The notes beneath the pieces are model-generated. The model saw nothing but the letters and a program-made list of their open reading frames with translations. It was not told the origin of the DNA and did not search any database. A stretch of DNA of 64,000 nt from a virus, in IMG/VR virus record IMGVR_UViG_3300048583_000222, positions 11,766-75,765 of that record; one strand, written 5' to 3'. A program made the position numbers and the translations under genes. Below, one piece after another: positions 1 to 64,000 of this stretch. Positions within the stretch are counted from its first letter, which is position 1, and the number at the start of each line of letters is the position of its first letter.

Positions 1-1
1 T

Positions 2-3000
2 GGAATTGTTAATTGTCTCTTTTTGTTGTTCAAGTGCTGATATGATCTTGTTTAGTTCTGCAGATAGCGACTTGGGCTTTTTGGGGTTACCTTGTGTAAG
101 TGCTTTAGGGTTAGCATGTACAATAATGTTCACACCCTCACGCTCTGTCTTGATCTGCAGTCTCTCTTCCAGTACCTTTGCTGCCTTGGCTGCTTCCACC
201 TCATTGCGGAATGTCCATGGACCAGGTGTACCGTCTGCTACTGTAGCGGATGCCGCAAGCAGCATGGAATTAGCCTGTAGGTTTACAGTCTTCGGATTGG
301 CAGGATGCAATATGTACAGGTGTTCCTTTGTACGGGATACGGCCGTGTACATACCATTCATCACTTCCTTATCGGAGAACTTGTGCTGAGCAGGACCGAT
401 GAAGTTGTACTCATGTACGAACACGTGGTTGTACGTGGAGCCCTGACTTTTATGGGACGTCACCGTATAGGCAGGTTCGATGTCCACAATAAGCTTGGAG
501 AGGGCTTCCATCATAGCTACGTACTTGGGATAGGCCAGAAAGTCTGCTCCTCCCGACATGCCACGCAGGTCCGCGGGAATGTTGAATCCCCCGTTTACGT
601 ACCGGTTCGGTTCGCCTTTGCGTTTATCACCTTCAATGCGGTTCTTGATCTCGTAGTACGTATCCTTGGTAATGCCTTGGGTTTCCACTACAATGTTCTC
701 CAGCTCACTGCCAAGGTCGAACTTGTAGTCAAATCCAGGCAGGTCGACTTTTACTGCAAACCATGGTTCGCCATCCCTGTCCAGTGCCACTGTGTCTTTG
801 GTTACGCGTCCGGGAACTACAGATTCCACAATGACACGCTGCATGTTGAAGAAGTCTGCCTTGGCCTCAAGTTCACCTAAGCGCTGAGCAGTTTCCGCAC
901 TGAGTCTTGTGGGTTCATGCGCACTGTTGAATATCGCAATGTCTCCTGCACTGATCTTGGTGCTAGTAGCGATTGCTTCGCCGAAGCGCTTGGTGCGTAC
1001 CATCAGGTTGAACTCTTCCCGTACCTTGTTGGTACTCACGATCATCAAGGCATTTTTCGGATTCTTCATGTCTTTGCTGAGCTCGTTCATGAAGCTGTTG
1101 AAGAAGTCTTCCCGGCTGCTGAGATAGCTTACATTCTCAGAACTTACCCTGTTAGGGAATGCCACTACCGGGAACTTATATGTACCAGTACCTGCCCGTA
1201 CACCGTCGATAGCGGCTCTGTACGCATTCAGTACGGTTACGACATCTGCTTTGTTGGTACGCATGTTCTGCGTCAGGGAGATGCCTGCCGTGTTGATGTA
1301 CTCCCGAAAAGGCAGCGAATCGTTGACCTGGCCTACGGGTGTAAGCTGTGCATAGTCTCCCATGAAGATGACCACCGCATTGTCTGGCGCATCTTGCTTC
1401 AGGTAGTTCATCAGTGTGTCATCGAGCATGGATGATTCGTCAACTACGATGATACTGCTGCTGCGAAGTGGCTTCTTGAACTTGCCACGTTTCTGCTCGA
1501 ACACGTCTGTACCTGTCTGCATGGACTTGATTGCATTGCGCTTAAGGTCCAGTTGCGCATGTATGGTGTCGACCTTTGCATTGGGCAAGGTCTCTTTTAC
1601 CTTTCCCAGGGCACTCTTCAGTTCCACAATAGCGTTGTGTGATGGAGCTGTGATCACCATCTTACGATCGGCAAACTCAGCCAGTACCTTGCGCAGGATA
1701 GTCGTCTTACCTGTACCACCCGCACCAGAGAGTACGAACACGCGCTGTTCGAATGGGATGTTCTCTCCTGCCATAAGCTTGCTGTCCACATCCCCGATGA
1801 ACGCTGGTATGCGGTCGATAGCCTCACGCTGCTTCTCATTGGCAAATACGCCCGGGAACAGTTCGTAGCGAGACATACCTACCTCTGGTTTATTTTCAGC
1901 AGGCTTCTTCCCAATCTTGGGGAATACGGGAGGTTGCCCTGGAATGATCGTATACTCGGTACCGTCCTCTATCCATGGTACGCTGTCCTCGTCTTCTTCG
2001 GGTTTACCGTAAAGACCCAGTACCTCGCTGATGGCTTTCTGACGCACCGGTTCTGGCATGCCATGCATGAAACTGTCGTGTACCTTGACTGCCACACCAT
2101 CGGCTCGTACACCTACGATTACATCTCGGTCGTTATATTCTACTGTACCGGCCGTGAGGATCTCGGTGACACCGCCCTGTTTCATCACGTGGATGATGTG
2201 CGGCAGCGCTTCTGCGAGTACAGAGTCGTGCTTGACGGGCTCTCCGATCATGTTGGCAATGTTGTTGAACAGGGTGTTCAGAAAATCCCACACTGCTTCC
2301 AGTACAGAGCGCTCTCCGTCATACTTCATGTCGTTGAGAATCTTCATGGTCTCGGCGTTCGTCGTCGCGTGTGCAACAAACTCGTGCGGACTGGATGCCC
2401 AGTACTCGCCTTCATGTCCCTTGCGTGCAAACTCCCAAAGCTTGACGATATGGCGTGCAGATTGCATGACAGGATCATTGTAGTCGAAGTGCTTTTCGAA
2501 AACGCTGGTACTCTCCCCTTTAGTCCTGCGATACGCAAACTCTATCATAGGTAGTGTAGCCCAGTGCATCAGCTCGTGTACAAAGGTCTCCTGAACCCCC
2601 GCAGCTGCGTCAGGTCGTAAAGATGCCCCCGGAGTAACTTGCTGAAGTATAATACTGTTCTCAGGCAGCAAGTAAGCCGGTCTGCCGGAAGCAAATCCGA
2701 TCTGCAGTCGTCCAGAACTGTTTGGTCCTCTGTTAGCGGAGGTCCTGTCATAGGTAATCTCCTCTATCAGGTCCTGGAATTCCTGGCTGCCGCTGAAGTT
2801 GTGCAACTCCGTGAGCAGGGTGTGGTACACGCCCGGGAGGGTACCGCTGTTGAGCATATGCGGGATGATGGTGTCGTTGATGTCCTCGACCTCAGATACT
2901 TCCTTGGTGATGCCCAGCACTTGGGTGTAGATCGGGTGCACATTGGAATTCTGCTCGATCTCCACCGGACGCTGCCCATTGGGGACCACAGTGTTGCCTT

Positions 3001-6000
3001 CACGAAGTACGGCCGGTGCCTGGTTATCTGCTACCTGCCAGTCCAGATTGAATGCACGGTTATCGGTCACGATGGAACGGTGAGTAGGTTCGGTGAGGTT
3101 GTACTCATCACTCATCCTGTTGCCAAGCGTGTCTATGCGCGCATACTGAATGCCCGCCTCTTCATTTTCCGTAAGCTTCTTGTACAGTACCACATCACCA
3201 CTCTCCGTACGATGGGAGATGTACGGTGTGAAGTACTTCTTGATGCCTATGGTTACGATATATTTCTGCTGCTCTGCTGTAGGCCCGAGGTCCGGATCAG
3301 GATACGGGAAAGAGAAGAACTCAGGTACCCCTTCATAGGTACGACCCGTTTCCTTGAATCCTGTATCTATGGAGATGGCTTTCTCGGGGTTGTGCCTGAA
3401 CCACTGCTCGGTGAACACCCCGCTACTCAGCATGGAGTCCATGTTATTCTGCGCAGACTGCAATACGTTGAACCAGTTGGTCGCAGCCAGGTATCCAAAG
3501 GGTACATAGCGTACAAAGCTTTGGGCATCCTGTACGCCTCCGGTGAGGAATGCATAGCGGACCAGATCTTCCCCCAGCATGCGTACATTCTTATCCGGAC
3601 TGAGCAACAGGTCCAGCCAGGCCCGTACGTTCTCGGCATCGTCCATCCGTGTTACCTTGGCGGCGATGAAGTTCACCGAATGCGGGTCAAGTCCGTTACC
3701 CAGATCTGTATGCAGACGAGAGAGGAAGAAGTTGTTCTTGCCCCAGCTCAGCTGCGCTTCTGCTACGCGCTCTGCCAGTGATGGTCCATTTTCAGTAGCG
3801 TAGTACAGTCGTGCGCGTTCGGCAGTGATGTCTTCCACGCCCAGTGCCTGTCGTACGGCTTCGCTGTATACATAGGAACGTATGCCCTTCATCACGCTCT
3901 TCTGAATCTCCTCACTGATCTGGGTCATCGATTTACGATTCGTGTAGGACTTGATATGGGTCAGTGTGTGCAGGTACACTTGGCTATGCGGCAGGTAATT
4001 GTCGAATAGGGATAGTGCCAGTGAGTTCACGGTATCGAACAGGAATCCTTTCTCTCCACTTAGCAGGTCATTACCCCCGAGGATGACATCAGGTCCCAGT
4101 ACGATCCCTGCTTTCTCATCCTTGTCAATGACCTTGAACAAGCTGCCATCAGTACCCTTCACGTCTTGTGTGGTCAGTGCAGCCATCTCACTCATTCTTG
4201 TACCCACTGCATGGAATTCCTGGAATGCCCTGAGGATATCGCGTTGTGCCAGATAGTACTCACGCGTGTTCTTTGGCTTGTTGGCCATGTCAAGCAACTC
4301 TTTGGCGGTATATGCCTTGGCTTGTACCGGCTCTCCTTCTCCGATCTTCTTGCTAATCTCAGTGTAGAGCTGGTCGAATACGGACTGCTCGAGGTTAGGT
4401 ACATATCCGCTCAGCATATCCTGTCCGCGTTCCATCAGCAGATTGAATTGCCTGATGATGGGTTGGGACAACATGCGACTCACATAGGTGGTATTGACTG
4501 CTTTGCCTTCCTCAGTCTCGAGAGAAAGGATACCTGCAGCAGCCGGGTAAGTGTGCACAGTCAGGTTAATTTTATCGATCGTACGGTGCTTGGCGTGGTC
4601 AAGGAACTCCTGCAGCATAATGTTGATGTTGTCCATCTTCGTACGAGTCTCTGGAATTCCACTGGCGGGTACATAGACTGAAGTACCATAGCCAGACAGA
4701 TTCACCAATGATATCACACCGTCTTCGTCTTTGAAGATTTCAATAGGCGTTGGTATTTCTACCATCTCCTTGGTTTCTTCATTGTACTCCATAGTACCCA
4801 ACTTGAGGTCAAGGTGCTGGATGGTGGCGAGAAACTGATTGGTCTGTGCACCAAAGCCTACCAGGCTCTTGGCATCTTTCTGTGAAATGAAATCAGCCAA
4901 CTGACTGCTGGCCCCAAAGAAGTTACCCACGGCAGATGGTTTGGCCAGTTTCTTGGCTTCATCCTTAAGGTCAGGCTTGTCCAGCGGACTCATCATGACC
5001 GGGTACACGGAAGCTGCAGTGAGTATCTTGAAGTGCAGGTCAAAGTACTCCGCCATGATGCCGTCTGTCGCGGAAGCTGCTTTGTCGGTTATGGTATAGG
5101 GGCGACGATAGACGAAGAGTTTATCTACGTCAAAGTCAGACCCCATCTGTGTCGTGATGCCGGGAGGTACGATGATGGCGTCTCCCATATTATCAGGCAG
5201 AAAGCCGACGATCTTCATCGGGAGCATCGTGTTGTGCTTCGAAGTCGGGATACGGATACCAACCATCTCGAGTACTTCCAGGGGAAGCCTGGACATGTCC
5301 AGTGTACCATCCTCCAGCAGGAACTCGGTGATGACCATCTTCTGCCCGTCTTGGAAGAAGTGGAAGGGCACCAGTATCTCGGCCGGGGTCACCGTACCAT
5401 CTTCATTGAGTACAGGCATGCGCAACTCACGGGAGCCGTCATAGCCAGGTACCCAGGTTATTCCTGCGGTGGCGCCCAGTCCGGTGAGCATCCGGGTGAT
5501 ACCTACTGACGAGGCCTGTACGTATGACTTGCCCGGTACCTTGGTCTTCACCACGCCATCGATCATGCTCATCATGAGGTTGTGCAGTGGATCGGACAGT
5601 GAGGTGAAGAACAGTGGTGATATGGGACGGCCGTCTACCAGATGGGTGAGCGGAGCGAGTTCATTCTCTGAATAGCTTTTCTTCTTGCCCTCATCAATGA
5701 GACGCTTGATGAACTTGGCCGGATTGCGGAACCTGAACTTACCCTCGATCGCTTCGATGTCCAGTTCCTCTTTGAACTCCTCGATGTTCTCCTGTACCAT
5801 TTGGATACGAAGCGCTTCTTTTTTCTCCCGGATGTTGTCCCTGTTGTAGGTCTGCCCATCCATCAGCGTTACACTGAAGTTCTCAGGCAGGTCAGATACA
5901 ATAAGCTTGTTGGCCTGTGAGAAGATCTGGATCATGTCCTTGTTACGATCATAAGGTACTTCCTGCTGGATGCGGAATCCTTCGCGACTCAGGCGCTGTA

Positions 6001-9000
6001 CCGGCGCGAATTCTATGCTGTTGTAGTTGCCGTTCTTACCAAATGCCTGGAAGGGTTTGCCTGCACCGATCTTCTTGGCGGATATGAATTGTGCCCGGCG
6101 AATGCCGCGCTTCTCCATGTCCTTTCTCAGCTTATCCAGTTCTGTGCCGGCAGTGAAGCCAGCGTACAGTGGGATAGCAGAACTCTTCACGTAGTCATGC
6201 AACAGGGCACCGCGATCCACATTGGGACGCTTGCCATAGTACACGGGCTTGGTGATCTGCAGGGCAATGCGCTCGTGCCCTGCTCTGGTAAACTTTGCGA
6301 AGTTCGGGTCACGTACCAGTGCGATCATTTCATTGTACGTATCCTCGGCGAGCATGCCGAAGCGGAACATCACATCCAGATGCTCTTCCATGGTGACAAA
6401 TTCCTGTGCATCCGTTACGTTCACATCTTTGTATGCAGGTATGCCCTTGATGTAATCCAGCGCTACCGTGTAATCATCCAGTACAATGATATCATAGTAC
6501 ATCTGCTCGGCAGTCCACTCGGTTTCTTTTCCCGGAGCGATGGGGCCGGCCAAACGTTTCTCGTACTCGATGAGGGTGTCAGCTACTGACTTCTTGTACA
6601 CTTGTGCCGGGTCTCCGTACAGGAGCTGAGCCATGGATGTGTTGACCAGGAATGCGTTCATCGCGTAGTTCATCGCCACGAATTCAGAGAGTGCTTTGAG
6701 GTACGTTGGACGATCCACCCGTCGCTTATCGACTATGTACACATCCTTGCGTGACACGCTGATCCCGGCTTGGGTATTGGCTACCTCTTTGATGTAGCGC
6801 TCATTGAACAAGTGTTTGCCAGTAGTCATGTCGACCATGCCGGCTTCGTTGAACTTGCGCAGCTGTATGGCGGTCTCTTCTGTAATAAACTCGTTGAGCA
6901 TTCGCTTCACCAGCTTGTCGAAAGCTTCTGTTCCTTTTCCAGGTGCATTGATGACACCGTCGCTGATCCATATGGTGCCCAGTTCCTCTTCAGTGATTTC
7001 TCCGGCATCCCTTCTCGCCTTCATGTTGGCGTAGTTGAACTGCGGCATCATGAAGAAAAACTTCTTACCCTGCTCGTACTGCTGATGGTCATCGTATATG
7101 TGTTCAGCACTGTTGGCGATCCTGTCGAATTCACTTTCAAACACGCTGTACAGTCTTTCCATCAGTACCAGTGAAGGCTTTCCTACAGCACCGGTCGGTG
7201 TACGCGGGATGTTCATGAACACTGGTGTACGGGACTTGTCCGAGTGTGTAAGGCTCACGTAGTGGGACGATTCCCATCCATTGTTCATGTACATACCCAA
7301 GGCCATGAAGAGCTGGTCACGATCCGACATGTCAGTCCGCTCAGAGGCCGCTTTTCCCTTCATTTTCTTCAATCCCTCCAAATACAGCAGGTCGGCTTTC
7401 CTTCTGCTGGATGGATCATTCTCCCATACCTGCAGCAGCCAGTTGTTTCTGGCAAAGTCCGTATTTTTCAGCTGCTCTCTGTACACTCCTGACTCATCGA
7501 CCAGGTCCAGGAAAGCATTGCTGAGGTAACTGTTCAGGATGTAGTCCCACACATTGTTCCCGGCAAGGTCACGGTGCGAGCTGTTGTATAGCATGTCAGC
7601 ATGTCGTACGTAGATGCGACTGAGCATGTTCATGGTAGTATTCTCGGAGTACAGTGGATTGTTCTTCTCCAGCGTATTTTCAATGCCCTCCTCATCTTTT
7701 GTATTGAGCAGTTTAAGCAGGAACATGGAGAAGATACCATTACCTCCCCCGTCTTTTTTCTCAGACCACTCTTTGATTAGCATTTCCTCCCCAGACTTGT
7801 ACAGGGTCTCGTACATTATAGGTGTGAGCATGATGCCGTTGTACTCAAACATCTTGGTGACCAGCTCCTTGGCTGCCTTGAAATAGATACTCCGCAGTTT
7901 TGCAGCTCCTGGTCCTTTAGCTCCTTCTATCCTGCGCTGGTTCTTTGCTTTCAGCTCCTCATAGTCTGCCTTCAGTTCATCTACCTTAGCAGGGTCAATG
8001 ATATAGTAACCAGACTCTGTACGCTTCACCATAGGAGAACGCTTCTGGGCTTGCTTCCAGTTTTCCAGAACAAGCTTGCGGGCGGAGTATATGTTGGCAT
8101 TGATCGTACGTATCTCTGCGTTGTCGTCCCAGAGTTTGTACTGGATCAGTGCGTACTGTGTGTAGGACTTGGTCATCACGGTGACGAATTCCCGGCGAAT
8201 CTGTTCTGGGGTGGTGGAACTCTTCAAGCGCTGAGCCAGCTTGCGCAGGACAGGACTTCCGGATTCCAGTATTTCCATGTACTTGTCGAAGGAAGGTTTC
8301 GTGTTGGCGAGCATACCCGTGACGTTATCGTATAGGTTCTCCAGTTCAGCAAGGGTAGGGGTACCAATAAAAGAGGGTATGTTGACCAGACCACGCTCCT
8401 CTACAAACGGTACGATCTCCAGCAGCACATCGCCTTCCTTGGCTTCGTGTTTCTCCGCAGCGATCGCTGTGCCATCCGGACCAGTGCGCATGAAGTCCAG
8501 GTTCTCACGCTGATCACCTTCATTGTATTCCTTGGCTTCCTGTGCCGTCATGGGTTTTACTGGGCGAACCACATACCACGTGTCTCCAAGCTTGATGCTC
8601 CCGGAGTCCCCGGGTTTCAGGGAAAGGCCGATGTCGGCGAGCTGTTTTGGCGTGCGGACCGAGTACTTGCGGGTACCGTCAAGGATCTGCTGTATGTACA
8701 CATGCCCCAGCGGCAAGCCGATCACCTTGGGCTTGAGCAGAGGTCCTTCTTCCACATTCTCAGTAGCTGCTATGTAGAGCTTCAACCTGCCCGATGCCGT
8801 AGCTTTTGGGTCCAGGGTGAAGATCAGGTCATTGAAGTTCTCAATCGCCTTGGCTTCCGTGGATACAAGCTCGCCGTCAGTGAGCTGGTCTGTAGCCCCG
8901 TTGCTATCCAGTTCGTTGACCTTGATGCCATAGATGGCCAGACGACGAATGGTAGCCTTCATCAAATATTTCAGGGAGTACAATACATCCTCCATGTTGC

Positions 9001-11671
9001 GTGCATAGGTAGCACCCATCTCCGGAGTGATATGGGTATAATGCGCAGTACCCTTGACCATGACTGCCTTACCTGCGGCACGCGTCTGGTAGATACGCAG
9101 CAGCAACTTGAAGCGCTCCTCTATAGTGTCCTTCAGGGTCTTCACGTCGACACGTTTGCTTTTATTGACTTCCTGTGCGGTAAGGTAGATGATCGAGTCT
9201 GTAGCCTGTGTCTGCTGGAACTGATCAAAGAATCTTCCGCTCTTGCTGCCATCGGCATTGCGAATCTCTACAAACTGCTCGGCCCGGGCTTTGCGCAGCA
9301 GTTGCTCATCGATGCTTAAGGGTTCCCGTAGGGTTTGATCCTGCAGTACCATGTCAGAGGCAATGAACCTCACGGCCAGGTTGTCCATCAGTCCCCTGAA
9401 TCTTTTCTCAAATATGATGTTGTCCGGGATGGGCCCGGCTTTGACAAACATGTTGGCCATTTCCTTGGCGCTGAATCCGCTCAGCATCCTGTCATGGGAG
9501 GTGTACCCAATCAGGAATTGCATGGTGGGGTTCTCCATCGCGGTTTGGTACAGGGTACGCATGTTCTCGATCACGCGTTCATCAGGCATCCGGTTACCGG
9601 CATTCTTACCACCAAGCTTTCCTTCTACGGTGACCAATGGGTATGACTTTCCTTCTGTACCGGTGGATATCTTGGAGTGCTCCCCGAGTACTACCCACTT
9701 ACCCTTGGTACCTCGTACACTGGGGAATTCCTTGGGAGTATACTCTCTGCCTGCGGCAACTGCTGCTGCGCCTGCTCCGTGAAGTCCCTGGTTGTTGGCG
9801 CCGAAGACGAACACTTGGTTCTCACCCAACGCAGTAACCAGGCCTTCGTAGGTACTGTTCTTTACCACGGTCTCTCCTATTGCCGCATCCTTTGCAGAAG
9901 AAGGAGTCATGCCGGTTGTAAATACATTCTGAGTGTGCTCGTATACATTCTTAATAGCAACCTCTCCTGACGGCGTTAGCTCTCGTGTACCTATACCTGC
10001 AAAGTTCTTGGTAAGTGTAGGAGTACCTTGCCATACGAACTTGTTACCATCCCACTTGAACCACTGCCCTTTTTCCTGGTCGAATACATTGACAGGTTTG
10101 CCAGCATCGATAGCCATTTGGACAGCCCAGCCTGTTCCTCCTTTTACTTCTGTGAGAGAAGTCAATTTCCCAATAGCAAATACTGCATCACTGTTCTTAA
10201 CCTGCATCCAGTTACGGGCCAGAAGATCCATATACTTCTCAGGCTTTCTTTTCAAGGTCTGATTAGCCAGCATCACTTTTTCCTTTCCCTCTGCAAAATC
10301 AGCATCGTTTACCTCATCCTCTGGTTTGGACAAGGGGTTTAGGGTCCCATGCCAATAATGCTTGTGATTAGTTACTCCAAAGGTTCGTCCAATCCGATCC
10401 CATGCTGTGTCAGATCCTTTTGCACCGCCAGAGTGATTAGTTAGTGCAGCCATTTCTGTAACAGGATCCGCAGCCATGCCCAGTACAATGGCATCTGGTA
10501 AGCTGTCCCAGGCGTTCATCCATTCCGCTAAATACTTGGATTCTGCAAGGCTTTCATTTAATATGTTGGTAGCAGCTGCAAATGCTTCTGTATATAAGGT
10601 AGGGTTCTCCTTGTTAATGTTCATTGCATTAAGCAGGAAGTCCATAATCTGTTGTAGGAGATTATCGTATTTACGGCCATCCATAGCTGGCAATTCCTGC
10701 AATTTCTTGATAAGTGTTCCATTGGTAAACAGGGCAACAAAGAACTCATCTTCATTGTACATACCATAGATACCTTCCTTAGTAGCAGGGAGATATCCTC
10801 CCAAGTGCTTTTTCGCATACTGATACAGCTCTCTGAAGTCAGAGCTAATTTCAACATTATCCTGCAATTTGCGCCATGACAGGGCATGTAGAATCTCGTG
10901 GATTAGAATTTGATCCATACGTGCACCGGAGTTTCTGGCTATCACGATTTCGTTTGCTGACGGGTCATATATACCAATAGCTTGTATCGGACTGTTACCC
11001 ATACGATTAGCACTGATAACAGCTGAATCTTGCGTTGTGATCTCTATATTGTTGACCTCTGAAAATTGCAGTAGGTGCTCTGCAATGGTAGCAAAGCCGA
11101 TGTTACTATCTGCAATGCGTTGCAGTACATCTGACACTTTGTTAGGCCCATCCTTTGTTACGTACTCTTCCAGTGTGAGGGTTTTGCTACCATCTGCTTT
11201 AGACACTACAGCTCCTGCTGCTTCAGGTCTGGGTCGGATCTCTATACGTGCAGTAACGGGATTGTACACAATCAGCAACTTCTTGTACAGTGGTCCGGAG
11301 ACTTCGGTAAGTTGCTTATCCAGTGCCTTGGCCAGTTTTCGATTGCCTTCGTACTCAAAGAGGCGCCCGGGGATCCGCTTAAGTCCCCCATTCCAGTTCT
11401 CCACCAGCTTCATGTGCTGGGCTACATGGGACACACTTCCCAGTCCAAGTACCTGCAGCGCAGCGTCAAGTGTGGGCTCACCCTGAAGGGTACGCGGGAT
11501 TCGTACGTTCTTGTTCCGAACATCTGTCCAGTCACCGGTCTTTCGCAGGTATTCTACACTGCGTAACATGTACCAGGCTTGTGTTGCGATCTGCTCTCCC
11601 ATTAACTGAGAAAGCCCCGCGAACAGCATTGAAGGTTGACTGTTGGGGGCTTCGAAATTACATTGTAACAT
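2..11671 (-). CDS. Giant virion RNA polymerase polyprotein (>3,890 aa, 3' end beyond window); order N to C: zincin, SLOG, macro-like, RNAP core, zincin, Dda/RecD-like helicase
   Basis: ATG at 11671, 3 nt after the stop of the upstream ORF. Manual translation of many segments and of the window edge is open in one frame, and the ORF track lists no terminated ORF in this frame. Catalytic motif QMGSDFDVDKLF (DFDVDK at 5120-5137) is preceded by GIRIPTS and by YGDPA..YKK..KRLAGPIAPG, as in crAss-like vRNAPs. Also HEILH (10886-10900), HELMH (2564-2578) and GAGGTGKTT (1700-1726). Confidence 0.92.
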   Translation of the reverse strand, partial: MLQCNFEAPNSQPSMLFAGLSQLMGEQIATQAWYMLRSVEYLRKTGDWTDVRNKNVRIPRTLQGEPTLDAALQVLGLGSVSHVAQHMKLVENWNGGLKRIPGRLFEYEGNRKLAKALDKQLTEVSGPLYKKLLIVYNPVTARIEIRPRPEAAGAVVSKADGSKTLTLEEYVTKDGPNKVSDVLQRIADSNIGFATIAEHLLQFSEVNNIEITTQDSAVISANRMGNSPIQAIGIYDPSANEIVIARNSGARMDQILIHEILHALSWRKLQDNVEISSDFRELYQYAKKHLGGYLPATKEGIYGMYNEDEFFVALFTNGTLIKKLQELPAMDGRKYDNLLQQIMDFLLNAMNINKENPTLYTEAFAAATNILNESLAESKYLAEWMNAWDSLPDAIVLGMAADPVTEMAALTNHSGGAKGSDTAWDRIGRTFGVTNHKHYWHGTLNPLSKPEDEVNDADFAEGKEKVMLANQTLKRKPEKYMDLLARNWMQVKNSDAVFAIGKLTSLTEVKGGTGWAVQMAIDAGKPVNVFDQEKGQWFKWDGNKFVWQGTPTLTKNFAGIGTRELTPSGEVAIKNVYEHTQNVFTTGMTPSSAKDAAIGETVVKNSTYEGLVTALGENQVFVFGANNQGLHGAGAAAVAAGREYTPKEFPSVRGTKGKWVVLGEHSKISTGTEGKSYPLVTVEGKLGGKNAGNRMPDERVIENMRTLYQTAMENPTMQFLIGYTSHDRMLSGFSAKEMANMFVKAGPIPDNIIFEKRFRGLMDNLAVRFIASDMVLQDQTLREPLSIDEQLLRKARAEQFVEIRNADGSKSGRFFDQFQQTQATDSIIYLTAQEVNKSKRVDVKTLKDTIEERFKLLLRIYQTRAAGKAVMVKGTAHYTHITPEMGATYARNMEDVLYSLKYLMKATIRRLAIYGIKVNELDSNGATDQLTDGELVSTEAKAIENFNDLIFTLDPKATASGRLKLYIAATENVEEGPLLKPKVIGLPLGHVYIQQILDGTRKYSVRTPKQLADIGLSLKPGDSGSIKLGDTWYVVRPVKPMTAQEAKEYNEGDQRENLDFMRTGPDGTAIAAEKHEAKEGDVLLEIVPFVEERGLVNIPSFIGTPTLAELENLYDNVTGMLANTKPSFDKYMEILESGSPVLRKLAQRLKSSTTPEQIRREFVTVMTKSYTQYALIQYKLWDDNAEIRTINANIYSARKLVLENWKQAQKRSPMVKRTESGYYIIDPAKVDELKADYEELKAKNQRRIEGAKGPGAAKLRSIYFKAAKELVTKMFEYNGIMLTPIMYETLYKSGEEMLIKEWSEKKDGGGNGIFSMFLLKLLNTKDEEGIENTLEKNNPLYSENTTMNMLSRIYVRHADMLYNSSHRDLAGNNVWDYILNSYLSNAFLDLVDESGVYREQLKNTDFARNNWLLQVWENDPSSRRKADLLYLEGLKKMKGKAASERTDMSDRDQLFMALGMYMNNGWESSHYVSLTHSDKSRTPVFMNIPRTPTGAVGKPSLVLMERLYSVFESEFDRIANSAEHIYDDHQQYEQGKKFFFMMPQFNYANMKARRDAGEITEEELGTIWISDGVINAPGKGTEAFDKLVKRMLNEFITEETAIQLRKFNEAGMVDMTTGKHLFNERYIKEVANTQAGISVSRKDVYIVDKRRVDRPTYLKALSEFVAMNYAMNAFLVNTSMAQLLYGDPAQVYKKSVADTLIEYEKRLAGPIAPGKETEWTAEQMYYDIIVLDDYTVALDYIKGIPAYKDVNVTDAQEFVTMEEHLDVMFRFGMLAEDTYNEMIALVRDPNFAKFTRAGHERIALQITKPVYYGKRPNVDRGALLHDYVKSSAIPLYAGFTAGTELDKLRKDMEKRGIRRAQFISAKKIGAGKPFQAFGKNGNYNSIEFAPVQRLSREGFRIQQEVPYDRNKDMIQIFSQANKLIVSDLPENFSVTLMDGQTYNRDNIREKKEALRIQMVQENIEEFKEELDIEAIEGKFRFRNPAKFIKRLIDEGKKKSYSENELAPLTHLVDGRPISPLFFTSLSDPLHNLMMSMIDGVVKTKVPGKSYVQASSVGITRMLTGLGATAGITWVPGYDGSRELRMPVLNEDGTVTPAEILVPFHFFQDGQKMVITEFLLEDGTLDMSRLPLEVLEMVGIRIPTSKHNTMLPMKIVGFLPDNMGDAIIVPPGITTQMGSDFDVDKLFVYRRPYTITDKAASATDGIMAEYFDLHFKILTAASVYPVMMSPLDKPDLKDEAKKLAKPSAVGNFFGASSQLADFISQKDAKSLVGFGAQTNQFLATIQHLDLKLGTMEYNEETKEMVEIPTPIEIFKDEDGVISLVNLSGYGTSVYVPASGIPETRTKMDNINIMLQEFLDHAKHRTIDKINLTVHTYPAAAGILSLETEEGKAVNTTYVSRMLSQPIIRQFNLLMERGQDMLSGYVPNLEQSVFDQLYTEISKKIGEGEPVQAKAYTAKELLDMANKPKNTREYYLAQRDILRAFQEFHAVGTRMSEMAALTTQDVKGTDGSLFKVIDKDEKAGIVLGPDVILGGNDLLSGEKGFLFDTVNSLALSLFDNYLPHSQVYLHTLTHIKSYTNRKSMTQISEEIQKSVMKGIRSYVYSEAVRQALGVEDITAERARLYYATENGPSLAERVAEAQLSWGKNNFFLSRLHTDLGNGLDPHSVNFIAAKVTRMDDAENVRAWLDLLLSPDKNVRMLGEDLVRYAFLTGGVQDAQSFVRYVPFGYLAATNWFNVLQSAQNNMDSMLSSGVFTEQWFRHNPEKAISIDTGFKETGRTYEGVPEFFSFPYPDPDLGPTAEQQKYIVTIGIKKYFTPYISHRTESGDVVLYKKLTENEEAGIQYARIDTLGNRMSDEYNLTEPTHRSIVTDNRAFNLDWQVADNQAPAVLREGNTVVPNGQRPVEIEQNSNVHPIYTQVLGITKEVSEVEDINDTIIPHMLNSGTLPGVYHTLLTELHNFSGSQEFQDLIEEITYDRTSANRGPNSSGRLQIGFASGRPAYLLPENSIILQQVTPGASLRPDAAAGVQETFVHELMHWATLPMIEFAYRRTKGESTSVFEKHFDYNDPVMQSARHIVKLWEFARKGHEGEYWASSPHEFVAHATTNAETMKILNDMKYDGERSVLEAVWDFLNTLFNNIANMIGEPVKHDSVLAEALPHIIHVMKQGGVTEILTAGTVEYNDRDVIVGVRADGVAVKVHDSFMHGMPEPVRQKAISEVLGLYGKPEEDEDSVPWIEDGTEYTIIPGQPPVFPKIGKKPAENKPEVGMSRYELFPGVFANEKQREAIDRIPAFIGDVDSKLMAGENIPFEQRVFVLSGAGGTGKTTILRKVLAEFADRKMVITAPSHNAIVELKSALGKVKETLPNAKVDTIHAQLDLKRNAIKSMQTGTDVFEQKRGKFKKPLRSSSIIVVDESSMLDDTLMNYLKQDAPDNAVVIFMGDYAQLTPVGQVNDSLPFREYINTAGISLTQNMRTNKADVVTVLNAYRAAIDGVRAGTGTYKFPVVAFPNRVSSENVSYLSSREDFFNSFMNELSKDMKNPKNALMIVSTNKVREEFNLMVRTKRFGEAIATSTKISAGDIAIFNSAHEPTRLSAETAQRLGELEAKADFFNMQRVIVESVVPGRVTKDTVALDRDGEPWFAVKVDLPGFDYKFDLGSELENIVVETQGITKDTYYEIKNRIEGDKRKGEPNRYVNGGFNIPADLRGMSGGADFLAYPKYVAMMEALSKLIVDIEPAYTVTSHKSQGSTYNHVFVHEYNFIGPAQHKFSDKEVMNGMYTAVSRTKEHLYILHPANPKTVNLQANSMLLAASATVADGTPGPWTFRNEVEAAKAAKVLEERLQIKTEREGVNIIVHANPKALTQGNPKKPKSLSAELNKIISALEQQKETINNS

Positions 11672-11674
11672 ACG

Positions 11675-14600
11675 TTATCCGCATTTAAGGAATGGATTGT
11701 GTCCATCAGCCAGATATGGAATATTTGCTTTGATCATTTCTCTGTAGACCTGATCAGGCGTTTTCCCATTCCGTACCTCAGACGGTGTGAAGGTATATAA
11801 ATCCTTCAATATCTTCATGGACAAAGGCTGCATATCTGCACTAGGCACGATGGAAGTTACGGTATGCCCTACAAGATCAATATTGGAGTTCAACTCCATG
11901 CCCAGCATCTCATTGGCAGCGTCCAGATCATCGGCACTGAACTCCTCCGAATCGGAGGTAGTGGGGGTGGTTACCTCAGGTATAAGGGTAGCCGTGACTG
12001 TCTGATCTTCCTTGAGTATAACAGTAGCGTCATCGAAGAAAGTGATCATCGGATTGGCAGCGTACACATACTTACCGGCAAGTTGGTTGCGCCCATCTAC
12101 GTATGTGGTGGCGTGAGATTTCACGTAAGCATTGTAGTTAGCATGCTTGTGCACCTTCCACCCACTGGTCTGGTATAGTACTTCCTGGAACTTCTGGTTG
12201 TTATTGATACCCATTACCTCATCCTTGGTGTAGTTCACGTTCCGGTACCGGGTAGCCAGCCCTGCTCTTAAAGCTTCTACGAATTCAGGAGATAGCTCCT
12301 TGTTGCGCAGGTTGGCTACAATGGGCTGCTGTCCTGAATTGGCAAAGCCGATCATGACTGTGGCCAGTCCAGTGGACGGGTCGGTGACATTAAACAGGAA
12401 GTTATTGTTATCCGCCTCTGGGTTATGTGCCGTGTGGGAGGCGTCAAAAGACTGCAGGTAAGTGTACTGCTGGGTGATGAACCGACGCAGGTGCGCAGCA
12501 TTGCCAAAATCGTAACCCGTACGGGCGAAGACATCTTTCAACTCTGCCTGTACATCCGCATCCTTGCTCTTCAGGTACAGCCAGATGGCCCGCTCTACAG
12601 TACGCAGGTCGAGCTCATTCTCCAGCTTGTCCATGTACAATGGAGATACGGTGACAGACCCATTGGCCATGGGGAGCACTACTACAGGGGCATTGTGCCA
12701 TCTGTCCAGTTCGTCTATCGTGTTGTTCACCTCGATTGGGTTGTTCCGAGCTGTGTTGACCACGGTCTGGTTGATCACCGCCAGAGAGAGTGTGGTATCG
12801 GGGAGCATGTCTGTTGCCGGCATGCGGGTGTACTTGGGCTTCTCTCCCGTGTTGTCCACGTGGAGGATTACCCTACCTGGGCCCTTGGCTTCTATGGTGA
12901 GTTGTACAGTACCGGCTTCAGAGATCAGCCTGCGCAGCTTACTCAAGCGCTCTTGTTGTATGGCAAGGTTGTCGATGATTGTACCGTCCTCCAGTTCGAT
13001 GGTCTCTACGATGTTGCGCATGCGCTCGGGACCGCCTGTTCCCGGGAATTGCTCCATCATCCAGTCCCCTGTAGCCAGATATCCGATTACGGTACCCCGC
13101 TCATCTACCAGACGTATGGGTACATTCATATGGTCAGTCACCTTACCATCAGGGTCCGTGAAATCGGAGAAGCTGATGTCCTGCAACTTGTTGGCATGCC
13201 CATGTACCTTACCCTTGCCCTGATAGTTCTTGTCCAGTTCCGCGGTGACCTTAGTACCAGGCTTCAGCTGGGTGGGATCGAGGATAGCTGGATTGAGATT
13301 TGGGTTGAGTCCAACACCTGCTATGCGGTAGTTCCCCTTATCATCGGTGTAGTCCACCGGGTTCAGGGTAGTGGTGTTCACTTTCAGCATACTTACTGCC
13401 TTGGCTTCGTAGTGGGACTTATCCTTACCAACCACAACATCCGGAGCATTGTCCGTCTCGGGTTGTTCAGGGTCTGTCACTACAGGGCCATGGGTAACCT
13501 CAGTCTCGGTCTTCTCAGGTTTCCCTGTCTTGGTACCCTCATCTGTATGGGTCTCCCCGGGAGTTTCCTGATCATCCTGCACGGTAGGCAGACTCTTGAT
13601 GTACTTGCGCAGGGCAGTCAGTGTGTCCATCACCTCATCAGAGAATATAAAGAACAATCCATCATCCAGTGCCTGCTGTGTTTCTGGCAAGTTGCGGAAG
13701 TCTATGTCGGGCAGATTCGGGTCCCGCTTCAGTGCTTCTTCGAATGCGGCAAAGGCAGAATGGGCCTCCGCAGGAATATTCTCCTCCAGTACTTTCAGGT
13801 ACTCAGCCTGCTCTTTGATCAGTACATCGATCTCGTCTTCCACCGGTGCTTCTGGAATAGGTACCGGAGGTGGCGTAACAGTCTGACTGGCAGCCAGTGC
13901 TTTCTCCACATCTGACTTTACAATCTGCTTTCCGTTACGACCAGTAGGTACAATGGTGTTGATGTCCAGTCCATTGAGCTCCGCCAGGGCACGTGCTGCA
14001 GGTGTGATACTCACCCCAGTTTTCGCAGCAGGTTTTCTGGTCTTAGGAGCCGGTGCCGTCCCTGGCGGTGGTACTGTACTTGTAGCTGCTTGTGCCGCCT
14101 GAGCTGCTTGCTCATTGGTTTCCTGCTGTGCGAGTATTTCAGCAGAGTTAAGCTTGAGGGCATCGTGCAACGCAAGTTCTTTTTGTTGTAGGTCATTGAG
14201 TGCAGATTTAAGGTTACTCAAATCGTACTTGTGCTTGAGCATCTTGGTCTTCCAGTTCAGGTTCCACATGGAATGTTCTGTCAGCTTCAATGCATTGATC
14301 TTCTGTATCACAGCAGTTATCCTGTCTTTGATTTGTACGATCTCCTTTTGGGTGGCGTCGAGTTCAACCTCGAGTTTCTGCTTGTGTTTATCCAGACTGG
14401 TCTTGTTGCGCTCTACATGAGCAGCTGCTGCATTGCGGGTAACCTGTGCCTGTAAAGCCACTTTACGATCTTCCTCAATCATCTTCTTACGCTGCTCGTC
14501 AATGGGCCCTTTGATCTTCTTCAGCAGCTTCTTCACGTTGTTGGAATCACTCATGATGTCGTTCAGGTTGGCCTGATTAGCCTGAATCCTTGAACGAAGT

Positions 14601-16915
14601 TCCTCCAGCGAGGCCTTGTACGCAACGAGGTCAGACTTCTTACCGTACTTGGTTGCGAGAAACTTGACATAGTCCTGCAGAGAAGTATTGGGATTCTCTT
14701 TAAGATACTCCTGGTATCCTGCACTGTTAAGCAGATCTTCTGCCTTCTTCTGCATGGTCTTCTTGGAAGATTCAATCTGAGAGTCCATCATTTTCTGCAG
14801 TGCCTTGATCGTAGCCTCAGGTCCGATGTGCCCTACCATCTTGTACTTCTCGAGTATCTGATCTATGGTCTTTGCATCCTTATTCGTGATGGCATCATTG
14901 AACTTCTGTACGTCACTGCTGATGCGGTCTACAATCTTCTGATGCATGTCAATCTCCTCCTGTGCCCTGTTGGCGCCCGCATGCCATACGTCCGCATCAT
15001 AGGATGAATTGCCGTACACTTCATCGTACTCTTCTTCTGCTTTCGCAATCTCAGCATCTCCCTTCTGGAGTAACCGCTTCTGACGGTACACTGTTGCTGA
15101 TTGCTGGAACAGGTAATCTGCCACACCGAGCGTCTGCTCCTCAGGAGTAGTGAACTTGGCGTAGATAGTATCGTGCAGCTTTTGATAGTGCTTGATGTCT
15201 TCGATAGCTTCCTTGGCGCGCTGCTTATAGGAGTTGTCGTCGATATTGCTTGCCAGTCCTTTCTTCATGGCTTCACTCTCCTTGCTTTCTTCCTGCAAGA
15301 TGAGGGCCTCTTTCTGGCGCTGCAGCTCTTCCCGTACGACAGGATCTTCTGTCTCGCGCATCTGTAGGTTCAGCTCATCCAGCTGGGCCGCGGTATCGGT
15401 CTGTGGTACGGTATTGTCCGTGCTGGCAATCTCTTCGAAGGTAGAGATCCAGTTCTCTCCCATACCTACCTGCACGGCATTGAGCGCCAGTACATCGAAG
15501 AGCTGCATGCGAATGCGCTCCATGCCCACCTCGTCTCCAGCTGCCTTGGCTTGCGCCAGTTCCGCCATCTTCTTTTCCTTCCAGTCAAAGTCAGCAGCCA
15601 CAGCTTTCACCAGGCTGTCGAAATAACGTCGCGTACCATCTGCTTGGAGTGTACGGGAACTGACCAGCTTAGTCTCGCGTTTACCATCCATGGGTACATT
15701 CTCATCTACTATCTGCCTGTGCATAGGTATGTTATCCATGATCGCTGTCTGAGCCACACCTCCGAACGCACCAAGGATGAAGTTGAGGGCACCTTCTTGA
15801 TTGGTGACATCACTTAAGGCCCTGTCAAATGAAGTCAGAGATTCCACCAAGTTCTTCTTCTGCCCTTCTCCTACACGCTTACCTTCCGCTTCCGCGTACT
15901 GGGTGTTGATCTCTTCCAGACCTTCCTGTAGTGACTCACTGCCATAGGATGTGATGCCCGAACGGAGCTTTGAAGGAGCTACTTCCTCATAGGCCTTACG
16001 CATCCGTACAGCGAAATCATCTGCCGACTCTCCAGCCATAGGTTTGCCATTCTGCTTCATGAACTGCAATGCCTTATCCTCCGCGTTGCGGAACATGGGT
16101 GCCAGGGCAGTCATGTTCAGGGCCGTGTTCATAATCGTATTCATCTGTACAGTAGTGGATGCCGCATCAGCTGCTATCGTCTTGGCTTGGTTAGCGGCTA
16201 CATTGGGGTCCAGCCCTGACTCTACAAGTTTCCTGTATTGCGCGTTGTAGGCATCCTCGTACACCCGGTAACCACTCATAGCCCCTTCCATGTATGCCAG
16301 TGAGCTGGCCGTGGCAGCGCGCGCTGCAACACTGGCAATCTGCCCCGTGGTACGTCCTGCTGTTGCTGCAAGTTTGGCTAGCGACATGAATCCTTTACCG
16401 ATAAGAGCCCCTGGCAGCGCGAACTGCGAGGCACTTTCAACAAGTCCCCCAATATGAGTGATCCACCAGGCGGAGTCTGTCAAGTCAAAAGTCTGCTCAG
16501 GGTTTTCCAGGTACACTTCTCCAAATGGGTTCTTAGCGGACTTCATCAACTCAGTCAGCTCATTGCTATAGTCTTTGTCCTTGCCCCACTCCCCCACCAA
16601 TGATCCAATATATCCTGTCATCTCTCCTATACCGGTGATGATGTTGAATGGAAGATTAGCCAGTTGTATACCTGCACTTTCCCAGCCTCCCTGATCTTGA
16701 GCACGCAGCTTATTATTATCCGCATTGCTTTTCAGTTGGAATCTATAGTCGTTCTGATCTTCTCCTTGTGTGATGTCTCCACCATATTTGGGATCTACAG
16801 GAGTAGCATGCTGTTGTGCAAGAAGATTCCCGAGCCTGGACTTTCCTTTGCCGGGAGGTTCTTCCAGATTAGATGTACTATGAGTATTGTTGAGAACCTG
16901 TTTGAGATCTGGCAT
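11675..16915 (-). CDS. Large virion cargo/ejection protein (1,746 aa) with internal E3-binding (PSBD)-like domain
   Basis: Long ORF directly upstream of the vRNAP, as in crAss-like phages; coiled-coil-rich, with a hydrophobic Gly/Ala segment near the N-terminus; PSBD-like motif at about 13892-14017. Confidence 0.75.
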   Translation of the reverse strand: MPDLKQVLNNTHSTSNLEEPPGKGKSRLGNLLAQQHATPVDPKYGGDITQGEDQNDYRFQLKSNADNNKLRAQDQGGWESAGIQLANLPFNIITGIGEMTGYIGSLVGEWGKDKDYSNELTELMKSAKNPFGEVYLENPEQTFDLTDSAWWITHIGGLVESASQFALPGALIGKGFMSLAKLAATAGRTTGQIASVAARAATASSLAYMEGAMSGYRVYEDAYNAQYRKLVESGLDPNVAANQAKTIAADAASTTVQMNTIMNTALNMTALAPMFRNAEDKALQFMKQNGKPMAGESADDFAVRMRKAYEEVAPSKLRSGITSYGSESLQEGLEEINTQYAEAEGKRVGEGQKKNLVESLTSFDRALSDVTNQEGALNFILGAFGGVAQTAIMDNIPMHRQIVDENVPMDGKRETKLVSSRTLQADGTRRYFDSLVKAVAADFDWKEKKMAELAQAKAAGDEVGMERIRMQLFDVLALNAVQVGMGENWISTFEEIASTDNTVPQTDTAAQLDELNLQMRETEDPVVREELQRQKEALILQEESKESEAMKKGLASNIDDNSYKQRAKEAIEDIKHYQKLHDTIYAKFTTPEEQTLGVADYLFQQSATVYRQKRLLQKGDAEIAKAEEEYDEVYGNSSYDADVWHAGANRAQEEIDMHQKIVDRISSDVQKFNDAITNKDAKTIDQILEKYKMVGHIGPEATIKALQKMMDSQIESSKKTMQKKAEDLLNSAGYQEYLKENPNTSLQDYVKFLATKYGKKSDLVAYKASLEELRSRIQANQANLNDIMSDSNNVKKLLKKIKGPIDEQRKKMIEEDRKVALQAQVTRNAAAAHVERNKTSLDKHKQKLEVELDATQKEIVQIKDRITAVIQKINALKLTEHSMWNLNWKTKMLKHKYDLSNLKSALNDLQQKELALHDALKLNSAEILAQQETNEQAAQAAQAATSTVPPPGTAPAPKTRKPAAKTGVSITPAARALAELNGLDINTIVPTGRNGKQIVKSDVEKALAASQTVTPPPVPIPEAPVEDEIDVLIKEQAEYLKVLEENIPAEAHSAFAAFEEALKRDPNLPDIDFRNLPETQQALDDGLFFIFSDEVMDTLTALRKYIKSLPTVQDDQETPGETHTDEGTKTGKPEKTETEVTHGPVVTDPEQPETDNAPDVVVGKDKSHYEAKAVSMLKVNTTTLNPVDYTDDKGNYRIAGVGLNPNLNPAILDPTQLKPGTKVTAELDKNYQGKGKVHGHANKLQDISFSDFTDPDGKVTDHMNVPIRLVDERGTVIGYLATGDWMMEQFPGTGGPERMRNIVETIELEDGTIIDNLAIQQERLSKLRRLISEAGTVQLTIEAKGPGRVILHVDNTGEKPKYTRMPATDMLPDTTLSLAVINQTVVNTARNNPIEVNNTIDELDRWHNAPVVVLPMANGSVTVSPLYMDKLENELDLRTVERAIWLYLKSKDADVQAELKDVFARTGYDFGNAAHLRRFITQQYTYLQSFDASHTAHNPEADNNNFLFNVTDPSTGLATVMIGFANSGQQPIVANLRNKELSPEFVEALRAGLATRYRNVNYTKDEVMGINNNQKFQEVLYQTSGWKVHKHANYNAYVKSHATTYVDGRNQLAGKYVYAANPMITFFDDATVILKEDQTVTATLIPEVTTPTTSDSEEFSADDLDAANEMLGMELNSNIDLVGHTVTSIVPSADMQPLSMKILKDLYTFTPSEVRNGKTPDQVYREMIKANIPYLADGHNPFLKCG

Positions 16916-16916
16916 G

Positions 16917-19046
16917 TTATTTCTTTTGTAAGTCTTTCTGCATTTCCTCTACTATAGTACCAAGTTTACTGGACACCTCGCCTGGAGTATTGTACAGATA
17001 CTTCTGCTGTGTACCATCGGCTAATCTGAACACAGCTTCGTATTGTGGTTTGACATTTCCATACTCCTCATTGGTTGATATACCCGATGGATTTACCCTG
17101 CGTAGGCTTACGGTTTCTTTTTTTCCTCCGGGGAGTGCCAAATCAAGCGCTTTATCCGGAGAAGTTTCGAGGTCTCCTAGCGATTGTGCCACAGCTTGTT
17201 TGAAGTAGTGACTTTCTCCTGTGCCCAGTAAGTACTGGATAACATCCTGACCGGCATCCATCTTTACAAGACGTGTGGTTCCTACAGTCTCTCCATCTTT
17301 AGTACCCAGTTTACCTACTTTGAATACGACTTTGTACTTACCATCAGCAGGGTCAATGAACCATCCTCCAAATTTGGAGTCGCCTTTAATAGCTCCGTAG
17401 TCCTTGTCAGTCAACTCAGACCCGTCCATGTTCTTCATACCCAACAGGCCTCCTTTCAAGCCTCCAATGTCGAGATCCTGTGCCAGGTTTGTTACCATGT
17501 TTTCCATGGCTGTGTTTGCAGCTTTACTACGGAACTGCTGTATCGGAACCTCTACAGTACTATTCTGAGCATCTGCCTTTAGTAACTGAGCATAGCGTTG
17601 ATACCCGTCAGTATTCTGTAGTACCCTGGCGTAGGCGTCCTTGTACCGCTTCTCACGCAGTGCCTTTGGATCCCCTGATAGTTCAATAGCCCTATCAAGT
17701 AGATTGTAAGCTTGTTGCCCTGCTTTCTTGGCGTCTTTAATCAGCTCTTCGGTAGGATGGAATCCTGCCTTTTCCATAATCCGCTTTTCACGACTTTCCA
17801 ATGCTTGCTGGGTTCTACGTGCTTGGGCAATCATGTCATTGTTCTTGTCTACTACGTCAGTTACATCCATGTTCTTGCTGTCAATGTAACGCCCATTTGC
17901 ATTTTTAGTAACTCCGTTCAAGCGTAAGTAGTCGTTGGCTCCTGTCTCAAGCTTAGTTACAGCAGTCTGTGTGAGGTCTTTGGCACTGGCCAAGTCTGTA
18001 GGTGTCGCATATTGCATTCCCGGCAGACTAACTTTAGCAAGTCCTGCGAACGTAATCTTATTTTCATCTTCCACCCGTGCTTTAATTCGCGCAGCTGTTT
18101 CTTCAGTAGCTCCCATGTTCTTCCATACGTACTCGTGATCGTTGCGCTGGTACTTCTGACCCATTAGATCTACAGTCTTTTCGATCTCGCTGTACTTGGA
18201 CTGGGCTTTGTACAGCTGGTAGGCCTGCTGCAGGGTAACACCTTGCTGATCTGCAATCTGCTGCAGCTGCGGATACAGAGGGGACTGCTTGATGGCATTC
18301 TCGGGAGTGTACTTGGCATCGTAGCTGTTGAGCAAGGTTTCCTGATTCACCCAAGCCTGGTATTTGGGATCTGATGCCTTGGCTGCATCTATGATAGGCT
18401 TGATCTGTGTTTTGTAATCAAGTTGCTTACGCGTGTTGCCTTCCATGATGTAGAAACCATTGATGTCTTTCTGTATCGTACGTCCTGTAGTGGTTTCTTT
18501 CAGTCCGATCAGCTGCTTGTCGATCCATGCAGGTACATCGAGGTCATCGACCATAGCCTGACCCTGGAACTGGTTCTTCAACTGACCCGTGAGCGGATCA
18601 CGTTGCAGTCCCTTGTACGAACGCGTAGAATAATCCAGCATCTTGGCCGCACGATCGGGTGATACGGTACCCTTGTCGACTTTCTCTTTCAGCTCTTTCT
18701 GGTACTCTGCATACAGCTGCTGGTTCTGTGCAATGGGCTTGTACTCATTGACAAAGTCCCGGGCATCGCGCGCAGTATCACGGACCATGTTTTCATAGTC
18801 TCCTTTCTTGGCACGCTCTCCGAGCCTTCCCTTGTACTTCTCTTTCAGCTCGAGCAGGTGCTTGGTATCCTGCCCGAGGGAGGTAGCCTGCTTAATGCCC
18901 TGATCGATCGCATCTTCGTACTGCAATGCTGTGTCATACCGTCCCTGCATGACCTGTGAAGCTTGGGTCAGCTCAGGAACAGAAGAACCCACAAAGCGTG
19001 GGATCTCTTTACTGTTCGATAATTGGTACATTCCGTAGTCAGGCAT
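16917..19046 (-). CDS. Putative virion cargo/ejection protein (709 aa)
   Basis: Tightly packed ORF between the cargo genes and the giant RNAP genes; helical/charged composition; assigned by synteny only. Confidence 0.55.
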   Translation of the reverse strand: MPDYGMYQLSNSKEIPRFVGSSVPELTQASQVMQGRYDTALQYEDAIDQGIKQATSLGQDTKHLLELKEKYKGRLGERAKKGDYENMVRDTARDARDFVNEYKPIAQNQQLYAEYQKELKEKVDKGTVSPDRAAKMLDYSTRSYKGLQRDPLTGQLKNQFQGQAMVDDLDVPAWIDKQLIGLKETTTGRTIQKDINGFYIMEGNTRKQLDYKTQIKPIIDAAKASDPKYQAWVNQETLLNSYDAKYTPENAIKQSPLYPQLQQIADQQGVTLQQAYQLYKAQSKYSEIEKTVDLMGQKYQRNDHEYVWKNMGATEETAARIKARVEDENKITFAGLAKVSLPGMQYATPTDLASAKDLTQTAVTKLETGANDYLRLNGVTKNANGRYIDSKNMDVTDVVDKNNDMIAQARRTQQALESREKRIMEKAGFHPTEELIKDAKKAGQQAYNLLDRAIELSGDPKALREKRYKDAYARVLQNTDGYQRYAQLLKADAQNSTVEVPIQQFRSKAANTAMENMVTNLAQDLDIGGLKGGLLGMKNMDGSELTDKDYGAIKGDSKFGGWFIDPADGKYKVVFKVGKLGTKDGETVGTTRLVKMDAGQDVIQYLLGTGESHYFKQAVAQSLGDLETSPDKALDLALPGGKKETVSLRRVNPSGISTNEEYGNVKPQYEAVFRLADGTQQKYLYNTPGEVSSKLGTIVEEMQKDLQKK

Positions 19047-19047
19047 A

Positions 19048-20667
19048 TCAATATAATTTGCGGAGTTTACCTCCCATTTTGAATTTCTTCGTGTTGGCTA
19101 TGTACTTGTCCAGTGTCTGATCGGCTACCGGACGCTGCATGTTCTTCAGGGTCACGTACTGATGGTTGGCAGCAGGTGGTACGAAGTAGTCCCCGCTGCG
19201 GGCTGCTTCAGATGTCTGTGCGGCACGTGGTGCGATGTTTAGCTGTGCGTTGCCGTAAGAAGTACCCTGTGCTGATTGGATCATGGCATCTCCTGTGCGA
19301 TCAGCTTCCATGGTCTGGGCATACGCATGTCCTCCCATACTGGTGTGCCTATTGGTAGCCCTGCTGTACACATTGGTAGGTGCACCAACTACACCAGGTC
19401 TGGGTTCTTCCAGAAGTCCTCCGAATGCTTTCTTCTTGACATCTTTGGGGAGTACTAGTGGACGACTAAGCTCAGCGTTCACTTGTGCATCAGTCATAAG
19501 TCCTCTGGGATTCAATGCATCATCGTACGCATTGATTTGATTCAATCCATAAGCAAACAGATCAGGATCTTTTAAGCCTCCTACCCAGGGAGTACGTGTC
19601 AGTACTTCATTGTTCTTCACAGCTTCTGGATCATTGCGTAGCATCTTCTCGAAGTTCTGTTTGTACAATATGGAGTCGCTCGCAGTGGGTGTACGTGCCG
19701 AAGACATTCTGTATTGCGGAGTAGGAATGAGTCCACGAGTCAATCCTGGGCGCGGATCTATAGTACCACCTTTCCCGAACACCTTGTACATACCTCCGGC
19801 ACGCTTCTTCATAATGGGTGTGTTTGTTCTGGGATCAATGCCCATGTCCGCGGTCATCCGATCCAGTACTCCGCTATTGGCGTACACCTTAGAGAGTATA
19901 CCGTATTTGGTTCCTTCTAATTTCATAAGATCTCTTTGGTTGCTTGATGCTACAAACTTGTCTGCTGCATTGGCCAGGTTGGCACTTTGCATGCTCGTAT
20001 TGACCATCTGCCTGTTGACCTGAGCGTCCGCATACTGGTTCTGGTTGTTGACATTCTGCATATCAATCTGGCTGTTGGCCATGTTACCGGTATTCGTGAT
20101 CTGGGCATTGGCGTTGGCCTCAGCCTGATTGATCTGGTTCTTGGCCCGGATACCTTGGGTGAGGTTGGCCGTACGTACTGCAGCGGCTTGATTCTCCGGC
20201 ATGAATCGTACACCCTGATTCATTCCCGCTACAGAGCGGTCTACCTCTGCTTTGTCAGCATCGAAGTTGACCTTGCTGAACTTCACTGGGTTAAAGCTCT
20301 TGGGCGTAGCGGGTTGAGGGGCCCTGCGAAATGCGTTGGCAAAGTTGGACAGGTACGGTGCCACATCAGCGATGTCCCGCTTCCAGTCTCTTTTAGGAAC
20401 ATCTTCTGCGAAGGAGGTTCTATTCTTTACCCACTCATTGGTATCTACAGCAGGTTTGGTAATATTCAAACCCCCCGATTGTGTAGCTGTAGCTTCAGGC
20501 ATCATACCGGCCGCGGTAGGCAAGTTGTCTGGACTTATGACTCCTGTTTGTAAGGCAGCTAAGTCATTGGCCAGAGTACGTACTCGTGGAGTAGGTTTTT
20601 TAGCTGCCGTCTTAGTGGCGGTCTTGGTAGCAGCTGTGTTCGGTTTCGGCTTAGTAGATAACCCCAT
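19048..20667 (-). CDS. Putative virion cargo protein (539 aa), Asn/Gln/Ala-rich with repeated (F/Y)xxGG-type motifs
   Basis: Low-complexity N/Q/A tract; motifs KKRAGG, FGKGG, KAFGG and FKMGG; located in the cargo cluster. Confidence 0.55.
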   Translation of the reverse strand: MGLSTKPKPNTAATKTATKTAAKKPTPRVRTLANDLAALQTGVISPDNLPTAAGMMPEATATQSGGLNITKPAVDTNEWVKNRTSFAEDVPKRDWKRDIADVAPYLSNFANAFRRAPQPATPKSFNPVKFSKVNFDADKAEVDRSVAGMNQGVRFMPENQAAAVRTANLTQGIRAKNQINQAEANANAQITNTGNMANSQIDMQNVNNQNQYADAQVNRQMVNTSMQSANLANAADKFVASSNQRDLMKLEGTKYGILSKVYANSGVLDRMTADMGIDPRTNTPIMKKRAGGMYKVFGKGGTIDPRPGLTRGLIPTPQYRMSSARTPTASDSILYKQNFEKMLRNDPEAVKNNEVLTRTPWVGGLKDPDLFAYGLNQINAYDDALNPRGLMTDAQVNAELSRPLVLPKDVKKKAFGGLLEEPRPGVVGAPTNVYSRATNRHTSMGGHAYAQTMEADRTGDAMIQSAQGTSYGNAQLNIAPRAAQTSEAARSGDYFVPPAANHQYVTLKNMQRPVADQTLDKYIANTKKFKMGGKLRKLY

Positions 20668-20669
20668 GA

Positions 20670-21419
20670 TCAGATATTTAAGTATTGTTTCAGCTCTTCC
20701 TGCTGTTCGTACAGGCTTAGCTCTTTTTGTTTCAGTCGATCTATCGCATTGATACGCTCAGGCGTCCCAGCTTTCTGTTCTATCTTCCCAATTGCCCGGG
20801 CCAGTGGCTTGTGCAACTTGGCAAATCCGAGTGCTTCTGAGAATATCCTGGGTCCGCTCATTGTCTCCCCACCTTCCAACTCTGCATTGTGCTGCGGGAG
20901 TTGTACACCCCCCTCTTCGTGGGAGTTGCCGTCCACCTCTGCCGTATCACTGCTCAAAGGTCGTAGTTCTCCGCCAAACGACTTTATACCATTTACACTA
21001 TTTAACCGGTGGAGCTCTCCGCCATTCTGGTAGAACTGGGCTCCCTTGTTGCCGCGGATCAGGCTTGGATTGTTGGCAATCTCCATGTTGGAGCGATCAC
21101 GTTCATATATCTCCATCTCCCGGAAGTTGCGGGCATCTCCGATCTCCTGCTGCTTGCGTTGTACGGCTCCGCTGATGCCTCCATATAGCGCGCCTACTCC
21201 CGCACCGATCCCAAGTCCCAGTGGACCAAACTGTGAGCCCATGGCCGCACCACTCAACGCGCCCTTGCCGGCGGCCAGTCCTACGGAAGGGGCACGGTCT
21301 GTGGGAGAGAAGCCATCGAGGATAGATGCACCGGCGCCTGCTATGGAGCCGAACAGGGCATTGTTCTTCTCCATGAACCCGCCCTCCTTGTACACTTTGT
21401 AGAATTTAGTCTTCTTCAT
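20670..21419 (-). CDS. Putative virion cargo protein with glycine-zipper membrane segment (249 aa)
   Basis: GAAMGSQFGPLGLGIGAGVGALYGGISG glycine zipper; DGNSHEEGGVQL and ELEGGET motifs typical of Bacteroidota phage virion proteins. Confidence 0.6.
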   Translation of the reverse strand: MKKTKFYKVYKEGGFMEKNNALFGSIAGAGASILDGFSPTDRAPSVGLAAGKGALSGAAMGSQFGPLGLGIGAGVGALYGGISGAVQRKQQEIGDARNFREMEIYERDRSNMEIANNPSLIRGNKGAQFYQNGGELHRLNSVNGIKSFGGELRPLSSDTAEVDGNSHEEGGVQLPQHNAELEGGETMSGPRIFSEALGFAKLHKPLARAIGKIEQKAGTPERINAIDRLKQKELSLYEQQEELKQYLNI

Positions 21420-22171
21420 TACATGCTTTTATCCATGATTGCACCGTGCTGGTGCAGAATGATGTTATAGTTCTGGGTGTTGTCGTACTCCAGGCGGATG
21501 ACGAAGTGGTCGTCCATCAGCAGCTGCTTCTCATACCATGGCAGTGTGGTGCTGATCTTGGTTGTGTCCACACTGTAGTCATTGAAGATATCCTTGAGGA
21601 AAGACTCCTCATTGTTGGTGACTACGTTGCGGAAGTCGTTGAAGTTCCATACACCCTTGCTCTTGCGATGGGTCGCGTAGGACAGGTCCTTGAATACATT
21701 GTCCAGCAGTACGCGGCCGGAACACTGATAGTTGTTCCACACGGTCACGTGTGTGAAGGTCAGATGCTCTTTATCCTTGTTGTTTGCGTCCAATACTTCA
21801 GTTACCCATTGCAGGGCAGCGAGGATCTCTTCCTTGCGGTTGGTCACCACGATATCGATGAAGAAGGGCTCTGGCGTATTCTTGTAGTACATGCCATACG
21901 CCCCTGCATTGTGCTTGTACAATTCATTGTCTTTCAAGGTGTAGAGCTGGTCCCGGGCTACGATGTAGTGATCCGGGGTATACCCATGGAAGAATACCCA
22001 GTCTCCGGCAAGCAAGGAGTAAGAGGCTGTAAAGTCCTCACGTACACTGTCCTGGGCTTCCCGGAACAGGTAGCAGGTACCATTCACATTCTTGGTGTAC
22101 AGACAAGACAGGTCGCCTTCTGTAGCACCTGCAAGGTAGTTGGCAGCAGCCGGGTTGTTACATCCTATCAT
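21419..22171 (-). CDS. C-terminal portion of tail stabilisation/nozzle protein, encoded separately (250 aa)
   Basis: TASYSL...WVFFHGYTP, LYKHN, PFFIDIV and WNNYQCSG resemble the C-terminus of crAss-like stabilisation proteins; starts with a GCxxPxAxNY...SCLY motif; ATGA overlap with the upstream gene. Confidence 0.6.
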   Translation of the reverse strand: MIGCNNPAAANYLAGATEGDLSCLYTKNVNGTCYLFREAQDSVREDFTASYSLLAGDWVFFHGYTPDHYIVARDQLYTLKDNELYKHNAGAYGMYYKNTPEPFFIDIVVTNRKEEILAALQWVTEVLDANNKDKEHLTFTHVTVWNNYQCSGRVLLDNVFKDLSYATHRKSKGVWNFNDFRNVVTNNEESFLKDIFNDYSVDTTKISTTLPWYEKQLLMDDHFVIRLEYDNTQNYNIILHQHGAIMDKSM

Positions 22172-25100
22172 GCTACAATATTAATGGTGATGTAAAAGTC
22201 TGTCGTACCTCCTGTATCTGATGTGGCCCGGCAGTTAAGCTGGTACACATCTCCGATCTCCGGGAACAGGTTTCCATTTACGATCAGTTCTCGGGTAGCG
22301 GGATTTATGGTAAAGAAAGGCAGGGCTGCAGGTACCGTACTGAGAAGCGTGACACTGTCGACAAAGGTTCCACTTAAGGTAGTGAGGACGTAGTTGTTGT
22401 AGACAGAAGCTTCCAGGTCATACGTAAAGCCTACGATCACCGGTATCTTGACTTCATCGCAGCTCACTCCGCTAAGCACTACATTGTTGACGCCCCTGAA
22501 TTCCAGGATACGTCCGTCCATGTAGACATAGTCTCCTACCACCAGTGTAGGGATATCAGCATCCTCCAGGTTGAACCTGACTGCCTTAGAGGCCTTGGTA
22601 TACTTGCAGGTGAGTAACAGTCGCTTGAACTCCGGATCGTATCCTACGGTAATCCCATCCCCAATGAAGGTATTGGTACGGGGAGCGAAGGTCTTGATGA
22701 TCTCCAGGAATGTGTTGTACAGTCCGCCACCCAGATTCTCCGGCTTGGTTTTGTACATGAAGATCTCCTGACTATTGGCATCCAGGAAGAAGTACCCGGC
22801 TGGAGAGCGCAGGCAACTCAAGTCGTGCTGGGTACCAGCATAGCCTAGAGGAGCACTTTGGGCGTCTTGCGGATCGAACTGGAAGATGTCGGCCGAGCCC
22901 AGGGTCACCTGGAGCACGTCGCTTTCCAGCTTGGTCTTGTCTTGGGTCACCAGCAAAGCTGACTTGCAGTGGATCAGAAGTCTATCATCCTGCCCCTCGA
23001 GGTTGACGATCGTACCGACGTTCTTCTTGATTTCATAGTAATCCAGCGGCAGGAACGTACGCCAGCTTCGTGTCTTGTCTTGCCGGCCGAGCTGTCCTCC
23101 GCGGTGTATCCGGAAAGGGTGTATAGTGTTGACTTCGTTGTTCGTGTTGAAGATGCCGGTATCGACACTCAGCTCATTAAGGGCATTGAAGTCCTTGGAA
23201 TAGCCAAACTGATTGGGATCCTGCTTGAGGCTGTAATCGGTAATGTAGTTGTTGACGTCCTCCTTGACAATGGGCGAATTGGGATACCACTTGGAATACA
23301 CATTGCCCGGGGTCTCAAACCGTGCATAGAGGTTCGACGCCGCTTCACAGGCAATGCGCCTGACCACCTTGGTGCCAGACTTGTCCCCGAACTTCTGGTT
23401 GAACTGCATCCACCATCCATAGGTATGGAAGGAGTAATCCACAATGAAGGTATCTCCACCGAAGACTGTACTGGTTGTACCTACGACTTTGTCAGAAGCA
23501 GGGATGACTTTCTGGACCGTGAATGGGGCATAGACATCGTCTCGTACGCGCATCATGTTGGACAGATGGGTAACCTCGTGTGGGATACAAAGCCCGGCAC
23601 TTTGGTTATTCTCGTCTACGTCGTGCAGGTGCGTGGTGATGTCCGCAGTATCCATGACAGAGGCATTCAGCTTGCCGGCATAGTACGCTTCCAGATCTAT
23701 GTTGTGCCAGGCAGATACCTCTGTATTGTTGGGTACCAGCTGGGTCTCTGTTATGTTGCGTAGTCGTTTGGCAGAGGACACCACAGTGGGCGTCAGACCT
23801 TTTGCCAGATAGTCGATCAGGTATACGATCGGACCACGTACGTCGTTATTGCCCAGGTTGTTGTCCTCGATGAATCCTTCAGTCTGCAGCTGGGTGCGCT
23901 TAAGCTTGAGGTGTGTCGACAGGTAATACCCTGTGTCAGACAGTGCCGGCTTGTTGAACAGCAGGTCAAAGCCATGGAATCTCATCGCTTTGGTATCCAG
24001 TCCAAGGGCATTGTCCGGAGGATTACCATCTGGCTTTTTGGCTGCATGGAAGTTGCCTCCTGTAGATACGTATTTTGTACCGCCTCCGGTGAGGGTGAAT
24101 GCCCCACCATTGTAAGCAGCGTACTGTGCACTATGCATGAGCGCGCCTTGGGCCAGTACCGTGGCATTATTGAGGGTACGCTTGCCAAAGCCCAGCTGCC
24201 ATCCGTCGATCTGATCGGCGTACTCAGCCGGTATGATGACATTGGTCAGTTTGAGACCCAGCAGGTCAAGCTTGTTCTTTCCGTAGGTAGTGTCTATGGG
24301 ATACAGGTTTTCCTTGCACCAGGCAATGGAGGGCATGCGGTGATGCCGTACTTTCTGGTTGCGCAGGTTGACCCCACCCAACCCACCGGTACTGGAGTCA
24401 AAGCTCGGGTCGTCGGGATAGGTCTCGTTGTCGTTTTCCCAGTAGCCCATCTCTCCTTCGAGCTGTGCTGCATTGAAACTGGGGATGGTATCCTCTACCT
24501 GGAACTTCTTGGCAGTGATGCCTTGCGTATTGGCCAGGGTCGACGCGTCAGTCTCACCTGCCAGAGGAGCTCTGCCCGGGATGTGGAACCACTGGGTCCA
24601 TCCTCCGCGGGTGAGTGAGTATCTTATATAAGGTGCTACGACTTCTTCGTGCATCCAGCTACGCTTCTCTCCCCGTACGTGCTCCTGAGAAGGCGCCAGG
24701 GTATCAAGCAGTTCGCTTTTCCAGTTCACCCGGATCAGGTTGGCGTAGCGCTGCATGTTGATGGTCGGGGCACTCTCGAGATTCCCCAGATACAGGGCAT
24801 CGTTGAGTTGTCCGATCGTACCTACCTTGGTATAGAAGGCCTGTGGAATGAGTACATTCTCCAGTGTGGTATTCGTGGTAACCTCTGTACCGGTGTAGTT
24901 CAATGTCATCTCTTCCGACGTAATAGAAGCTTCTGGCAGCAGTTGCGGAGTACCATAGACTCCATTGACCTTGTAGAGGATCGCTGCCTGTACAAAATCA
25001 TAGGTGAGGTCCAGGTTGGTCATGGTCAGTACCAGTGACTTGTCGGTCACTGAGTCAGTCGCTCCTGCTACGATCGTCACTCCGGTATTGCCCACGAAGC

Positions 25101-25647
25101 TGGTGATGGTACCGTCCTTCTTGGTGTAACGTACTGCAGCAAAGTAGGCCCCCGGGGAAAGTATCCCGCCGGTGTCCTGGGAGATCTTTACGATGGGCGC
25201 TTGGACAATCGGGAACAGGGAGATGTCTTTCAGGGAGCTCACGTCTGGGTTATCGCAGTTCAGGTAGCCTACCAGTTTGTTCTTGTCGGTAAAGGCCACT
25301 ACGATCTCCCCAAGGTGGTTACGCTGGCTTTCCCCGGTGATATAGAAGTTCGAATGGAAACCCAGTTTGTACGACTCCAATGTATCATCGAGGATAGGCT
25401 GGTAGCTGTCCGTATCGGTATTGAAATAGCCTATGGCACTGTTCACATTATCTGTACAGAACAGGATGGGGTACTTGTCAGAGGGAATTACTCCGATGCA
25501 TTTGTAAGGCAGCACTGCCGCACTCTTCACGAACCCGGGCTCATTCTCCTGCAGGCCCAGCTGTACATTGGACACACCATTCTTTCCGTAACGGTAGGTA
25601 TCCTTCGGTTGGTTCTTAGGGCGTGTATTCTGGTTTATACCTTTCAT
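22168..25647 (-). CDS. Tail stabilisation/nozzle protein (1,159 aa) with C-terminal cadherin-like Ig domain
   Basis: N-terminal MKGINQ...KNG...NEPG, YLGNL, GGDTFI, QFGYSKDF, WRTFL and GYAGTQH blocks typical of crAss-like tail stabilisation proteins; position after the ring gene. Confidence 0.75.
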   Translation of the reverse strand: MKGINQNTRPKNQPKDTYRYGKNGVSNVQLGLQENEPGFVKSAAVLPYKCIGVIPSDKYPILFCTDNVNSAIGYFNTDTDSYQPILDDTLESYKLGFHSNFYITGESQRNHLGEIVVAFTDKNKLVGYLNCDNPDVSSLKDISLFPIVQAPIVKISQDTGGILSPGAYFAAVRYTKKDGTITSFVGNTGVTIVAGATDSVTDKSLVLTMTNLDLTYDFVQAAILYKVNGVYGTPQLLPEASITSEEMTLNYTGTEVTTNTTLENVLIPQAFYTKVGTIGQLNDALYLGNLESAPTINMQRYANLIRVNWKSELLDTLAPSQEHVRGEKRSWMHEEVVAPYIRYSLTRGGWTQWFHIPGRAPLAGETDASTLANTQGITAKKFQVEDTIPSFNAAQLEGEMGYWENDNETYPDDPSFDSSTGGLGGVNLRNQKVRHHRMPSIAWCKENLYPIDTTYGKNKLDLLGLKLTNVIIPAEYADQIDGWQLGFGKRTLNNATVLAQGALMHSAQYAAYNGGAFTLTGGGTKYVSTGGNFHAAKKPDGNPPDNALGLDTKAMRFHGFDLLFNKPALSDTGYYLSTHLKLKRTQLQTEGFIEDNNLGNNDVRGPIVYLIDYLAKGLTPTVVSSAKRLRNITETQLVPNNTEVSAWHNIDLEAYYAGKLNASVMDTADITTHLHDVDENNQSAGLCIPHEVTHLSNMMRVRDDVYAPFTVQKVIPASDKVVGTTSTVFGGDTFIVDYSFHTYGWWMQFNQKFGDKSGTKVVRRIACEAASNLYARFETPGNVYSKWYPNSPIVKEDVNNYITDYSLKQDPNQFGYSKDFNALNELSVDTGIFNTNNEVNTIHPFRIHRGGQLGRQDKTRSWRTFLPLDYYEIKKNVGTIVNLEGQDDRLLIHCKSALLVTQDKTKLESDVLQVTLGSADIFQFDPQDAQSAPLGYAGTQHDLSCLRSPAGYFFLDANSQEIFMYKTKPENLGGGLYNTFLEIIKTFAPRTNTFIGDGITVGYDPEFKRLLLTCKYTKASKAVRFNLEDADIPTLVVGDYVYMDGRILEFRGVNNVVLSGVSCDEVKIPVIVGFTYDLEASVYNNYVLTTLSGTFVDSVTLLSTVPAALPFFTINPATRELIVNGNLFPEIGDVYQLNCRATSDTGGTTDFYITINIVA

Positions 25648-26396
25648 GCTTCGTAGAAGTTACCATAGGTGTCAAAATAGTTCTGTGGCGGGATCAGGGT
25701 GATCATGTCGCACATCTCTTCCATCCGATTGGTGGATGGGTAACGGGTAGCTGCTTTTCCACGAGCGCAGTTCATCGAGTACTGCTGATAGCAGGCTTCC
25801 CAGTTCAATACCGGATCGATCCAGCCACTCTCGATGAGTTTCATGCGGCAGTACCAGTACAGGGCTTCTTTGTAGTTCTCCTGATCGGGGATCAGTGGCC
25901 ATCCGTGCTTGTCATGCGGGGTCTCCTTGTAGTGGAACCTGATGAGCCCCTCTTTGAAGGAGGTGGCAATGTATCCTGGTCCGTCTTCCTGGTACCAGTC
26001 CGTCTGGCTTACCGGCACAGGGATCACCGCACTGTCCTGCTCGTACGCGGTCATTCCATTGGGGCTCTCCACTTTCTTTACCGAGGATATGAATACATCA
26101 CTGGTCTGTGCTTCAGTTGGCCAGCTGGAGGGATGGCGTCCTACGTTTCTTTGAGGTAGTCTGGCGCCTTTGTATTCTACTGCAGTCAGCACCACCAGTC
26201 CGCATGGCATCTCTGCTTTGTAGAAGTGCACATTGCTGTCAAAGAATACCTGACGCAGTACCCATTTGGTCTTCATGTCAGCCATGGCTTCGGTGATCCA
26301 GATCAACAGGTCAGCGAAGTATGCGGTATCCTGCAACTTGGTGTTGCGCAACACTCTTCCTACGATCTCGTCTATGCTTATCTTGTTGTACTCCAT
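25644..26396 (-). CDS. Tail ring / tubular (P22 gp4-like) protein
   Basis: WITEAM, YIATSFKEG and WPLIPDQENYKEALYWYC motifs; synteny with the crAss-like tail module. Confidence 0.65.
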   Translation of the reverse strand: MEYNKISIDEIVGRVLRNTKLQDTAYFADLLIWITEAMADMKTKWVLRQVFFDSNVHFYKAEMPCGLVVLTAVEYKGARLPQRNVGRHPSSWPTEAQTSDVFISSVKKVESPNGMTAYEQDSAVIPVPVSQTDWYQEDGPGYIATSFKEGLIRFHYKETPHDKHGWPLIPDQENYKEALYWYCRMKLIESGWIDPVLNWEACYQQYSMNCARGKAATRYPSTNRMEEMCDMITLIPPQNYFDTYGNFYEA

Positions 26397-26397
26397 G

Positions 26398-26961
26398 CTA
26401 ATTAGTGTATGGGTAATATATGTATGAGAGCTTCAGGTGCGGGTTGCGGATAAGGTGCTGACTGAACTGCTGCTTGAAACCTACCTTGCTCTTGGAGGAA
26501 TTGGTCGGAGAGAACTTGTAGCCGGGAACATGTCCCTTCGCTGACCAGCCAATCCTGCAATAATCCTCTTCGGTGTAGTACACCTTGCGTACCGGTACGT
26601 TCTTTTGCTTCTCCTCATCAAACCTCATCTCCCCGCGCATCGTCTCCTTCCAGTTCACCCGTTTGTTGCGGAAGTTCCGCTCAATGCGCTTGGCATGGAT
26701 GAACCCGCCCTGGTACAGACTAAGCCTTTCTCCTTGTATGATCTTCTCCCGGGCTTCTGCGAAGAACACTGTCATGATGTTGAACCATCTGTCGAAGGTC
26801 AGTAATATTGTACCAGATTCGTCATGCAGTTCGTACGGGATGGCCCTTCTCCTAAGGTTCAGCTTTACCACTTTGGTTCCGGGGTAGCGCTGTTCACACT
26901 GCCTGATGAAGGCATAGTAGATATCCTTAGGAAGTAGGATCCGGCTTGTTTTGGGTTCCAT
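26398..26961 (-). CDS. crAss-like IHF/HU-related protein of the tail module
   Basis: Basic 187-aa protein with EKIIQGERLSL..GFIHAKRIER..VNWKET, VYYTEEDYCRIGW and YKFSP; this family sits between ring genes in crAss-like phages. Confidence 0.6.
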   Translation of the reverse strand: MEPKTSRILLPKDIYYAFIRQCEQRYPGTKVVKLNLRRRAIPYELHDESGTILLTFDRWFNIMTVFFAEAREKIIQGERLSLYQGGFIHAKRIERNFRNKRVNWKETMRGEMRFDEEKQKNVPVRKVYYTEEDYCRIGWSAKGHVPGYKFSPTNSSKSKVGFKQQFSQHLIRNPHLKLSYIYYPYTN

Positions 26962-27577
26962 TGGCTTCCGGGTTTATGGTTTCACTCCGCCACTTACTCA
27001 CAATCTCGTTTATGATAATGTCGATAACGTCACCTGAACAGGGGTATGTACTTTCCCAGAAATCACAGTTCGTACACCCCTTGGTCTTCGCATTGATGTT
27101 GTAGGCCTCTTCCGGGTTGGCGAATATGCCCACGACCAGTATGCTGGGTATGCCTCCTTTCTCTACAGTGAGCATGTCCCGGTCACGATGGTACAGTATG
27201 AAATGCTGAGCATAACGTCCGGCGGTCATGAAGCGCGCTGCTCCGCGGGTCGTGTATCTGTACGCGTTAGAGCCATCTACAGATCCCACGTAATCGTACA
27301 GGATCGAGTTGGCTCTCAATGGTTTAGGAAGCCCGCACTTGGGCTTGGACCAGGTACAGATCATGTCGCCTATCCCTTCCATGGAGTTGAAGCTTTCCAT
27401 AGGTACCTGCATTTCCTGTACAAAGAACTTGCGGTCCTGGGGTGTCTTCTCGAGGGTGCGCTTCAGTTGCTGCTCGCGAATGGTATCTGCACGTGCCAGA
27501 ATGGTACGCTTGAAGGTGAAGTCGTTGACGGCCCCAAGTTCCAGTGCTATGATGTCTGTAAGTTCATTGGGTGTCAT
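26927..27577 (-). CDS. Head-tail ring/adaptor protein (likely start MTPNELT at 27577)
   Basis: ORF 26927..27634 with a more plausible internal ATG; GIFANPEEA and YPCSGDVIDII motifs; synteny. Confidence 0.55.
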   Translation of the reverse strand: MTPNELTDIIALELGAVNDFTFKRTILARADTIREQQLKRTLEKTPQDRKFFVQEMQVPMESFNSMEGIGDMICTWSKPKCGLPKPLRANSILYDYVGSVDGSNAYRYTTRGAARFMTAGRYAQHFILYHRDRDMLTVEKGGIPSILVVGIFANPEEAYNINAKTKGCTNCDFWESTYPCSGDVIDIIINEIVSKWRSETINPEANGTQNKPDPTS

Positions 27578-27659
27578 AGTGTAAATATACTGTGTTATAA
27601 ACAAAAGGACAGCTATTACGCTGCCCTTCTGCATGATAGGTATGTTAAGTCAGCTCACC

Positions 27660-28613
27660 TTAGAGTGCGAAGATCAGCTTGATCTCTGCTTCTGCGTTGG
27701 CGGCGCCATTCGCGGCTACCAGCAACTCGATGCAGTTAGGGTATTGATCTACCTTTTTCACAGTCTTTGCACTGTCAGATGCGATGATCTGGAAGGTGTA
27801 GTGATTGTACTGAACACCAGCTGCTGCCTGAGTGGAGGGAGCTCCGAAGTCAGATGCTTGGGTCATCGGTGTGTTAGGGTAGTTGGTGGTAACACCGTCC
27901 TTGATGTTTGCAGCCTCTTCGAACAGTACTGCCTCCTCGTAGAAGCCAGACCCCAGTACAGTAGCTACTGCAGAAGAACTTACAAACTTCTCACTGGCTT
28001 TGTACTGCGGAAGTACCTTGATGATCGCGCCGAATTCCAGGTTGGAAAATACGATGGTGTCTGTACCGGAAGTGTAAGCTGCTGAAACCAGCAAATCACG
28101 ATCGCGGTTCTCCACAGAAGTTGCATCATTTACCAGGGCTGCCAGACGTGCCATGGCTACGTCGAAGGTCTCGCCTGCTTTTACGACGATGTGGAAATCC
28201 TGGGTGGTAACAGGTCCACCACCAATGGTGAGGTCCATGACCTTGAAACCGAGCTCATCTCCTGTGGCAACAGTAGCACCGGTGTACACGAATGTGCTGC
28301 TTCCTTTAACAGGAGCCACATACGGAGTACGGGTAGCCTTGGCGCTGGCCAGGGTGAATGCTTCTGATTTCTTTACACCAATACCGGTTTTCAAAGCGAA
28401 GAAGATCGGTAGGGTAGCCGACACGTTACCAGCTCCTGAAATCAGGGCACCGGTTGCTGCGTTGAATACACCGATCTCACCTTCCACTGCTTCTGTTACG
28501 AAGAGCGTGAATGTGGTACTGTCTGAATACTCCACCTGCTTGGTGATACCAATGAAGGAGTAGTTGCTGTTGATTCCAGCAGGGTTCTTAAAATAGCGGT
28601 TCTTGTAAGCCAT
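27660..28613 (-). CDS. Putative auxiliary capsid/structural protein (317 aa)
   Basis: Beta/Thr/Ala-rich ORF in the capsid-tail block with highly expressed-type codon use. Confidence 0.5.
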   Translation of the reverse strand: MAYKNRYFKNPAGINSNYSFIGITKQVEYSDSTTFTLFVTEAVEGEIGVFNAATGALISGAGNVSATLPIFFALKTGIGVKKSEAFTLASAKATRTPYVAPVKGSSTFVYTGATVATGDELGFKVMDLTIGGGPVTTQDFHIVVKAGETFDVAMARLAALVNDATSVENRDRDLLVSAAYTSGTDTIVFSNLEFGAIIKVLPQYKASEKFVSSSAVATVLGSGFYEEAVLFEEAANIKDGVTTNYPNTPMTQASDFGAPSTQAAAGVQYNHYTFQIIASDSAKTVKKVDQYPNCIELLVAANGAANAEAEIKLIFAL

Positions 28614-28634
28614 ACGTTAAACAGGTTTAATACG

Positions 28635-29690
28635 TTAGATTGTTGTTCTTGTCATGTTGTCCCTAAGCTTGTTCTCCCAGTCCGGATCAGCCCTGAGTCC
28701 TTTGATGTACTCGATGGCCAGATCACAAATATCGGAGTGTACATTCTCGGGCAACTCGCAATTCTCCTCTAAAGATAAGCTGATCATGCGAGGTCTGCGC
28801 ACATGGTATAGACGCACTCCACTTACTATAAAGCTATTGTCCAGCTCAGTAACCACTTTATCGTTCTCCTGATAACAAAGCGGAGATCTGTAGTAGGTAC
28901 TGGCAAATCCGGAGGCGGTCATCTGTGGAATCACGGTCTGGAAATAGAACCTTCCCGGGAACAGGGTGAGTGGGGAGTTTATGTACTTGGTCCTCAGCAG
29001 CGTGTCTTCGTACGTGGCTACCGTAGTGACGCCGTCGATCAGGATCTGGATGACTGTAGTAGGCAGTCCGGAAAAGATAATGGTGTCAGGTTTGTGTATG
29101 TCCCCGTAGGTTTCCCAGTGTACCTCATAGCCTTTGCTGCGTAGCTCCGCCATCAGTATAGGGACCAGTCTCCAGGTCTCATTCTTGGAAGAGAACCCGT
29201 TGAAGGTAACCCCCCTGTCTGCAGCATGCGCGGTGATGTTGAACACGGGCTCTGCATTAACAGAGAGTACCACACTCTTGTACCACTCTGTATTTGCATT
29301 ACTCTTTACGATCTTCAGGTAGTGGAGGGTGTGGGCCTCCCGCAGGGTCTTGGGGCTGGCCCCGCACAGGTTATGTACATGTGCTTCTACGGAGAGTACC
29401 TCCTGGACGTGGTAAGGAATCACCGCGGCGACATTAGTCTTTAGGGTGTCCCCGTTGTCGTAGCACGTGACATCGGTCTTGTCCAGCAGGGTGGACAGAC
29501 GATTGAGATGCACAAGGGAATCAGCAGCGCCCGGCTCTTTTCGCAGGTCCCCTACATGAGAGCCAATGTACCGGTGTACCGTCTTGTTCAGGATCCAGTC
29601 GATCTCGTCGGGGTAGAACTTACGGCGGGCATTGGCTGCGAGGTTCTGCGTGGCCTGCTCGATCTCAATGTGCATCTCTTTAACGTCCAT
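28635..29690 (-). CDS. Head-tail adaptor/ring protein (351 aa)
   Basis: MDVKEMHIEIE...EIDWILN N-terminus and YHVRRPR..SL..NCELPENVHSDICDLAIEY C-terminus typical of crAss-like ring proteins. Confidence 0.65.
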   Translation of the reverse strand: MDVKEMHIEIEQATQNLAANARRKFYPDEIDWILNKTVHRYIGSHVGDLRKEPGAADSLVHLNRLSTLLDKTDVTCYDNGDTLKTNVAAVIPYHVQEVLSVEAHVHNLCGASPKTLREAHTLHYLKIVKSNANTEWYKSVVLSVNAEPVFNITAHAADRGVTFNGFSSKNETWRLVPILMAELRSKGYEVHWETYGDIHKPDTIIFSGLPTTVIQILIDGVTTVATYEDTLLRTKYINSPLTLFPGRFYFQTVIPQMTASGFASTYYRSPLCYQENDKVVTELDNSFIVSGVRLYHVRRPRMISLSLEENCELPENVHSDICDLAIEYIKGLRADPDWENKLRDNMTRTTI

Positions 29691-29708
29691 CGTGATTTGT
29701 TTTAAAGG

Positions 29709-30653
29709 TTACGCCACTGGCTTACGACGCGCGGTCTTCGGCTTAGCCTGGATGTCCTGCAGGTTCCCACTCCATATCTGGAGGTTCTCGCTGTATTCTT
29801 TGTCCTGGAGTACCTTGACTGCTTCGTCGAGATCCTTGGCGATCATTTTATTGGTAGAAGCTTCGAATATCCGGTCTCCCACATTCTTGAAGATGCCGTT
29901 CTGTATGAACGACTTGATCTTCACGCGCAGTTCGAAGTTGTCTGTCTTATAGACCTTGTTGAAGTTTGCTGCATCGGTGTCAGCAATCGTACGCAGGCGC
30001 TTAGCACGTTGTGCTGGGGCAGAAGCTCCACCGAAGTCACGTGGATCGATGCCGAACATAATCAGCATACCACTGACTTTGGTATCATCTTCTTTGATGG
30101 CCAGATAAGTCGCAATGGCCTGATCTTGCTGAGAAGTGGTTTCGACCAGTACCTTGTCAGCCACTTCCGAATCAAAGATATAGTACAGCTTCAGCGGATC
30201 TCCCACAGAGCTCTCTTTGTCGATGGCTACCTGCGGATGCTCACGTGCGTGGCGATAGCGGACATAGTCCATGATTTCAATGGGCAGGTTCTGCATACCC
30301 TCTTTGTCTTTGTAGGTCACGGGCTTGTTGTTGTCCAGCAGCAGTCCGATCTCCAGGGCCCTACCTTCGGGTCCAAATGGAATCTGTGTGAACATCTCCT
30401 GATAGAACTTGTTGACCTTCTCGCGGAAGAAGCGGTCATCGGCTTCTGCATCAATGATCAGTGGGAGCAGTACGCGCTGTTCGTTGAAGTCCAGTCCGGA
30501 GCCTACAACTTTAGAACTGATGCTCTTCCAGTACGAGCCTATGGTCTTTCGACTCATGCTCATGAATTCCTTTGCACCGGTCTGTACAGAGTCCATGAAG
30601 GTCTCGGTACGTACGATGTTTACAATTTTGCTGTTAGGATGTTTTGCTGTCAT
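29709..30653 (-). CDS. Conserved crAss-like protein downstream of MCP (putative structural/assembly)
   Basis: FYQEMFTQIP..GRALEIGL, PIEIMDYVRYRHAREHPQVA and KLYYIFD motifs; position next to the MCP. Confidence 0.6.
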   Translation of the reverse strand: MTAKHPNSKIVNIVRTETFMDSVQTGAKEFMSMSRKTIGSYWKSISSKVVGSGLDFNEQRVLLPLIIDAEADDRFFREKVNKFYQEMFTQIPFGPEGRALEIGLLLDNNKPVTYKDKEGMQNLPIEIMDYVRYRHAREHPQVAIDKESSVGDPLKLYYIFDSEVADKVLVETTSQQDQAIATYLAIKEDDTKVSGMLIMFGIDPRDFGGASAPAQRAKRLRTIADTDAANFNKVYKTDNFELRVKIKSFIQNGIFKNVGDRIFEASTNKMIAKDLDEAVKVLQDKEYSENLQIWSGNLQDIQAKPKTARRKPVA

Positions 30654-30684
30654 CTGAGAATGATTGTGATTTAGAAATGATGAA

Positions 30685-30692
30685 CAAATGTA
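30685..30692 (-). promoter_or_regulatory. Bacteroidota sigma-A -7 element (TACATTTG)
   Basis: Matches TAnnTTTG; lies just downstream of the MCP terminator and 31 nt upstream of the ATG at 30653; no -33 TTTG seen. Confidence 0.45.
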
Positions 30693-30707
30693 CTCGTTCG
30701 GGTTGAT

Positions 30708-30736
30708 ATAAAGAAAGCCCCACCGAAGCAGGGCTT
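30708..30736 (-). terminator. Rho-independent terminator after major capsid gene
   Basis: Minus strand AAGCCC TGC TTCG GTG GGGCTT hairpin (UUCG loop) followed by TCTTTA. Confidence 0.8.
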
Positions 30737-30764
30737 ATCTTTTTCTCATCCAAAACCAGCGTTT

Positions 30765-32300
30765 TTACGCACCAGCGATACACTGCAGATCGAAGCATGT
30801 GTTAGCACGCAGGATCTGGATACCAGCTGATTTGAAACGTGTATAAGATGACTCGTCCATATCAGAAGCCAGCAGGGAAGCTGAAGACTCCTTGTCGATA
30901 GAGAACGAACCTGTCATGAGTTGGATAGAACGTGGAGCAGGAGTCAGACCGGCGATCACACCATGGAGGAATGAACGGCCTTTCTGAGCAACGTGCTGAA
31001 TGTTCGGCTGACCATCGTAGTCAGAATCGTCGATGAATACACCGCGATATGACTCCAGGGCCCATCCAGTCTCAGGGTGTACCACACCACCTGCACTCTG
31101 GGCCATGGCTACTTTACCATAGTCGAAGATCGGGTTGTGCTTTACCTTGATGGTGTAGCCATCGATGTGGTAGAACCCATCGAAATAACCACCCAGCATG
31201 AGGTTGTAGCCTGAACCAGTAACAAACTTCTCGGCGATATTGCCCCAGTCAGTCAGCATGTTAATGCCCTTCTCTTTCATGGCCTTGTCGAATTCCCTGA
31301 GGAATCCACGTCCACCATGGAAAGTAAGGCTCTTACCAGCTTGGTCCTGCTGAGAGTACAATACGTCGCCTACCAGGTTCTGAATGAAGTTGTAGGTCAG
31401 TGAAGAGTACGTGGCTTTGTTCTGCACCTGCTCGAGGATACCAGAACCACGTGGGATCACCTTACCGGTCAACAGGTCCTTCAATGGAACAGTACCATCA
31501 GCAAGCCTGTTGTAACGGCTGTACCAATACGTGTGTTCACACTGAGATAACCAGTCGTTCTCGAACTGCCACATGAACCAATCCATCCACACGTTGGTAG
31601 ATTTACCTTCGTGATCAGTGATGTTGATCTTCATGATCTTGTTCGCAGCATTACCGGCCCAGCTCATACCAGCCCTGAGGAAGCCCATTTGGTTCTTGTA
31701 TTGACCAGGCATAGCCATGACCGATTCAGTAGAACGTGAGCGGGATTCAGGAACGGCAGTGAACATCGGTACCCATGAAGCGCCTTCTGCTACCTCTGTC
31801 AAAGGACAGAAATCGCTGGGAGCTGCAGGGTCAAGTACGCAGGTATATTCCCAATAACCACCGACATTCTCGGGGTCCTTGCGAACGTGTGCCTGCACAC
31901 CGCGTGCTGACTGGATGATGAAAAACCTCTTGATGAGATTGTCTGAGAAGTACAGTTTGAATTCACCATGCCCGATACCAGGCTTGTCGCCACCGGTATA
32001 AATAGACTTGGTTACTACTGCAGCTTTGTGCAGACGTCCCATAACAGGGTAAGTGAATTGAGGGTCATCCAACTCGACGGCTGAGCGTTTCAGCGCATTA
32101 CCGCCATAACCGATGCCACCCATGGTCATCAGAGAAATGGGATAACTCTTGTTGTAATCACCAAGGATGAAGGTGAGCTTCTTGGTCAGTTCAGAGGGTG
32201 AGCCCTGCTTCTGATGGTAGAAGTTCTCCTCATCGAGCAGCGACTTAGTGTCGAGGATCTGCTCAGAGACTTGATACTTTAAACGAGGAAGCGTGTTCAT
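30765..32300 (-). CDS. Major capsid protein (crAss-like, HK97 fold; 511 aa)
   Basis: Follows portal and scaffold; motifs GEFKLYF, YWEYTC, WFMWQFE..W...EHTYWYSRYN, GSGILEQ, GGRGFLREFD, YHIDGYTIKV..NPIFD and AGIQILRA; followed by a strong terminator. Confidence 0.9.
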   Translation of the reverse strand: MNTLPRLKYQVSEQILDTKSLLDEENFYHQKQGSPSELTKKLTFILGDYNKSYPISLMTMGGIGYGGNALKRSAVELDDPQFTYPVMGRLHKAAVVTKSIYTGGDKPGIGHGEFKLYFSDNLIKRFFIIQSARGVQAHVRKDPENVGGYWEYTCVLDPAAPSDFCPLTEVAEGASWVPMFTAVPESRSRSTESVMAMPGQYKNQMGFLRAGMSWAGNAANKIMKINITDHEGKSTNVWMDWFMWQFENDWLSQCEHTYWYSRYNRLADGTVPLKDLLTGKVIPRGSGILEQVQNKATYSSLTYNFIQNLVGDVLYSQQDQAGKSLTFHGGRGFLREFDKAMKEKGINMLTDWGNIAEKFVTGSGYNLMLGGYFDGFYHIDGYTIKVKHNPIFDYGKVAMAQSAGGVVHPETGWALESYRGVFIDDSDYDGQPNIQHVAQKGRSFLHGVIAGLTPAPRSIQLMTGSFSIDKESSASLLASDMDESSYTRFKSAGIQILRANTCFDLQCIAGA

Positions 32301-32334
32301 GTATATTGAATTTTAATTCCGAGGGTTGGTTTTA

Positions 32335-33423
32335 CTACAGTTCTCCGGGAAACTTGAGGTCTCCAAGTGTAGTACGCTGGTTTTGTGGAGGTGCTGGGAT
32401 GGAGGCTTCGGTCTTTTTACGTGTCCCTGCAAGCTGGATCTGGTTACGCTTTACGTTCAGCGTGTTGGCTTTGCGGGCAATGAGGGCGCTGAGATCGCCT
32501 TTCTTGAACTGAAGGTACAACGACTCTATAATCTGTGGTACCGTCTTGGGGTCAACTGTCTGAGCGATGTAGAAATCCTGCCCATCTGTCTGGATCAGGT
32601 TACGTACGAAAGCATCGAACTGCTTCTTCTCGCTATCAGGAATGACGATCTTGAGATCCTTGGATTCCAGGGTAGTGGCCAGGACTGTGTCCATTTCTTT
32701 TACGCGTCTGTGCCAAGCGGCCTGTTCTTCTTTCGCAGCTTCAGCCAACCTTCTCAGCTCTCTGCGATCTTCCTCTTCCTGTTGTTTGTAAGCTGCATCA
32801 GCTTCAGAACTCAGGGTGTTGGATTTAACAGCCATTTCAACCAGTGCGTCTGCCTTCTCCGGGCTTAATCCGCGTCTCACAAGGTCACTCTTGTACACTT
32901 GCTTTTGTAAATCTACATCATCCTGCAATAAATCATAGGATGGAAGCGATAAAGTTTTGCGTGAGAAGAACTCTTCGTCTGTTCCCCCTTGCATTCTATG
33001 GAGTAAATATGCAGCGCCACGAGGATCCCTGGCAGCCAATTCTTCGTTGACTTTCTGGATAGCGGCCTGTTCTATGGCACGCTCACGTATAACAATACCC
33101 TCCACTGAGTTGGGAGGTACGTCTCCGTACTCGACTGCAAGTTCCACACCACGCATGCGGTTTACCTCTTCGAAGAACTCGAGCTGTGCTGCGATGTCTT
33201 CTTCAGAAGCAACCTCTTCCGGAGGTGTGTCGTCTACAGGGTCTACCGGAGCTGCAGGATCTACAGGTGCTGGGTCTACAGGAGGTGCTGGATCTACAGG
33301 AGTAACCGGAGGCTGTTCTACTAACGGTACTGGGGTTGTTGAGTCTGCGTTTTGGATTTGGGTATCATCAGGAAGTTCATTTAACGAAACCTTCTTAACT
33401 TCTCCCTCTGCTGTTTGTGACAT
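32335..33423 (-). CDS. Putative capsid scaffolding protein (362 aa)
   Basis: Acidic, Pro-rich N-terminus and helical C-terminus; lies between portal and MCP. Confidence 0.65.
   Translation of the reverse strand: MSQTAEGEVKKVSLNELPDDTQIQNADSTTPVPLVEQPPVTPVDPAPPVDPAPVDPAAPVDPVDDTPPEEVASEEDIAAQLEFFEEVNRMRGVELAVEYGDVPPNSVEGIVIRERAIEQAAIQKVNEELAARDPRGAAYLLHRMQGGTDEEFFSRKTLSLPSYDLLQDDVDLQKQVYKSDLVRRGLSPEKADALVEMAVKSNTLSSEADAAYKQQEEEDRRELRRLAEAAKEEQAAWHRRVKEMDTVLATTLESKDLKIVIPDSEKKQFDAFVRNLIQTDGQDFYIAQTVDPKTVPQIIESLYLQFKKGDLSALIARKANTLNVKRNQIQLAGTRKKTEASIPAPPQNQRTTLGDLKFPGEL
33232..33310 (-). repeat. Coding tandem repeat (PVDP(A)n) in scaffold gene
   Basis: Recurrent TCTACAGG/TCTACCGG on the + strand, encoding PVTPVDPAPPVDPAPVDPAAPVDPVD. 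Confidence 0.8.
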
Positions 33424-33449
33424 ATTCTGGATGTTTAGATGCTAAGGTA

Positions 33450-35867
33450 TTACTTTACTGCTTTCTTTTTGGCGGCAGCCTTCGCCTTGAGTTTATCGGA
33501 ACGCTCTTTTGCGGCTATACCTTCAAGTTGTACACCTGCTTTGAGCTTCTCCACGCCCATCTTCTCACTGTGCATCGCACGTTTGTTCTCCTCGGCAGCC
33601 ATCTTTGTACGCTCATCACTCATGATCTTGAAGCGCTTCAGTACGCGATCAGCGATTTCGGTGGCGTCAGGTACGCCGTCTCCGTCATTGTCCTCACTCT
33701 TGGTGAAGGATACAATGTCGTACTCACCTTTGATCATGGTGTTCTGATCCTTGCGATCCCACTCCTTGTCAATGAGCTGCTCTTTCAGCGTGTTCTCGAA
33801 GATGGCAAACTGCTGCTCGAGTTCAATCATTTCCTTCTTGGCTTCCTGCTCACTGGCGGCTCCATCCTGCGCGGCCTTGGCAGCAGTCTGCTCAATGAAC
33901 TTGAGTTTCGTACGAAGCTCGGCGACGTTCTCGGTCAGGATGATCTCCAGTATGGTCGACGGAGAAGCCCCGTTCTGCAGCATCTCCTGCGTGTACATCT
34001 TCAGCTCATCGAGCCTGCGCTGCTCTTTGGCGGAGGTCTTCACCATTACGTTCAGGCAAGCGTTGCAGTACTCCACCGGATCCAGGTCCAGCAGCATGGT
34101 GTCCATGAGGTCTGAGGTGTACAGATCTTTGGTGCCTTCTGAGACCAGTACTCGGGAGAATTCCAGCATCTGGTTGAGGTCCTCATTGACGAACTCTTCA
34201 AAAGAAGTGAAGATGTTGTCGGTGATAATATTGCTCTGGAACAGGGAACGTTCGTTGTTGGTGGGCGAAGACGAGGCGAAGGTCTGACCCTTGCGTGGCA
34301 TGGTGATGCCCAGTACGTCGTCCCACATCTGGCGGTAGTGGTTCTGCAGGTCAATGAGCTGCTTGATGTTCTCGTACATGCTCATGTCCAGGACAGTGTA
34401 CTGGTTCCAGCTCTTGTCCACCTTGCGGTTGTCCCGGTCCATCAGGAAGTACCCCATGGCCTCTCCATAGTAGAAGAACTTCTCTTCATCCCAGTCTCCA
34501 TGGGTAGGTACGGCGTTGACGTCGATCAGCAGGATCTTACCCTTGCTTTTGGCAATCATCCGCTCAATGGTCCAGTTCAGGATCATGACCATGATCTGGA
34601 AAGGCAGCCCGATCTGCATCACGGAGATGTTCTGGGCGTGGGTATCGGAAAAGGCACGGCCGTTGTACGGTAGTGCACCATTCTGTATGGGTAGCGGTCC
34701 TTCTTCACAGTAGATGTCTTCCATCAACCGGTAGCACTGGTAGATCTCATCGCGGTACTCTATGCGGGAAGTTTCCCCAGCCTCCTTGTCTACCGGGTAG
34801 TCCTCGTCGACTTCAAGCTCCTGCATCTCGCCGGTCATGGGATCAGGGAACGTAATGATCTTGACTCCCTTCTTACCTCTCCACACCACGTGGTAGACGT
34901 GCACCAAGTCTTTGGTGGTATTGATGCTTTCCTTTAAGTAGTTGTAGAACATCTGCCCATTGAAGGGCAGGTCCTGGTTGGAGGCTGTACGACTGTAGAT
35001 CTGCTCTATGCTTTTCTTACTCAAGGTCTGGTAGAACTGCTCCACTGCATCAGCCGTAGTGAGGTAGTACCGACGTACTGCCCAGGCTGCATCCTTCACG
35101 AAGGTGGCATTGGGGCTCATGGCATACTTGAGTTCCAGTGGGGAGATGCGCTCGTATTCGAACTTCCCATTCACGATATTCTGGAACGAGTAGGCCCATC
35201 CTGCAATCAGATAATCTTTCATCATCTGGGTACGTTTTCGCAGGAAAGACTGCTGGTCCAGGGTCTTGTTCAACCAGCGCTGACCTTTGATGGCCTGATT
35301 GTCAGCATAGGTAGCCAGGAACCTCTCTTGTATAGCAGCTGGTAGTGGAATCTCCTGCTGCTGGGGTTCTTCCATTCCCGGAACACCTTCTTCTGCTGCA
35401 GTAGCCTGCATGGCTTGGGCAAAGTGTTGGGTCAGGTTCTGTACCAGTGCAGCCTGGGAGCGTTCCTGGTACTCGTTGTATGCTTTTTCCCCGGTGTTCA
35501 CCACCTGAACGACGAAGGGACGTTGGGAGAGTTCGTTAATGAGCAGGTCAATAGAGGTACGTAGTATATTGATGGGACGAATCTTAGCAGGGAAACGCTT
35601 GTGCTGTGCCTTCTTAGCGTTGAGTGGGTCGGTCAGGTGGGTAAACCACGACAGGGGAAACTGGTTATTGTACACTTCATAGAGCTGAGAGATCGACATA
35701 TCACTGGTCGTGCCTCCAGTAGACATGGTCCAACTGTTGCGGATGTAGTACTCAGCGTTCTCATGGAACCACTGAGGTGTCTTCATACTGTACGGAATGA
35801 TCTGATTGGGCTTGCCCATGAAGTTTTCAGGAGCATCATCCAGTACCGAGGGTTGTTTCTTGGCCAT
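33450..35867 (-). CDS. Portal protein (805 aa)
   Basis: FPAKIRPINILR..IDLLINE..RPF, YERISP, WAVRRYY, LPYNGR, KSKGKILLID, WDDVLGITMPRKGQ and NNERS..QS motifs; between TerL and scaffold. Confidence 0.9.
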   Translation of the reverse strand: MAKKQPSVLDDAPENFMGKPNQIIPYSMKTPQWFHENAEYYIRNSWTMSTGGTTSDMSISQLYEVYNNQFPLSWFTHLTDPLNAKKAQHKRFPAKIRPINILRTSIDLLINELSQRPFVVQVVNTGEKAYNEYQERSQAALVQNLTQHFAQAMQATAAEEGVPGMEEPQQQEIPLPAAIQERFLATYADNQAIKGQRWLNKTLDQQSFLRKRTQMMKDYLIAGWAYSFQNIVNGKFEYERISPLELKYAMSPNATFVKDAAWAVRRYYLTTADAVEQFYQTLSKKSIEQIYSRTASNQDLPFNGQMFYNYLKESINTTKDLVHVYHVVWRGKKGVKIITFPDPMTGEMQELEVDEDYPVDKEAGETSRIEYRDEIYQCYRLMEDIYCEEGPLPIQNGALPYNGRAFSDTHAQNISVMQIGLPFQIMVMILNWTIERMIAKSKGKILLIDVNAVPTHGDWDEEKFFYYGEAMGYFLMDRDNRKVDKSWNQYTVLDMSMYENIKQLIDLQNHYRQMWDDVLGITMPRKGQTFASSSPTNNERSLFQSNIITDNIFTSFEEFVNEDLNQMLEFSRVLVSEGTKDLYTSDLMDTMLLDLDPVEYCNACLNVMVKTSAKEQRRLDELKMYTQEMLQNGASPSTILEIILTENVAELRTKLKFIEQTAAKAAQDGAASEQEAKKEMIELEQQFAIFENTLKEQLIDKEWDRKDQNTMIKGEYDIVSFTKSEDNDGDGVPDATEIADRVLKRFKIMSDERTKMAAEENKRAMHSEKMGVEKLKAGVQLEGIAAKERSDKLKAKAAAKKKAVK

Positions 35868-35868
35868 A

Positions 35869-37956
35869 TCAATAGTTTGTAGTCGTTTCTAAAGTCTCTG
35901 CATCTGAGAACAGTTCCCGAGAATAGAAGTTATCTTTACTCTCCGACTCCACCTGCTTTTCCTGCTGGTAGACCTGTTCTCTGAGTTCGTACATAGCCAC
36001 AATCAATGTAGAGATGGTATCTGCGTTTCGCTTGCCATTGAACTTGCGCATTTCCCTAATCCCTACAATATCATAGTAGTTGTGTAAAGTTAATCTCTTA
36101 TTGCCCTTATCGTCTGTGCTACGGTGTTGTTTATGCCAATCTATGACGTAAGTCAACCCCATGCGTTTTCGCTCCGTGGGCATGTTCATCAGGTAGCTGC
36201 GGTTCTTATTCTTGTTGATTTCTTTGGTGTTGATGCTCTCTGGCTCGAAGCAGAGTTTGTGCAGCAGGTGCATGCGCTTGGCATAGTCCAGTACACCTTG
36301 TCCACCTCCTGCAATCTCCCCCTGTACATCTGCATCGTACCACTCAGACAGATCGAAGAGCATTCCGTAGGCACGGTCCAGGTCCTGAGGCCTACCGCGG
36401 TACCAGGCTACAGGCATACCCTCGTTGATCGGATCAATGTTGTTGTACATCTTCATGACGTACACCGTGAATAAGGAGGAGATGTCCTCAGCCTCTTCTT
36501 TGTAGTACGGATCGAAGATGATTTTGTACAGTCCTTTGGGTACCTTACCATGCATGTCCCGGTAGGGTTGCTCCACTACAGTGGCACAGCCTTCCAGGTT
36601 ATCGTCTTTGGTGTGGGGGTAGTTCTCGATCGGTCGGGCCTCGTTCTTGAGCATGTTCATGAACTCGATCTCCCCGTTGTCTTTGCGGTAGAACTCTCCA
36701 TGGCGGAGCAGGGACTGGATCACAGAAGAACGCATGACGCGTTGTTCCTGGGCTTTGAGTTCCTTCTGGCGGAATGGATTGATCGTAATCCGCTGGAACA
36801 CTTCGCTGGGGAAGATGGGGTACTCTGCACAGTACCCGTCGAACTCTCGAGGATCCGGCTTGCGCTTCTCCTGGGCCCGCCTGTCTTCTTCGTACTCCAG
36901 GGCCCCGCGGAAGTCGACGTTCCCGTCATCGTCCATGAACATGGGGTTAGTACGATAGGCAGGTACGAAGTATCCGATCTCGGTAGCTTCCATGCCTTCC
37001 TCCCAGATGTTGGGAAAGGCCAGCATGTTGTACTCCCGGGGGTTATTGAACACGTCCTCCAGTGCTTCGATGGAAGGTCCTTCCTCACCACCGGTACCGA
37101 ACGCGGAGATCTGTCCAGTGGTTACACCACCATCCTGTATGGAACCAATGCACACCTTCAGTGCTTTCTTACCATTCTTGAACGAACCGAACTCCTCGAA
37201 TACAATCTTACGTCCCCGCTTACCCCTGGTCTTGTTGGGATTGTCGATAACCACACCAATGATCTCTGCGAAGTTACCACGCTCCACCCCGAAGCCGTCT
37301 ATGTATGAGGCCTTCATCTTCATTACCTGATCGCTCTTCATCCTGTTCTGGGCCCACTCCGGACAGTTGTCATTGACAAAGTCCAGCATGTCCTTGGCTT
37401 TATTGAGGATACCATCTGTGGACAGATACTGTTCGATGCCGGCAAAGTAGTAGCTCTTCGAACGTGGGATGAAAGTGTAGTTGTAACATCCATCAGAGGC
37501 TTCCTTGAAGGAGAAGCCGGCACCCCGTGCTTTGGCACAAGCAATGTGCTGACCACCATCTGAGTGTACCCCCATGAAGTCCCCGCCATTCCAGGCAATG
37601 TCCTTGAAGTTGTACCACTCGTAGTCGATCTCATAGAAACGTGGGAAGGAGAATATCTTCTCCATGGTCATCTTACCGATCTTACCTCCCTTGCCACGTG
37701 CTTCCGCCACTGCCTTGGCCAGCTGATCATCTGGAAGCTTGGTGATGGGTGTGAAGTTCAAATACCAGACATAGCGCCCGGGTATCCAGAGATCCCCTAC
37801 ACTCATTCCGTTGGCACAGCGCCTCTCCCACATGTCCCAGTACTCCCTGTACTCCCGACTGCCTGCGGGGGCGCGCGTATAGAAGCCACCGTTCTTGATG
37901 AAGTCGGTAGCAGCTTCCTTAAAGTATTGTACGTTAGTGAGTTTGTGGAATCCCAT
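35869..37956 (-). CDS. terL: Terminase large subunit (695 aa)
   Basis: AKARGAGFSF (Walker A-like), RGKRGRKIVFEEFG (Walker B), AFGTGG coupling motif, IFDPY and NADTIST nuclease motifs; uninterrupted. Confidence 0.92.
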   Translation of the reverse strand: MGFHKLTNVQYFKEAATDFIKNGGFYTRAPAGSREYREYWDMWERRCANGMSVGDLWIPGRYVWYLNFTPITKLPDDQLAKAVAEARGKGGKIGKMTMEKIFSFPRFYEIDYEWYNFKDIAWNGGDFMGVHSDGGQHIACAKARGAGFSFKEASDGCYNYTFIPRSKSYYFAGIEQYLSTDGILNKAKDMLDFVNDNCPEWAQNRMKSDQVMKMKASYIDGFGVERGNFAEIIGVVIDNPNKTRGKRGRKIVFEEFGSFKNGKKALKVCIGSIQDGGVTTGQISAFGTGGEEGPSIEALEDVFNNPREYNMLAFPNIWEEGMEATEIGYFVPAYRTNPMFMDDDGNVDFRGALEYEEDRRAQEKRKPDPREFDGYCAEYPIFPSEVFQRITINPFRQKELKAQEQRVMRSSVIQSLLRHGEFYRKDNGEIEFMNMLKNEARPIENYPHTKDDNLEGCATVVEQPYRDMHGKVPKGLYKIIFDPYYKEEAEDISSLFTVYVMKMYNNIDPINEGMPVAWYRGRPQDLDRAYGMLFDLSEWYDADVQGEIAGGGQGVLDYAKRMHLLHKLCFEPESINTKEINKNKNRSYLMNMPTERKRMGLTYVIDWHKQHRSTDDKGNKRLTLHNYYDIVGIREMRKFNGKRNADTISTLIVAMYELREQVYQQEKQVESESKDNFYSRELFSDAETLETTTNY

Positions 37957-37958
37957 AT

Positions 37959-38723
37959 TTAGTCTTCTGCGTCAGGGTCAAATTCAGGTACATCATTGTA
38001 CTCCAGTGCCTCGTCGATATCATCCTCCATCTCATCAGGATCATCTCCCTCCCCTTCCGTGGTGACGCTGCCGAATATACTACCGATAAACTCCTTGAAT
38101 TCTGTACTACCTGTGTCCGGACGTTTACCTTCCTGCCAACCGGTACGCTTACCTTCTTTACCACCCAGCTTACGATCGCCACGTACCGTCTCCTCAGCGA
38201 GCAGTTCTTTGAACACACTGTCTTCGAAGTCTTTGTACGATTCGTATACTCCCTTCATGCTCTTCATGTTGGCAATCAGATCCTTGGCGTTGTGCACCAT
38301 CTCTCCTTTCTTATCCCGCTCTTTGAAGTTCACCGTCTGGAAGTACTTGTCCATCTCATCGAGTCCCTTACGCATGGCTTTCACTGTACGCAGAGACCTG
38401 GCTGCATTCTCCTGGTACCACTCATATATACCCGTAGCCACCTTGACGGTTTCGGTGATATCAGTTTCCTCCAGTTCCGCGCAGCGCAAGGCTTCTTTAC
38501 GCTTCTCGTCCTCATCCATATCCCTGAGCGGACTCTTGAAGTCCACCATCATGTAGATAAAGGTGAAGATGCGCTGAGCGTACAGTTTCTTTCTGCCGTC
38601 ATAGTCCCCGTTACAGGGTTTACTTTTGATCAGGATGGTCTTGAACTCCGGTACCATGCTGATCCAAACACGGTTCATCTGGATGAGTCCCGTGTGCTGG
38701 TTGAATTCGAACAGGTTCTGCAT
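37959..38723 (-). CDS. Conserved protein upstream of TerL (candidate terminase small subunit)
   Basis: FIYMMVDFKSP and helical body with acidic tail; position immediately upstream of TerL; function inferred. Confidence 0.45.
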   Translation of the reverse strand: MQNLFEFNQHTGLIQMNRVWISMVPEFKTILIKSKPCNGDYDGRKKLYAQRIFTFIYMMVDFKSPLRDMDEDEKRKEALRCAELEETDITETVKVATGIYEWYQENAARSLRTVKAMRKGLDEMDKYFQTVNFKERDKKGEMVHNAKDLIANMKSMKGVYESYKDFEDSVFKELLAEETVRGDRKLGGKEGKRTGWQEGKRPDTGSTEFKEFIGSIFGSVTTEGEGDDPDEMEDDIDEALEYNDVPEFDPDAED

Positions 38724-38940
38724 GCTTTCTGATTTTTCGGTTCATGTACTTCAACTTGAACTTCCCAAAGTACGGGATCTGGATAGAGTCTGCAGTCTGT
38801 TTGCGCATGTGGGAATCCGTAAAATGAAAAAGATGGACTACAGCTTCCTGTACCATCTTCTTTGATTCCTTACAGACCGTCGCTGACGTCTGTATACATG
38901 CGTTGTTACATATCTGCAGGTCCCTGAACGATTTGCCCAT
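38620..38940 (-). CDS. HU/IHF-like DNA-binding protein
   Basis: ESKKMVQEAV..LF...SIQIPYFGKFKLK resembles the HU/IHF fold; overlaps both neighbours, so boundaries are uncertain. Confidence 0.5.
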   Translation of the reverse strand: MGKSFRDLQICNNACIQTSATVCKESKKMVQEAVVHLFHFTDSHMRKQTADSIQIPYFGKFKLKYMNRKIRKHAEPVRIQPAHGTHPDEPCLDQHGTGVQDHPDQK

Positions 38941-39706
38941 TGGTAACGTGGTTGAGTAGATGAATTACATCATCACGAAGATAGTCCAATTTATATATTG
39001 TTGGCTTCTTGCTTAACTCACCAGGTTCTCCCATGTCTGCGGGCAATGGTTCGAAGTGATAGAGGGAGCGTGTGTAGGGTCTGAATCCCATGCACTCTAA
39101 CATGTACTGATACATGCTCATCTGCAAGGTGTACTTCCAGTAGCTGCAGTCCATGATGTGGGACAGTGGTGGCTTGAGCATGCGGTACCCAGTCTTCTGA
39201 TCCCACCAGGATCTCCTTGCTATTTTCTCGTTGGTCTTGTAATCTCCCACCGAAGCGTAACGGTGTCCGTGCCTAGTGAACAGTCGTATTTTATCCGCCC
39301 TGCCGGCGAGTTTGTACCCATGGTGCCAAAGCTTAAGCTCAGGATAGACGCCATCAGGCCAAAGCGAGTAATCGAATCCCGCAATATCGGCCATACGGTC
39401 CGCGTTCTGCACTCGGTGAACACCATCTTCATCTTTGTACAGTCCTGATGCATAGGCCAGTTCTTCTTTGAGGTTATGTAGATTGGTTCCCCTGTCCAGT
39501 GAGTAGTCGGTTTTGTTCTTCCACTTGGTAGCCCAGTAGTCAGGAGAATGGCCATGTCGCTCAGCCATTCCCACTGACTCGGACTTTGTGTTGAACTTGT
39601 TGGATACCAGATCCAGTACTTGCGTGACAGACCAGTACCGCTCCTGCGACAGGTTGTAGTACGCATGCAGTTCAGGATCGAATGATATGGGATCTACGTG
39701 CTTCAC
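38906..39706 (-). CDS. PD-(D/E)xK exonuclease (Cas4/RecB-like)
   Basis: SVTQVL, RGTNLH, ELKLW, LAGRADKI, VGDYKT and YTLQMSMYQYMLE motifs. Confidence 0.8.
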   Translation of the reverse strand: MKHVDPISFDPELHAYYNLSQERYWSVTQVLDLVSNKFNTKSESVGMAERHGHSPDYWATKWKNKTDYSLDRGTNLHNLKEELAYASGLYKDEDGVHRVQNADRMADIAGFDYSLWPDGVYPELKLWHHGYKLAGRADKIRLFTRHGHRYASVGDYKTNEKIARRSWWDQKTGYRMLKPPLSHIMDCSYWKYTLQMSMYQYMLECMGFRPYTRSLYHFEPLPADMGEPGELSKKPTIYKLDYLRDDVIHLLNHVTNGQIVQGPADM

Positions 39707-40005
39707 CCCATTAGTGCTTGTTGCAGGGTTCTGGTTAGTATCTGCAGCTTGTGGGACTGTTCTGCGTGTTTGGTCATTAGCCTTTCCAACATAGAGATCA
39801 GGTCATTTCCCCCACTTTCCTTTGTTGAACGTCCTGACTCCCTTACAGGAACTATAGTGCCGCAGATGATCTGGACTTGTGCATCCAAGGTCTCCAGCGA
39901 CATTTCCTTATCTTCGGAGATCTTGTGTAGAGTCTCTACCAGCAGCTTTATATTGCGTGGAGTTACCGTAGCCTGTGGTTCCAAGCATATGTCAGTTTGA
40001 TACAT
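39703..40005 (-). CDS. Hypothetical protein
   Basis: 100-aa ORF coupled to its neighbours by overlap or short spacing. Confidence 0.5.
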   Translation of the reverse strand: MYQTDICLEPQATVTPRNIKLLVETLHKISEDKEMSLETLDAQVQIICGTIVPVRESGRSTKESGGNDLISMLERLMTKHAEQSHKLQILTRTLQQALMG

Positions 40006-40009
40006 AGCG

Positions 40010-40399
40010 TTATTTTAATGCGTTAACAATGCTGCGGAATAGCCTGTCCTTTTTCTGCTGGTGCTGTGGCAGTTGGTAGAATGGTACCAGACAGGGGTGT
40101 GTCTTAAGGTCTACATTCTTCTCCGCTCCGTACACCCATCCTTCAGCTACTTTCTGGTCAGCCCAGCTGTCGTGCATGGCACTATCTCCTGCGTCAGGAT
40201 TGCACAGTGCAAAGGCCACTCCATAGATAGCACTGCTTCGTTGCCACTCTGGAGCATTGTCCCAGTCCAGTTGGGAGTCGTCTCCTTGTGCTTCACACCA
40301 GGCCTTGTTGGCTTGGTGACATACCTTGGCAATCGCCTGCAGGGTAAGCTGCTGGGTGATATCATTGATCATGCTTACGGGATCTATTTGTCCAGTCAT
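40010..40399 (-). CDS. RyR (ryanodine receptor repeat) domain protein
   Basis: MHDSWADQKVAEGWVYG..KN...KTHPCLVPFYQLP..QQKKD matches the RyR domain consensus H..W......GW.YG.......HP.LVP...L.....D. Confidence 0.85.
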   Translation of the reverse strand: MTGQIDPVSMINDITQQLTLQAIAKVCHQANKAWCEAQGDDSQLDWDNAPEWQRSSAIYGVAFALCNPDAGDSAMHDSWADQKVAEGWVYGAEKNVDLKTHPCLVPFYQLPQHQQKKDRLFRSIVNALK

Positions 40400-40749
40400 T
40401 TTGGTAGTTTGTGAAAGTTAAGGTTTACAATAACATTGCGGTGGCGCTCGGTTATCCAGTAGGGGACCTTCTCATTGATCTTGAACACTCCCCGGGAACC
40501 TTCGATGAGTCCCAGGTTCTTGAGTACCTTGATGTTGTTGTGGAAGTTCTGCTGACTGAATCCCAGCGCTTCACTGTACTCACTGAACACCACTACTACG
40601 TGCCCCTCGGCATCGGCCTTTGTACACATCCAAAGCAGTACCTGTAGTGCGGGCTCTGAGGTCAGGCCCAGTACAGACTTCATGGAATGCAACACTGCCA
40701 GCAGCAGGTCATCCGGAGTAGTGACGGTCAGTGAGTGCGTTGTTTTCAA
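40396..40749 (-). CDS. RepL-like winged-helix protein
   Basis: LQVLLWM...SEALGFSQQNFHNNIKVLKNLGLIE..RGVFKIN wHTH pattern; RepL-like genes are known near the terminase in crAss-like phages. Confidence 0.6.
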   Translation of the reverse strand: MKTTHSLTVTTPDDLLLAVLHSMKSVLGLTSEPALQVLLWMCTKADAEGHVVVVFSEYSEALGFSQQNFHNNIKVLKNLGLIEGSRGVFKINEKVPYWITERHRNVIVNLNFHKLPK

Positions 40750-40934
40750 AACTTAGGATTTGGTCGTTCTTTACGTTTACGCTTGAACAAGATTTTATTG
40801 GTTGTGTAGCCTACATTGAACATGTCTTCTGTAGGGTCACGGAGGTTACGCACAGGCCCTCGCTTGTACTTGTAGATCAACTTACGGATAAGGTCTCTGA
40901 TCAGTTTCATAGCGTGGCTGCTTTCACGGCCCAC
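40746..40934 (-). CDS. Small basic hypothetical protein
   Basis: 62-aa K/R-rich ORF overlapping its neighbours. Confidence 0.4.
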   Translation of the reverse strand: MGRESSHAMKLIRDLIRKLIYKYKRGPVRNLRDPTEDMFNVGYTTNKILFKRKRKERPNPKF

Positions 40935-41155
40935 ATGGCTGCTTCTTCTGCTGCGGTCTGGGCCAAGGCCTGTAGACGGAAGAATTCACTGCGCTTTTCT
41001 ATCTCCCCATCTTGTGCAACAGGTGCACTGATAGCTGGTACAGCAAGCTCTTCTACCAGATCAATGAACTTGGCAGCACTCTCCTTGATTTCGTATACGT
41101 GGCCGCTACCACTGGGGTTAAACTCTACGCGTACTCTTGATTCTCCTTTTGACAT
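40907..41155 (-). CDS. Acb2/Tad1-like helical-hairpin protein (candidate immune-signal sponge)
   Basis: GESRVRVEFNPS..VYEIKE.AAKFID and RLQALAQTAAEEAAMWAVKAAT; the C-terminal R..A.A.T..EEA.MW pattern resembles the Tad1 hairpin as I recall it. Confidence 0.55.
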   Translation of the reverse strand: MSKGESRVRVEFNPSGSGHVYEIKESAAKFIDLVEELAVPAISAPVAQDGEIEKRSEFFRLQALAQTAAEEAAMWAVKAATL

Positions 41156-41184
41156 TTTGTGTGGTTGTCTGGTGAATAATTCGA

Positions 41185-41412
41185 TTACAACATAGGGTAA
41201 CCGGTCCCTACATTGGTCGTTGGTTTGTCCTGAGCTGTCTCGCTCTGGTCCTCGCTTTGCTCAGGTTCCTGTACAGAGTCTGTCTCGGTTTCTGTCCCTT
41301 GTTCTGCCAGTACTTCCTCAGCCAGGGTAACTGCGGTGGGTGCGGTATCTGGGGTATTGTCTACACCGATCGTACCGTTACTTGGGTCTACTGTTGTTGT
41401 GTTCTCGTCCAT
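41185..41412 (-). CDS. Small highly acidic protein
   Basis: 75 aa with 17 D/E versus 1 K and no R; A-rich leader. Confidence 0.55.
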   Translation of the reverse strand: MDENTTTVDPSNGTIGVDNTPDTAPTAVTLAEEVLAEQGTETETDSVQEPEQSEDQSETAQDKPTTNVGTGYPML

Positions 41413-41432
41413 ATCATTGTTTTAATTGGTGA

Positions 41433-41849
41433 CTAATCGATGTGTGATTCTTCTCCGGTCGGGTGCATGGTGGTCCCATGGGGCGTGTTGAAGATAGCCT
41501 TCCTGTACACCGGAGACTTGAATACAGTCTGTACAATACCGTGGAGCTCAGTGGCCCGCTTCTCGGCTTCCTGTACCTTGACTTTGAGTAAGGTCACCTC
41601 GAGTTCACGCTCCCGCTTTTCCACTTCCACCTCCCGGTAGGTGAGATCGCCATCCCACTTCTCCTTTGCTTTCAGGGCAATCAGCTCAGTGTCCAATTCT
41701 CCAATTCGCTTTATCCCTACTACACGGGCAGCTTCAGCATTGGCTAGTTGCTCCTCCAGTTCCGGGATACGGGCCAGTTCCTTCTGCAGTGTCTCCCCTA
41801 CCTGTGCCGGCAGGTTCTTGGCGATGATGTCTTTGATTTCGTCTAACAT
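41433..41849 (-). CDS. Hypothetical coiled-coil protein
   Basis: 138-aa ORF with heptad-like charged helices. Confidence 0.6.
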   Translation of the reverse strand: MLDEIKDIIAKNLPAQVGETLQKELARIPELEEQLANAEAARVVGIKRIGELDTELIALKAKEKWDGDLTYREVEVEKRERELEVTLLKVKVQEAEKRATELHGIVQTVFKSPVYRKAIFNTPHGTTMHPTGEESHID

Positions 41850-42100
41850 ATTACTGGTTTTAGTTTTCTAAGTCCTCCCCGCTCCAGGAACTTGAGCAGG
41901 TCTTTTCTGGTGTACCCCCATAGATACGGGGCGTCTGGACCACAGGTCACAGTTTCCCATACTGCTATGTGCGGCTCACATACGGTTTCTGTCCCGTTAG
42001 TACTCATCATTACCAATCCACCGGTAGTCATGGTGTGGATCTCATAGGTCTCCCCGATCCTGATCTCCTCTGGCTTCGGTATGTAGTACTCAGCACTCAT
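41843..42100 (-). CDS. Hypothetical protein
   Basis: 85-aa ORF overlapping both neighbours. Confidence 0.55.
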   Translation of the reverse strand: MSAEYYIPKPEEIRIGETYEIHTMTTGGLVMMSTNGTETVCEPHIAVWETVTCGPDAPYLWGYTRKDLLKFLERGGLRKLKPVIC

Positions 42101-42447
42101 CTTCCTTCAGGTATAACGCTGCAGATGACCATGTACTCAGGACCTATCTGCTCATGTGCTATGATGAACGTCTCAGACTGGCAGAAGATGTCACACACCT
42201 GTATCCCACTAGCATCCGTGGCACAGACATAGAATTCTTTACCACTGGTGTGCAGCAAGACGTTACCTCTCACTGGAGTAGGTCTTTTCCCGGATAGTGT
42301 CTCCAGTCCCAAGTTCCTGTACTTGAAAGTGGTACCTCCGATGCCAGGCTGATCCACTTCCTTAACCAGTGCCTGTACGGCCGCTGGAGCAGCAACTGTA
42401 GCTGCAGCGAGTCCTAGTAGTCTTCTGATAAAGCTTTTCCTATTCAT
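42097..42447 (-). CDS. Hypothetical protein with Tat-like signal peptide
   Basis: MNRKSFIRRLLGLAAATVAAPAAVQA: RKxF variant of RRxF, hydrophobic core, AxA site. Confidence 0.55.
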   Translation of the reverse strand: MNRKSFIRRLLGLAAATVAAPAAVQALVKEVDQPGIGGTTFKYRNLGLETLSGKRPTPVRGNVLLHTSGKEFYVCATDASGIQVCDIFCQSETFIIAHEQIGPEYMVICSVIPEGR

Positions 42448-42448
42448 A

Positions 42449-42568
42449 TTACTCGATTGTTATGGTTCCTTTAAATATCCATGTGAATGGGGCACGTATC
42501 AACTGCCAGAGTCTGTGCAGCAGGCCTTTGCCCGAATTGATGTGCAGCAAGACGTATCTTCCTTTCAT
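42449..42568 (-). CDS. Small amphipathic peptide (39 aa; below ORF-track cutoff)
   Basis: MKGRYVLLHINSGKGLLHRLWQLIRAPFTWIFKGTITIE; fills the gap, with its stop 1 nt before the next ATG. Confidence 0.4.
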   Translation of the reverse strand: MKGRYVLLHINSGKGLLHRLWQLIRAPFTWIFKGTITIE

Positions 42569-42599
42569 ATAATACTCATTAACTTATTGCTCATGTTAC

Positions 42600-42929
42600 T
42601 TAATTTCCGAATGTGCTTCGAAGACTTCTAACGAATCGATCCCAGGCCTGTACCAGTGCGAACCACGCATCTCTGAGGGATAGGCCTTGTACAGGACCAG
42701 TACTGCCACCCCTGCCAGCGCTTCCAGCAGCAGTATAACCAGAATAGTCCTGAGCAGTTTTCGTGATAGGGTCAGATGTGAGCGATGGTTTATCATGTGA
42801 TGATGGTTTCTGTGTCAGTTTGATCTTCCCCGGGACAATGTGTTTGTACTCAGCCTCCAGTGCAGACTTCATGTGCTGTGTGATCTGCGCTGCCGGTGGA
42901 ATGTCCTGTAGTCTGTACTTCCTTGCCAT
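42600..42929 (-). CDS. Hypothetical protein (109 aa from MARKY); first gene of left operon
   Basis: Internal ATG of ORF 42600..43028; overlaps an alternative hydrophobic ORF (42596..42796) in another frame. Confidence 0.4.
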   Translation of the reverse strand: MARKYRLQDIPPAAQITQHMKSALEAEYKHIVPGKIKLTQKPSSHDKPSLTSDPITKTAQDYSGYTAAGSAGRGGSTGPVQGLSLRDAWFALVQAWDRFVRSLRSTFGN

Positions 42930-42949
42930 GAGATGAAGGTAACTACATT

Positions 42950-43110
42950 TCTGATATGTAGTGCAGACTACACAAAATTTTTTTAGTTGTGTGGAAAAGT
43001 AGTGTCGCGGGCGAGGAGTGGGTACCACTTCTGTTCAGGCCCCCCTACTAACTTTTGCGGAGGGTTAGCCCCCGCACACCTAAGAGCGTTCACTAATTTT
43101 CACCATAAAA
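42950..43110. promoter_or_regulatory. Divergent strand-switch region with clustered inverted repeats (candidate origin/terminus/control region)
   Basis: TGTAG-tgcaga-CTACA, ACACAA-(A/T tract)-TTGTGT, GTGG-ggta-CCAC and CTAAC...GTTAG; genes diverge on either side. Confidence 0.45.
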
Positions 43111-43120
43111 ACTCACACAA

Positions 43121-43723
43121 ATGAGCACGAAAAACAAGCGCACCGTAGGTGCAGAAGAGTCCAGGTTCAATGCCATCATGAACTCACGTTTGGTAGCAGG
43201 ATTGCACAACGCAGGCGAGCCTGTCCGTTGCAAGGTCTCTGGCAATCCACTGTTGGGATACTGGGATGAGCGTATCGTTAATCCCACAACTGGCGAGGTT
43301 GGTGCCCTGAAGGACATCTACTCGTTCAACGTGAGCAAGTTGCCTGTCATCCAGAGTCCATGGTTCAAGACGAATCATGCCAATGCCATTGCATTGGAGG
43401 CAGCTGGCGAGGTTGACCAAGCACGTGAGCTGTTCAACAAGCTCATGAATGCTACTCAGCTGACCATGGGCATCATCAACCGCGATGGCACGAAGGCCCA
43501 GTTTGCGAGCAATCAGCTCGTGGACGTGGTTATCGGAACAGCCAGCGTGGAGGATAAGGATGCTAATGGTAATCTGCTTGGCACGACGCATACCGCGTTG
43601 ATTGCCGAGGGGATTACGCCTGTTACCGCCACCAAGCTCACCAAGCAGATTATGTTTGGCGCTGACGTGGAGGAGATTGACGAGGAGCCTGCAAAGGTGA
43701 TCGGCAAGGTTGCCAGCAAGTAA
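43121..43723 (+). CDS. Conserved hypothetical protein, possible OB-fold/SSB-like (200 aa)
   Basis: Clean ORF with AC-rich leader, biased codons, acidic C-terminal patch (DVEEIDEE) and its own terminator; function is a guess. Confidence 0.55.
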   Translation: MSTKNKRTVGAEESRFNAIMNSRLVAGLHNAGEPVRCKVSGNPLLGYWDERIVNPTTGEVGALKDIYSFNVSKLPVIQSPWFKTNHANAIALEAAGEVDQARELFNKLMNATQLTMGIINRDGTKAQFASNQLVDVVIGTASVEDKDANGNLLGTTHTALIAEGITPVTATKLTKQIMFGADVEEIDEEPAKVIGKVASK

Positions 43724-43740
43724 GATCTTCTGCACGACCA

Positions 43741-43778
43741 AGGAGAGTGGCCCGCAAGGGCTGCTCCCCTTGTTTTTG
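43741..43778 (+). terminator. Rho-independent terminator
   Basis: AGGAGAGTGGCCC GCAA GGGCTGCTCCCCT hairpin followed by TGTTTTT. Confidence 0.75.
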
Positions 43779-43791
43779 ACGAGCGCAGGGC

Positions 43792-44373
43792 TCAGGTACT
43801 GAGTAGGCGAGCTCCTTCGAAGTCCAGTCCATCAACTGGTTTTAGGTCCCTGAGCATGTCATCTGTTGGTCGTTTGTTGATCAGCATGTTGGCAGTGGTC
43901 GCCGTGACCTCCACAGCACCGCCACGCCTTAGGTGTACGGGATTGACGATGTAGATATGTGTAGTCTCCGTTGGAATGAGGATGCTCTTGTCAATGAGAC
44001 CTTTAATGGCTGTCCTGTACTCAGTGGAGTTACGCTTACGCGTGACATCAGCTTTCCACAATGCATTGTTTTCGTACAGATCCAGCATAATGAGCCCGAC
44101 TAAGTACCACTCTGAGCGGGTACATTGGGCTGCAAGGTCAGTGTGCGTCACTACAATGGGCTGTCTAAGCCTATGCGATGTCTCTCCGGTGCGATGTCTA
44201 CTGTACTTTGTACCATTCATCTGTGTACGATACTGGTTGAACTCCTTGATCTGCTTGGAGATAGACTGTCCAATGCCCATGACTGCGAAGAAAGCGGGTA
44301 ATGCGTTCGATTTACGTCTCATTTGCGGTGATTTCCCGACAAGATACGACATTTTACGGAGAAAAGCCGACAA
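43792..44373 (-). CDS. Second RepL-like winged-helix protein (start uncertain)
   Basis: EWYLVGLIM...YRTAIKGLIDKSIL...IYIVNPVHLRRG; the YxxNP...G tail is typical of RepL-like proteins. Confidence 0.55.
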   Translation of the reverse strand: MSAFLRKMSYLVGKSPQMRRKSNALPAFFAVMGIGQSISKQIKEFNQYRTQMNGTKYSRHRTGETSHRLRQPIVVTHTDLAAQCTRSEWYLVGLIMLDLYENNALWKADVTRKRNSTEYRTAIKGLIDKSILIPTETTHIYIVNPVHLRRGGAVEVTATTANMLINKRPTDDMLRDLKPVDGLDFEGARLLST

Positions 44374-44824
44374 ACAATCTTTGTGAACGAGCCACTATGG
44401 CTGATCTATATTTCTACCTCTGATAAGAGAGGGGGTTAGGGGGAGAGATAGGGTTCGAGTCCTAACAAGGATCCTGCACATTGCGTAGAAATCGTACAAA
44501 ATGCTACTAAAAGAGCCTCAAAGCTACGCAAAGTCTCATGAATCAGACTCAGTGGCAGGTGTTGTTCTCGTTTTACCATCGAAAGTCCAACTATTGAGAC
44601 CTTCGGTCGGCCTCGCGGCGGGCCTATACCACTCGACCACTCTCAGGTCAACTGACACACTGTCCTATTCCTCCCTTCCCTGGCAGTCTATGTAGCTCAC
44701 AAGCCATCACACAGCCTACAACTGCCTCATCCTGACCCATATACAACGTACCTCTTGTAGCTTGTACACGCTCCAGTCCACACACAACTCACGAAACATT
44801 CACAATAACCATAAACCATTTCAC

Positions 44825-45058
44825 ATGAAAAGGATCATCGCACACATCTCATTCACACTCGGCATCCTCATGCCACTGGCCTGCCTCTTCAACGCCTACC
44901 ACCTGTACATGTACACATACCTGGATGCACCTCGCATCTTCCTCATGCTCTTCTGCATAGGGGTATGTCCACTGTCAGCGTACGGCTTCATATCATTGTA
45001 CCAAGACCTCATGGCTTCGTACAGGCTCTCACGTTACTGTGAGGACAGGCCTGAGTGA
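44825..45058 (+). CDS. Small two-TM membrane protein (early region)
   Basis: MKRIIAHISFTLGILMPLACLF...IFLMLFCIGVCPLSAYGFISL; AC-rich leader. Confidence 0.55.
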   Translation: MKRIIAHISFTLGILMPLACLFNAYHLYMYTYLDAPRIFLMLFCIGVCPLSAYGFISLYQDLMASYRLSRYCEDRPE

Positions 45059-45237
45059 GTCTACAACTCATTGCACCCTCGAATCGACTCTGTGTCCACT
45101 ATTGGTACGTGGACATGCTACCACAGCAGGAGGAAAACTTCTAGAGGGTGCATACTTTACCGGGGACAATGGGCACCTCGTAAGCTGAGCGAACTCAGCA
45201 TTGCCCTTATTTTGACAGCTATCAGCTACTTACACAT

Positions 45238-45642
45238 ATGTTGTATTGTATAGAACTCCGACCAATAGCAGGTATATGCTACACTCTTGTGGTAGAAGCA
45301 GACAATCCAGCACATGCCATGGCCTCATTATCACGTACCATGCGTATTGAGCTTGGTGTATACCGTGCACGTAACATCAAAGAGGGTAAATCCCCTGATC
45401 ATGATGAGTACCAGCACATGAAGCGTTCTAAAGAGGCCCTGCGTACAGTGCGCAAGTACTACCGAAGACATAAGCCAACCTGGGGATGGAATCAGCCTGT
45501 ACCGTTTGTTACAGTAAGCCTCATCCCACCTGGTATGGCATGCAGTGCATCTTATTTCGGATACGGTGCTAACGGTGATCGCAGTATCGTAGGCCGTAAA
45601 TTCTTTCAAACCCAAGATCTACTGACCCGCAAGAAGTCATAG
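45238..45642 (+). CDS. Hypothetical protein
   Basis: 134-aa ORF in the early gene run. Confidence 0.45.
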   Translation: MLYCIELRPIAGICYTLVVEADNPAHAMASLSRTMRIELGVYRARNIKEGKSPDHDEYQHMKRSKEALRTVRKYYRRHKPTWGWNQPVPFVTVSLIPPGMACSASYFGYGANGDRSIVGRKFFQTQDLLTRKKS

Positions 45643-45720
45643 TATGGGTACGGAACCATTGATACATATACGTACTGTCCCGAGCGTCTGGTAGACCAGG
45701 GGCAGTACGGTATTGGTGGA

Positions 45721-45728
45721 TAACTTTG
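45721..45728 (+). promoter_or_regulatory. Bacteroidota -7 promoter element (TAACTTTG)
   Basis: Exact TAnnTTTG 19 nt upstream of the ATG at 45748. Confidence 0.55.
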
Positions 45729-45747
45729 TAATCAACATCTACATCAT

Positions 45748-46128
45748 ATGATCACATTAGCCACCTTACCTCAGGCTACAGCTCAAGAGGTATTCGACCA
45801 AGTAGCCATTCACCTGCTCACACAAGGAGAGAAGGCCGTAAAAGATGGTACATGCTTGTACAGAACAGAGTCTGGTCTGAAGTGTGCTGCAGGAGCCCTC
45901 ATGTCAGATGAGGAGTATGCAGCGCTCCCTGAAAATGACCGAAAATCAAGTTGGCGTAATCTGGTGTACGCTACACTAGCACCTTTCGAACATGTTGACT
46001 TGATAAACAGCTTGCAACACATTCATGACAGCGCTAATGTAGATAACTGGGAAAGATATCTGCTTATAACAGCCAGAGACTTTAACCTGAGGCCAACAGT
46101 AGTCACCAACTTCAAACATGCTGTATGA
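45748..46128 (+). CDS. Widespread phage hypothetical protein
   Basis: QEVFDQVAIHLLTQ...CLYR...LKCAAGALM.D.EY...LQHIHD pattern common in phages. Confidence 0.7.
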   Translation: MITLATLPQATAQEVFDQVAIHLLTQGEKAVKDGTCLYRTESGLKCAAGALMSDEEYAALPENDRKSSWRNLVYATLAPFEHVDLINSLQHIHDSANVDNWERYLLITARDFNLRPTVVTNFKHAV

Positions 46129-46179
46129 GTGACAAAAAGAAGGATACTTTTTAAAGCTTACCATGTGAAGCATGGTTAT

Positions 46180-46220
46180 GGGTGTATCCTAGTCGCTTTC
46201 TAGGCACCCTTTATTTCTTT
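46180..46220 (+). terminator. Terminator-like hairpin
   Basis: GGGTG..CCTAG tcgcttt CTAGG CACCC followed by TTTATTTCTTT. Confidence 0.6.
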
Positions 46221-46234
46221 ATCTTGTCACCAAA

Positions 46235-46462
46235 TTGTATCCACGTATGGAACATACCTTCATACCCCGGGAGATCTACCTTCAGATGGTAGCAGTCTCC
46301 ACAGGACAGACCAGGGAATTGCTGCAACACATCGCAGACAACTGGGGCAGTCCCCGAGCTGAGTTCTATTTTCAGCTCCATAGTTGTAAAGCACTGGTCA
46401 TACGTATCAACGAAGATGACCACTCCATGGCCAAGTCCATCCAGCCCATCTGTCACAACTGA
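46235..46462 (+). CDS. Hypothetical protein
   Basis: 75-aa ORF, start uncertain. Confidence 0.35.
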   Translation: MYPRMEHTFIPREIYLQMVAVSTGQTRELLQHIADNWGSPRAEFYFQLHSCKALVIRINEDDHSMAKSIQPICHN

Positions 46463-46499
46463 TCTAACATTCATCACCATCATCAAAACAAAACGCATC

Positions 46500-46739
46500 A
46501 TGAAACCAAGAGCTGTTTCACCACCACCGTCTATTAGTAAGAAAGAGGCCGGCATCAAGCTGGCAAAGAGTTTTATTGCATTGTTCTTCCCATTCTTATT
46601 GATATGGGCCTTGTACATACTCACCGGGTTTGCCTTTGAGCCTGGAGATGTATTTGCATCTCCCACATTCTGGGCCATAACCACCTTCTACATGATGCTG
46701 GCATTGTGCATTGTATCACATATCTGGGAGGAAAACTAA
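46500..46739 (+). CDS. Small two-TM membrane protein
   Basis: MKPRAV...FIALFFPFLLIWALYILTGF...FWAITTFYMMLALCIV. Confidence 0.6.
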   Translation: MKPRAVSPPPSISKKEAGIKLAKSFIALFFPFLLIWALYILTGFAFEPGDVFASPTFWAITTFYMMLALCIVSHIWEEN

Positions 46740-46744
46740 GGAGT

Positions 46745-47053
46745 ATGAAAAAGAACTATGTGATTTACAAGTACTGTCCCCGGGTAGGGGAGCCCATGAC
46801 AGCGTACAAAGACCTGCGGGTACTGTCCATTCAGTACAATGCAATGGATGTCAATGGCGAGTCATTCTGTATATGGGCAGTAGTGGATACCAATTCACCT
46901 GCTCATGACTACCATTTCAGGATACTGGGAACAGGTAGTCAGCTTGATCCAAGATATCCGTATTACCTTGCTACATTTCAAATGGTACCATTCGTATGGC
47001 ACCTGTTCTGTGATCAGAATATCGATCCCATCAACAGTAAACATTTTCTCTAA
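46745..47053 (+). CDS. Widespread small phage protein (beta-rich)
   Basis: IYKY...VLSIQ...CIWAVVD...FRILGTG...YLATFQ..FVWHLF pattern. Confidence 0.65.
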   Translation: MKKNYVIYKYCPRVGEPMTAYKDLRVLSIQYNAMDVNGESFCIWAVVDTNSPAHDYHFRILGTGSQLDPRYPYYLATFQMVPFVWHLFCDQNIDPINSKHFL

Positions 47054-47076
47054 CAAATCAACAATCTTCCAAGAAC

Positions 47077-47505
47077 ATGAAAAGATTATTTACGGTACTG
47101 TTAGCCTGTCTGATGGTGGGCGCAGTACAATCCCAGGGGTACCTGGAGAATTGCACAGTAGACCGGTTCAGCTATGTACAGGCCTATGCCCAGCCGCAAG
47201 GCGGAGGTATTGAGGTAGGTGTATGGCCACAGGAGTCTGTATTTAAGCCTAAGGTAGCAGGCTCTACGGAACTGGTACAATCCACTACCGTAGCACCACT
47301 CATGTACACCACAGGCATAGCCCGGGTCAACCGGTATGTGTACGGTACAGGCAGAGTGGGTATCAATGATTTGGACCGACTCTATCTGGGTGTAGGACTC
47401 AGGCTCTCATTACCTGTATCATCCACCCCGTGCAGTGTACTGGTAGAACCCCAGTACAGCACATTAGGCTTTAACACAACAGCAGGCTTTGGCCTGGCAT
47501 TCTAA
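47077..47505 (+). CDS. Secreted small outer-membrane beta-barrel-like protein
   Basis: Sec signal (MKRLFTVLLACLMVGAVQS), alternating beta-strand pattern, C-terminal GFGLAF beta-signal. Confidence 0.55.
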   Translation: MKRLFTVLLACLMVGAVQSQGYLENCTVDRFSYVQAYAQPQGGGIEVGVWPQESVFKPKVAGSTELVQSTTVAPLMYTTGIARVNRYVYGTGRVGINDLDRLYLGVGLRLSLPVSSTPCSVLVEPQYSTLGFNTTAGFGLAF

Positions 47506-47516
47506 GGAGGTATACC

Positions 47517-47933
47517 ATGTGGATAATAATAGCTACAATCATAGGGGCACTGCTGGGAGCTGGATTGATGTACATTGCCCGGGAAAAAGAGGTGATTGAC
47601 ACGAAGAGGGACTATAGTGACCGGTTCGAGACTGCAAAGATGCTGTACAAGGAGCTCCTAACTTCCAAGGAGCGTGTTATTGCCTATCAGCGCGAAGACT
47701 TTGTGGATAAGCTGGAAACATACAAGCAACGCTTAAAAGATGTAGAGAAATTACACGCAGATTCCCGCTCTTTGGAATCACTTGCATTCTTTGAGTATGC
47801 CATCATGCGTACTATCCCCAATGTCTTTACCGACACCGACTGGGATATTATACGTGGTAAGTATGCAGTTATGTATGATGATTTCTTAATCGGCCTCAAG
47901 GCCAAAGAGGGGGTAGAGCCATGTTTCAAATAA
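47517..47933 (+). CDS. Membrane-anchored coiled-coil protein
   Basis: N-terminal TM WIIIATIIGALLGAGLMYIA followed by a charged helix. Confidence 0.6.
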   Translation: MWIIIATIIGALLGAGLMYIAREKEVIDTKRDYSDRFETAKMLYKELLTSKERVIAYQREDFVDKLETYKQRLKDVEKLHADSRSLESLAFFEYAIMRTIPNVFTDTDWDIIRGKYAVMYDDFLIGLKAKEGVEPCFK

Positions 47934-48346
47934 CATCATCCCCCTCAGTGTTTGTACTACTGGCATTGCTTGGCATCGCGTGCTTTGCGTGTACAATACT
48001 CGCTATTAAGATACAGACTGATAAAGCACACATGAAAGATATGTGGGATTTGACCGATAAACTGCTGGCCACTCGTACTAAAGACCAGGAAAAGATCAGT
48101 GATTTGGAGGGTATTCTGTGGGAATCTGAGGTAGAACTCAAAGCCCTGAAGGCTGTACAGTCACATACCACGCAGCTCCCTGCCCGTAATAAGGATGGTG
48201 TACAACTCACCGTACCCAGCTATCTGATAGCTATGGATTTTGCGGAGTATGCCCTTGCACGAGCTACATCTGTAGAGAATCTATCTAATCTGTGGAGTAC
48301 ATATTTTGAGGACTGCGCCAAACGCGCTGCACAAAATCCTCAGTAA
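47921..48346 (+). CDS. Membrane-anchored coiled-coil protein
   Basis: N-terminal TM VFVLLALLGIACFACTILAI followed by a coiled coil. Confidence 0.6.
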   Translation: MFQITSSPSVFVLLALLGIACFACTILAIKIQTDKAHMKDMWDLTDKLLATRTKDQEKISDLEGILWESEVELKALKAVQSHTTQLPARNKDGVQLTVPSYLIAMDFAEYALARATSVENLSNLWSTYFEDCAKRAAQNPQ

Positions 48347-48405
48347 CTCGCTCAATTGAGCTAAACTCTCATCAGACGCCCGGTGTTTCTACACGTGGGT
48401 TTTTA

Positions 48406-48552
48406 TTCGGCACATGATGGAAGGGCAAACATAGGGGACTCACACCCGGTATCGCTTAAACGTGTGAGCGCAGGCTGTACTCAACGTTGGTACAGCGTCA
48501 GGTAAACCTGAGCGCAAAGCTTTACTTGGAGGTTCGAATCCTCCTGGCCGAA
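48406..48552 (+). ncRNA. tRNA-Leu-like RNA with anticodon arm replaced by a multi-hairpin insert (about 147 nt)
   Basis: Acceptor TTCGGC(A)CA/TGGCCGAA, Leu-type D arm ATGATGGAAGGGCAAACAT, perfect T arm GGAGG TTCGAAT CCTCC, GCAA-capped variable arm; three extra hairpins inside. Confidence 0.65.
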
Positions 48553-48563
48553 CAAAATTGAGA

Positions 48564-48720
48564 TGTACATGCGTAAAAGCTGGAAGGGTAATTCCTATGT
48601 GCAAAAACAGAACGTAGTAGTAATACTACCGAGTGTAGTTAGTATGGTAATGGCTACACGCAGACAGCACCATAAGCCTCTGTGCATCTCAATCTTATTG
48701 ACAGCCTGGAAAGACAGGCA
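48564..48720 (+). ncRNA. Unassigned structured RNA between the tRNA-like RNA and tRNA-Phe
   Basis: Serial hairpins TGTACAT/ATGTGCA, GTAGT/ACTAC, GTGTAG/CTACAC, GCAGA/TCTGT, TCAAT/ATTGA and GCCTG GAAAGA CAGGC; no convincing ORF. Confidence 0.4.
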
Positions 48721-48723
48721 AAA

Positions 48724-48796
48724 GGAGCAATAGCAAAGTTGGTCTATGCGGCGGACTGAAAATCCGAAGATTGTGGTTCGATCCCACATTGCTCCA
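48724..48796 (+). tRNA. trnF: tRNA-Phe(GAA)
   Basis: GGAGCAA/TTGCTCC acceptor, CGGA CT GAA AA TCCG anticodon arm, TGTGG TTCGATC CCACA T arm; CCA not encoded (A-CAA). Confidence 0.9.
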
Positions 48797-48874
48797 CAAA
48801 CTAAAGTAGGTTTTTCACAGGGACTTGATCTCCTAGCCTGTTTCTACATGCTGGACTTTTTTATCTTTACCTAC

Positions 48875-49177
48875 ATGAAAAGTATCCTGTTCCTACTCCA
48901 ACTGGTATGGTGTACCACTGTGCATGCGCAGAAACACGCCGGGCCTATCTTAGAAGAGCACCCCATTTACGGCCCTACCAGCTCACTGCTGGGGGTAATG
49001 CGCAGATGGAATCCCTCTTACTTTTATCCGCTCGACTCCTCCTTCCACAAGTACATGAACAAGTACGATCGTGAGTTACTCTTCGATCCTGCACGACTGG
49101 ACATGTATCTCAAGGACAGGAAGTTCGTGTGGTTCCGCCATTCAGACACCACATTTCTACCTTTTAAATTAAACTGA
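48875..49177 (+). CDS. Putative secreted protein
   Basis: MKSILFLLQLVWCTTVHAQ signal-like N-terminus; the track's start at 48746 overlaps the tRNA and is wrong. Confidence 0.55.
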   Translation: MKSILFLLQLVWCTTVHAQKHAGPILEEHPIYGPTSSLLGVMRRWNPSYFYPLDSSFHKYMNKYDRELLFDPARLDMYLKDRKFVWFRHSDTTFLPFKLN

Positions 49178-49572
49178 TGGATAAACATCTCATCGCCCCA
49201 GCACATGTAAAGACCTTCGTATTCGGAGGCAGAGCCAAATTCATTGTACAGCATGGTCAGCAGGAGTACACACTCAGGGTAGCTGTGACTTCGTACGACA
49301 AGCACAAGTTCAACATCTACCTGAACCAGGAATGGATGGGCGCTATCTATAAAGTGGCAGGCGTTACGCTGGACCAAAAGATTGGTACAGCTGAGCAGCG
49401 ACTTGTTGTTCAGGAAATCCTTGACAGTGTACTGTACGAGAACTATCCGCATGACATGCATTTCTACCACATCGGTATTTGCGGTATCTGTGGCCGTGAC
49501 CTGACTGACCCGTATTCCATTCATATTGGTATTGGTCCCACATGCAGAAAGCGTGTAGGGCTGGTAAAATAA
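49177..49572 (+). CDS. DUF6011-like zinc-binding protein
   Basis: C-terminal CGICGRDLTDPYSIHIGIGPTC motif. Confidence 0.75.
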   Translation: MDKHLIAPAHVKTFVFGGRAKFIVQHGQQEYTLRVAVTSYDKHKFNIYLNQEWMGAIYKVAGVTLDQKIGTAEQRLVVQEILDSVLYENYPHDMHFYHIGICGICGRDLTDPYSIHIGIGPTCRKRVGLVK

Positions 49573-49667
49573 AGAGGCCCGCAGAGAACTGCAGGCCGAC
49601 TATCCAATATCCTAAGTTCCCTACGAACTCATGGAAACATTAAAAATGTCAGTGCAAATATACACGT

Positions 49668-49772
49668 ATGGAAAGCAAGAAACAACAGGATACATACAAT
49701 TTTCTAGTTATGATCCTCATCGTATTAGTAGTCAGCATAGTTACATACCTGACCAAACAGATCAGTCCTTGA
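49668..49772 (+). CDS. Small single-TM peptide (34 aa)
   Basis: MESKKQQDTYNFLVMILIVLVVSIVTYLTKQISP, translated manually. Confidence 0.4.
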   Translation: MESKKQQDTYNFLVMILIVLVVSIVTYLTKQISP

Positions 49773-49798
49773 TGATGTGGGATTGTTGTTTATGTTAG

Positions 49799-49840
49799 AT
49801 CCCTCCTGTACTGAAAAGTGCAGGGGGATTTTTTTTTTTC
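49799..49840 (+). terminator. Strong Rho-independent terminator
   Basis: ATCCCTCCTGTAC TGAAAA GTGCAGGGGGAT followed by a run of about ten T. Confidence 0.9.
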
Positions 49841-49859
49841 ACCTAAACTCAATGTGACT

Positions 49860-50135
49860 ATGTCACAACAGCCAATGAAACCCGCTCCGATTGTGCTGGA
49901 GCGAGGATACTGTACTTGTACAGCAGCACCAATGGCCCACGGAGGACTTGAAGGATACATGGACAACATGGACTACAAGTATGAACTCATGATGGACTCG
50001 GGCATACCCAGCGCACAATGGTATAGGGTATATCATCACCAGGATCCAGATGAGGATGTCTATTACCAAACCTGCAACAGTGGTATATTCAAACAACATT
50101 TCCGGATATTCCGGGTAGATACGAAATTATTGTAA
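49860..50135 (+). CDS. Hypothetical protein
   Basis: Internal ATG of ORF 49818..50135, downstream of the terminator. Confidence 0.5.
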   Translation: MSQQPMKPAPIVLERGYCTCTAAPMAHGGLEGYMDNMDYKYELMMDSGIPSAQWYRVYHHQDPDEDVYYQTCNSGIFKQHFRIFRVDTKLL

Positions 50136-50154
50136 ACGCTAAAACATAAGCAAC

Positions 50155-50655
50155 ATGGACAACAAGAAGAAGGCAGAGAAAGTATTCTCTACCAAAGCCC
50201 AGAAGATCGCCTCAGTAGAGGCACTCAGGTACAATTGCGAGCATGGGCTCTTTACTCGTGCAGCACATCTCAAGGACCGCTTTAATGTGAGCAATACTAT
50301 ATCCAAGTTATTGGCAGAAGGTATTATCATAGAGAATGGGGTAAAGCACAAGTACAAGTGGATGACTGATAAAACTCCCGAAACTATTGTGGAGGCTATC
50401 TGGAATACACATGGTAGTACAGGTAAAGAGATTGGAAAAATTGTGGGTGGGGCTACCGATAAGCAGCAGGACATTGCGCTACTGCCAACTCCTCATGCCG
50501 AACCAGTAGTGGAAAAACCTGCAAAAGCACCGGTTAGTAAGGTAACCAACGTCGAGCAGGAGATTAGATCCTGCTTGGACCGCTGTAAGGAGTACGGTAT
50601 CAGTAATCAGGCCAAGTACATTGCAGATCATCTGCGACACCTGAGGGCTGTATGA
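50155..50655 (+). CDS. Hypothetical protein (possible wHTH)
   Basis: 166-aa ORF with AC-rich leader; N-terminal helix-helix-beta-hairpin pattern. Confidence 0.55.
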   Translation: MDNKKKAEKVFSTKAQKIASVEALRYNCEHGLFTRAAHLKDRFNVSNTISKLLAEGIIIENGVKHKYKWMTDKTPETIVEAIWNTHGSTGKEIGKIVGGATDKQQDIALLPTPHAEPVVEKPAKAPVSKVTNVEQEIRSCLDRCKEYGISNQAKYIADHLRHLRAV

Positions 50656-50963
50656 GCAAGAAATTCACTACGCCTTTCGAGTATGATTACATATTCAAAG
50701 GCCCAGACCAGAAAGAGCATACCCTACGCTTTGTAGGGGAGTACACCAGTGAGTGGATCGATGGACAATTCCGCGAGACCTCTAACGCAACCGACATTAT
50801 GTTGGATGGTGCACCCGTCGGAGAGCTGATTATGCACATAGTAGTGGAATTCGATGACTTACATTTTGCCAACCATATCAACGACCTGCTGGCGGAACAT
50901 TGCCGCAAGTTATATGTGGAAGACGATGATTACGATGACTGGCGACAAAAACAGGAGAAGTGA
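50652..50963 (+). CDS. Hypothetical acidic protein
   Basis: 103-aa ORF with ATGA overlap. Confidence 0.6.
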   Translation: MSKKFTTPFEYDYIFKGPDQKEHTLRFVGEYTSEWIDGQFRETSNATDIMLDGAPVGELIMHIVVEFDDLHFANHINDLLAEHCRKLYVEDDDYDDWRQKQEK

Positions 50964-50996
50964 TATGAAAGTAATCTATGAACCAGCCGAGAAATT

Positions 50997-51270
50997 ATGA
51001 CCCCCTCTAAGTTAGACCGTGATCGTGGGTAGGAGGGTTGCGTAGAGCAACTAGGCGCCAGTATGCGAAAGTGTAGCTGGTAGAGTGCTGAAGTCGACTA
51101 GGCACTCGTGGATACCCCAAGTAACCGGAGGATGCCGAGATTGGGGGCACTACGGTAGGCGGTAGTTGAAAGGTACTACGACGGTAAAAGCCCCGTGCGG
51201 GAGACGTACACCGCGGAATGACCCCCTGATGCCTTCCTGCAGCAATGTGGGAGGGTGACGGGGGTATTTT
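50997..51270 (+). ncRNA. Unassigned multi-hairpin structured RNA (about 270 nt)
   Basis: At least seven stems, including CCAG-TATGC GAAA GTGTA-GCTGG, GAGTGC/GCACTC, CCCCAA/TTGGGG, GTAGT/ACTAC and a terminal ACCCCC...GGGGGT stem plus ATTTT; no ORF of 60 aa or more on either strand. Confidence 0.6.
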
Positions 51271-51292
51271 ATAACATCAAAACAACAATCGC

Positions 51293-51616
51293 ATGGTCAC
51301 AGAACAAATGACTATGGACGAGATCATTCAGATTTGCCGGGTCGCTTTGGCAGAATGGGAAGCATTACACAAGAAGTACCCACAAGGAGCCCCTTTGAAG
51401 GTACGTCAGAATCGTAGAATAGCCTACGGACTGTGTTATTATTTGAAGCATGTACTAAACTGGGCTGACTTTCAAGAGTTGCTGGTACCTGAGCTGTTGG
51501 AACACAGAGGTAGCCTATTCTTGCCCCACATCCGGCCGTACAACAGGAAGAAGTACCTGCCTGTACGCATCCAGTTTCTGAAGAATCTCATTGAGGAACT
51601 CGAAGAAGCTAAATAA
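51293..51616 (+). CDS. Hypothetical protein
   Basis: 107-aa ORF with AC-rich leader. Confidence 0.6.
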   Translation: MVTEQMTMDEIIQICRVALAEWEALHKKYPQGAPLKVRQNRRIAYGLCYYLKHVLNWADFQELLVPELLEHRGSLFLPHIRPYNRKKYLPVRIQFLKNLIEELEEAK

Positions 51617-51675
51617 GCACTCCCTCAGCAGACGAAGAATCCGTTGATGAAGTGGCGGGGGAGCTGCTTATTTTT
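51615..51675 (+). terminator. Terminator-like long hairpin
   Basis: AAGCA-CTCCC ... GGGAG-CTGCTT followed by ATTTTT. Confidence 0.5.
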
Positions 51676-51701
51676 ACTACCTTTAAACCCCCTTTTCAAT
51701 T

Positions 51702-51920
51702 ATGGAGAATTCATGGATGATATTTGCCCACGAAGGCAATGCAAACCACATGTGGTACTGTGGCAATGACCACTATGTAGACCTCGAGACCGGAGAACAA
51801 GCCTGGGACATGGATATGGACCAACTGCACGAGATCCTGCACAACAAGAGAAAGAAACATTTTACTGACAACAAAACACGCTACGTCATTGTAGCACGAG
51901 GGACACGTTATGAACCTTAG
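51702..51920 (+). CDS. Hypothetical protein
   Basis: 72-aa ORF. Confidence 0.55.
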   Translation: MENSWMIFAHEGNANHMWYCGNDHYVDLETGEQAWDMDMDQLHEILHNKRKKHFTDNKTRYVIVARGTRYEP

Positions 51921-52356
51921 AAAACCAAAACTGGCCAAGCTGGTGGATTCCACCAAGAGCCTGGCCCTGCAAAGTGTCGTACATGATCTGGATGTCTTCA
52001 AGGAGCAGATGCAGGTCCTACTGGACAGGCATACAGACCTGCTCACAGCCCATTACGAAAAGGAAAAGATCATGGAGCGGATCCACAGCATCACGGATAT
52101 ACAGGATCTGCTTGACTTTAAGCTCAGTATACTTCCTTCGAGTGCTATGGACACCGTAGCTGAAAGCATAGATGAGCTGTTCCCCAAGGAACCTACGTTT
52201 GTACAGGTACAGCTGTATCTGGAGACACTTACCCAGCTCTCAAAAGGCGGAGGAGATTATGTACGCGAGCAGCTTCGTCAGCGTATCCAGAAACTGGCCA
52301 ACGAACAGAGCCAGGCTGCAGGCCGAATCATCACTCCTCCAGGCATAATATCATGA
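51910..52356 (+). CDS. Hypothetical helical protein
   Basis: 148-aa ORF overlapping its neighbours. Confidence 0.6.
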   Translation: MNLRKPKLAKLVDSTKSLALQSVVHDLDVFKEQMQVLLDRHTDLLTAHYEKEKIMERIHSITDIQDLLDFKLSILPSSAMDTVAESIDELFPKEPTFVQVQLYLETLTQLSKGGGDYVREQLRQRIQKLANEQSQAAGRIITPPGIIS

Positions 52357-52763
52357 TGCTCCGGCATCTGATGTTGGAGGTAACAGATGACTGTGCCAAC
52401 ATCCGGCAGACCTACTCTACCCGTACAGCAGAGGAAGTGGAGACTATCCTTGTACAGATCTTCGCTGGTCTGGAGGATATGATCATGATGTATGTCAAGC
52501 AGCAAGACTATCCAAAGCACAACCATGAAGTGTACAAGCCCCGCATGCTGAACCGGCTTCCGGAGTATATCAGACAGCGTATTGTTGCACAGGTGGACAA
52601 TGCTCTAGGAGAAGAAGAGCTTCTATTGAAGTTTGATCTGTACATGATCCTCTGTACCAGTGTGGGTAATACCATACAGGATGAGTACTCTGCACAATTC
52701 CAGAAAGTAAGAAAACGCCTGGCTATCGTAGCCGGCAAGGACATTAATCCGAAAAATAACTGA
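52353..52763 (+). CDS. Hypothetical helical protein
   Basis: 136-aa ORF with ATGA overlap. Confidence 0.6.
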   Translation: MMLRHLMLEVTDDCANIRQTYSTRTAEEVETILVQIFAGLEDMIMMYVKQQDYPKHNHEVYKPRMLNRLPEYIRQRIVAQVDNALGEEELLLKFDLYMILCTSVGNTIQDEYSAQFQKVRKRLAIVAGKDINPKNN

Positions 52764-52765
52764 TC

Positions 52766-52939
52766 ATGGGTAATAACAGAAAAGCCACAAGAGGCAGAAG
52801 ACAGATATTCATTCCAAGAACCGTGAAGGTGCAAACCGCTACCGGGCCGGTAACACTGCAGGATCCGAGGCGCATGGAAAAGTACTTCATTTGCAAGCTC
52901 CCCAACGGTAACACGTTCATGAGTAAGTCTAACTGGTAA
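52766..52939 (+). CDS. Small basic protein (57 aa; below ORF-track cutoff)
   Basis: MGNNRKATRGRRQIFIPRTV...KSNW exactly fills the gap before ung. Confidence 0.5.
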   Translation: MGNNRKATRGRRQIFIPRTVKVQTATGPVTLQDPRRMEKYFICKLPNGNTFMSKSNW

Positions 52940-52950
52940 ATTTTACAGCG

Positions 52951-53640
52951 ATGACCTTAGAAGAAAACATAGGCTCCGAGTGGGCCCAGGCATTGTCATG
53001 CGAATTTGACAAGGAGTACATGAAGATCATTGCAAGCCGTATACTCGCACAAGGAGACAAACTCAGACCAGCTATTCCGGATATATTCAATGCCTATCGT
53101 AGTACACCCGTCAGTAATGTACGGGTGGTTATTATGGGGCAGGACCCCTATCCAGGTAATGAGGCCCATGGCCTGTCGTTCAGCAGTAAGCTGGGCAGTA
53201 TACCTCCCTCATTGCGCATCATCTTCAAAGAGCTGGAGCGCAGTGGTATGGGTAAGCGTACTACGCCTAACCTGCAAGACTGGGCAGACCAGGGAGTACT
53301 CATGCTCAACAGCGTACTCACGACAACTTATAGGGTAGCCAATGCGCACAAGGACTGGGGATGGCAGCACTTCACGCATGCTACACTTAAACACCTTAAC
53401 ACATTGCAGCAACCTATCGTATACATGACCTGGGGTAAGCCTGCTGGTGAGTTGGTAAGCAAAGCATTCAAAGACGATGCGATAGAGGAAAACTTCTTCA
53501 GTGTACGATCCAGATTGCTCCTCACTGCATGTCATCCACAGGCAGAGAACTACTCCGGTGGTAAGCTGCAGTTTATAGGATGCGAGCATTTCTCACTGGC
53601 CAATGCGTTCTTACGCGACAAGGCCATTAAATGGGTATGA
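52951..53640 (+). CDS. ung: Uracil-DNA glycosylase (family 1)
   Basis: VRVVIMGQDPYP, HGLSFS, IPPSLRIIFKEL, WADQGVLMLNSVLT, HKDWGW, VYMTWG and HPQA motifs. Confidence 0.95.
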   Translation: MTLEENIGSEWAQALSCEFDKEYMKIIASRILAQGDKLRPAIPDIFNAYRSTPVSNVRVVIMGQDPYPGNEAHGLSFSSKLGSIPPSLRIIFKELERSGMGKRTTPNLQDWADQGVLMLNSVLTTTYRVANAHKDWGWQHFTHATLKHLNTLQQPIVYMTWGKPAGELVSKAFKDDAIEENFFSVRSRLLLTACHPQAENYSGGKLQFIGCEHFSLANAFLRDKAIKWV

Positions 53641-53641
53641 T

Positions 53642-54064
53642 ATGGTAAGCGTAAAAGAGCTTTCCGAAGGACGGATACTGATCATGGGAGGGTCACGTTA
53701 CGAGTACCCTGATCCGGTTATGGATTACTGTCCTATAGCAGGCAAACCTACAAAGGAACGCAGCCTGGAGATGGTACTGATGCCGGGCAAGACCGTGGAG
53801 GACCTTAGGGTAATCCTACGTAAGTATCCGCAAATCAGGATTCAGCACATCATTGCCCACGAGCCCTACATCACTGAACGTGAACAGCAGCTGATCTTCG
53901 GTCATATCAAGACCATACAGGAGGTAGCTGCCTGGAAACGCATCAAGGTGGAGGGTGTGGATTATATCGACGAGTTCGGCTTTCATGTCTACGTACGGAG
54001 CGAACTTGATTTCTTTGGCAACATGTCGGACGTAGATCTCCGGTATGACAACGAACCTGTATGA
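53642..54064 (+). CDS. Hypothetical protein
   Basis: Internal ATG of ORF 53603..54064; ATGA overlap with polA. Confidence 0.55.
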   Translation: MVSVKELSEGRILIMGGSRYEYPDPVMDYCPIAGKPTKERSLEMVLMPGKTVEDLRVILRKYPQIRIQHIIAHEPYITEREQQLIFGHIKTIQEVAAWKRIKVEGVDYIDEFGFHVYVRSELDFFGNMSDVDLRYDNEPV

Positions 54065-55365
54065 TTTACGTAGTAGCACGTCAGTGTAATAACGCAACTT
54101 TCGACCAGTTCATGTACTGGCAGAAAAACCAGAATCGCTTCATGGTGGACAGTGAGACTACGGTACATGAGCAGTGGTGCGAACGTCAGCTGGTGCTCAT
54201 CCAGTTCGGTAACGGTACAGATGAGTGGCTGCTGCAGTGGAGCTTCCTCACAGACATGCAGAAGGCACGGGTGCGCGGTATCCTGTTTGACGACAGGCTC
54301 AAAGTATTGCACAATGCCTATTTTGATTGTATCGTGTTCCGCTTTGCCGGTATGGTCATGCGCAACGTGTACTGTACTATGGTAGCGGAAATGGGACTGA
54401 ACTGTGGCAAGCTTAACCGGGAAGACGAAGAGGAGGAGGATGTGGAAGGTGCTGAGTTGGGGTTCTATTCCCTGGCTGGGCTATTGGACCGCAGACTCAA
54501 TCTTCGTATCTCCAAGGAAGCGCAGACCAGATTCGGGGACGACATCCTCACTCCTGAGAAAGTAGAGTATGCTGCTATCGATGTACGGCACCTGTTCAAG
54601 ATCCAGGAACTGCAGCGTCTCGACCTCCATGAAACAGATCTGGAGATGACCTGTGCACTGGACTGTGCAGCCATTCCGGGACTGGCGGAGATGACCTACA
54701 ATGGAATGCCGCTGGATACTGTAGCATGGCGTGCCAACATTGACCTGGCCTGGCCGGTAGTACAGCACTCTATTGCCCAGCTCGAGCAACGGGTGAAAGC
54801 AGAGCCCAAGCTACTGGCTAAGGTCATTGAGATGCAGCGCTACAGTGATGAGGATAAGATCGTACTGAACACCAACTCGTTTAACCACCTGCGTACCATC
54901 TTTGCGCATGTATTCCCTGAAGTAGGCGGTGCCACACGTGCGATCGTTCGTGGGTTCATGAAACATCATGACATTCAGGATCCTGAAATACGCACCGTGT
55001 TCCAGCACTTCGAAGCAGGGGATACGGAACCTCTGAAGATGTACCTGTACAATCACCACCGGGATTTCCTGATCAGTAATGACTGGCTCATCCCGGCAGG
55101 AGCCATCACCATCAACTGGAATTCCCAGCAACAAGTACTGGCTCTGCTGCAGGTACTGGACAAGAAGCTTCAAGCCTTAGATAAACAGTCCATGAGTAAG
55201 TTCTCACATCCTATAGGTCTTGACCTTAAGGATTATAAAGATTCCATGAAACTGGTTACTACCTACGGCGAGAAGTTCATTGAACAGCACGTGGAAAGCG
55301 ATGGCATGGTACGAACCACGTTCAACGTGATCGTATCTACCGGTCGACTCAGCAGTCGCAAGCCT
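54061..55365 (+). CDS. polA: Family A DNA polymerase, exon 1 (3'-5' exonuclease and thumb; 435 codons)
   Basis: FMVDSET (ExoI), LHNAYFD (ExoII), YAAID (ExoIII); ends at STGRLSSRKP, and exon 2 resumes NMQNIP. Confidence 0.92.
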
Positions 55366-55547
55366 AAATATATTGGGCAGCGTAGCCGTGAGGCACGTAA
55401 AAAATATCGGGTGAACTCAGGGAAAGCTGAAATGCCAATCCTGAGCCAAGCTGTAGAAGGACTAGTGAATCTACAGAAGGTGCAGAGACTAGCGTGTGAG
55501 ACCAACAATAATCACGCAAATAGCGCCCGATTACTTGAAAGGAATGT

Positions 55548-55578
55548 TTTGAATATACGGTCATTAGCCGTATGTTTG
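55548..55578 (+). promoter_or_regulatory. Intron-internal Bacteroidota promoter (-33 TTTG, 19-nt spacer, -7 TATGTTTG)
   Basis: Full consensus with correct spacing; ATG of the endonuclease 4 nt after the -7 box. Confidence 0.7.
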
Positions 55579-55582
55579 TAGT

Positions 55583-56323
55583 ATGAAAAGATGGAACATA
55601 AACATCAGCAAAGAAACGATTGAGGAAATGCAGCGAGCAGGCTATACACAGCTAGAAATGGCATCCAAATTAGGGGTATCAGTGTCTGTGGTGGAACGTC
55701 GGATCAAGAAATTCAACCTACAGGGGTACAGTCCTGTCAGGTATAATCTTATGACCCCGAATAACCCTGTATTTTGCTATTTACTCGGCTGGTTTGCAGC
55801 TGATGGGTACTTGACTAAGCACAACAGGGTTAGTCTTCGTACGTATGAGCACGATGTCGTTGACAAACTGAGTAGTTACTTTGGTACACGCAAATATGAA
55901 ATACGTAGAGAAGGTAAGTGTAGTACACACGAACTGTATTTTGCACAAGCTCCTGCAATTTTCAAAGAAATCTGTGGACAAGGTAAAACCAGAGATTGTC
56001 AAGTACCCGCTGTTCAGTATTTTGATATGTTTCTTAGAGGAGTTATTGAAGGTGATGGTACAATAAGACCCTTACAACACAAAGGAGGAGGGCTCGTTCG
56101 TATCTTCACTTGTTCAGAAAACTTCGCTTTAGAACTACAAGCACGATGTCCTTATCCGTTACGTCTTCGCAAAGATCGTATGGGATGGGAACTGAGTTCA
56201 AACTCCACACAGTTCTTGTCTTATGTGTACACAAATCATCTTGATTTTGTGTGTTCGCGTAAGTTCAAACGTGTGCAACCTCGCATTCAAGTAAATGATA
56301 TAGTCCAACCTAATGGAAAATGA
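55583..56323 (+). CDS. Intron-encoded LAGLIDADG homing endonuclease with N-terminal HTH
   Basis: YLLGWFAADGYL and FLRGVIEGDGTI double motif; HTH TQLEMASKLGVSVSVVERRI. Confidence 0.9.
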   Translation: MKRWNINISKETIEEMQRAGYTQLEMASKLGVSVSVVERRIKKFNLQGYSPVRYNLMTPNNPVFCYLLGWFAADGYLTKHNRVSLRTYEHDVVDKLSSYFGTRKYEIRREGKCSTHELYFAQAPAIFKEICGQGKTRDCQVPAVQYFDMFLRGVIEGDGTIRPLQHKGGGLVRIFTCSENFALELQARCPYPLRLRKDRMGWELSSNSTQFLSYVYTNHLDFVCSRKFKRVQPRIQVNDIVQPNGK

Positions 56324-56339
56324 ACCATTAGATAAGTTG

Positions 56340-56663
56340 AATATGCAGAACATTCCGGCTAAGGAAGCAGTAGGTAATCGTTACCGCAACTGTTTTGTAG
56401 CAGAGGATGGCTGGGTGTATGTGGACAGTGACTATGCTTCCCAGGAGCTGGTGGTGATTGCCTTCATATCGGGAGATCCGGTATGGATGGATGCACTGCA
56501 AAGAGGTAAGGACCTGCATAGTGTATGTGCAGAGGTAGTGTACAAGGATCTCTGGAAGCGTTCTGCTGATAGTGATTGTGCGTACTACCATGACGGACAG
56601 AAGAAGTGTAAGTGCAAAGCCCATAAAAAGCTGAGGGATGGTATCAAAACCATCAACTTCGGT
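56340..56663 (+). CDS. polA: Family A DNA polymerase, exon 2 (motif A to motif B; 108 codons)
   Basis: NMQNIP, DSDYASQELVVIA (motif A), DLHS and KTINFG. Confidence 0.93.
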
Positions 56664-56673
56664 TAAATTAAAG

Positions 56674-56681
56674 TATCTTTG
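56674..56681 (+). promoter_or_regulatory. Intron-internal -7 promoter element (TATCTTTG) in the P1 loop
   Basis: Exact TAnnTTTG; ATG 4 nt downstream, the same geometry as intron 1. Confidence 0.6.
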
Positions 56682-56685
56682 TAGA

Positions 56686-57204
56686 ATGAAATCACAAAGT
56701 AGCCAGGCCGAAGTAAAACTTTCCAAATTCGGGGAACTCTCAGCAAGTAACGTTGGAGACAATCCCGAGCCAAGCACTGTAGAGAAGTCTGCAGAGGCGT
56801 GTGTAGAGACTAGACGGAAAGTGTGTATTAAATGTGGGGGAGACATACCCTCAAGGAAGTACAGCAACGCAAAATACTGTAGTGATAAATGCAGAAGTGC
56901 ATTCATATCACTCAGACATGCACATCGTACCGGCCGCATCAAGAATCCTAATGTAGGTTCTGGAGGAGCCCAGCAAGGACAAGCCAATCATCAGTACAAG
57001 ACTGGTATAGGCATGTACACTAAGCTGGGATTCGCTGCGCACGGTAAGATTTGCAACAGGTGCGGAGCTACAGCTACCTTGATCCATCACAAGGATCACA
57101 ACCGGTTGAACAATCAGGTTGATAATCTTGAGCCGTTGTGCAAACGGTGCCACCAAGAACATCACTGTGTTCGTGATCTGGAAGGCAAATACACAAAGGG
57201 ATAG
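56686..57204 (+). CDS. Intron-encoded zinc-finger/HNH homing endonuclease
   Basis: CIKC..AKYCSDKC zinc finger and CNRC..IHHKDHNRLNNQVDNLEPLCKRCH HNH motif; start could alternatively be GTG at 56821. Confidence 0.88.
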   Translation: MKSQSSQAEVKLSKFGELSASNVGDNPEPSTVEKSAEACVETRRKVCIKCGGDIPSRKYSNAKYCSDKCRSAFISLRHAHRTGRIKNPNVGSGGAQQGQANHQYKTGIGMYTKLGFAAHGKICNRCGATATLIHHKDHNRLNNQVDNLEPLCKRCHQEHHCVRDLEGKYTKG

Positions 57205-57236
57205 TCCACGCTGTCAGGAAACTGACAGAAGCCGTG

Positions 57237-57785
57237 TTGGCATACGGCATGAGCAAGTACAAGCTTTCTGCGAGTCTGTCCATTTCAGTACCCGATGCAG
57301 ACAAGCTGATCACCGAGTACTTCACCCGGTTCCCTAAGATCAAGAAAGCACTGACGTACATGGGCCTGTTCGGTGTACGTAAAGGCTACATTCAGACACT
57401 TGCCCCGTTCTTTCGCAAGCGGTGGTTCCCGTACTGGAAATTCGCACGTCGTAACATCGACGCACATATCCAGGGAGTCCAGTACGACAGTACACTGGGC
57501 AGTATAGAACGGGCAAGTAAGAACATGCCAGTCCAAGGCAGTTCAGCGGACATGACCAAAGTTGCTATCTGGATGATGCATGAGTACATTCACCTGAATG
57601 CACTATCGCACAAAGTCCGGTTGGTAATGCAGGTACATGACCAGCTAACCACGAGGGCACGGAATGATTATGCAGAGCAATGGAAGGAAACCATGCACCA
57701 GCTCATGCTGGATGCTGCAAAGTTCACCATCACCAATGGCCTGTTAGGGGCTGAGACAAACATCACAAACGTATGGACCAAGTAA
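57237..57785 (+). CDS. polA: Family A DNA polymerase, exon 3 (spliced product about 725 aa)
   Basis: LAYGMS, YFTRFP, GYIQTL..RKRW, ERASKNMPVQGSSADMTK and MQVHDQL (motif C). Confidence 0.93.
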   Translation: MAYGMSKYKLSASLSISVPDADKLITEYFTRFPKIKKALTYMGLFGVRKGYIQTLAPFFRKRWFPYWKFARRNIDAHIQGVQYDSTLGSIERASKNMPVQGSSADMTKVAIWMMHEYIHLNALSHKVRLVMQVHDQLTTRARNDYAEQWKETMHQLMLDAAKFTITNGLLGAETNITNVWTK

Positions 57786-57793
57786 TCCACCCT

Positions 57794-58183
57794 ATGTATG
57801 CACTGCGCATTGATGTCAGGTTCGTCATCCCGAAATTCGTAGATACGGATTTTGCCAAGTTCCTGCGTAAATGCGTCAGTGAGTACACTGGAATTTCTGA
57901 AGAAGCTATTCTGAGCCACAGTCGTAAGAGAGCTACTGTAAGAGCAAGGCATCTTACGGCACTGGCCCTGTGGCGCTATAGTGAACTGACCTTAAAAGTA
58001 ATTGGGCAATTGATAGGTGATAAAGATCATACTACAGTTATCCATGCACTGGGCCTCATTGAAGGGTTCTTTGACATCAAAGACCCTGAGATAATGCTAT
58101 TTGTAAAACCCTTCCTGGACAGGTACGACGCCATCTATGGCGTGACACGCAGGGTAGGGACATCCGGTAATCACAATATCTAA
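57794..58183 (+). CDS. DnaA C-terminal-like HTH protein
   Basis: ILSHSRKRATVRARH...YSELTLKVIGQLIGDKDHTTVIHAL matches DnaA domain IV (R...AR, GgRDHtTV.h). Confidence 0.8.
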   Translation: MYALRIDVRFVIPKFVDTDFAKFLRKCVSEYTGISEEAILSHSRKRATVRARHLTALALWRYSELTLKVIGQLIGDKDHTTVIHALGLIEGFFDIKDPEIMLFVKPFLDRYDAIYGVTRRVGTSGNHNI

Positions 58184-58202
58184 CATTTACAACAGATTAG
58201 AC

Positions 58203-58640
58203 ATGTTACAACACGAAGAAAGATTTCACGACGACGTGAAGCTCGTATTGGTTTACAGTCTGCTGACCCGCTCCATGCTGAAAGTACTGCAACGCAGTGT
58301 AATCGGAAAAGCCAGTCACAAGACCCTAACTGATGCGGCCTTCTCATGGTTCTCGCAGATCAGACAGAAAGAACTGCTGTTCACTGACACACTCCCCGCG
58401 GTAAAGGAATTCGTAATGGATAACCTGCCCAAGAAGGACGAGCTGGAAAGTGACATGCTGGACTCCATCGCCGAGATGAGTCTCTACATCATCATGCATG
58501 CTAAGGACAAGAATTTGCATGAAACTATTACTCACGTTACCAATCCATCGTACAGGAAGTGTGAACTCCGCAAGGCCTGGCAGGCCGGCGCAGGACTCAT
58601 GGCCTTTGAGGACTGGTACAAAGACAATCACGAACAATGA
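58203..58640 (+). CDS. Hypothetical protein
   Basis: 145-aa ORF; ATGA overlap with the helicase. Confidence 0.55.
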   Translation: MLQHEERFHDDVKLVLVYSLLTRSMLKVLQRSVIGKASHKTLTDAAFSWFSQIRQKELLFTDTLPAVKEFVMDNLPKKDELESDMLDSIAEMSLYIIMHAKDKNLHETITHVTNPSYRKCELRKAWQAGAGLMAFEDWYKDNHEQ

Positions 58641-60103
58641 TACAGCTGAATCAAGGCCAGCAGGCTGCGCACGATCAGTTAGTAGCGTACATGTTGCGCA
58701 AGGACAAGAGTAAGGACATGTGGTTGTTGAAAGGATACGCAGGGACAGGGAAGACCACCACTATTGGTACGGTACTGTCCACTGTATTCGACCACTACCG
58801 AACGGTGAATATGAATTCACAGTACCCGGTAGATCCGCAAATTGCAGTCAGTGCTCCTACGCATAAAGCGGTACAGGTACTCAAGAAGATGCAGACCTTC
58901 AGTTCGAATGTGGTGTATGCGACCATACACTCTCTATTGGGACTCAAAGAGCACATCAACCCGATAACGGGTAAGCAGGAGTTCAAGCAGGATTACGATC
59001 CGAACAGACCTCCCCGCATTGAAGGGTTCAGCATCCTGGTACTGGACGAGACCTCTATGCTCAGTGATGAGCTGTTCAAATTGCTGCTACCCTATGTACG
59101 TGATGGACTCAGGCTCGTCATGATGGGTGACCCGGTACAGATTCCTCCGGTAAATGAAGGGGATCCTGTCCCTTTCATGGAAGCAGGACAGCAGAAGTAC
59201 AACATCGGTACCATGGAGCTCACGGAGATTGTGCGTCAGGCTGCGGATAACCCTATTCTGGGCTACGCTACAGAGCTGCGTAACGTGTACAAGACCGGTA
59301 ACCCTGTTGCTGCTACCAGTATAGTCAATGACCGTGGTATCATAGTCATGGAAGGTGCGGATCGTCAGGAGCAACTCGACCTGATCAAGGAGCTATTTGC
59401 GACAACTGACTTTGCCGATGATTCCGATCACGCCAAGGTCATTGCATGGACAAACGCTACGGTGAATGCTTCCAACAATATGATCCGCAAGATCATCTAC
59501 AAGCATATACTCGAGGAGCGTGGTGCCATACCCAGTATTCTGCAGGGAGAAAAGCTGATCTGTGATGGTCCTGTGAAGGACAGTGAACAACCCAGTAAGA
59601 TCCTGTTGCATACCAATCAAGAGGTAGAGGTACTGTCCTATACGATCGCCACCAAGAAGATCACGTTCGAAACACCTGAGTTCAATCTGGAAGGGGATAA
59701 TCTGGTAGAGGTGGACATCAAGTACTACAACTGCCGCATCTCGTACGAGGTACTGGACAATGACGGAACCATCAAGAAGAAGGAAAGCGTCATCCATATT
59801 ATCCACGAGAACAGTGAACCTGAGTTCGAGAAGTACCAGTTGCAGCACAAGAAAGCTACGATGGCTCAGAAGAATCCACAGATCCGTGCTACCATGTGGC
59901 GTAAGTTCTATGCCAATGAGGAGCGCTTCGCGTGGATGAAGTACAACTACGCCATCACAGCACACAAGAGCCAGGGGTCCACCTATAACAAGGTGATCAT
60001 GATCAACTGGGACATGGACAAGAATCGCAAGGTAGAAGAACGCAATCGTATCAAGTATGTGGCAGCCACCAGGCCCCGTCACATGCTGTACGTGGTAAAT
60101 TAA
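58637..60103 (+). CDS. dda: Dda/RecD-like SF1B helicase
   Basis: GYAGTGKTT, SAPTHKAV, ATIHSLLGL, VLDETSM, MGDPVQIPPV, EIVRQ, YAITAHKSQGSTY and YVAATR motifs. Confidence 0.9.
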   Translation: MIQLNQGQQAAHDQLVAYMLRKDKSKDMWLLKGYAGTGKTTTIGTVLSTVFDHYRTVNMNSQYPVDPQIAVSAPTHKAVQVLKKMQTFSSNVVYATIHSLLGLKEHINPITGKQEFKQDYDPNRPPRIEGFSILVLDETSMLSDELFKLLLPYVRDGLRLVMMGDPVQIPPVNEGDPVPFMEAGQQKYNIGTMELTEIVRQAADNPILGYATELRNVYKTGNPVAATSIVNDRGIIVMEGADRQEQLDLIKELFATTDFADDSDHAKVIAWTNATVNASNNMIRKIIYKHILEERGAIPSILQGEKLICDGPVKDSEQPSKILLHTNQEVEVLSYTIATKKITFETPEFNLEGDNLVEVDIKYYNCRISYEVLDNDGTIKKKESVIHIIHENSEPEFEKYQLQHKKATMAQKNPQIRATMWRKFYANEERFAWMKYNYAITAHKSQGSTYNKVIMINWDMDKNRKVEERNRIKYVAATRPRHMLYVVN

Positions 60104-60108
60104 CCAGT

Positions 60109-61317
60109 ATGGCAGAAATCAATGAGATCAAAGATGGTATCCAGGATGCTGCCTTTGTACAATGGAGAAAGAACCTCTGCCGTGGTACCATAGCAGGTGC
60201 CACTGGCATGGGGAAGAGTCGCATTGCTGTAATGGCCATGGAGTATATACGTAAGAGTGTCGAGCCTCTTTCGCCACGCATCCTGATCCTTGTACCTACT
60301 GAAGAACTCCGGGACAAGAACTGGCCTGAGGAGATTCGAAAGTGGTGCAAGACTGATGCGGAGTATGAGAAGGTTATGCTCAATGTACGCATGGAATGTT
60401 ACGCATCCGCTCATACCGTACAGGGAGAGCAATGGGATCTGGTTGTACTCGACGAGATACACCACATGACTGATCGTGTGGAAACACTGTTTCACTACAA
60501 TCAGATCATTGCGGTGCTGGGCCTTACGGCCACACCTCCCAACCAGAAACGTGATCTGGTTAAGTACACCCTTATCAGCCAGTATGCCCCGGTAGTATTC
60601 AAGTACACACTCGATCAGGGCGTGGACGATGGGGTTGTTGCGGACTTCGAGATCATCGTGATCAACGAGGGCCTGGACAACATCAAGAAGAACATCACGG
60701 GAGGTACTGCCAAGGCACCTTTCCTGACAACCGAGGCCAAACAGTACGAGTACCTGAACAATGTCTGTAAGCGGGCCATGGCCATGCCACAGAGTCCGCA
60801 GAAGGACAATGCGGTGAAGTTCAGTATCCTCAAACGCAGCCGGTTCATCTACAACTTGCCCAGTAAGACTGCGCTTGCCCGTGAATTGCTCAAGCGCCTC
60901 CCTGAGGATCAGCGCATTATCACTTTTTGTGGTGGTATTGAGCAGTCCCGGGAACTGTTCGGGGAGAATGTGTACAACAGCAAGGACAAGAAGCTCAATA
61001 AGCTGGAGGAGTTTAAGAAGAACCTGGACATGAAACGGTTAGGAGTAGTAAATGCCGTCGACGAGGGGCACAACATCCCTGACATGGACATTGCCATCAT
61101 CGTACAGACCAACTCCAATGATCGTACGATCGTGCAGCGCATAGGCAGGGTTGTAAGGGTACGGGAAGGGCACAAAGCACTGGTATTTGTACTCTGTGCT
61201 GCCGGAACGCAGGACGAATTCTGGGTGAAAAAGGCGCTCTCAGAGTTCGATCAGAGTAAGATAAAACATATCCACAGTAGAGACATTTACACGGGTAGTT
61301 TCTTCGAAAATCGCTGA
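60109..61317 (+). CDS. Superfamily 2 helicase
   Basis: ATGMGKS, VVLDEIH, LGLTAT, DEGHNIPD and VQRIGRVVR motifs. Confidence 0.9.
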   Translation: MAEINEIKDGIQDAAFVQWRKNLCRGTIAGATGMGKSRIAVMAMEYIRKSVEPLSPRILILVPTEELRDKNWPEEIRKWCKTDAEYEKVMLNVRMECYASAHTVQGEQWDLVVLDEIHHMTDRVETLFHYNQIIAVLGLTATPPNQKRDLVKYTLISQYAPVVFKYTLDQGVDDGVVADFEIIVINEGLDNIKKNITGGTAKAPFLTTEAKQYEYLNNVCKRAMAMPQSPQKDNAVKFSILKRSRFIYNLPSKTALARELLKRLPEDQRIITFCGGIEQSRELFGENVYNSKDKKLNKLEEFKKNLDMKRLGVVNAVDEGHNIPDMDIAIIVQTNSNDRTIVQRIGRVVRVREGHKALVFVLCAAGTQDEFWVKKALSEFDQSKIKHIHSRDIYTGSFFENR

Positions 61318-61348
61318 TTTTTCTGTATTTTGTATACCCTTTTCACGT

Positions 61349-61876
61349 ATGACAAATCTGCAAGAAGCGGTACAATACCTGCTTGAAAATGGCTTCGCAG
61401 CCGTTGTCAAAGGCAAGTATATGTTCACCGCCAAATTCAACAAGGAGATCCTGGGTGTGACCAAAGGACTCGCCATGATGCCGGGAAACATCCCGGTCGT
61501 GATCGAACCTGACATCCCCAAGAAAATCACCTGGGAAGACATGTACCAACGCTTCATCCTCGAAGCCAAGGTACCTGCCAGAATCCTCAATCCCAGAGGT
61601 ACTGCCTACCAGACCAATGCGTACAGTGAGGGTGGTATGAAAGCATTCCGCAAAGCCATCGAGAAGGAGAAGATAGACTATCAACTCCTGCTGGAAGCTA
61701 CGCAGTTGTACTATACCAGCAGCATTGACCTGAAGATGGCCATAGGCAGATTCATGGAAGAGGGTAGCTGGCGTACATACTACCAGGAACTCATCGACCA
61801 TAAGAAAGCAGGTACACTATCCGATCACGTAAAATCCACCAAAGATGAGTCAAGTACACGCTGGCGTATCGGATGA
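61349..61876 (+). CDS. Hypothetical protein (possible helicase loader/replication factor)
   Basis: 175-aa ORF directly upstream of and overlapping the replicative helicase; function inferred. Confidence 0.5.
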   Translation: MTNLQEAVQYLLENGFAAVVKGKYMFTAKFNKEILGVTKGLAMMPGNIPVVIEPDIPKKITWEDMYQRFILEAKVPARILNPRGTAYQTNAYSEGGMKAFRKAIEKEKIDYQLLLEATQLYYTSSIDLKMAIGRFMEEGSWRTYYQELIDHKKAGTLSDHVKSTKDESSTRWRIG

Positions 61877-63041
61877 TGGGTTAAACATCACACCAGAGCT
61901 TAGGTCCATTGTGGACACGGTCGTCAATTGGGAATCCCTGGAGGCAGGGCATTTCATGCGACTGGTAGAAGAAGGTCGCAAGGGAAAGAATGTTGGTTGG
62001 GGCAATGGGTTCACCCGACTCAACAAGTACCTGCACGGTACACACAGGGGACGGTACTACCTCGTCGGAGCAGACAGTGGAGTGGGCAAAACCACTTATG
62101 CGGACTTCTCCTACGTGCTGGAGCAATATGAGTATGCCAAGCAGCACGGGAAGAGGTGGTTCTGTTACTACTACTCATTTGAGCTCAGCAAGACCGAGAA
62201 GATTGCCAGATGGGTAAGCTACTTCATCGCCAGTAAGTACAATGTGGTCATGCCATCCAATTACATCCTCGGCCGTATTGCCGGGAATGTACCGGATGAC
62301 AAGGCCATGGGCTACATACGGGCCGGGTATGCCTACGTGAATGAGATGCTGCAGCACATCAAGTTTATTGATGACGCTGTACATCCGACCAAGATCTTCA
62401 TGACCCTGCGCGCACATTACGCCAATCATGGTACGATCAAGGAAGGAAAGAAAGCACCGGGCAAACAGTACGGGCCCATAGAAGGGTACACGCCTGCCCC
62501 GGGGCATGAGGACGACATGGTGACTGTAGTCGTCGATCACGTAGCGCTATCCCATTCTGAGCAGGGTATGGACACTAAGCAGACCATTGACCTGCTCAGT
62601 AAGTACGCAGTCGCATTGCGCAATCTGTTCGGAGCCACGTTCGTGTTCCTGCAGCAATTCTCCACTGACATGCAATCCTGGCATCGTAATGCCAAGAAGA
62701 TCTCCGACAAGTTCATCGCTCCACAGCGACTGGACTTCGGTGACTCCAAGTATACGTACCGGGATGCTGATGTTGTACTGGGTCTGGTGTCACCACATCA
62801 GTTCGAACTGCCCAAGTACTTCGGGTACGATGTCGACCAGCTGGGCGGGTACATGCTGGGTACACACATCATGAAGAACCGGTATGGTCCCTCATCTGTG
62901 ATGATGCCTATGTTCATGAACCCGCTCTGCGGTGTACTGGAGGAACTTCCTGCAGATACCCACGAACTGTCCCTTGAGGAGCATTTTGAAAAGGCCCGTA
63001 AAATTGAAGAGTTATGTCAGAAATTCTCACCAAGAATGTGA
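61845..63041 (+). CDS. DnaB-like (SF4) replicative helicase, crAss type
   Basis: YYLVGADSGVGKTT, YYSFEL, VVVDHVAL, FLQQF, GDSKYTYRDAD and HIMKNRYG motifs. Confidence 0.85.
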   Translation: MSQVHAGVSDDGLNITPELRSIVDTVVNWESLEAGHFMRLVEEGRKGKNVGWGNGFTRLNKYLHGTHRGRYYLVGADSGVGKTTYADFSYVLEQYEYAKQHGKRWFCYYYSFELSKTEKIARWVSYFIASKYNVVMPSNYILGRIAGNVPDDKAMGYIRAGYAYVNEMLQHIKFIDDAVHPTKIFMTLRAHYANHGTIKEGKKAPGKQYGPIEGYTPAPGHEDDMVTVVVDHVALSHSEQGMDTKQTIDLLSKYAVALRNLFGATFVFLQQFSTDMQSWHRNAKKISDKFIAPQRLDFGDSKYTYRDADVVLGLVSPHQFELPKYFGYDVDQLGGYMLGTHIMKNRYGPSSVMMPMFMNPLCGVLEELPADTHELSLEEHFEKARKIEELCQKFSPRM

Positions 63042-63775
63042 TGTTGCCCGCGAAAGTCGTAAAGGCAACCAGGTTATCTCCCAAGATACTGGTACTATAC
63101 GGCGTACCCAAAGTGGGTAAGACAAAAGTACTGACGGATCTGGGCGACGAGTGCCTCATCCTGGACACAGAAGACGGTACGGCTATGTACGACTGTCTGA
63201 ACGTGCCCATCAGCAGTGCTGCCATGCTCGATAAGTTTATCGACGCGGTCAGGGCTGAGGCAAAAGCCCGTAAGGAATCCGGCAAGACCGGTGATGAACT
63301 GTATCCGTACAAGTACGGTGCAGTAGACACACTGGATAAGCTGGAGGAGATTGCGGAGATCGAAGCCACCCGAAAGTACAAGGCCAGTAACCTATGTAGC
63401 AAGGAATTCAAGGCAGAAGGTAAGAGCGTCACCGAGCTTCCGCACGGTTTGGGCTACTACTATCTGCGTGAGGAATTGTTACTGATGATCAACAAACTGG
63501 CGCCGATTTTCAAGTACCTCATCCTTGTTGTCCACGTGAAGGAAAAGCTTCTGGACAAGAAGGGAGAGCAAGTGAAGGTTAATGACATTTCACTGACCGG
63601 TAAACTCGGTATGATGGTGTGTGCGAAAGCAGATGCTATCGGATACCTGAGCCGGGAAACCAATGGACTCCAGGTCAGCTTCCAGACCTCGGAGAGCCAT
63701 GTCATGGGAGCTCGTCAGCCACACCTGGCTGGGCAGAAGTTCCCGTTCGACTGGAAGAAGATTTATATCGATTGA
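63014..63775 (+). CDS. AAA-family ATPase (Sak4-like recombinase candidate)
   Basis: LYGVPKVGKT, ILDTEDG, AVDTLD, GLGY and ADAIGYL motifs. Confidence 0.8.
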   Translation: MSEILTKNVMLPAKVVKATRLSPKILVLYGVPKVGKTKVLTDLGDECLILDTEDGTAMYDCLNVPISSAAMLDKFIDAVRAEAKARKESGKTGDELYPYKYGAVDTLDKLEEIAEIEATRKYKASNLCSKEFKAEGKSVTELPHGLGYYYLREELLLMINKLAPIFKYLILVVHVKEKLLDKKGEQVKVNDISLTGKLGMMVCAKADAIGYLSRETNGLQVSFQTSESHVMGARQPHLAGQKFPFDWKKIYID

Positions 63776-63801
63776 CCGAAACGCGTAAAAATTAACACGC
63801 T

Positions 63802-64000
63802 ATGTTAGAGTTTCTGAAGAAAGTACAGGCCACAGCGCCTGAGACTGCGATCCGCAGGGCCAGCGGAGTTCGTAAAGAGCGTAACCCAGTGAACGCTGAC
63901 CTGCGCATATTCGTAGACGGGAGTGTGTATCCCTCTGCGGACCTGGCAGGTAAGTTCAAACTGGAGTATGGCAACAAACCCGAAGAGGGACAATCTGCAA
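63802..64000 (+). CDS. Hypothetical protein, truncated by window end
   Basis: MLEFLKKVQATAPETAIRRASGVRKERNP..., open to the end of the window. Confidence 0.55.
   Translation, partial: MLEFLKKVQATAPETAIRRASGVRKERNPVNADLRIFVDGSVYPSADLAGKFKLEYGNKPEEGQSA

Follow-up and report, generated by a model that had tools for sequence, protein, structure and literature searches.

The human gut virome is dominated by crAss-like phages, which are also widespread in the environment, yet little is known about how they begin an infection. The nearest characterised homologue of the polymerase analysed here is gp66 of Cellulophaga phage phi14:2, encoded together with the "RNAP-associated" virion protein g065 at the end of a block of structural and cargo genes. 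The phi14:2 record bases its annotation of g065, g066 and g067 on MS/MS proteomics and expressly calls g067 a virion structural protein. The RNAP-associated cargo proteins gp47, gp49 and gp50 of PhiCrAss001 have likewise been detected in virions (PMC10172136).

Other described systems join a virion RNA polymerase (vRNAP) to further domains. Among the polyvalent proteins of phages and conjugative elements is an N4-like vRNAP that carries an MPTase zincin; the paper on them makes no mention of crAss-like phages (Iyer et al., 2017, PMC5512222). Gp96 of Thermus phage P23-45 is a 5,002-residue tape measure protein with an N-terminal two-barrel vRNAP, for which a coupling between transcription and DNA translocation has been proposed (bioRxiv 10.1101/2022.12.01.518664). 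Viral SLOG-Macro-NADAR fusions are predicted to process ADPr-derived immune signals; in viruses, Macro, NADAR and SLOG domains usually occur as stand-alone proteins (Iyer et al., 2022, PMC9503650). Both giant multidomain RNAPs of crAss-like phages and polyvalent vRNAPs of the N4 type have been published already; a literature search on Crassvirales RNA polymerases fused to ADP-ribose-type modules found no paper.

Here we describe a giant gene of an uncultured, deep-branching crAss-like phage. The window, that is, the whole stretch of 64,000 nucleotides analysed, corresponds to C1:11766-75765 of a 95,727-bp virus record (a phage genome of ~95.7 kb). In the reading that we prefer, with a probability of about 70%, the gene encodes a single-chain, polyvalent, virion-delivered vRNAP fusion. 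Its product would consist of three parts, namely a variable head (N-segment, zincin-1, SLOG and macro), a conserved core, and a fused homologue of g065 with an inserted helicase.

Extent and reality of the giant reading frame

An earlier note on this DNA had pointed out that the supplied ORF track showed only short shadow ORFs over the first 11.7 kb, whereas one minus-strand frame stayed open from position 11671 to the window edge. Both observations were borne out. Over positions 2 to 11671 the default listing contains just nine plus-strand shadow ORFs of 150-380 aa, and the giant frame is absent from it because edge-truncated ORFs are left out. When open ends were allowed, as the note had advised, the listing returned a single minus-strand ORF of 3,890 aa (2..11671), with no in-frame stop up to the window edge. 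In the whole genome this ORF runs on past the window to C1:8581 and reaches a full length of 4,951 aa. The protein-collection call of the gene is 4,937 aa long and begins at Met15, and the start is ambiguous between Met1 and Met15.

That ambiguity, the metagenomic origin of the assembly and the position of the gene partly outside the window could all point to an artefact, either a mis-assembled contig or adjacent genes that lack stops by chance. We nevertheless regard an artefact as highly improbable, given that the chance of 4,951 stop-free codons at 49% GC is ~1e-107. Relatives of 4,648 aa (P0005) and 5,350 aa (P0010) match the giant protein at 48% identity with 92% coverage and at 30% identity with 88% coverage, respectively. 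Since such independent relatives align over nearly its full length, the giant ORF is one real gene and no chimera. The same order of parts recurs in independently assembled relatives at 30-70% identity and over up to 92% of the length, and conserved linkers join the domain boundaries, with no stops in any relative. Megablast of the giant-ORF region against the phage collection gave no match.

Domain architecture

The following features were assigned, with coordinates given for the window:

2..11671, minus strand: giant ORF, window part (residues 1-3890); genome C1:8581-23436, with 3,183 nt further beyond the left window edge
11222..11671, minus strand: N-terminal segment (residues 1-150), common to some giant relatives and small stand-alone proteins
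10514..11200, minus strand: zincin-1 (residues 158-386), a putative gluzincin-type metallopeptidase module with HEILH at residues 258-262 (window 10886-10900)
9926..10474, minus strand: predicted SLOG-fold Rossmannoid domain (residues 400-582), from PHROG and AF2 fold matches
9362..9862, minus strand: predicted macro-fold domain (residues 604-770), from phrog_2072 and macrodomain fold matches
7637..9334, minus strand: backbone region N-terminal to the polymerase (residues 780-1345, ~570 aa), present in 32/55 giants
3083..7639, minus strand: predicted two-barrel virion RNA polymerase (residues 1345-2863), colinear with phi14:2 gp66 residues 511-2104
2129..2704, minus strand: putative zincin-2 (about residues 2990-3181) with HELMH at residues 3032-3036 (window 2564-2578)
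272..1840, minus strand: predicted SF1B Dda/RecD-like helicase (residues 3278-3800) with Walker A at residues 3316-3324 (window 1700-1726)
2..16, minus strand: first residues of the C-terminal domain (~1,070 aa, residues 3886-4951), the remainder lying outside the window

Pfam searches of the whole giant protein and of nine segments recognised the helicase alone, with the SLOG, macro, zincin and C-terminal parts below thresholds, and Foldseek E-values were weak across the fold searches (2e-3 to 4e-3). What identifies these parts is therefore the conservation of their motifs, their VIA Z-scores and their profile-profile matches. The six domains that the earlier note had read from the translation (zincin, SLOG, macro-like, RNAP, zincin and helicase) are all present in that order, each supported by an HMM, a profile-profile match or a fold. 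Its list lacked the C-terminal domain of ~1,070 aa, most of which lies outside the window, and it overlooked the full length of 4,951 aa, the fused g065-like, ejection-type protein that makes up the last ~2,000 residues, and the paralogy of the two zincins.

Zincin-1 has 279 relatives, mainly within multidomain proteins of 1,000-6,300 aa. In an alignment of 60 sequences (A5), the glutamate and second histidine of HExxH and a downstream glutamate are invariant, and the first histidine is nearly so. Its AF2 model (pLDDT 87.6) found only zinc metallopeptidases among the best Foldseek matches, namely M34-type catalytic domains, PPEP-1, -2 and -3, and ArdC, with probabilities of up to 0.99 yet an E-value of only 3.5e-3. 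Against curated Pfam peptidase models the zincin modules scored below threshold (SprT-like, 16 bits with a cut-off of 25.6; DUF6782, 16 bits with a cut-off of 27).

The adjoining domain matches PHROG 768, "DprA-like" (E 6.5e-10). Residues 1-183 of its AF2 model (pLDDT 87) align by VIA-align with 3imk, a "molybdenum carrier" structure (Z 12.8, rmsd 3.4, 138 of 158 residues aligned), and the modelling thus predicts a three-layer alpha/beta fold of the SLOG type for residues 400-582. Sub-threshold Pfam matches of family members were to cpYpsA (14), DprA (9), LDcluster4 (2) and the related Nuc_deoxyrib_tr (15). The SLOG profile (A1) gave no alignment with the bona fide cpYpsA segment of one relative (P0050; Prob 0.3).

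For residues 604-770, VIA matches to TTHA0132, alphavirus nsP3, macroH2A, TARG1 and YmdB (Z 9-10.9, rmsd 3.2-4.0, 127-151 residues aligned, most of each target covered) point to a macro fold, and we term the predicted domain macro-like. A Pfam search of residues 590-800 at E up to 1 found no family, Macro models included, and profile searches of the SLOG and macro alignments against PDB sequences returned nothing meaningful. The two domains are also paired, in swapped order, in stand-alone proteins of ~315 aa. The same SLOG and macro combination occurs in the viral SLOG-Macro-NADAR proteins (PMC9503650); here, in contrast to the typically stand-alone viral domains, it is embedded in a vRNAP.

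The conserved core comprises the backbone region and the polymerase. Residues 780-1300 of the former showed no similarity to gp66 residues 1-510 and had no usable ESM Atlas match. The latter matched PDB 6vr4_A (phi14:2 gp66) with E 4.1e-34 by phmmer and is colinear with gp66 residues 511-2104 by hhalign (Prob 98.4, 100 and 99.2). Its putative catalytic motif DFDVD (residues 2179-2183, window 5123-5137) aligns with DFDID of gp66 within a strongly conserved stretch, and a D[FYW]DxD motif maps close to this position in 53 of the 54 relatives. Although the core is only ~25% identical to gp66, these matches identify it as a crAss-type, gp66-like polymerase, and homology to the solved gp66 predicts a fold with two double-psi beta-barrels. 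An N4/T7-like polymerase was considered and rejected, as gp66 was the sole polymerase match in PDB.

Profile comparisons indicate that a homologue of g065, fused to the polymerase and interrupted by the helicase, makes up the last ~2,000 residues. The C-terminal profile matched cr111_1 gp034 (Prob 99.6) and phi14:2 g065 (Prob 97.6) in hhalign, whereas the control g067 gave 0.2. The two zincin profiles matched g065 residues 158-340 (Prob 97.2-97.3) around its HEIMH at residue 245; both the zincin and the C-terminal domain of g065 thus have homologues here, with their order kept. By phmmer, gp66 was the sole match of the neighbouring cargo proteins against phi14:2 g065-g070; g065 was missed, and profile-profile comparison was therefore needed to detect its homology. 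A hydropathy scan found one strongly hydrophobic helix in the C-terminal domain (residues 4828-4846). The C-terminal alignment profile found nothing meaningful among PDB sequences, and Pfam scans of 32 members gave no confirmation of LPD38 and LPD39, to which the ESM Atlas had pointed for this domain.

In the zincin-2 alignment (A4, 23 sequences), the HExxH glutamate and second histidine and the downstream glutamate are again invariant and the first histidine nearly invariant. The profile matched the internal virion protein 9sfn_G (E 9e-12), the PhiM1 ejection protein gp48 (8vb2_A, E 4e-9) and projannalysin (E 3.5e-3). PhiM1 gp48 (PDB 8vb2; PMC11440229) is a solved ejection protein with the same HExxH...E domain, which its authors do not describe as peptidase, zincin or metallo-. 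A zincin fold is thus predicted for both modules, from the AF2 model and Foldseek for zincin-1 and from profile matches for zincin-2. The profiles match each other (hhalign Prob 98.4), and the two zincins are paralogous copies of one HExxH...E family. Zincin-2 was inherited along with the g065-like partner and is not added cargo; its role may lie in the structure of an ejectosome or in action on the envelope, rather than in proteolytic processing.

The embedded helicase shows Walker A, DESS, GDxxQLxPV, SHKSQGST and VSRT motifs in the translation. It scored above the Pfam cut-offs for AAA_19 (67.9 bits), AAA_30 (66.4 bits) and UvrD_C_2 (32.7 bits), and matched the Dda-like PHROG (E 8e-57) and RecD and Dda chains in PDB. 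We accordingly classify it, on sequence grounds, as an intact SF1B Dda/RecD-like helicase. It is not the only SF1 helicase of the phage, as a separate one is encoded in the replication block.

Compared with phi14:2, the giant protein has a homologous, colinear polymerase and, after it, counterparts of the zincin and C-terminal domain of g065 in unchanged order, and its gene occupies the same position at the end of a structural and cargo gene block. By contrast, gp66 and g065 are separate genes in phi14:2 but one ORF here, with a helicase inserted in the g065-like part. The giant protein also has an N-terminal extension of ~1,340 residues (N-segment, zincin-1, SLOG, macro and a further region), whereas the N-terminal 510 residues of gp66 have no detectable counterpart in it.

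That the same parts are separate genes in phi14:2 and cr111_1, and that the polymerase lies between two conserved HExxH...E zincins, both apparently active, would also fit a polyprotein precursor. Its own zincins would cut the chain at capsid maturation or straight after ejection, releasing a free gp66-like polymerase, a g065-like ejection protein, the helicase and small effectors, and the fusion would serve to express and package the parts together rather than to work as a 550-kDa machine. Iyer et al. proposed that MPTase domains cleave the polyvalent proteins that carry them, but they also state that the N4 vRNAP, which has such a domain, is packaged unprocessed (PMC5512222), and no cleavage sites are identifiable from the sequence here. 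We consider a precursor possible, though on the unlikely side. It is compatible with delivery by injection and differs from the single-chain fusion solely in the final state of the chain.

Module swapping among giant relatives

We compared domain content across related phages, as the earlier note had suggested, with an HMM census and coverage map of 55 giants (this protein and 54 relatives). The RNAP core is present in all 55, zincin-2 in 41 and the C-terminal domain in 37. SLOG occurs in 16 of the 55, at the N-terminus, at the C-terminus or inserted within the RNAP core, the last in P0011 and P0052. Helicases were found in ten giants by the HMM census and in 13 by precomputed Pfam, in two kinds of position. 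According to Pfam, the heads of relatives bear NADAR, a 2OG-Fe(II) oxygenase (AlkB-like) and ART-PolyVal, the last in the N-terminal heads of P0006 and P0013 and absent from the protein described here. More distant tails carry helicase, DUF7831, DUF1848, SLOG and NADAR, or cpYpsA and helicase. SLOG, helicase, NADAR, AlkB-like, ART-PolyVal and extra zincin modules thus differ in presence or position from giant to giant, while the RNAP core is constant.

These findings agree with the polyvalent-protein theme that the earlier note had invoked. At least seven recognisable modules lie in one ORF, where polyvalent proteins have 2-15 unrelated domains per polypeptide, and domain content is shuffled among homologues, as seen across the 55 giants and in the Pfam content of heads and tails. 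Like the proteins described in PMC5512222, this one is very large, is encoded among virion genes, combines many unrelated enzymatic domains including a zincin, and has a polymerase as one module, with ART-PolyVal in close relatives. Unlike it, the N4 vRNAP is T7-like and unrelated to the crAss/QDE-1-type two-barrel polymerase, and the N4-type architectures described there lack the SLOG-macro pair and the g065-like ejection-type partner. The two kinds of polymerase look like a case of convergence on the polyvalent-protein strategy, in which a crAss-type vRNAP, like the unrelated N4 enzyme, was turned into a scaffold for interchangeable early-acting enzymes.

In the close clade, the macro-like domain occupies a fixed place immediately N-terminal to the conserved core; 16 further relatives show partial matches to it, and it may be a backbone element rather than swappable cargo. 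This fixed position and the SLOG insertions inside the RNAP core of two relatives could mean that the add-on modules act in cis for transcription or genome entry, not in counter-defence. The helicase would then serve to melt the template or to translocate it, the zincins would target the envelope or take part in ejectosome assembly, and SLOG and macro would bind nucleotides or process RNA ends (e.g., NAD/ADPr-linked caps or 2'/1''-phosphate products). The zincin also occurs in ejectosome proteins of unrelated podophages, and SLOG-SF1 helicase fusions have been reported, with SLOG suggested as a regulator (Iyer et al., 2022, PMC9503650). However, relatives add or replace modules with the typical conflict modules ART-PolyVal, NADAR and AlkB-like oxygenase, many of them function without helicase or SLOG, and the genome already has its replication-block SF1 helicase. 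A purely cis-acting role thus seems doubtful.

Probable virion delivery and possible roles at entry

The giant gene lies at the end of a minus-strand block of TerL, portal, MCP, tail and cargo genes. Cysteine is scarce in its product (1 in 4,951 aa) and in the cargo block (2 in 8,619 aa), compared with 0.69% genome-wide. The 54 giant relatives have 0.07% cysteine, and phi14:2 g065, g066 and g067 have 1-2 cysteines each. We infer from the homologues that the giant protein is probably packaged in the virion and ejected, and gene position and cysteine scarcity add support.

As a single-chain fusion, the giant protein would be made late and packed in the capsid, like gp66, g065 and the PhiCrAss001 RNAP-associated cargo, and would be pushed into the host ahead of or together with the DNA. 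There the polymerase would transcribe early genes, and the add-on enzymes, as parts of one chain with it, would reach the entry site ahead of all phage gene expression. The probable task of the helicase is to open or translocate incoming DNA for the polymerase, and that of the SLOG-macro pair is to bind or break down ADP-ribose-derived molecules or adducts of host defences. After ejection, the zincins probably cleave the chain itself, or targets in the host or envelope. Every one of these enzymatic activities, proteolysis included, is predicted, as is a counter-defence or host-takeover role for the SLOG, macro, zincin and helicase modules. Given that related phages swap their add-ons, delivery of early-acting enzymes into the host is probably a further function of the polymerase. 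SLOG-macro, NADAR, AlkB-like, ART and helicase modules make up a list of candidates for counter-defence against NAD/ADP-ribose-based immunity in Bacteroidota.

The conserved zincin that crAss "RNAP-associated" proteins have in common with solved podophage ejection proteins suggests a testable role for them. By architecture, P23-45 gp96 is similar in that a giant chain joins a vRNAP to a genome-delivery protein; its partner is a siphovirus tape measure with no accessory enzymes, whereas the partner here is of the podovirus g065-like type. More speculatively, the giant protein might be a one-chain machine for the initiation of infection. Its ejectosome-type protein (zincin and membrane-touching C-terminal domain), helicase and vRNAP would mechanically couple genome entry, template opening and first transcription at the channel, while ADP-ribose-processing enzymes on the same chain would protect the entering DNA from NAD-derived defences. 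We hold this to be unlikely as a whole; if it were true, the crAss "RNAP-associated" proteins would be the long-sought ejectosome and the vRNAP its evolvable cargo rack.

The sole cysteine of the giant protein is residue 4, in the N-terminal segment and upstream of the alternative start Met15. Near-absence of cysteine may serve as a simple sequence marker for ejected proteins.

One giant gene in a crAss-like genome

The earlier note had described a minus-strand frame open from position 11671 to the window edge and invisible in the supplied ORF track, and both observations hold. With edge-truncated frames allowed, the ORF listing returned a single ORF of 3,890 codons and zero stops (window 11671 to 2, minus strand); the gene was absent from the track because the default listing has nothing over that span but nine plus-strand shadow ORFs, each 150-380 aa long. 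In the whole virus record (95,727 bp, rated complete; the window is C1:11766-75765), the frame spans C1:23436 to C1:8581 and encodes 4,951 aa, an opening with a chance probability of ~1e-107 computed at 49% GC. In the public protein collection this gene is called with its start at Met15 (4,937 aa). One giant ORF is thereby confirmed. Its first ATG (start region, window 11629-11671) lies 3 nt past the stop of an upstream 1,746-aa gene, and ~1.4 kb just outside the window (C1:7183-8580) separates its stop from the next ORF of at least 300 aa.

Genes for the large terminase, portal and major capsid protein lie upstream on the same strand. The terminase is ~30% identical to Crassvirales terminases, its named matches being nearly all crAss-like phages, and a search with the polymerase region likewise found mainly crAss-like phages, the best match being gp66, the virion RNA polymerase of Cellulophaga phage phi14:2 (25% identity). 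The genome is therefore that of a deep-branching, uncultured crAss-like phage. Gene order in phi14:2 is g067, g066 (RNAP), g065, all three annotated from MS/MS proteomics in the phi14:2 record, g067 as a virion structural protein; here, the 1,746-aa gene is followed by the fusion gene. The 1,746-aa gene (window 11675-16915, minus strand) holds the position of g067, and it gave no PHROG match and no phmmer match to g067.

Polymerase core, zincins and the g065-like part

The zincin, SLOG, macro-like, RNAP core, second zincin and helicase domains that the earlier note had read in this frame were all recovered by profile, structure or Pfam matches. For the polymerase, the sole match in the PDB was gp66 (6vr4, E 4e-34), with DFDVD at residues 2179-2183 aligned to DFDID of gp66 within a strongly conserved stretch, and profiles built from relatives were colinear with gp66 residues 511-2104 (Prob 98.4-100). 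The enzyme is thus predicted to be of the two-barrel, QDE-1-like crAss type. A T7-like polymerase of the N4 kind was ruled out, gp66 being the only polymerase matched. Residues 780-1345, N-terminal to the core, are conserved in close relatives and found no match in the gp66 comparison or the ESM Atlas.

Zincin-2 follows the polymerase; in an alignment of 23 sequences, every member keeps the glutamate and second histidine of HExxH together with a further E downstream, in an EF motif, and nearly all keep the first histidine. The zincin-2 profile matched an "internal virion protein" (9sfn_G, E 9e-12) and gp48 of Pectobacterium phage PhiM1 (8vb2_A, E 4e-9), a tetrameric ejection protein (PMC11440229), and more weakly the minigluzincin projannalysin. 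Zincin-1 (residues 158-386) carries the same motif set; 279 relatives turned up among 1.84 billion representatives, most of them within multidomain proteins of 1,000-6,300 aa, at any position along the chain. With a model of zincin-1 (pLDDT 87.6) as query, the leading Foldseek hits were all zinc metallopeptidases (M34-type catalytic domains, Pro-Pro endopeptidases, ArdC), with weak E-values. Compared with each other, the two zincin profiles score Prob 98.4 and E 5e-15, so the zincins are paralogues.

A profile built on the C-terminal ~1,070 residues matched the third "RNA-polymerase subunit" of phage cr111_1 (Prob 99.6) and phi14:2 g065, the neighbouring "RNA polymerase associated protein" (Prob 97.6; control g067, 0.2), and the zincin profiles matched g065 residues 158-340, around HEIMH (Prob 97.2-97.3). 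By these matches, g065 consists of a zincin and the C-terminal domain; residues ~2900-4951 of the giant protein are homologous to g065 and joined to the polymerase in one chain, the helicase sitting as an insertion between the two domains of g065 type. The g065 zincin is also homologous to domains of ejection proteins with solved structures, gp48 of PhiM1 and an internal virion protein. In g065 (phi14:2 record, 12998-17263), the HExxH domain, with HEIMH at residue 245, is unannotated. The g065-like C-terminal part could not be seen in the earlier note.

As members of their family, the zincins may cut the giant chain or other targets. The main rival to a carrier of several enzymes is that the giant chain is a precursor, cleaved to phi14:2-like pieces.

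SLOG, macro-like and helicase modules

Residues 400-790 were modelled from a 105-row alignment (pLDDT 87). Model residues 1-183 superpose on 3imk, a "molybdenum carrier" structure (Z 12.8), and residues 205-370 on many macrodomains (Z 9-10.9, most of each target covered). The SLOG sequence matched the PHROG "DprA-like" family (E 6.5e-10), and family members gave sub-threshold Pfam matches to cpYpsA, DprA and the related Nuc_deoxyrib_tr. Since Pfam Macro models did not match the macro fold domain, "macro-like" is the right term. Of 120 smaller homologues, 32 pair the two modules in reversed order, most of them as stand-alone proteins of ~315 aa; one such 315-aa protein (L008, 8001-8948) lies on a 326-kb contig with many small co-directional genes that looks like a jumbo phage.

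Residues 3278-3800 score above the Pfam cut-offs for AAA_19, AAA_30 and UvrD_C_2 and match a PHROG Dda-like family (E 8e-57); their PDB matches are chains of RecD and Dda, and the full SF1 motif set is readable in the translation. Because the replication block encodes a stand-alone SF1 helicase of 488 aa (window 58637-60103, plus strand), the embedded copy is extra. Similarity between the two is confined to the motif surroundings, a distant relationship.

Module swapping and proposed delivery

We collected 54 other giant relatives (2,861-6,185 aa) from the protein collection and compared their domain content, as the earlier note had proposed, by mapping BLAST coverage and taking a census with HMMs; modules are gained, lost and moved around the core.

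Modules among 55 giants, including this protein
RNAP core: 55/55; position constant
Zincin-2: 41/55; after the polymerase
g065-like C-terminal domain: 37/55; C-terminal
SLOG: 16/55; N-terminal, C-terminal, or inside the RNAP core (P0011, P0052)
Helicase: 10/55 (13 by precomputed Pfam); same junction or, in distant relatives, close to the C-terminus
Extra zincin copy: 3/55; position variable

In relatives P0011 (residues 1877-2060) and P0052 (residues 3178-3361), SLOG splits the core HMM match, which looks like domain insertion into the polymerase itself. A Pfam scan of heads found NADAR, SLOG, 2OG-Fe(II) oxygenase and macro in P0010 and ART-PolyVal in P0006 and P0013; tails of distant relatives carry helicase, DUF7831, DUF1848, SLOG and NADAR, or cpYpsA and helicase. 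The macro-like domain, fixed directly before the core in the close clade and partially matched in 16 further relatives, may be a backbone element.

Module shuffling is the defining trait of polyvalent proteins (PMC5512222), and the swapping among giants is of this kind. The polyvalent-carrier reading of the earlier note is partly supported: the single gene, its parts, the fusion and the module swapping stand, whereas delivery is argued from homologues and module roles from domain families. By analogy with its homologues, the giant protein would be made late, packed in the capsid and ejected, and the polymerase would then transcribe early genes; the helicase could open or translocate incoming DNA, and the SLOG-macro pair could handle ADP-ribose-type signals or adducts. 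The same SLOG-Macro-NADAR associations have been described from phages, with a predicted role in processing ADP-ribose-derived immune signals (Iyer et al., 2022; PMC9503650). A second rival gives the add-on modules a part in transcription and entry, not in escape from host defence; this reading and the precursor reading both overlap with that of a delivered carrier.

Polyvalent virion RNAPs have been reported for N4-like phages only (PMC5512222), and P23-45 already provides a case of an RNAP joined to a delivery protein (bioRxiv 10.1101/2022.12.01.518664). In the literature, covered in part so that earlier descriptions are possible, we found no description of the gp66-g065 fusion, of the zincin link between g065-like and ejectosome proteins, or of SLOG, macro, NADAR and ART modules on crAss-type polymerases.

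The giant protein has one cysteine, at residue 4, upstream of the alternative start Met15, and belongs to a block of five consecutive genes (674, 4,951, 1,746, 709 and 539 aa):
Window 2-25647 and genome C1:5158-32432, minus strand: cargo block, 2 Cys in 8,619 aa

Cysteine makes up 0.69% of residues genome-wide and 1.09% in plus-strand genes; its mean is 0.07% in the 54 giant relatives, and phi14:2 g065, g066 and g067 have 1-2 each. Low cysteine would suit proteins that have to cross the tail and an oxidising compartment in an unfolded state, and its scarcity may be a sequence signature common to ejected proteins.

Follow-up and report, generated by a model that had tools for sequence, protein, structure and literature searches.

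The peripheral subunit-binding domain (PSBD) is the textbook module that anchors E3 and E1 to the E2 core of 2-oxoacid dehydrogenases. Its compact fold of about 35-45 residues consists of two helices connected by a loop that contains a short turn. In the E2 chains of the pyruvate, 2-oxoglutarate and branched-chain complexes (for example, Geobacillus stearothermophilus E2p, 1EBD and 1W85) it comprises ~40 residues located between flexible Pro/Ala-rich linkers, with a Pro-x-x-Arg at the start of helix 1 and a Thr-Gly-x-x-Gly loop. The cargo proteins of Crassvirales form a second point of reference, with crAss001 gp47 described as a virion protein that is ejected into the host (PMC10172136). Here we analyze a complete 95.7 kb crAss-like phage genome, in which a domain of the PSBD family, with the same fold, length, linkers and two motifs as those of E2, is embedded in a 1746-residue protein, referred to below as the carrier, that occupies the gene position of crAss001 gp47 and crAss002 gp32.

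The carrier gene and its product

The following features, all on the minus strand, were located in the window, i.e., the whole 64,000-nucleotide stretch of DNA that was analyzed.

2..11671 (-): downstream neighbor gene, protein of at least 3890 aa (ORF list, Pfam helicase domains)
11675..16915 (-): carrier gene P0002, uninterrupted ORF, 1746 aa (ORF list, translation)
11678..13435 (-): conserved C-terminal domain, aa 1161-1746 (family alignments, AF2 model)
13835..13888 (-): C-side Pro-rich linker, aa 1010-1027 (translation)
13889..14014 (-): PSBD fold, aa 968-1009 (Pfam, PDB sequence matches, AF2/Foldseek, pN)
13904-14008 (-): Pfam E3_binding match, aa 970-1004 (PF02817)
14015..14125 (-): N-side linker, aa 931-967, Gln/Ala-rich then Pro/Ala/Lys-rich, basic (translation)
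14126..15055 (-): Lys/Ala/Leu/Glu-rich segment, aa 621-930, leading into the hinge (composition)
15056..16915 (-): conserved N-terminal domain, aa 1-620 (alignment, crAss002 gp32 match)
16917..19046 (-): upstream neighbor, 709-aa protein (position of the crAss001 small cargo proteins)

The terminase, portal and major head protein genes are located upstream of the carrier gene, which lies between the tail/small cargo genes and the gene for a putative virion RNA polymerase, an order also found in crAss002 and crAss001. A sister phage shows the matching gene order, with proteins of 713 aa, 1750 aa and 3868 aa. The only Pfam domain seen in the downstream protein is a helicase domain at its C-terminal end; the 709-aa upstream protein matched no Pfam or PHROG family, and the carrier no PHROG family. 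No transmembrane segments were predicted in the carrier or in the four proteins upstream of it (Kyte-Doolittle threshold of 1.6 over 19 residues), and no public sequencing runs, RNA runs included, were listed as containing the carrier gene.

We identified 27 carrier homologues of similar length, with relatives found in metagenome-assembled genomes (MAGs) labelled Bacteroidetes and Flavihumibacter. Family alignments show invariant acidic residues at about aa 327-339 of the N-terminal domain, and aa 30-193 match crAss002 gp32 with an E value of 5e-8 over only 9% of the query; in the atlas, this N-terminal part resembles hypothetical proteins of viruses, including some in which LPD22 or LPD14 domains are present. 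The segment at aa 621-930, where Pro and Gly are nearly absent, is probably a long helical or coiled region judging by its composition, and weak coiled-coil-type Pfam matches (SPAM, APG6_N) occur within the carrier family. The C-terminal domain, which terminates in an invariant G-x-N-P-F-x-x-C motif, was modelled by AF2 with a pLDDT of 83.3, and in BFVD this model retrieved crAss-like structural and RNAP-associated proteins with E values of 1.6e-8 to 1e-3 and low TM-scores. Comparison with the PDB gave no convincing fold for this domain (Foldseek TM-scores <0.15, best VIA Z 5.4), and no usable match came from searching the atlas with the C-terminal region. A direct hhalign comparison of the carrier with crAss001 gp47 reached a probability of only 12.9%, and Pfam recognized no enzymatic effector domain in the carrier.

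An earlier, sequence-only reading of this stretch had described the carrier as a virion cargo protein. Gene position and the likeness of the C-terminal fold make this description plausible, while packaging in the virion and ejection into the host are suggested by synteny and fold likeness, with crAss001 gp47 as the model.

The E3-binding domain, its linkers and its distribution

The same reading placed an E3-binding domain between Pro/Ala linkers, and the peptide and both linkers read exactly at 13850-14110 of the minus strand, frame 1. The Pfam E3_binding search that it proposed scored 33.6 bits with the whole carrier (E 4.5e-8) and 39.2 bits with an 87-aa piece (E 7.9e-10), against a cut-off of 23.7 bits, and the domain scored 39.5 bits when the phage genome was searched in six-frame translation. 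Both sister phages are above the cut-off, with a best E value of 3.1e-11 among family members. In a Bacteroidetes-labelled MAG that also encodes a dihydrolipoyl dehydrogenase (Lpd), three genuine, PSBD-containing E2 proteins reach 36.6-63.3 bits under this Pfam model, so the score of the phage PSBD is within the normal range. Nor is the match an artefact of low complexity, since none of the 18 homologues scanned out of the 20 aligned, the nearest of which also have a Pro-rich linker, gives an E3_binding match.

Structural comparison leads to the same assignment. Nearly all matches of a PDB sequence search with the phage PSBD are PSBDs of E2p, E2o and E2b (best match 7qjm, E 5.7e-5). An AF2 model of aa 955-1015 (mean pLDDT 79, 84-91 in the core) forms two helices, which span model residues 18-27 and 46-58. 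When this model was compared with the PDB by Foldseek, the top 29 matches were without exception PSBDs (probability 0.82-1.00), most with an rmsd of 1.0-1.4 Å over 39-45 residues. Every family-conserved position, i.e., P972, R975, G982, D984, T991-G992, G995, D1002 and V1003, is retained. Sequence, fold and linkers thus bear out the identification of a PSBD.

The linkers on either side are visible in the translation, as the earlier reading had it, and diverge fast between the sister phages. Compared with the carrier of the sister phage (P0003), the N-side linker shows 23% identity and a pN of 0.50 and the C-side linker 33% identity and a pN of 0.60, both with indels. The nearest relatives that do not have the PSBD (at least P0004-P0006) contain Pro-rich sequence at the PSBD site, and across the carrier family the hinge varies in both length and content, with different cassettes present in other members.

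Our survey showed that the PSBD is a lineage-specific insert in this variable hinge. The proposal to look for the insert in homologous cargo proteins led to a positive result in only 2 of the 27 carrier homologues and to none in 10 related phage records, crAss001 and crAss002 included. A tblastn search of 50,697 GenBank phage records with the phage PSBD (E up to 1) gave no match, IMG/VR pattern scans found no other phage, and a search by words, covering proteins of 960-3056 aa, returned only the query.

Synonymous sites are saturated between the sister phages. The two PSBDs show 64% identity, no gaps and a pN of 0.246, comparable to the conserved carrier domains (pN 0.20-0.24), and with linkers that reach a pN of 0.50-0.60 and contain indels, these values indicate that the PSBD is kept under purifying selection. 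The GC3 of the insert region is 40%, compared to a gene mean of 58% (lowest 2% of windows), and 50% compared to 56% in the sister phage, a difference from which we draw no conclusion about foreign origin.

Searching aa 945-1025 against 1.84 billion representative proteins retrieved ordinary E2s at 30-57% identity, with ~47% among the best-scoring; the few source-named E2 matches come from unrelated groups (Emcibacter, Thermoflexales), and identity to the E2 PSBDs of the Bacteroidota MAG is only 36-38%. With the best-scoring E2s only ~47% identical and the named sources unrelated, the domain cannot be traced to a particular donor lineage. The top three matches (P0029, P0030 and P0031) were rejected as repeat-protein artefacts that sum many weak matches. 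E3_binding domains were also found outside E2, for example in a Ser/Thr kinase with three copies, in a ribosomal L21 with one, in proteins with 2-4 tandem copies, and at one locus where three PSBD-bearing genes are located amid apolipoprotein/phasin-like genes. We do not count the tandem-PSBD loci as evidence of further phages: they give PHROG tape-measure matches (E ~1e-7), but Pfam identifies apolipoprotein/phasin-like amphipathic repeats.

The predicted partner and competing readings

We found no Pyr_redox_dim, Transketolase_C or Biotin_lipoyl domain in the phage genome; as it encodes neither an E3-like nor an E1-beta-like domain, any E3 or E1 partner must be that of the host. The PSBD retains R975, which we take to be at the position of Arg135 in the Geobacillus domain, where Arg135, Arg139 and Arg156 are presumably the conserved basic residues that bind E3 or E1. 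At the position equivalent to Arg139 the phage domain has a Glu, which is common among the aligned E2 domains. E2 PSBDs usually read Gly-Arg, whereas in the phage PSBD the Arg that normally precedes the last helix is replaced by Lys, a substitution also seen in real E2s, and a one-residue loop insertion (Q997) stands beside it; this insertion is present in both phage copies, its spacing occurs in only 3 of the 269 PSBDs counted, and it might alter specificity.

A complex model of the phage PSBD with two copies of Lpd, using as a stand-in for the true host's enzyme the Lpd of the Bacteroidota MAG that contains a related phage, scored 0.62, compared to 0.00 for the best of three controls. Of 80 solved complexes, 58 attain this mark, as do 2 of 110 mismatched pairs; for a three-chain job with custom alignments, these counts serve only as a rough guide. 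At least 90% of contacts agree between runs, with a partner pLDDT of at least 77, and the PSBD is predicted to contact Glu435 on both Lpd copies, which would place it, like the PSBDs of E2, on the two-fold axis of the dimer. The modelling with a Bacteroidota Lpd that the earlier reading had called for was therefore positive in its score; however, PSBD-E3 complexes have already been solved (1EBD, 2EQ7, 3RNM and 1ZY8, all among our Foldseek matches), so this pass may only reflect likeness to, or memory of, these structures. Docking of the phage PSBD onto host E3 is thus a prediction of the model.

Our main reading, to which we assign a probability of roughly 45%, is that the PSBD was captured from an E2 gene into the hinge of a virion protein and kept as a docking handle for host E3, possibly E1. 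The ancestor of the two sister phages would have acquired the domain from a 2-oxoacid dehydrogenase E2 gene, with insertion in the Pro-rich hinge of the giant virion protein and retention as a working handle. By analogy with crAss001 gp47, the carrier would be packed in the virion and then ejected, and in the host cytoplasm the PSBD on its flexible linkers would bind the two-fold axis of the host E3 dimer, or possibly E1, using helix 1 (T971-A976, including R975) together with two basic residues, R993 and K1000. In the likeliest outcome, the phage protein would be tethered to a host enzyme or complex that is abundant in the cell; late in infection, when many copies are produced, these could also compete with E2 for E3. 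Against a docking handle, only two phages are known to contain the insert, and the other family members do without it.

The sequence-only reading had gone further, proposing that an injected protein may recruit or sequester host E3 or E1 and so rewire carbon/NADH flux. Virions of crAss001 contain ~6 copies of such cargo proteins (PMC10172136), and because copies are so few, flux rewiring by the injected ones is unlikely, as is a stoichiometric shutdown of metabolism; both rewiring and sequestration are hard to reconcile with these numbers unless they work through late-made copies. It is also doubtful, in our estimate, that the virion protein, perhaps along with the polymerase machinery, is plugged onto host E3 in such a way that E3 is stripped late from the pyruvate, 2-oxoglutarate and branched-chain complexes or is used as a landing platform.

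The best-placed competing reading, which we nevertheless judge unlikely, is that the fold was kept but repurposed as a docking tag, a small and flexibly tethered plug for another protein, either of the phage (such as one encountered in the course of packaging, or of assembly with the virion polymerase) or of the host. The sequence-only reading had itself raised a repurposed docking module as its alternative. The occurrence of E3_binding domains in the kinase, L21 and tandem-copy proteins, the locus with three PSBD genes among apolipoprotein/phasin-like genes, the rare loop insertion common to both phage copies, and the different cassettes that occupy the hinge elsewhere in the family all agree with such a tag. 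However, every position conserved in E2 PSBDs is retained, the complex model puts the domain on Lpd with high confidence and clean controls, and no candidate alternative partner was identified in a phage that has no E3-like or E1-beta-like domain.

We give still less credence to a passenger or structural bead that has no specific partner, i.e., a compact, fast-refolding spacer acquired by illegitimate recombination between Pro/Ala-coding linkers in a carrier that must unfold to traverse the tail. Ultrafast folding is a classic property of PSBDs (titles of 1W4E, 1W4H and 2WXC; PMC7589632), the crAss001 cargo proteins reportedly undergo partial unfolding on ejection (PMC10172136), the hinge varies within the family, and the domain is absent from most homologues, with Pro-rich linkers already present in relatives that have no PSBD. 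Purifying selection on the PSBD nevertheless appears as strong as that on the conserved domains, with linkers that drift freely. Moreover, of the 10 predicted Lpd-contact residues, 7 are identical in the sister phage and the others differ as T971S, A976R and R993K; these residues, including basic ones on the surface, are thus conserved or conservatively replaced, which argues against a mere spacer, as a spacer would need no such conservation.

Finally, we consider it highly improbable that the domain is a small basic helical module touching phage DNA in the capsid or on ejection: both phages have a basic N-side flank, and packaged DNA is presumably close to the carrier, but the PSBD itself has a net charge of only +1 (inside the range of -2 to +6 for E2 PSBDs), no nucleic-acid-binding fold occurs among the well-scoring structural matches, and we know of no precedent for a PSBD binding nucleic acid.

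Comparison with known systems

If the PSBD does bind host E3 or E1, a virion protein from an abundant and poorly understood phage order would provide a clear-cut example of subunit mimicry that targets central carbon metabolism. Full-text literature searches found no report of a PSBD in a phage, and E2-subunit mimicry as a route of host takeover is something that we found described nowhere. In this case a 50-residue peptide would provide a simple biochemical handle on the Lpd of candidate hosts. If another partner is bound, the PSBD would be a general plug-in docking tag, as the cellular carriers outside E2 also suggest. Either way, the hinge of the carrier family would be a swap site for lineage-specific host-interaction cassettes.

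Compared with the E2 chains whose PSBDs it resembles, the carrier contains neither a Biotin_lipoyl nor a 2-oxoacid_dh domain, and the phage genome contains no lipoyl domain; because it has no lipoyl or acyltransferase (2-oxoacid_dh) domain, the carrier is not an E2. The carrier shares its place in the gene order with the RNAP-associated cargo proteins of Crassvirales, i.e., crAss001 gp47, crAss002 gp32 and the "structural proteins" of the Cellulophaga phages phi4:1 and phi14:2. The fold modelled for the C-terminal domain of the carrier resembles, with low TM-scores, crAss-like structural and RNAP-associated proteins, and a short N-terminal stretch is similar to crAss002 gp32, although the sequences of the gut crassviruses are only very weakly similar to the carrier, and crAss001 and crAss002 have no PSBD.

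Outside phages, cellular proteins other than E2 show, like the carrier, a PSBD appended to an unrelated protein, often on low-complexity linkers; these PSBD carriers are apparently all cellular, none being a virion protein, and their PSBDs do not have the phage loop insertion. In a survey of the polyvalent proteins of phages and conjugative elements (Iyer et al. 2017, PMC5512222), the main text mentions neither E3-binding nor lipoyl, lipoamide or pyruvate dehydrogenase. In their overall design, these polyvalent proteins resemble the carrier: they are very large and multi-module, and they are thought to be delivered with the DNA and to contain lineage-specific accessory modules, as we propose for the carrier and its PSBD (PMC5512222).

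An E3-binding domain in a giant protein of a crAss-like phage

Using Pfam, a sequence search of the PDB and AlphaFold2, we observe a peripheral-subunit-binding domain (PSBD; Pfam E3_binding, PF02817), the module that holds E3 and E1 in the E2 chains of 2-oxoacid dehydrogenases, within P0002, a giant protein of a crAss-like phage. This confirmed the domain assigned by the sequence-only reading, whose quoted peptide and both linkers are read exactly in window 13850-14110 (minus strand, frame 1).

Window 11675-16915, minus strand: ORF of P0002, 1746 aa, uninterrupted
Window 13889-14014, minus strand: folded PSBD, aa 968-1009 of P0002
Aa 970-1004 of P0002: Pfam match to PF02817

The match to PF02817 is above the curated cut-off of 23.7 bits both for full-length P0002 (33.6 bits, E 4.5e-8) and for an 87-aa piece (39.2 bits, E 7.9e-10), and it lies within the ordinary range, since three genuine E2s of a Bacteroidota metagenome-assembled genome (MAG) score 36.6, 37.7 and 63.3 bits with the same model. 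Matches in the PDB sequence search were almost exclusively PSBDs of E2p, E2o and E2b, the top one being the N-terminal PSBD of the alpha/beta-hydrolase 7qjm. The AlphaFold2 model of aa 955-1015, made from a 30-row alignment, has two helices and a mean pLDDT of 79 (core 84-91), and Foldseek against the PDB gave PSBDs for every one of the 29 best matches, with an rmsd of mostly 1.0-1.4 A over 39-45 residues.

A 30-sequence alignment demonstrated that P0002 and P0003, its homologue from a sister phage, keep the E2-conserved positions P972, R975, G982, D984, T991-G992, G995, D1002 and V1003. Glu is common among the aligned E2s at the position of Glu979, which we take to be that of Arg139 of the Geobacillus domain; Lys996 takes the place of the usual Arg, a substitution that several genuine E2s share, and Pro990 ahead of Thr-Gly is found in 31 of the 269 PSBD domains counted. 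Q997, an extra residue after Lys996 common to both phages, gives a spacing seen in 3 of 269 domains, and this insertion is the one clearly unusual trait of the phage PSBDs. The net charge is +1 (E2 range -2 to +6). Many of the nearest E2s, among them P0032, P0035 and P0064, have two tandem PSBDs; the first often shares the 'Pro-Thr-Gly' subtype of the phage copy, with the common 'Gly-Thr-Gly' subtype in second place.

A hinge insertion in two sister phages

The domain had been read as embedded in a cargo protein, and among 27 homologues of comparable length PF02817 is confined to P0002 and P0003 (61% identity). Our own Pfam scan of 20 aligned homologues agrees, with E3_binding absent from 18; because these give no match, and at least the nearest of them (P0004-P0006, 41-48% identical) have just a Pro-rich linker at the insertion site in alignment A1 of the carrier homologues, the PSBD match is not a low-complexity artefact. 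The neighbourhood of P0003 is the same as that of P0002 (713 aa, 1750 aa, 3868 aa). Exactly one PSBD is present in this phage genome, and none genome-wide in 10 related records, i.e., eight IMG/VR crAss-like contigs (three complete), crAss001 and crAss002; a search of 50,697 GenBank phage records with an E limit of 1 gave no match to the phage PSBD, and IMG/VR contains no close relative of it. The most parsimonious reading is that the PSBD was gained once, in the ancestor shared by the two sister phages.

The hinge that joins the helical middle to the C-terminal domain (aa 931-1160 of P0002, window 13436-14125) is a cassette site in alignment A1. A conserved insert of another kind, some 70-90 residues long, is present here in one clade (P0007, P0008, P0010-P0013), and P0025 has yet another, longer one; neither matched a Pfam family. 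The gene averages 58% GC3, but the PSBD and its linkers (window 13835-14125) only 40%, which puts them among the lowest 2% of windows; no such dip is seen in the sister phage (50% vs 56%). One homologue of the carrier (L013, JACPEA010000007.1:183780-192921) lies well inside a contig of 233.7 kb from a groundwater Bacteroidetes MAG, far from either end, and could be an integrated crAss-like element, phage binned with host, or a chimeric scaffold.

Candidate partners of the phage PSBD

The PSBD may keep its ancestral job, docking the phage protein onto host E3 and possibly also E1; this is the best-supported reading, and we give it slightly less than even odds (about 0.45). The phage genome contains no Pyr_redox_dim, Transketolase_C or Biotin_lipoyl domain, so an E3 or E1-beta partner, if any, is the host's. 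Carrier relatives are found in a Flavihumibacter MAG and in a groundwater MAG with the label Bacteroidetes, the latter of which encodes three E2s and a dihydrolipoyl dehydrogenase (Lpd, the E3; 570.7 bits against TIGR01350) with 87-93% identity to proteins named from Sediminibacterium and Chitinophagaceae. Modelled with two copies of this Lpd (30-row alignment), a stand-in that may differ from the host's, PSBD residues 962-1012 gave a score of 0.62 against 0.00 for the best of three controls, in line with the E3 recruitment suggested by the sequence-only reading, but because PSBD-E3 complexes are already solved, this pass may show just likeness to them and not binding by the phage copy. Among 80 solved complexes, 58 attain the mark used, against 2 among 110 mismatched pairs; these counts are approximate here, with our own alignments and three chains.

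At least 90% of contacts agree between runs, and partner pLDDT is at least 77. Predicted PSBD contacts are T971, P972, A973, A974, R975, A976, E979, R993, V999 and K1000, seven of the ten being identical in the sister phage (the rest T to S, A to R and R to K); those on Lpd are 405, 407-411, 435 and 437 of one copy and Glu435 of the other. Since Glu435 is contacted in both copies, the model places the PSBD on the dimer two-fold axis, at the C-terminal interface domain, which is where it sits in solved PSBD-E3 complexes. Residues were set against those of 1EBD by alignment without gaps, at an offset of 8. Tethering of the phage protein to host E3 through the PSBD would be the likely effect. Another possibility is that E2 meets competition for E3 from the large number of copies produced late for progeny virions. 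The copies that are injected are too few to titrate an abundant enzyme.

A repurposed docking tag that binds another partner is unlikely in our estimate, but this reading stays alive because cellular non-E2 proteins carry PSBDs. E3_binding is present in 131 of the 132 nearest proteins; a lipoyl domain accompanies it in 71 and a catalytic domain in 67, and many of the proteins are fragments. Non-E2 carriers include a Ser/Thr kinase in which the PSBD occurs three times, a ribosomal L21 protein that has one at its C-terminal end, and proteins with 2-4 tandem PSBDs on low-complexity linkers. Such docking in non-E2 cellular proteins looks like an unexplored use. The kinase, L21 and acidic tandem types are represented by P0076, P0151, P0085, P0125, P0054 and P0083, the acidic ones having 3-4 tandem PSBDs on Ala/Gly/Gln-rich linkers. 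At locus L024:1468-6140, three PSBD-bearing genes lie amid apolipoprotein/phasin-like genes and a Pmp3 membrane protein.

Divergence between P0002 and P0003 by region
PSBD: pN 0.246; amino acid identity 64%; indels none
Conserved N-terminal domain: pN 0.24; identity 63%; indels few
Conserved C-terminal domain: pN 0.20; identity 68%; indels few
N-side linker: pN 0.50; identity 23%; indels yes
C-side linker: pN 0.60; identity 33%; indels yes

Synonymous sites between the two genes are saturated (pS ~0.73). Since pN and identity of the PSBD are like those of the conserved domains, and the linkers drift with indels, this pairwise comparison indicates purifying selection on the PSBD, with linkers that need just stay linker-like. 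This pattern, together with the conservation of surface basic residues, argues against a partner-less, fast-refolding bead in a hinge that must unfold during ejection, which we regard as improbable. Nucleic acid binding by the PSBD is very improbable indeed.

The carrier and its counterparts in crAss001 and crAss002

The parent IMG/VR record is 95.7 kb and rated 100% complete, and its gene layout is that of Crassvirales.

Minus strand: terminase, PHROG match E 6e-84
Minus strand: portal, PHROG match E 7e-93
Minus strand: major head protein, PHROG match E 7e-75

On this strand these three are followed by tail and virion proteins, proteins of 539 aa and 709 aa (both without a Pfam or PHROG match), P0002, which matched no PHROG family, and an ORF, at least 3890 aa long, that has a helicase at its C-terminal end (Pfam). 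The C-terminal domain of P0002 (aa 1161-1746, window 11678-13435) has a confident AF2 model (pLDDT 83.3, pTM 0.73) with no convincing PDB match; in BFVD it matched large crAss-like phage proteins (E 1.6e-8 to 1e-3) named 'Structural protein', 'Putative RNAP associated protein fused to zincin protease' and 'Structural protein [Cellulophaga phage phi4:1]'. An invariant G-x-N-P-F-x-x-C motif is present at the C-terminal end of the carrier family. At about aa 327-339 (window 15900-15940) there is an N-terminal acidic cluster, with E327, E331, G332, E334, E335 and Q339 invariant in 20 homologues, as might be expected of a catalytic or metal-binding site. Among the Atlas look-alikes of the N-terminal part are clusters with the LPD22 and LPD14 domains of polyvalent proteins.

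The layout around P0002 is the same as in crAss002 (gp29, gp30, gp31, gp32 of 2020 aa, gp33) and crAss001 (gp44, gp45, gp46, gp47), where gp44, annotated as a virion structural protein, is the muzzle protein (PMC10172136). P0002 residues 30-193 match the N-terminus of crAss002 gp32 (E 5e-8), and a profile comparison with crAss001 gp47 is weak (probability 12.9%). In crAss001, gp47 was detected in virions by mass spectrometry and classed with the RNAP-associated cargo proteins, at ~6 copies per virion; partial unfolding and ejection have been proposed for these proteins (PMC10172136). Gene position and C-terminal fold fit the virion cargo protein of the sequence-only reading, and by synteny and fold it is a reasonable inference that P0002 is packaged and ejected.

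No relevant report of a phage PSBD emerged from full-text literature searches, and terms for E3-binding, lipoyl or pyruvate dehydrogenase are absent from the main text of the polyvalent-protein survey. Although the domain family itself is known, its carrier and setting are new, i.e., a PSBD in a putative virion protein of two sister crAss-like phages only, and the predicted binding offers a directly testable hypothesis of subunit mimicry against host 2-oxoacid dehydrogenase complexes.

Follow-up and report, generated by a model that had tools for sequence, protein, structure and literature searches.

A probable Acb2-family signal sponge gene in a divergent crAss-like phage

Whether a crAss-like phage encodes a sponge for the immune signals of its host, and which signals such a protein would bind, are the questions raised by a short gene in the 64,000-nucleotide stretch of viral DNA analysed here (the window). 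An earlier note, made from the sequence alone, had proposed the 82-amino-acid product as a candidate Tad1/Acb2-type protein that counters the Thoeris or CBASS defence systems. Here we evaluate the gene and its setting, the family and branch to which the protein belongs, and its probable ligands.

Genomic setting of the gene

The contig is around 96 kb in length, and one protein encoded in the window exceeds 3,890 amino acids. As these features accompany a terminase that is ~30% identical to Crassvirales terminases over more than 95% of its length, the description of the phage as crAss-like in the earlier note appears fair, with the qualification that the phage is divergent. A literature search for Acb2 and crAss returned no title or abstract that pairs Acb2 with crAss-like phages.

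The open reading frame and its C-terminal end (...RLQALAQTAAEEAAMWAVKAATL) are exactly as previously quoted (Table 1), and the gene is real and conserved, as judged by its homologues, viral relatives, synteny and selection. We identified 279 homologues in the protein collection (E ≤ 1e-3), and PF24729 is present in all 120 of those listed. In IMG/VR, 514 relatives were confirmed by tblastn, that is, viral loci of homologues of the gene, and the GC content of these loci ranges from 28% to 68%. In L083, a 78%-identical relative, the surrounding genes stand in the same order, and comparison with the 78%-identical relative shows purifying selection on the gene (dN/dS 0.21 at dS 0.74). The corresponding slot of a sister crAss-like phage (L066; TerL 73% identical) also contains a homologue. 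Among the genomes of cultured phages, the sole tblastn match, in Providencia phage PS3, is weak and partial.

The gene lies in a block of small, closely spaced genes on the minus strand. This block is bounded on one side by a divergent intergenic region near 43.0–43.1 kb and on the other by genes for a PD-(D/E)XK nuclease, terminase, portal and major head protein. The slot is variable and is surrounded by small accessory genes. The window shows no enrichment of a Bacteroidota-type promoter pattern (1 match versus 0.74 expected), and we therefore assigned no promoter.

Table 1 Features of the locus, with positions in the window
Feature	Position	Strand	Basis or context
Probable Acb2-family sponge gene, 82 amino acids plus stop	40907..41155	minus	ORF from ATG to TGA; Pfam PF24729
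Conserved N-terminal segment, residues 4–24 (G-E-x-R-V-R-x-x-F-N-P-S ... V-x-x-I-K)	41084..41146	minus	120-sequence alignment
Lineage-specific 9-residue inter-helix loop insertion, residues 42–50	41006..41032	minus	Alignment gaps
C-terminal helix signature, residues 57–81 (E-x-x-R-L-x-A-L-A-Q-T-x-x-E-E-A-A-M-W-A-V-K-A-A-T)	40913..40987	minus	120-sequence alignment
54-amino-acid strongly basic ORF	40746–40910	minus	ATG overlaps the Acb2 stop codon (ATGA)
117-amino-acid protein with weak winged-helix (MarR/DnaD-like) matches	40396–40749	minus	After the Acb2 gene
Stand-alone RyR-domain protein (PF02026, E 9e-13)	40010–40399	minus	Two genes downstream of the Acb2 gene
75-amino-acid, very acidic, low-complexity ORF	41185–41412	minus	Directly upstream of the Acb2 gene
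116-amino-acid ORF with a twin-arginine-like signal peptide (MNRKSFIRRLLGLAAATVAAPAAVQA) at its start	42097–42447	minus	Sequence

Several of the neighbouring genes have features of their own. The overlap of the start codon of the basic ORF with the Acb2 stop codon suggests translational coupling of the two genes, and a 52-amino-acid ORF stands at the place of the basic ORF in another locus (L084). The protein with winged-helix matches has a similar-looking helix-turn-helix segment, by eye and with no tblastn match, in the gene that follows the Acb2 homologue of the sister phage (L066, 4222–4596). RyR genes also occur elsewhere (L014, 827–1198; L072, 3584–3961; L083, 5758–6129; L084, 936–1307). 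The RyR gene is kept in close relatives of the window phage, and in two unrelated high-GC viral loci it directly adjoins the Acb2 homologue, in opposite orders; the link between the two genes is weak, because this arrangement is seen in only 2 of 80 IMG/VR loci. The RyR protein could be a second anti-defence gene product. The acidic ORF contains 17 Asp or Glu residues versus 1 Lys (counted by hand) and had no match in the family search; small ORFs occupy the same position in L066 (3642–3908, visibly acidic) and L083 (4783–5004), and the protein may be an anti-restriction protein of the DNA-mimic type. The signal peptide of the 116-amino-acid ORF, which also had no match in the family search, is unusual for an early or accessory gene of a phage.

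Family membership, fold and predicted self-association

The Pfam-A search returned one match, PF24729 ‘Acb2/Tad1, hairpin domain’ (E 1.5e-10), in which residues 15–81 align with profile positions 8–57 of 58. Because the score of 41.5 bits is above the curated gathering score of 27 bits, the family proposed in the earlier note, which had suggested this very comparison, holds, and the protein is very probably a member of the Acb2/Tad1 hairpin family. No meaningful match was found in NCBIfam, and a phmmer search of the PDB with the single sequence recovered a designed repeat protein only and no sponge protein.

We constructed clade alignments of 44 sequences (A1) and of 120 sequences. When the clade profile was searched against the PDB, the only sponges recovered were Acb2 chains, namely 7UQ2 (T4 Vs.4; E 0.047) and, weakly, 9PTQ (Acb2_43; E 0.81), and both matches extend over the last helix. 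None of the PDB searches (profile, Foldseek and VIA-align) returned a Tad1 chain.

The AlphaFold2 model built from A1 (pLDDT 93, pTM 0.80) consists of a short helix (residues 3–8), an ordered loop (9–17) that bears F12-N13-P14, and two long antiparallel helices (18–35 and 49–81). The hairpin of the ‘two-helix protein’ described earlier is thus present in the model, but the number of helices is three. The absence of the β part of Tad1 is borne out: the 17 residues that precede the hairpin are modelled as the short helix and loop, with no strand. Foldseek comparison of the model with the PDB found nothing below E 1.9. The best structural match by identity (VIA-align) is 7UQ2, with Z 7.0, an r.m.s.d. 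of 2.9 Å and 21% identity over 68 residues, from model 13..82 to 7UQ2 12..83; this match is statistically tied with many unrelated helical hairpins, so membership is not decidable by fold search alone.

The protein is predicted to self-associate, which agrees with the oligomer that the earlier note had suggested modelling. With two copies and one 3′3′-cGAMP (the ligand itself was unscored), the homodimer reached an ipSAE of 0.88, whereas none of three controls exceeded 0.00. All contacts (100%) are common to the three runs, with a partner pLDDT of 92 or higher; when the ipSAE mark was calibrated, 20 of 30 solved homo-pairs and 1 of 23 single chains attained it. In the predicted interface, helices 18–40 and 54–82 pack symmetrically, with the C-terminal helix as the core. 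Residues 1–18, K24, R60 and T67 are free of this interface, as expected if they form ligand pockets or three-fold contacts. The dimer result may reflect memory, within the model, of solved Acb2 complexes.

Conserved residues, candidate ligands and rival explanations

Conservation among the 120 relatives is concentrated in two blocks. In the N-terminal block, G4, F12 and N13 are invariant, and P14 (118/120), V20 (118/120) and K24 (117/120) are nearly so; E5, R7, V8, P14, V20 and K24 are each present in at least 112 sequences. We regard residues 4–24 as a candidate cyclic-dinucleotide pocket. The second long helix bears R..A.A.T..EE..MW..K, invariant or nearly so, with R60, E70, M74, V77, K78, A79 and T81 invariant and T67 (116/120), E71 and W75 each found in at least 116 sequences. 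Many Acb2-catalogue proteins in the tables of Hadary et al. 2025 carry this C-terminal signature; the window protein itself is not among the entries in the part of Table S1 that was searched, which has no bearing either way.

The only local peculiarities of the window protein are the loop insertion and residue 69. The insertion columns are gaps in 83–108 of the 120 relatives; among the homologue sequences inspected, the insertion is common only to the 78%-identical P0002, and it is the block of lowest confidence in the AlphaFold2 model (mean pLDDT 79). Position 69 is Ala here and Tyr in most relatives. In the Acb2 homologue of the sister phage (L066, 3905–4249), the position of T67 is Met and that of E71 is Asp, with the rest kept; on account of these two substitutions, its putative trinucleotide pocket may have been lost.

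Profile alignment places the conserved helix in register with characterized sponges. With hhalign, the clade aligned to single sequences over the last helix only (T4, 55.6% probability; JBD67, 3.8%), and A1 aligned to a profile of the T4 Vs.4 family (A2) with a probability of 86% (E 5e-6) over 28 columns, again in the last helix only. The N-terminal segment had no profile-level alignment to canonical Acb2 in these comparisons (T4 and JBD67 sequences and T4-family profile). In the hhalign registers, R60 lies opposite T4 D61 and the Arg of R-W-A-A-I-A-K-T in JBD67, and T67 lies opposite T4 T68. Independent of this register, T4 D61 and T68 are the equivalents of PaMx33 R67 and T74, which coordinate the cA3 phosphates; binding is lost in the R67A mutant and weakened in T74A (Cao et al., PMC10312549). 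R60 (120/120) and T67 are therefore in register with the trinucleotide pair of PaMx33. Presence of this pair does not by itself confer cA3 binding: T4 Acb2 D61R still lacks it, because the geometry of the pocket also matters (Cao et al., PMC10312549).

The correspondence extends to Tad1, in which the cA3-binding pair is R88/T95 in CmTad1 and R90/T97 in CbTad1; in CmTad1, A91/M92 touch the bases and Q98, E99, M102, W103 and K106 hold the hexamer together (Li et al., bioRxiv 10.1101/2023.11.15.567273). A63/L64 of the window protein are in register with PaMx33 A70/I71 and CmTad1 A91/M92, and E70, E71, M74, W75 and K78 line up with the residues of the CmTad1 hexamer interface; the spacing of all of these residues and of R60 and T67 is identical to that of their Tad1 equivalents. 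This register of pocket and hexamer residues accounts for the near-invariance of the last helix and for the Tad1-like motif pointed out in the earlier note.

We think it probable that the window protein is an oligomeric anti-CBASS sponge of the Acb2 branch that binds cyclic dinucleotides of the 3′3′-cGAMP type and possibly trinucleotides. The small helical protein would self-assemble, by analogy as a hexamer, with its two long helices forming the core of the oligomer. The segment from F12-N13-P14 to K24, together with K78, would form a dinucleotide pocket at the dimer vertices, and R60 and T67 would line a trinucleotide pocket on the three-fold axis. Sequestration of the cyclic-oligonucleotide messengers of CBASS would mean that the host effector is never switched on, and the phage would be protected.

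Published tests of relatives bear on the ligand. A previous study assembled a set of 4,204 non-redundant Acb2 homologues, from which 46 were assayed for activity against seven defence systems that rely on signalling (Hadary et al. 2025, bioRxiv 10.1101/2025.08.24.671296). The closest tested relative of the window protein, Acb2_42 (IMGVR_UViG_3300005456_000087, 82 amino acids; 53% identical, E 1e-20), was classed there as Acb2. Acb2_42 was positive only against the type I CBASS of E. albertii, the signal of which is 3′3′-cGAMP (Table S2), in a plaque assay only, after plate transformation had failed; it was negative against Thoeris I, II and IV, the cUA CBASS of Y. aleksiciae and both Pycsar systems. 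Of the tested homologues in which the N-terminal motif is of a related FN(P) type, #1, #8, #36 and #41 inhibit the cGAMP CBASS of E. albertii, #12 (Acb2_12), which has the FNPSG motif of the window protein, blocks cGAMP CBASS and type I Thoeris, #15 blocks cUA CBASS only, and Acb2_2 (FNPAG type) and #24 inhibited none of the seven systems. The screen of these clade relatives was without a trinucleotide system (bioRxiv 10.1101/2025.08.24.671296). Of the two activities proposed in the earlier note, the anti-CBASS one is favoured over the anti-Thoeris one, given that Acb2_42 blocks only cGAMP CBASS.

The main rival reading, possible if somewhat unlikely, retains an Acb2-fold sponge with a main ligand other than 3′3′-cGAMP or cA3, such as c-di-GMP, another dinucleotide of Bacteroidota CBASS or a signal beyond those screened so far. 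Specificities vary widely between Acb2 homologues, as the divergent outcomes for #15, #12, #2 and #24 illustrate, the N-terminal pocket segment differs from its canonical Acb2 counterpart, Bacteroides CBASS uses cGG (Li et al. discussion, bioRxiv 10.1101/2023.11.15.567273), and the window protein has its lineage-specific insertion and A69; however, the nearest tested relative blocks cGAMP CBASS, and the putative pocket residues F12, N13, P14, K24 and K78 are identical in the two proteins. That the protein is instead an anti-Thoeris sponge for 3′cADPR/gcADPR, like Tad1 or Acb2_43, is decidedly unlikely. Type I Thoeris was inhibited by 10 of the 46 tested Acb2 homologues (bioRxiv 10.1101/2025.08.24.671296), including Acb2_12 with its shared motif, and K78 aligns with the Acb2_43 lysine numbered K55 by Hadary et al., a diphosphate contact, but Acb2_42 inhibited none of Thoeris I, II or IV, and the gcADPR-binding arginines of Tad1 have no counterpart, because the window protein ends at residue 82, four residues after K78. 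Relative to the motif arginine, CbTad1 R109 and R113 stand at +19, which is the invariant Ala79 here, and at +23, which is past the C terminus.

Helical hairpins are common, the fold match is unspecific and some tested family members lack anti-defence activity, all of which would suit a role unrelated to signal sequestration, for example as a structural or regulatory oligomer; we consider this very improbable, as the protein matches at the sequence level a family defined by sponge proteins, its invariant positions match those to which ligand and hexamer roles have been assigned by experiment, and its gene sits in the variable accessory slot described above.

The anti-CBASS reading would give a divergent environmental crAss-like phage a confident sponge annotation, and would imply that its hosts, presumably Bacteroidota, use cyclic-oligonucleotide signalling defences against it. 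The residue map (F12, K24, R60, T67 and K78) provides mutants with which to probe di- and trinucleotide binding in an abundant Acb2 clade; beyond this map and the annotation, the result is a routine family assignment. A bolder conjecture, which we rate as unlikely, is that the R-V-R-x-x-F-N-P-S clade is an intermediate between Acb2 and Tad1, Acb2-sized and resembling Tad1 in its hexamer and trinucleotide helix, and that its distinct N-terminal pocket, modified here by the 9-residue insertion and the change of Tyr69 to Ala, is tuned to a Bacteroidota immune signal outside those screened, for example of cGG-type CBASS; the recurrent RyR-domain neighbour may act with the protein as a second anti-defence component.

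Comparison with known Acb2 and Tad1 proteins

T4 Vs.4 (PDB 7UQ2) and the Acb2 proteins of PaMx33 and JBD67 (PDB 8H2J) belong to the same Pfam family as the window protein, and are likewise small all-helical protomers with an N-terminal pocket segment and a hairpin. They also bear A-x-T-x-x-x-E-A-x-M-W-A in the C-terminal helix. The dinucleotide pocket of these proteins contains a stacking Tyr and a Lys (Y11/K26 in PaMx33; Y8/K23 in T4). V-x-x-I-K, with its conserved Lys, is common to T4 Vs.4 and the window protein (T4 K23 is the equivalent of PaMx33 K26), and V19, I22 and K23 are invariant in the T4 Vs.4 family; K24 is placed opposite T4 K23 by this common motif and the endpoints of the structural alignment, a weaker mapping than that of R60 and T67. 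For the stacking Tyr, the window protein has at best F12: F-N-P resembles Y-K-P at T4 Y8, the linker is 3 residues shorter in the window protein and the segments are unaligned. As the N terminus has no profile alignment to canonical Acb2, the equivalence of F12 to Tyr11 is a motif-level guess.

Acb2_42, from a different viral contig, has the same length and clade signature as the window protein (G-x-S-R-V-R-x-x-F-N-P-S ... A-A-K-F-I-D ... L-A-Q-T-x-A-E-E-A-A-M-W-A-V-K-A-A-T), and differs in its inter-helix loop, from which 8 residues are missing when the two are aligned pairwise.

Tad1 (CmTad1, CbTad1 and SBSphiJ7 Tad1) resembles the window protein in its C-terminal helix, as the earlier note had stated: C-R-E-N-A-L-A-L-T-x-L-E-E-x-x-M-W-x-x-K in Tad1 (Hadary et al., Table S2) corresponds to F-R-L-Q-A-L-A-Q-T-A-A-E-E-A-A-M-W-A-V-K in the window protein. 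For Tad1 #45 of that table, 11 of 23 positions in this helix are identical (counted by hand), including the cA3-binding R/T pair and the E-E..M-W..K residues of the hexamer interface. Tad1 differs in having an N-terminal antiparallel β-sheet domain, with lengths of 98–148 amino acids in Table S2, and a C-terminal R-x-x-x-R tail that binds gcADPR, both of which are absent from the window protein. Acb2_43 (PDB 9PTQ), which binds 3′cADPR, has terminal β-strands and a 15-residue C-terminal tail, which contribute to its pocket; neither is present in the window protein, as judged from the monomer model. The Acb2 branch is favoured over Tad1 because the PDB profile matches are to Acb2 chains and the 82-amino-acid protomer, of a size expected in that branch (about 60–100 amino acids) and with its N-terminal segment and hairpin only, has neither the β domain nor the tail arginines. 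The clade has already been catalogued and partly tested, and the window protein is an added member of it, in a divergent crAss-like phage.

Follow-up and report, generated by a model that had tools for sequence, protein, structure and literature searches.

RNA C and RNA D of phage T4 and RNA1, RNA2 and RNA3 of phage T5 have been known since the 1970s-80s without an assigned function. In T4, RNA D and RNA C (species 1, rnaC), of 119 and 139 nt, are arranged in tandem after tRNA-Arg, and the literature gives no known role for either (PMC3014915, PMC9697503). T5 RNA1, located at 30501-30644 of NC_005859 (L033 10502-10645) between tRNA-His and tRNA-Ser, is annotated as a "tRNA-like stable RNA with unknown functions", and RNA2 likewise. 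RNA1 carries the tRNA-Leu D arm CCGGAATTGGTAGACGG and the stem ACUGC/GCGGU, the loop of which consists of a 40-nt insert followed by CUUAAAA. ARAGORN is silent on RNA1 and returns a tRNA-Leu(taa) once the 40-nt insert is deleted.

A 147-nt element is found at 48406-48552, on the plus strand, of the window, which is the whole 64,000-nt stretch analysed here (positions 11,766 to 75,765 of the IMG/VR virus record IMGVR_UViG_3300048583_000222). It is considered probable that this element is a conserved, non-decoding derivative of tRNA-Leu(UAA). The record, a 95.7-kb and 100%-complete genome, encodes major head, portal and terminase proteins that are crAss-type according to PHROGs, and its capsid protein is ~30% identical to those in records of crAss-like phages of Bacteroides and of Flavobacterium phages. 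Parts of the locus occur in sequencing runs of metagenomes from sediment and groundwater. The element is surrounded by a block of small plus-strand ORFs without known function, upstream of a family-A DNA polymerase gene, and the ORF upstream of the element is an orphan. Pfam and PHROGs revealed no tRNA-related enzyme among the neighbouring and other scanned phage proteins.

The polymerase gene itself is split (54061-57785) by at least one intervening sequence. It contains a LAGLIDADG-like ORF (55583-56323), then an HNH-like ORF (56638-57204) that lies inside an Rfam group I intron match (56655-57228), and the C-terminal polymerase exon (57234-57785). Outside the window, the structural module includes a 405-aa protein that carries collagen triple-helix repeats (Pfam E = 1e-29) and is encoded on the minus strand at G000 85346-86563 (L032 10346-11563).

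All parts of the element lie on the plus strand and are numbered here with 48406 as idx 1. The acceptor 5' strand (TTCGGC, a bulged A, then CA; 48406-48414) pairs with 48545-48552 through TTCGGC/GCCGAA (idx 1-6/142-147), C8-G141 and A9-T140, leaving A7 bulged. An earlier note, made from the letters of the window, had described an 8-bp acceptor with one bulge, which is indeed present as a 6-bp core plus two pairs past the bulged A. In another register the stem has 7 bp including two mismatches, and the acceptor 3' strand with the discriminator (48545-48553) has its A at 48552 in this 7-bp register. The acceptor is followed by U8-G9, a D arm of class-II type (ATG/GAAGGGCAAA/CAT, with a 3-bp stem and a 10-nt loop) and A26 at 48415-48433, confirming the Leu-type D arm of the earlier note. 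ARAGORN uses this segment as the D arm of the trimmed construct described below, and R1, a covariance model built from the element alone, aligns it with the corresponding arm of T4 tRNA-Leu.

Insert 1, a GGGGA spacer (48434-48438), separates position 26 from the anticodon stem and needs removal for ARAGORN to recognize a tRNA-Leu. The stretch AGGGGACT, previously taken as the start of the anticodon arm, is not that start; GGGGA is a surplus spacer. Assigned from the R1 alignment and the deletion constructs, the anticodon arm extends over 48439-48468 and comprises a 7-bp stem, CTCACAC/GTGTGAG (idx 34-40/57-63), and a 16-nt loop. The loop is composed of insert 2, the 9-nt CCGGTATCG (48446-48454), followed by CTTAAAC (48455-48461), which reads as C32, U33, UAA, A37 and C38. 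Rather than being replaced, as the earlier note had it, the anticodon arm is thus kept but disabled, the first hairpin being the anticodon stem and its loop ending in CUUAAAC.

Insert 3 is a 46-nt branched domain (48469-48514) at the variable-arm site, outlined from pair probabilities and placed at the exact exit point of the class-II variable arm. It is closed by CGC/GCG and holds two hairpins, GCTGTAC/GTACAGC at 48474-48496 (idx 69-75/85-91) and TCAGG-TAAA-CCTGA at 48498-48511 (idx 93-106). What had been called a GCAA variable arm turned out to be an unstructured 13-nt remnant, CAAAGCTTTACTT (48515-48527), which ARAGORN leaves as the variable region in the trimmed construct. Together with the preceding GCG, the remnant shares 13/17 identical positions with T4 tRNA-Leu across the variable arm and junction, by hand count on the model alignment. 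The T arm, GGAGG-TTCGAAT-CCTCC (48528-48544), is supported by sequence, genome scan and pair probability. The three hairpins and perfect T arm of the earlier note are all present in the sequence. CCA is encoded by neither the element nor the neighbouring tRNA-Phe, and the trailer A-CAAA is common to both.

In the partition function, the pair probabilities amount to 0.90 for the 6-bp acceptor core, 0.91 for the T arm, 0.97 for the second hairpin, 0.90 for the third and 0.71 for the CGC/GCG helix closing the 46-nt domain. Two features of the fold speak against the reading as a tRNA-Leu derivative. The anticodon-stem hairpin is a minority fold of the thermodynamic ensemble, with a probability of only 0.08 in the window sequence and 0.46 in the variant of the relatives, the rival fold being formed by GGG/CCC plus UCGC/GUGA. 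The base of the acceptor stem is also imperfect, and a T>C change of the relatives at 48545 weakens it further. An outer stem between GGGG (48434-48437) and CTTT (48520-48523) costs 2.6 kcal/mol at a probability of ~0 and was kept as an alternative only, while an 11-codon GCA-to-TAA frame within the hairpins looks like chance and is devoid of tmRNA context.

The element is not a chance match. An acceptor and T arm of such quality are expected ~0.01 times by chance in the genome, and a whole-genome scan for TTCGA-type T loops detected the element and tRNA-Phe only. R1 was run unfiltered over the T4 and T5 tRNA clusters (33 tRNAs), where T4 tRNA-Leu(UAA) ranked first with 24.7 bits (E ~1e-5) and all others reached at most 18.6 bits. 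Next came a T5 stretch across tRNA-Ala and tRNA-Leu (18.6 bits) and T5 tRNA-Ser3 (15.7 bits); Leu and Ser tRNAs are both class-II. Under stricter filters, R1 gave one weak match in E. coli K-12. In the R1 alignment, the anticodon loop of the T4 tRNA falls on CUUAAAC (48455-48461), which adjoins the 3' strand of the first hairpin on its 5' side, and therefore the first hairpin is read as the anticodon stem of the tRNA itself, extended to 7 bp. When the element was aligned to T5 RNA1 and Leu tRNAs by MAFFT, its 5' half was wrongly placed, and this alignment was set aside.

In silico removal of 48434-48438, 48446-48454 and 48469-48514 (GGGGA, 9 nt and 46 nt, together the 60 extra nt over a canonical tRNA-Leu) resulted in an 87-nt tRNA-Leu(taa) called by ARAGORN at the default threshold. 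As a control, random triple deletions of the same sizes yielded an ARAGORN call in 4/3000 cases, 4/4 of them Leu(taa), and no single deletion gave a tRNA call. By descent, as distinct from function, the element belongs to the tRNA-Leu(UAA) lineage, and the tRNA-Leu origin proposed in the earlier note is borne out by both the R1 ranking and the three-block deletion.

As it stands in the genome, the element is recognized as none of the established RNA classes searched for. At its default threshold ARAGORN calls the neighbouring tRNA-Phe only, a failure on the element that had been predicted, and RF00005 gives no match to the element even with E up to 10. Within 47800-49400, Rfam with E up to 10 returned a sub-threshold tRNA-Sec alignment (22.6 bits, cutoff 47) and noise only, with no match to skipping-rope, DUF2693-FD, salivarius-1 or YrlA, the presence of these families in Rfam 15 being assumed. 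The tmRNA mode of ARAGORN was empty, no Rfam tmRNA match was obtained and pair 3/70 is C-G; the earlier note had pointed to the lack of a tmRNA tag frame. An intron-containing tRNA is not found either, as three separate blocks must go and a group I core is absent according to Rfam. With introns allowed, ARAGORN was empty by default and gave only a poor tRNA-Cys(aca) with a 50-nt intron at a lowered threshold.

Conservation was assessed with two close relatives, X1 and X2, which are Logan contigs from two sediment runs. X1 differs from the element by 2 substitutions in 138 nt. X2 shows 3 interior changes in 133 nt; 5 of its 8 total differences are too near the contig ends to read and are not listed, so that compensatory acceptor changes are not readable there. 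The X2 contigs of neighbouring ORFs differ at 19/165 and 18/134 positions (37/299, ~12%), significantly more than the element (Fisher p = 5e-4). In X1, the element is less diverged than the adjacent structured RNA, a difference that is borderline (p = 0.05). The variable sites are three, namely 48453 in the 9-nt insert, the wobble base 48457 (T>G) and the T-stem/acceptor junction 48545 (T>C in both relatives), and with only three of them no covariation support is available for any helix of the element.

These comparisons bear on the view that the element is a decaying tRNA-Leu pseudogene, functionless and with accumulated insertions. Such decay would agree with the acceptor bulge and mismatches, with the rejection of the element by ARAGORN and Rfam and with its absence from two more distant crAss-like genomes, G001 and G002. 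It is unlikely nevertheless, since the element is far more conserved in X2 than the flanking coding DNA and has diverged less in X1 than its structured neighbour, the inner hairpins and T arm are all intact, and the 46-nt domain is unchanged in both relatives. According to the earlier note, an ordinary tRNA-Leu in relatives would mark a decaying pseudogene; the close relatives X1 and X2 keep the same odd RNA instead. The low divergence could be due in part to recent cassette transfer rather than selection.

The wobble base is U in the window and G in both X1 and X2, a difference among relatives that would fit a non-decoding loop. Decoding on the ribosome is implausible in view of the three insertions, and the 16-nt loop together with the varying wobble base likewise suggests that the RNA does not decode. 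A working tRNA-Leu would have to lose the three blocks post-transcriptionally or tolerate the expanded loop. Although the trimmed sequence is a recognizable tRNA-Leu(taa) and group I introns occur elsewhere in the phage, this is very unlikely, because group I introns are far larger than the three blocks (5, 9 and 46 nt), the wobble change of the relatives from UAA to GAA would set a Phe anticodon on a Leu body, and two mismatches stay in the acceptor of the trimmed construct. Moreover, no protein-dependent splicing of tRNAs is known from bacteria.

Wider searches turned up no further copy of the element, which counts against its reading as a conserved tRNA-Leu derivative, as do its absence from G001 and G002 and the lack of a tRNA-related enzyme among the scanned phage proteins. 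Exact or degenerate motif patterns had zero matches in IMG/VR, and in JGI metagenomes they had 8 chance matches and zero homologues, the first search pattern being blind to the T>C variant of the relatives. In BLAST comparisons with 50,697 phage records, the whole region and its separate 5' and 3' parts matched tRNA-Phe and generic T arms only. Among GTDB genomes (185,579 species), both the 24-mer of T arm plus acceptor and the tRNA-Phe core had 0 matches. The 24-mer result concerns the idea that the element is a leftover tRNA 3' half serving as a phage attachment site, which is attractive in that the attachment sites of phages are often copies of a tRNA 3' end. With no genome of those species carrying the 24-mer, both acceptor strands and a D arm present, and no integrase seen among the proteins scanned, an attachment site is extremely unlikely.

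The element heads an array of three RNA units, which follows a terminator hairpin and runs in the order element, second structured RNA and tRNA-Phe. The terminator-like hairpin, CCCGGTGT-ttct-ACACGTGGG plus a T-run (48379-48405, plus strand), abuts the 5' end of the element and received no score in a simple terminator scan because of an internal mismatch. In X2, the sequence upstream of 48402 is unrelated and still ends in a GC-rich hairpin plus short T-run, with a different GC hairpin at the place of 48379-48405; therefore the RNA behaves as a module following a terminator-like hairpin. A near-identical terminator hairpin plus T-run, with stem differences that compensate, is found in the relative L008, at 3945-3975, after tRNA-Gln.

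The second structured RNA (48557-48693, plus strand; z-score -4.25) has a multi-branched predicted fold closed by a 13-bp helix. The distal closing helix changes from ...GAGATGTACA / TGTGCATCTC... in the window to ...GAGAGTGTG / CACATTCTC... in X1, with both strands changed and pairing kept, and a 56-codon frame overlapping this RNA is shifted in X1. No Rfam match was found for it, and no homologue in G001 or G002. The last unit is an ordinary tRNA-Phe(GAA) (48724-48797, plus strand), called by ARAGORN and scoring 63.4 bits with the Rfam tRNA model, with the element 171 nt upstream on the same strand. Such an order of units is in keeping with a polycistronic precursor RNA that is cleaved where the tRNAs begin and end. 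No host-type promoter was recognized at the array. Two groundwater contigs, X3 (5961 nt) and X4 (165 nt), share 54-57 nt identical to the tRNA-Phe core 48731-48787 within unrelated flanks; they may carry the tRNA-Phe of a host or of another phage, and the exact 57-mer is in no GTDB genome.

Models R1 and R2 detected no homologue of the element in the full genomes of G001, whose polymerase is 56% identical, and G002. In G001, an odd tRNA-like RNA nonetheless lies in the corresponding region, bordered by homologues of the ORFs that flank the element in the window. It comprises a structured RNA (L008 2745-2887; z = -3.9) followed by a 35-nt bare acceptor/T-arm minihelix, CGGGGAG..ACAGG-TTCGACT-CCTGT-CTCCCCG, and the whole RNA lies just after a terminator hairpin. 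This arrangement lends some weight to the proposal that the element is mainly a processing punctuation, the tRNA-like fold of which would attract RNase P and RNase Z and thereby free the 48557-48693 RNA with defined ends, in analogy to mascRNA at the 3' end of MALAT1. The position of the array between a terminator hairpin and tRNA-Phe, as well as the direct joining of the structured RNA to a bare minihelix in L008, are what such punctuation would look like. A minihelix as in L008 would however be enough for that purpose, and the conserved D arm, the kept anticodon heptamer and the invariant 46-nt domain are left without explanation, which makes punctuation an improbable role.

In G002, the neighbourhood test matched the UDG-family gene alone. 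At 24437-24561 of this genome (L025 5437-5561) lies a 125-nt RNA that is uncalled by ARAGORN. Its D arm matches that of tRNA-Leu genes annotated in phages, its "anticodon" helix of 8 bp ends, once more, in a 16-nt loop, and its variable arm is oversized. In L002, ARAGORN reports an 84-nt "tRNA-Thr(ggt)" at 7831-7914 with the T loop TGCAAGT and a D loop without GG, which may be another aberrant tRNA-like gene.

Returning to the non-decoding tRNA-Leu derivative, a pathway can be proposed in which host RNase P would cut the 5' end of the element, while its 3' end would be finished by RNase Z or by exonucleases, together with the CCA-adding enzyme, the product being a stable L-shaped RNA. Such an RNA might pass for tRNA-Leu and engage a factor that binds this tRNA, be it LeuRS or a host nuclease directed at tRNAs; alternatively, the stable tRNA frame might serve to display the inserted domain. 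Bacterial LeuRS does not read the anticodon. The identity of E. coli tRNA-Leu, reportedly established by Asahara et al. in 1993, is said to reside in A73, A14, A15-U48 and G18G19. In the 7-bp register the element keeps all of these LeuRS identity elements. With these identity elements kept and LeuRS blind to the anticodon, charging or binding, or a nuclease decoy, is conceivable as a speculation. A putative function as a tRNA-Leu mimic or decoy is accordingly offered as a best guess, and a tentative one.

A bolder generalization, which must be regarded as doubtful, is that the element, T5 RNA1 and the 125-nt RNA of G002 form a recurrent class of non-decoding Leu-shaped RNAs that evolved independently in unrelated phages as decoys or sponges, exploiting the indifference of bacterial LeuRS to the anticodon. 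If so, the RNA would be charged or bound like tRNA-Leu and kept off the ribosome, it would serve as a sponge for LeuRS or for a tRNA-Leu-directed host defence nuclease, and the inserts, placed at fixed sites (31/32 and the variable arm), would disable decoding and carry specificity. Whatever the function, the reappearance of a tRNA upon removal of the inserts offers a diagnostic for systematic gene finding, which is useful because standard tRNA and Rfam annotation overlooks such genes.

Compared with a canonical class-II tRNA-Leu(UAA), such as that of T4, the element shares the acceptor, U8-G9, the 3-bp D stem with its GAA..GG..A loop, the CUUAAA loop, the variable-arm remnant, the T arm and A73, and departs from it in the 60 extra nt, the 16-nt anticodon loop and the mismatches at the acceptor base. 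As in tmRNA and YrlA-type Y RNAs, the acceptor/T-arm module may be a handle for tRNA-processing or tRNA-binding proteins; unlike tmRNA, the element is without a G3-U70 pair, and the ends of the YrlA RNA are situated across from its tRNA-like domain rather than in the acceptor stem.

The kind of RNA is an old one, that of phage tRNA-like stable RNAs, and the design is shared with T5 RNA1. The proposal of a new tRNA-scaffolded ncRNA class in the earlier note was therefore too strong, since T5 RNA1 has the same design and T4 RNA C is an acceptor/T-arm RNA in a tRNA cluster. In the literature searched, no reading of T5 RNA1 or of the element as an insert-disabled tRNA-Leu(UAA) was found. T4 RNA C is the looser parallel. 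Like the element, it combines an imperfect acceptor-like stem, a canonical T arm (CCGGG-UUCGAAU-CCCGG) and inner hairpins within a tRNA cluster, but it has no recognizable D arm, anticodon heptamer or Leu signature, and R1 matches its T arm only (9.2 bits).

T5 RNA1 stands closer. With ~144 nt it is similar in length to the element, and both RNAs lie in a phage tRNA cluster and possess a tRNA-Leu shell with an insert immediately 5' of C32, which amounts to 9 nt before CTTAAAC in the element and 40 nt before CTTAAAA in T5 RNA1. They differ in that T5 RNA1 contains a single insert, a 40-nt hairpin, and its variable arm is normal, whereas the element has three inserts, including the 46-nt branched domain, and a 7-bp anticodon stem; the host is E. 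coli for T5 and probably a member of Bacteroidota for the phage of the element. Outside the tRNA shell no homology was found between the two, R1 matching the T arm of T5 RNA1 only (6.8 bits), and because R1 finds no likeness past the T arm, convergence is possible as judged from the sequences. A Crassvirales phage of sediment or groundwater thus has the design of T5 RNA1, with a tRNA-Leu(UAA) body, a disabling loop insert at the same site and a place in a tRNA array, and this shared design suggests a general, possibly convergent phage strategy based on tRNA-Leu.
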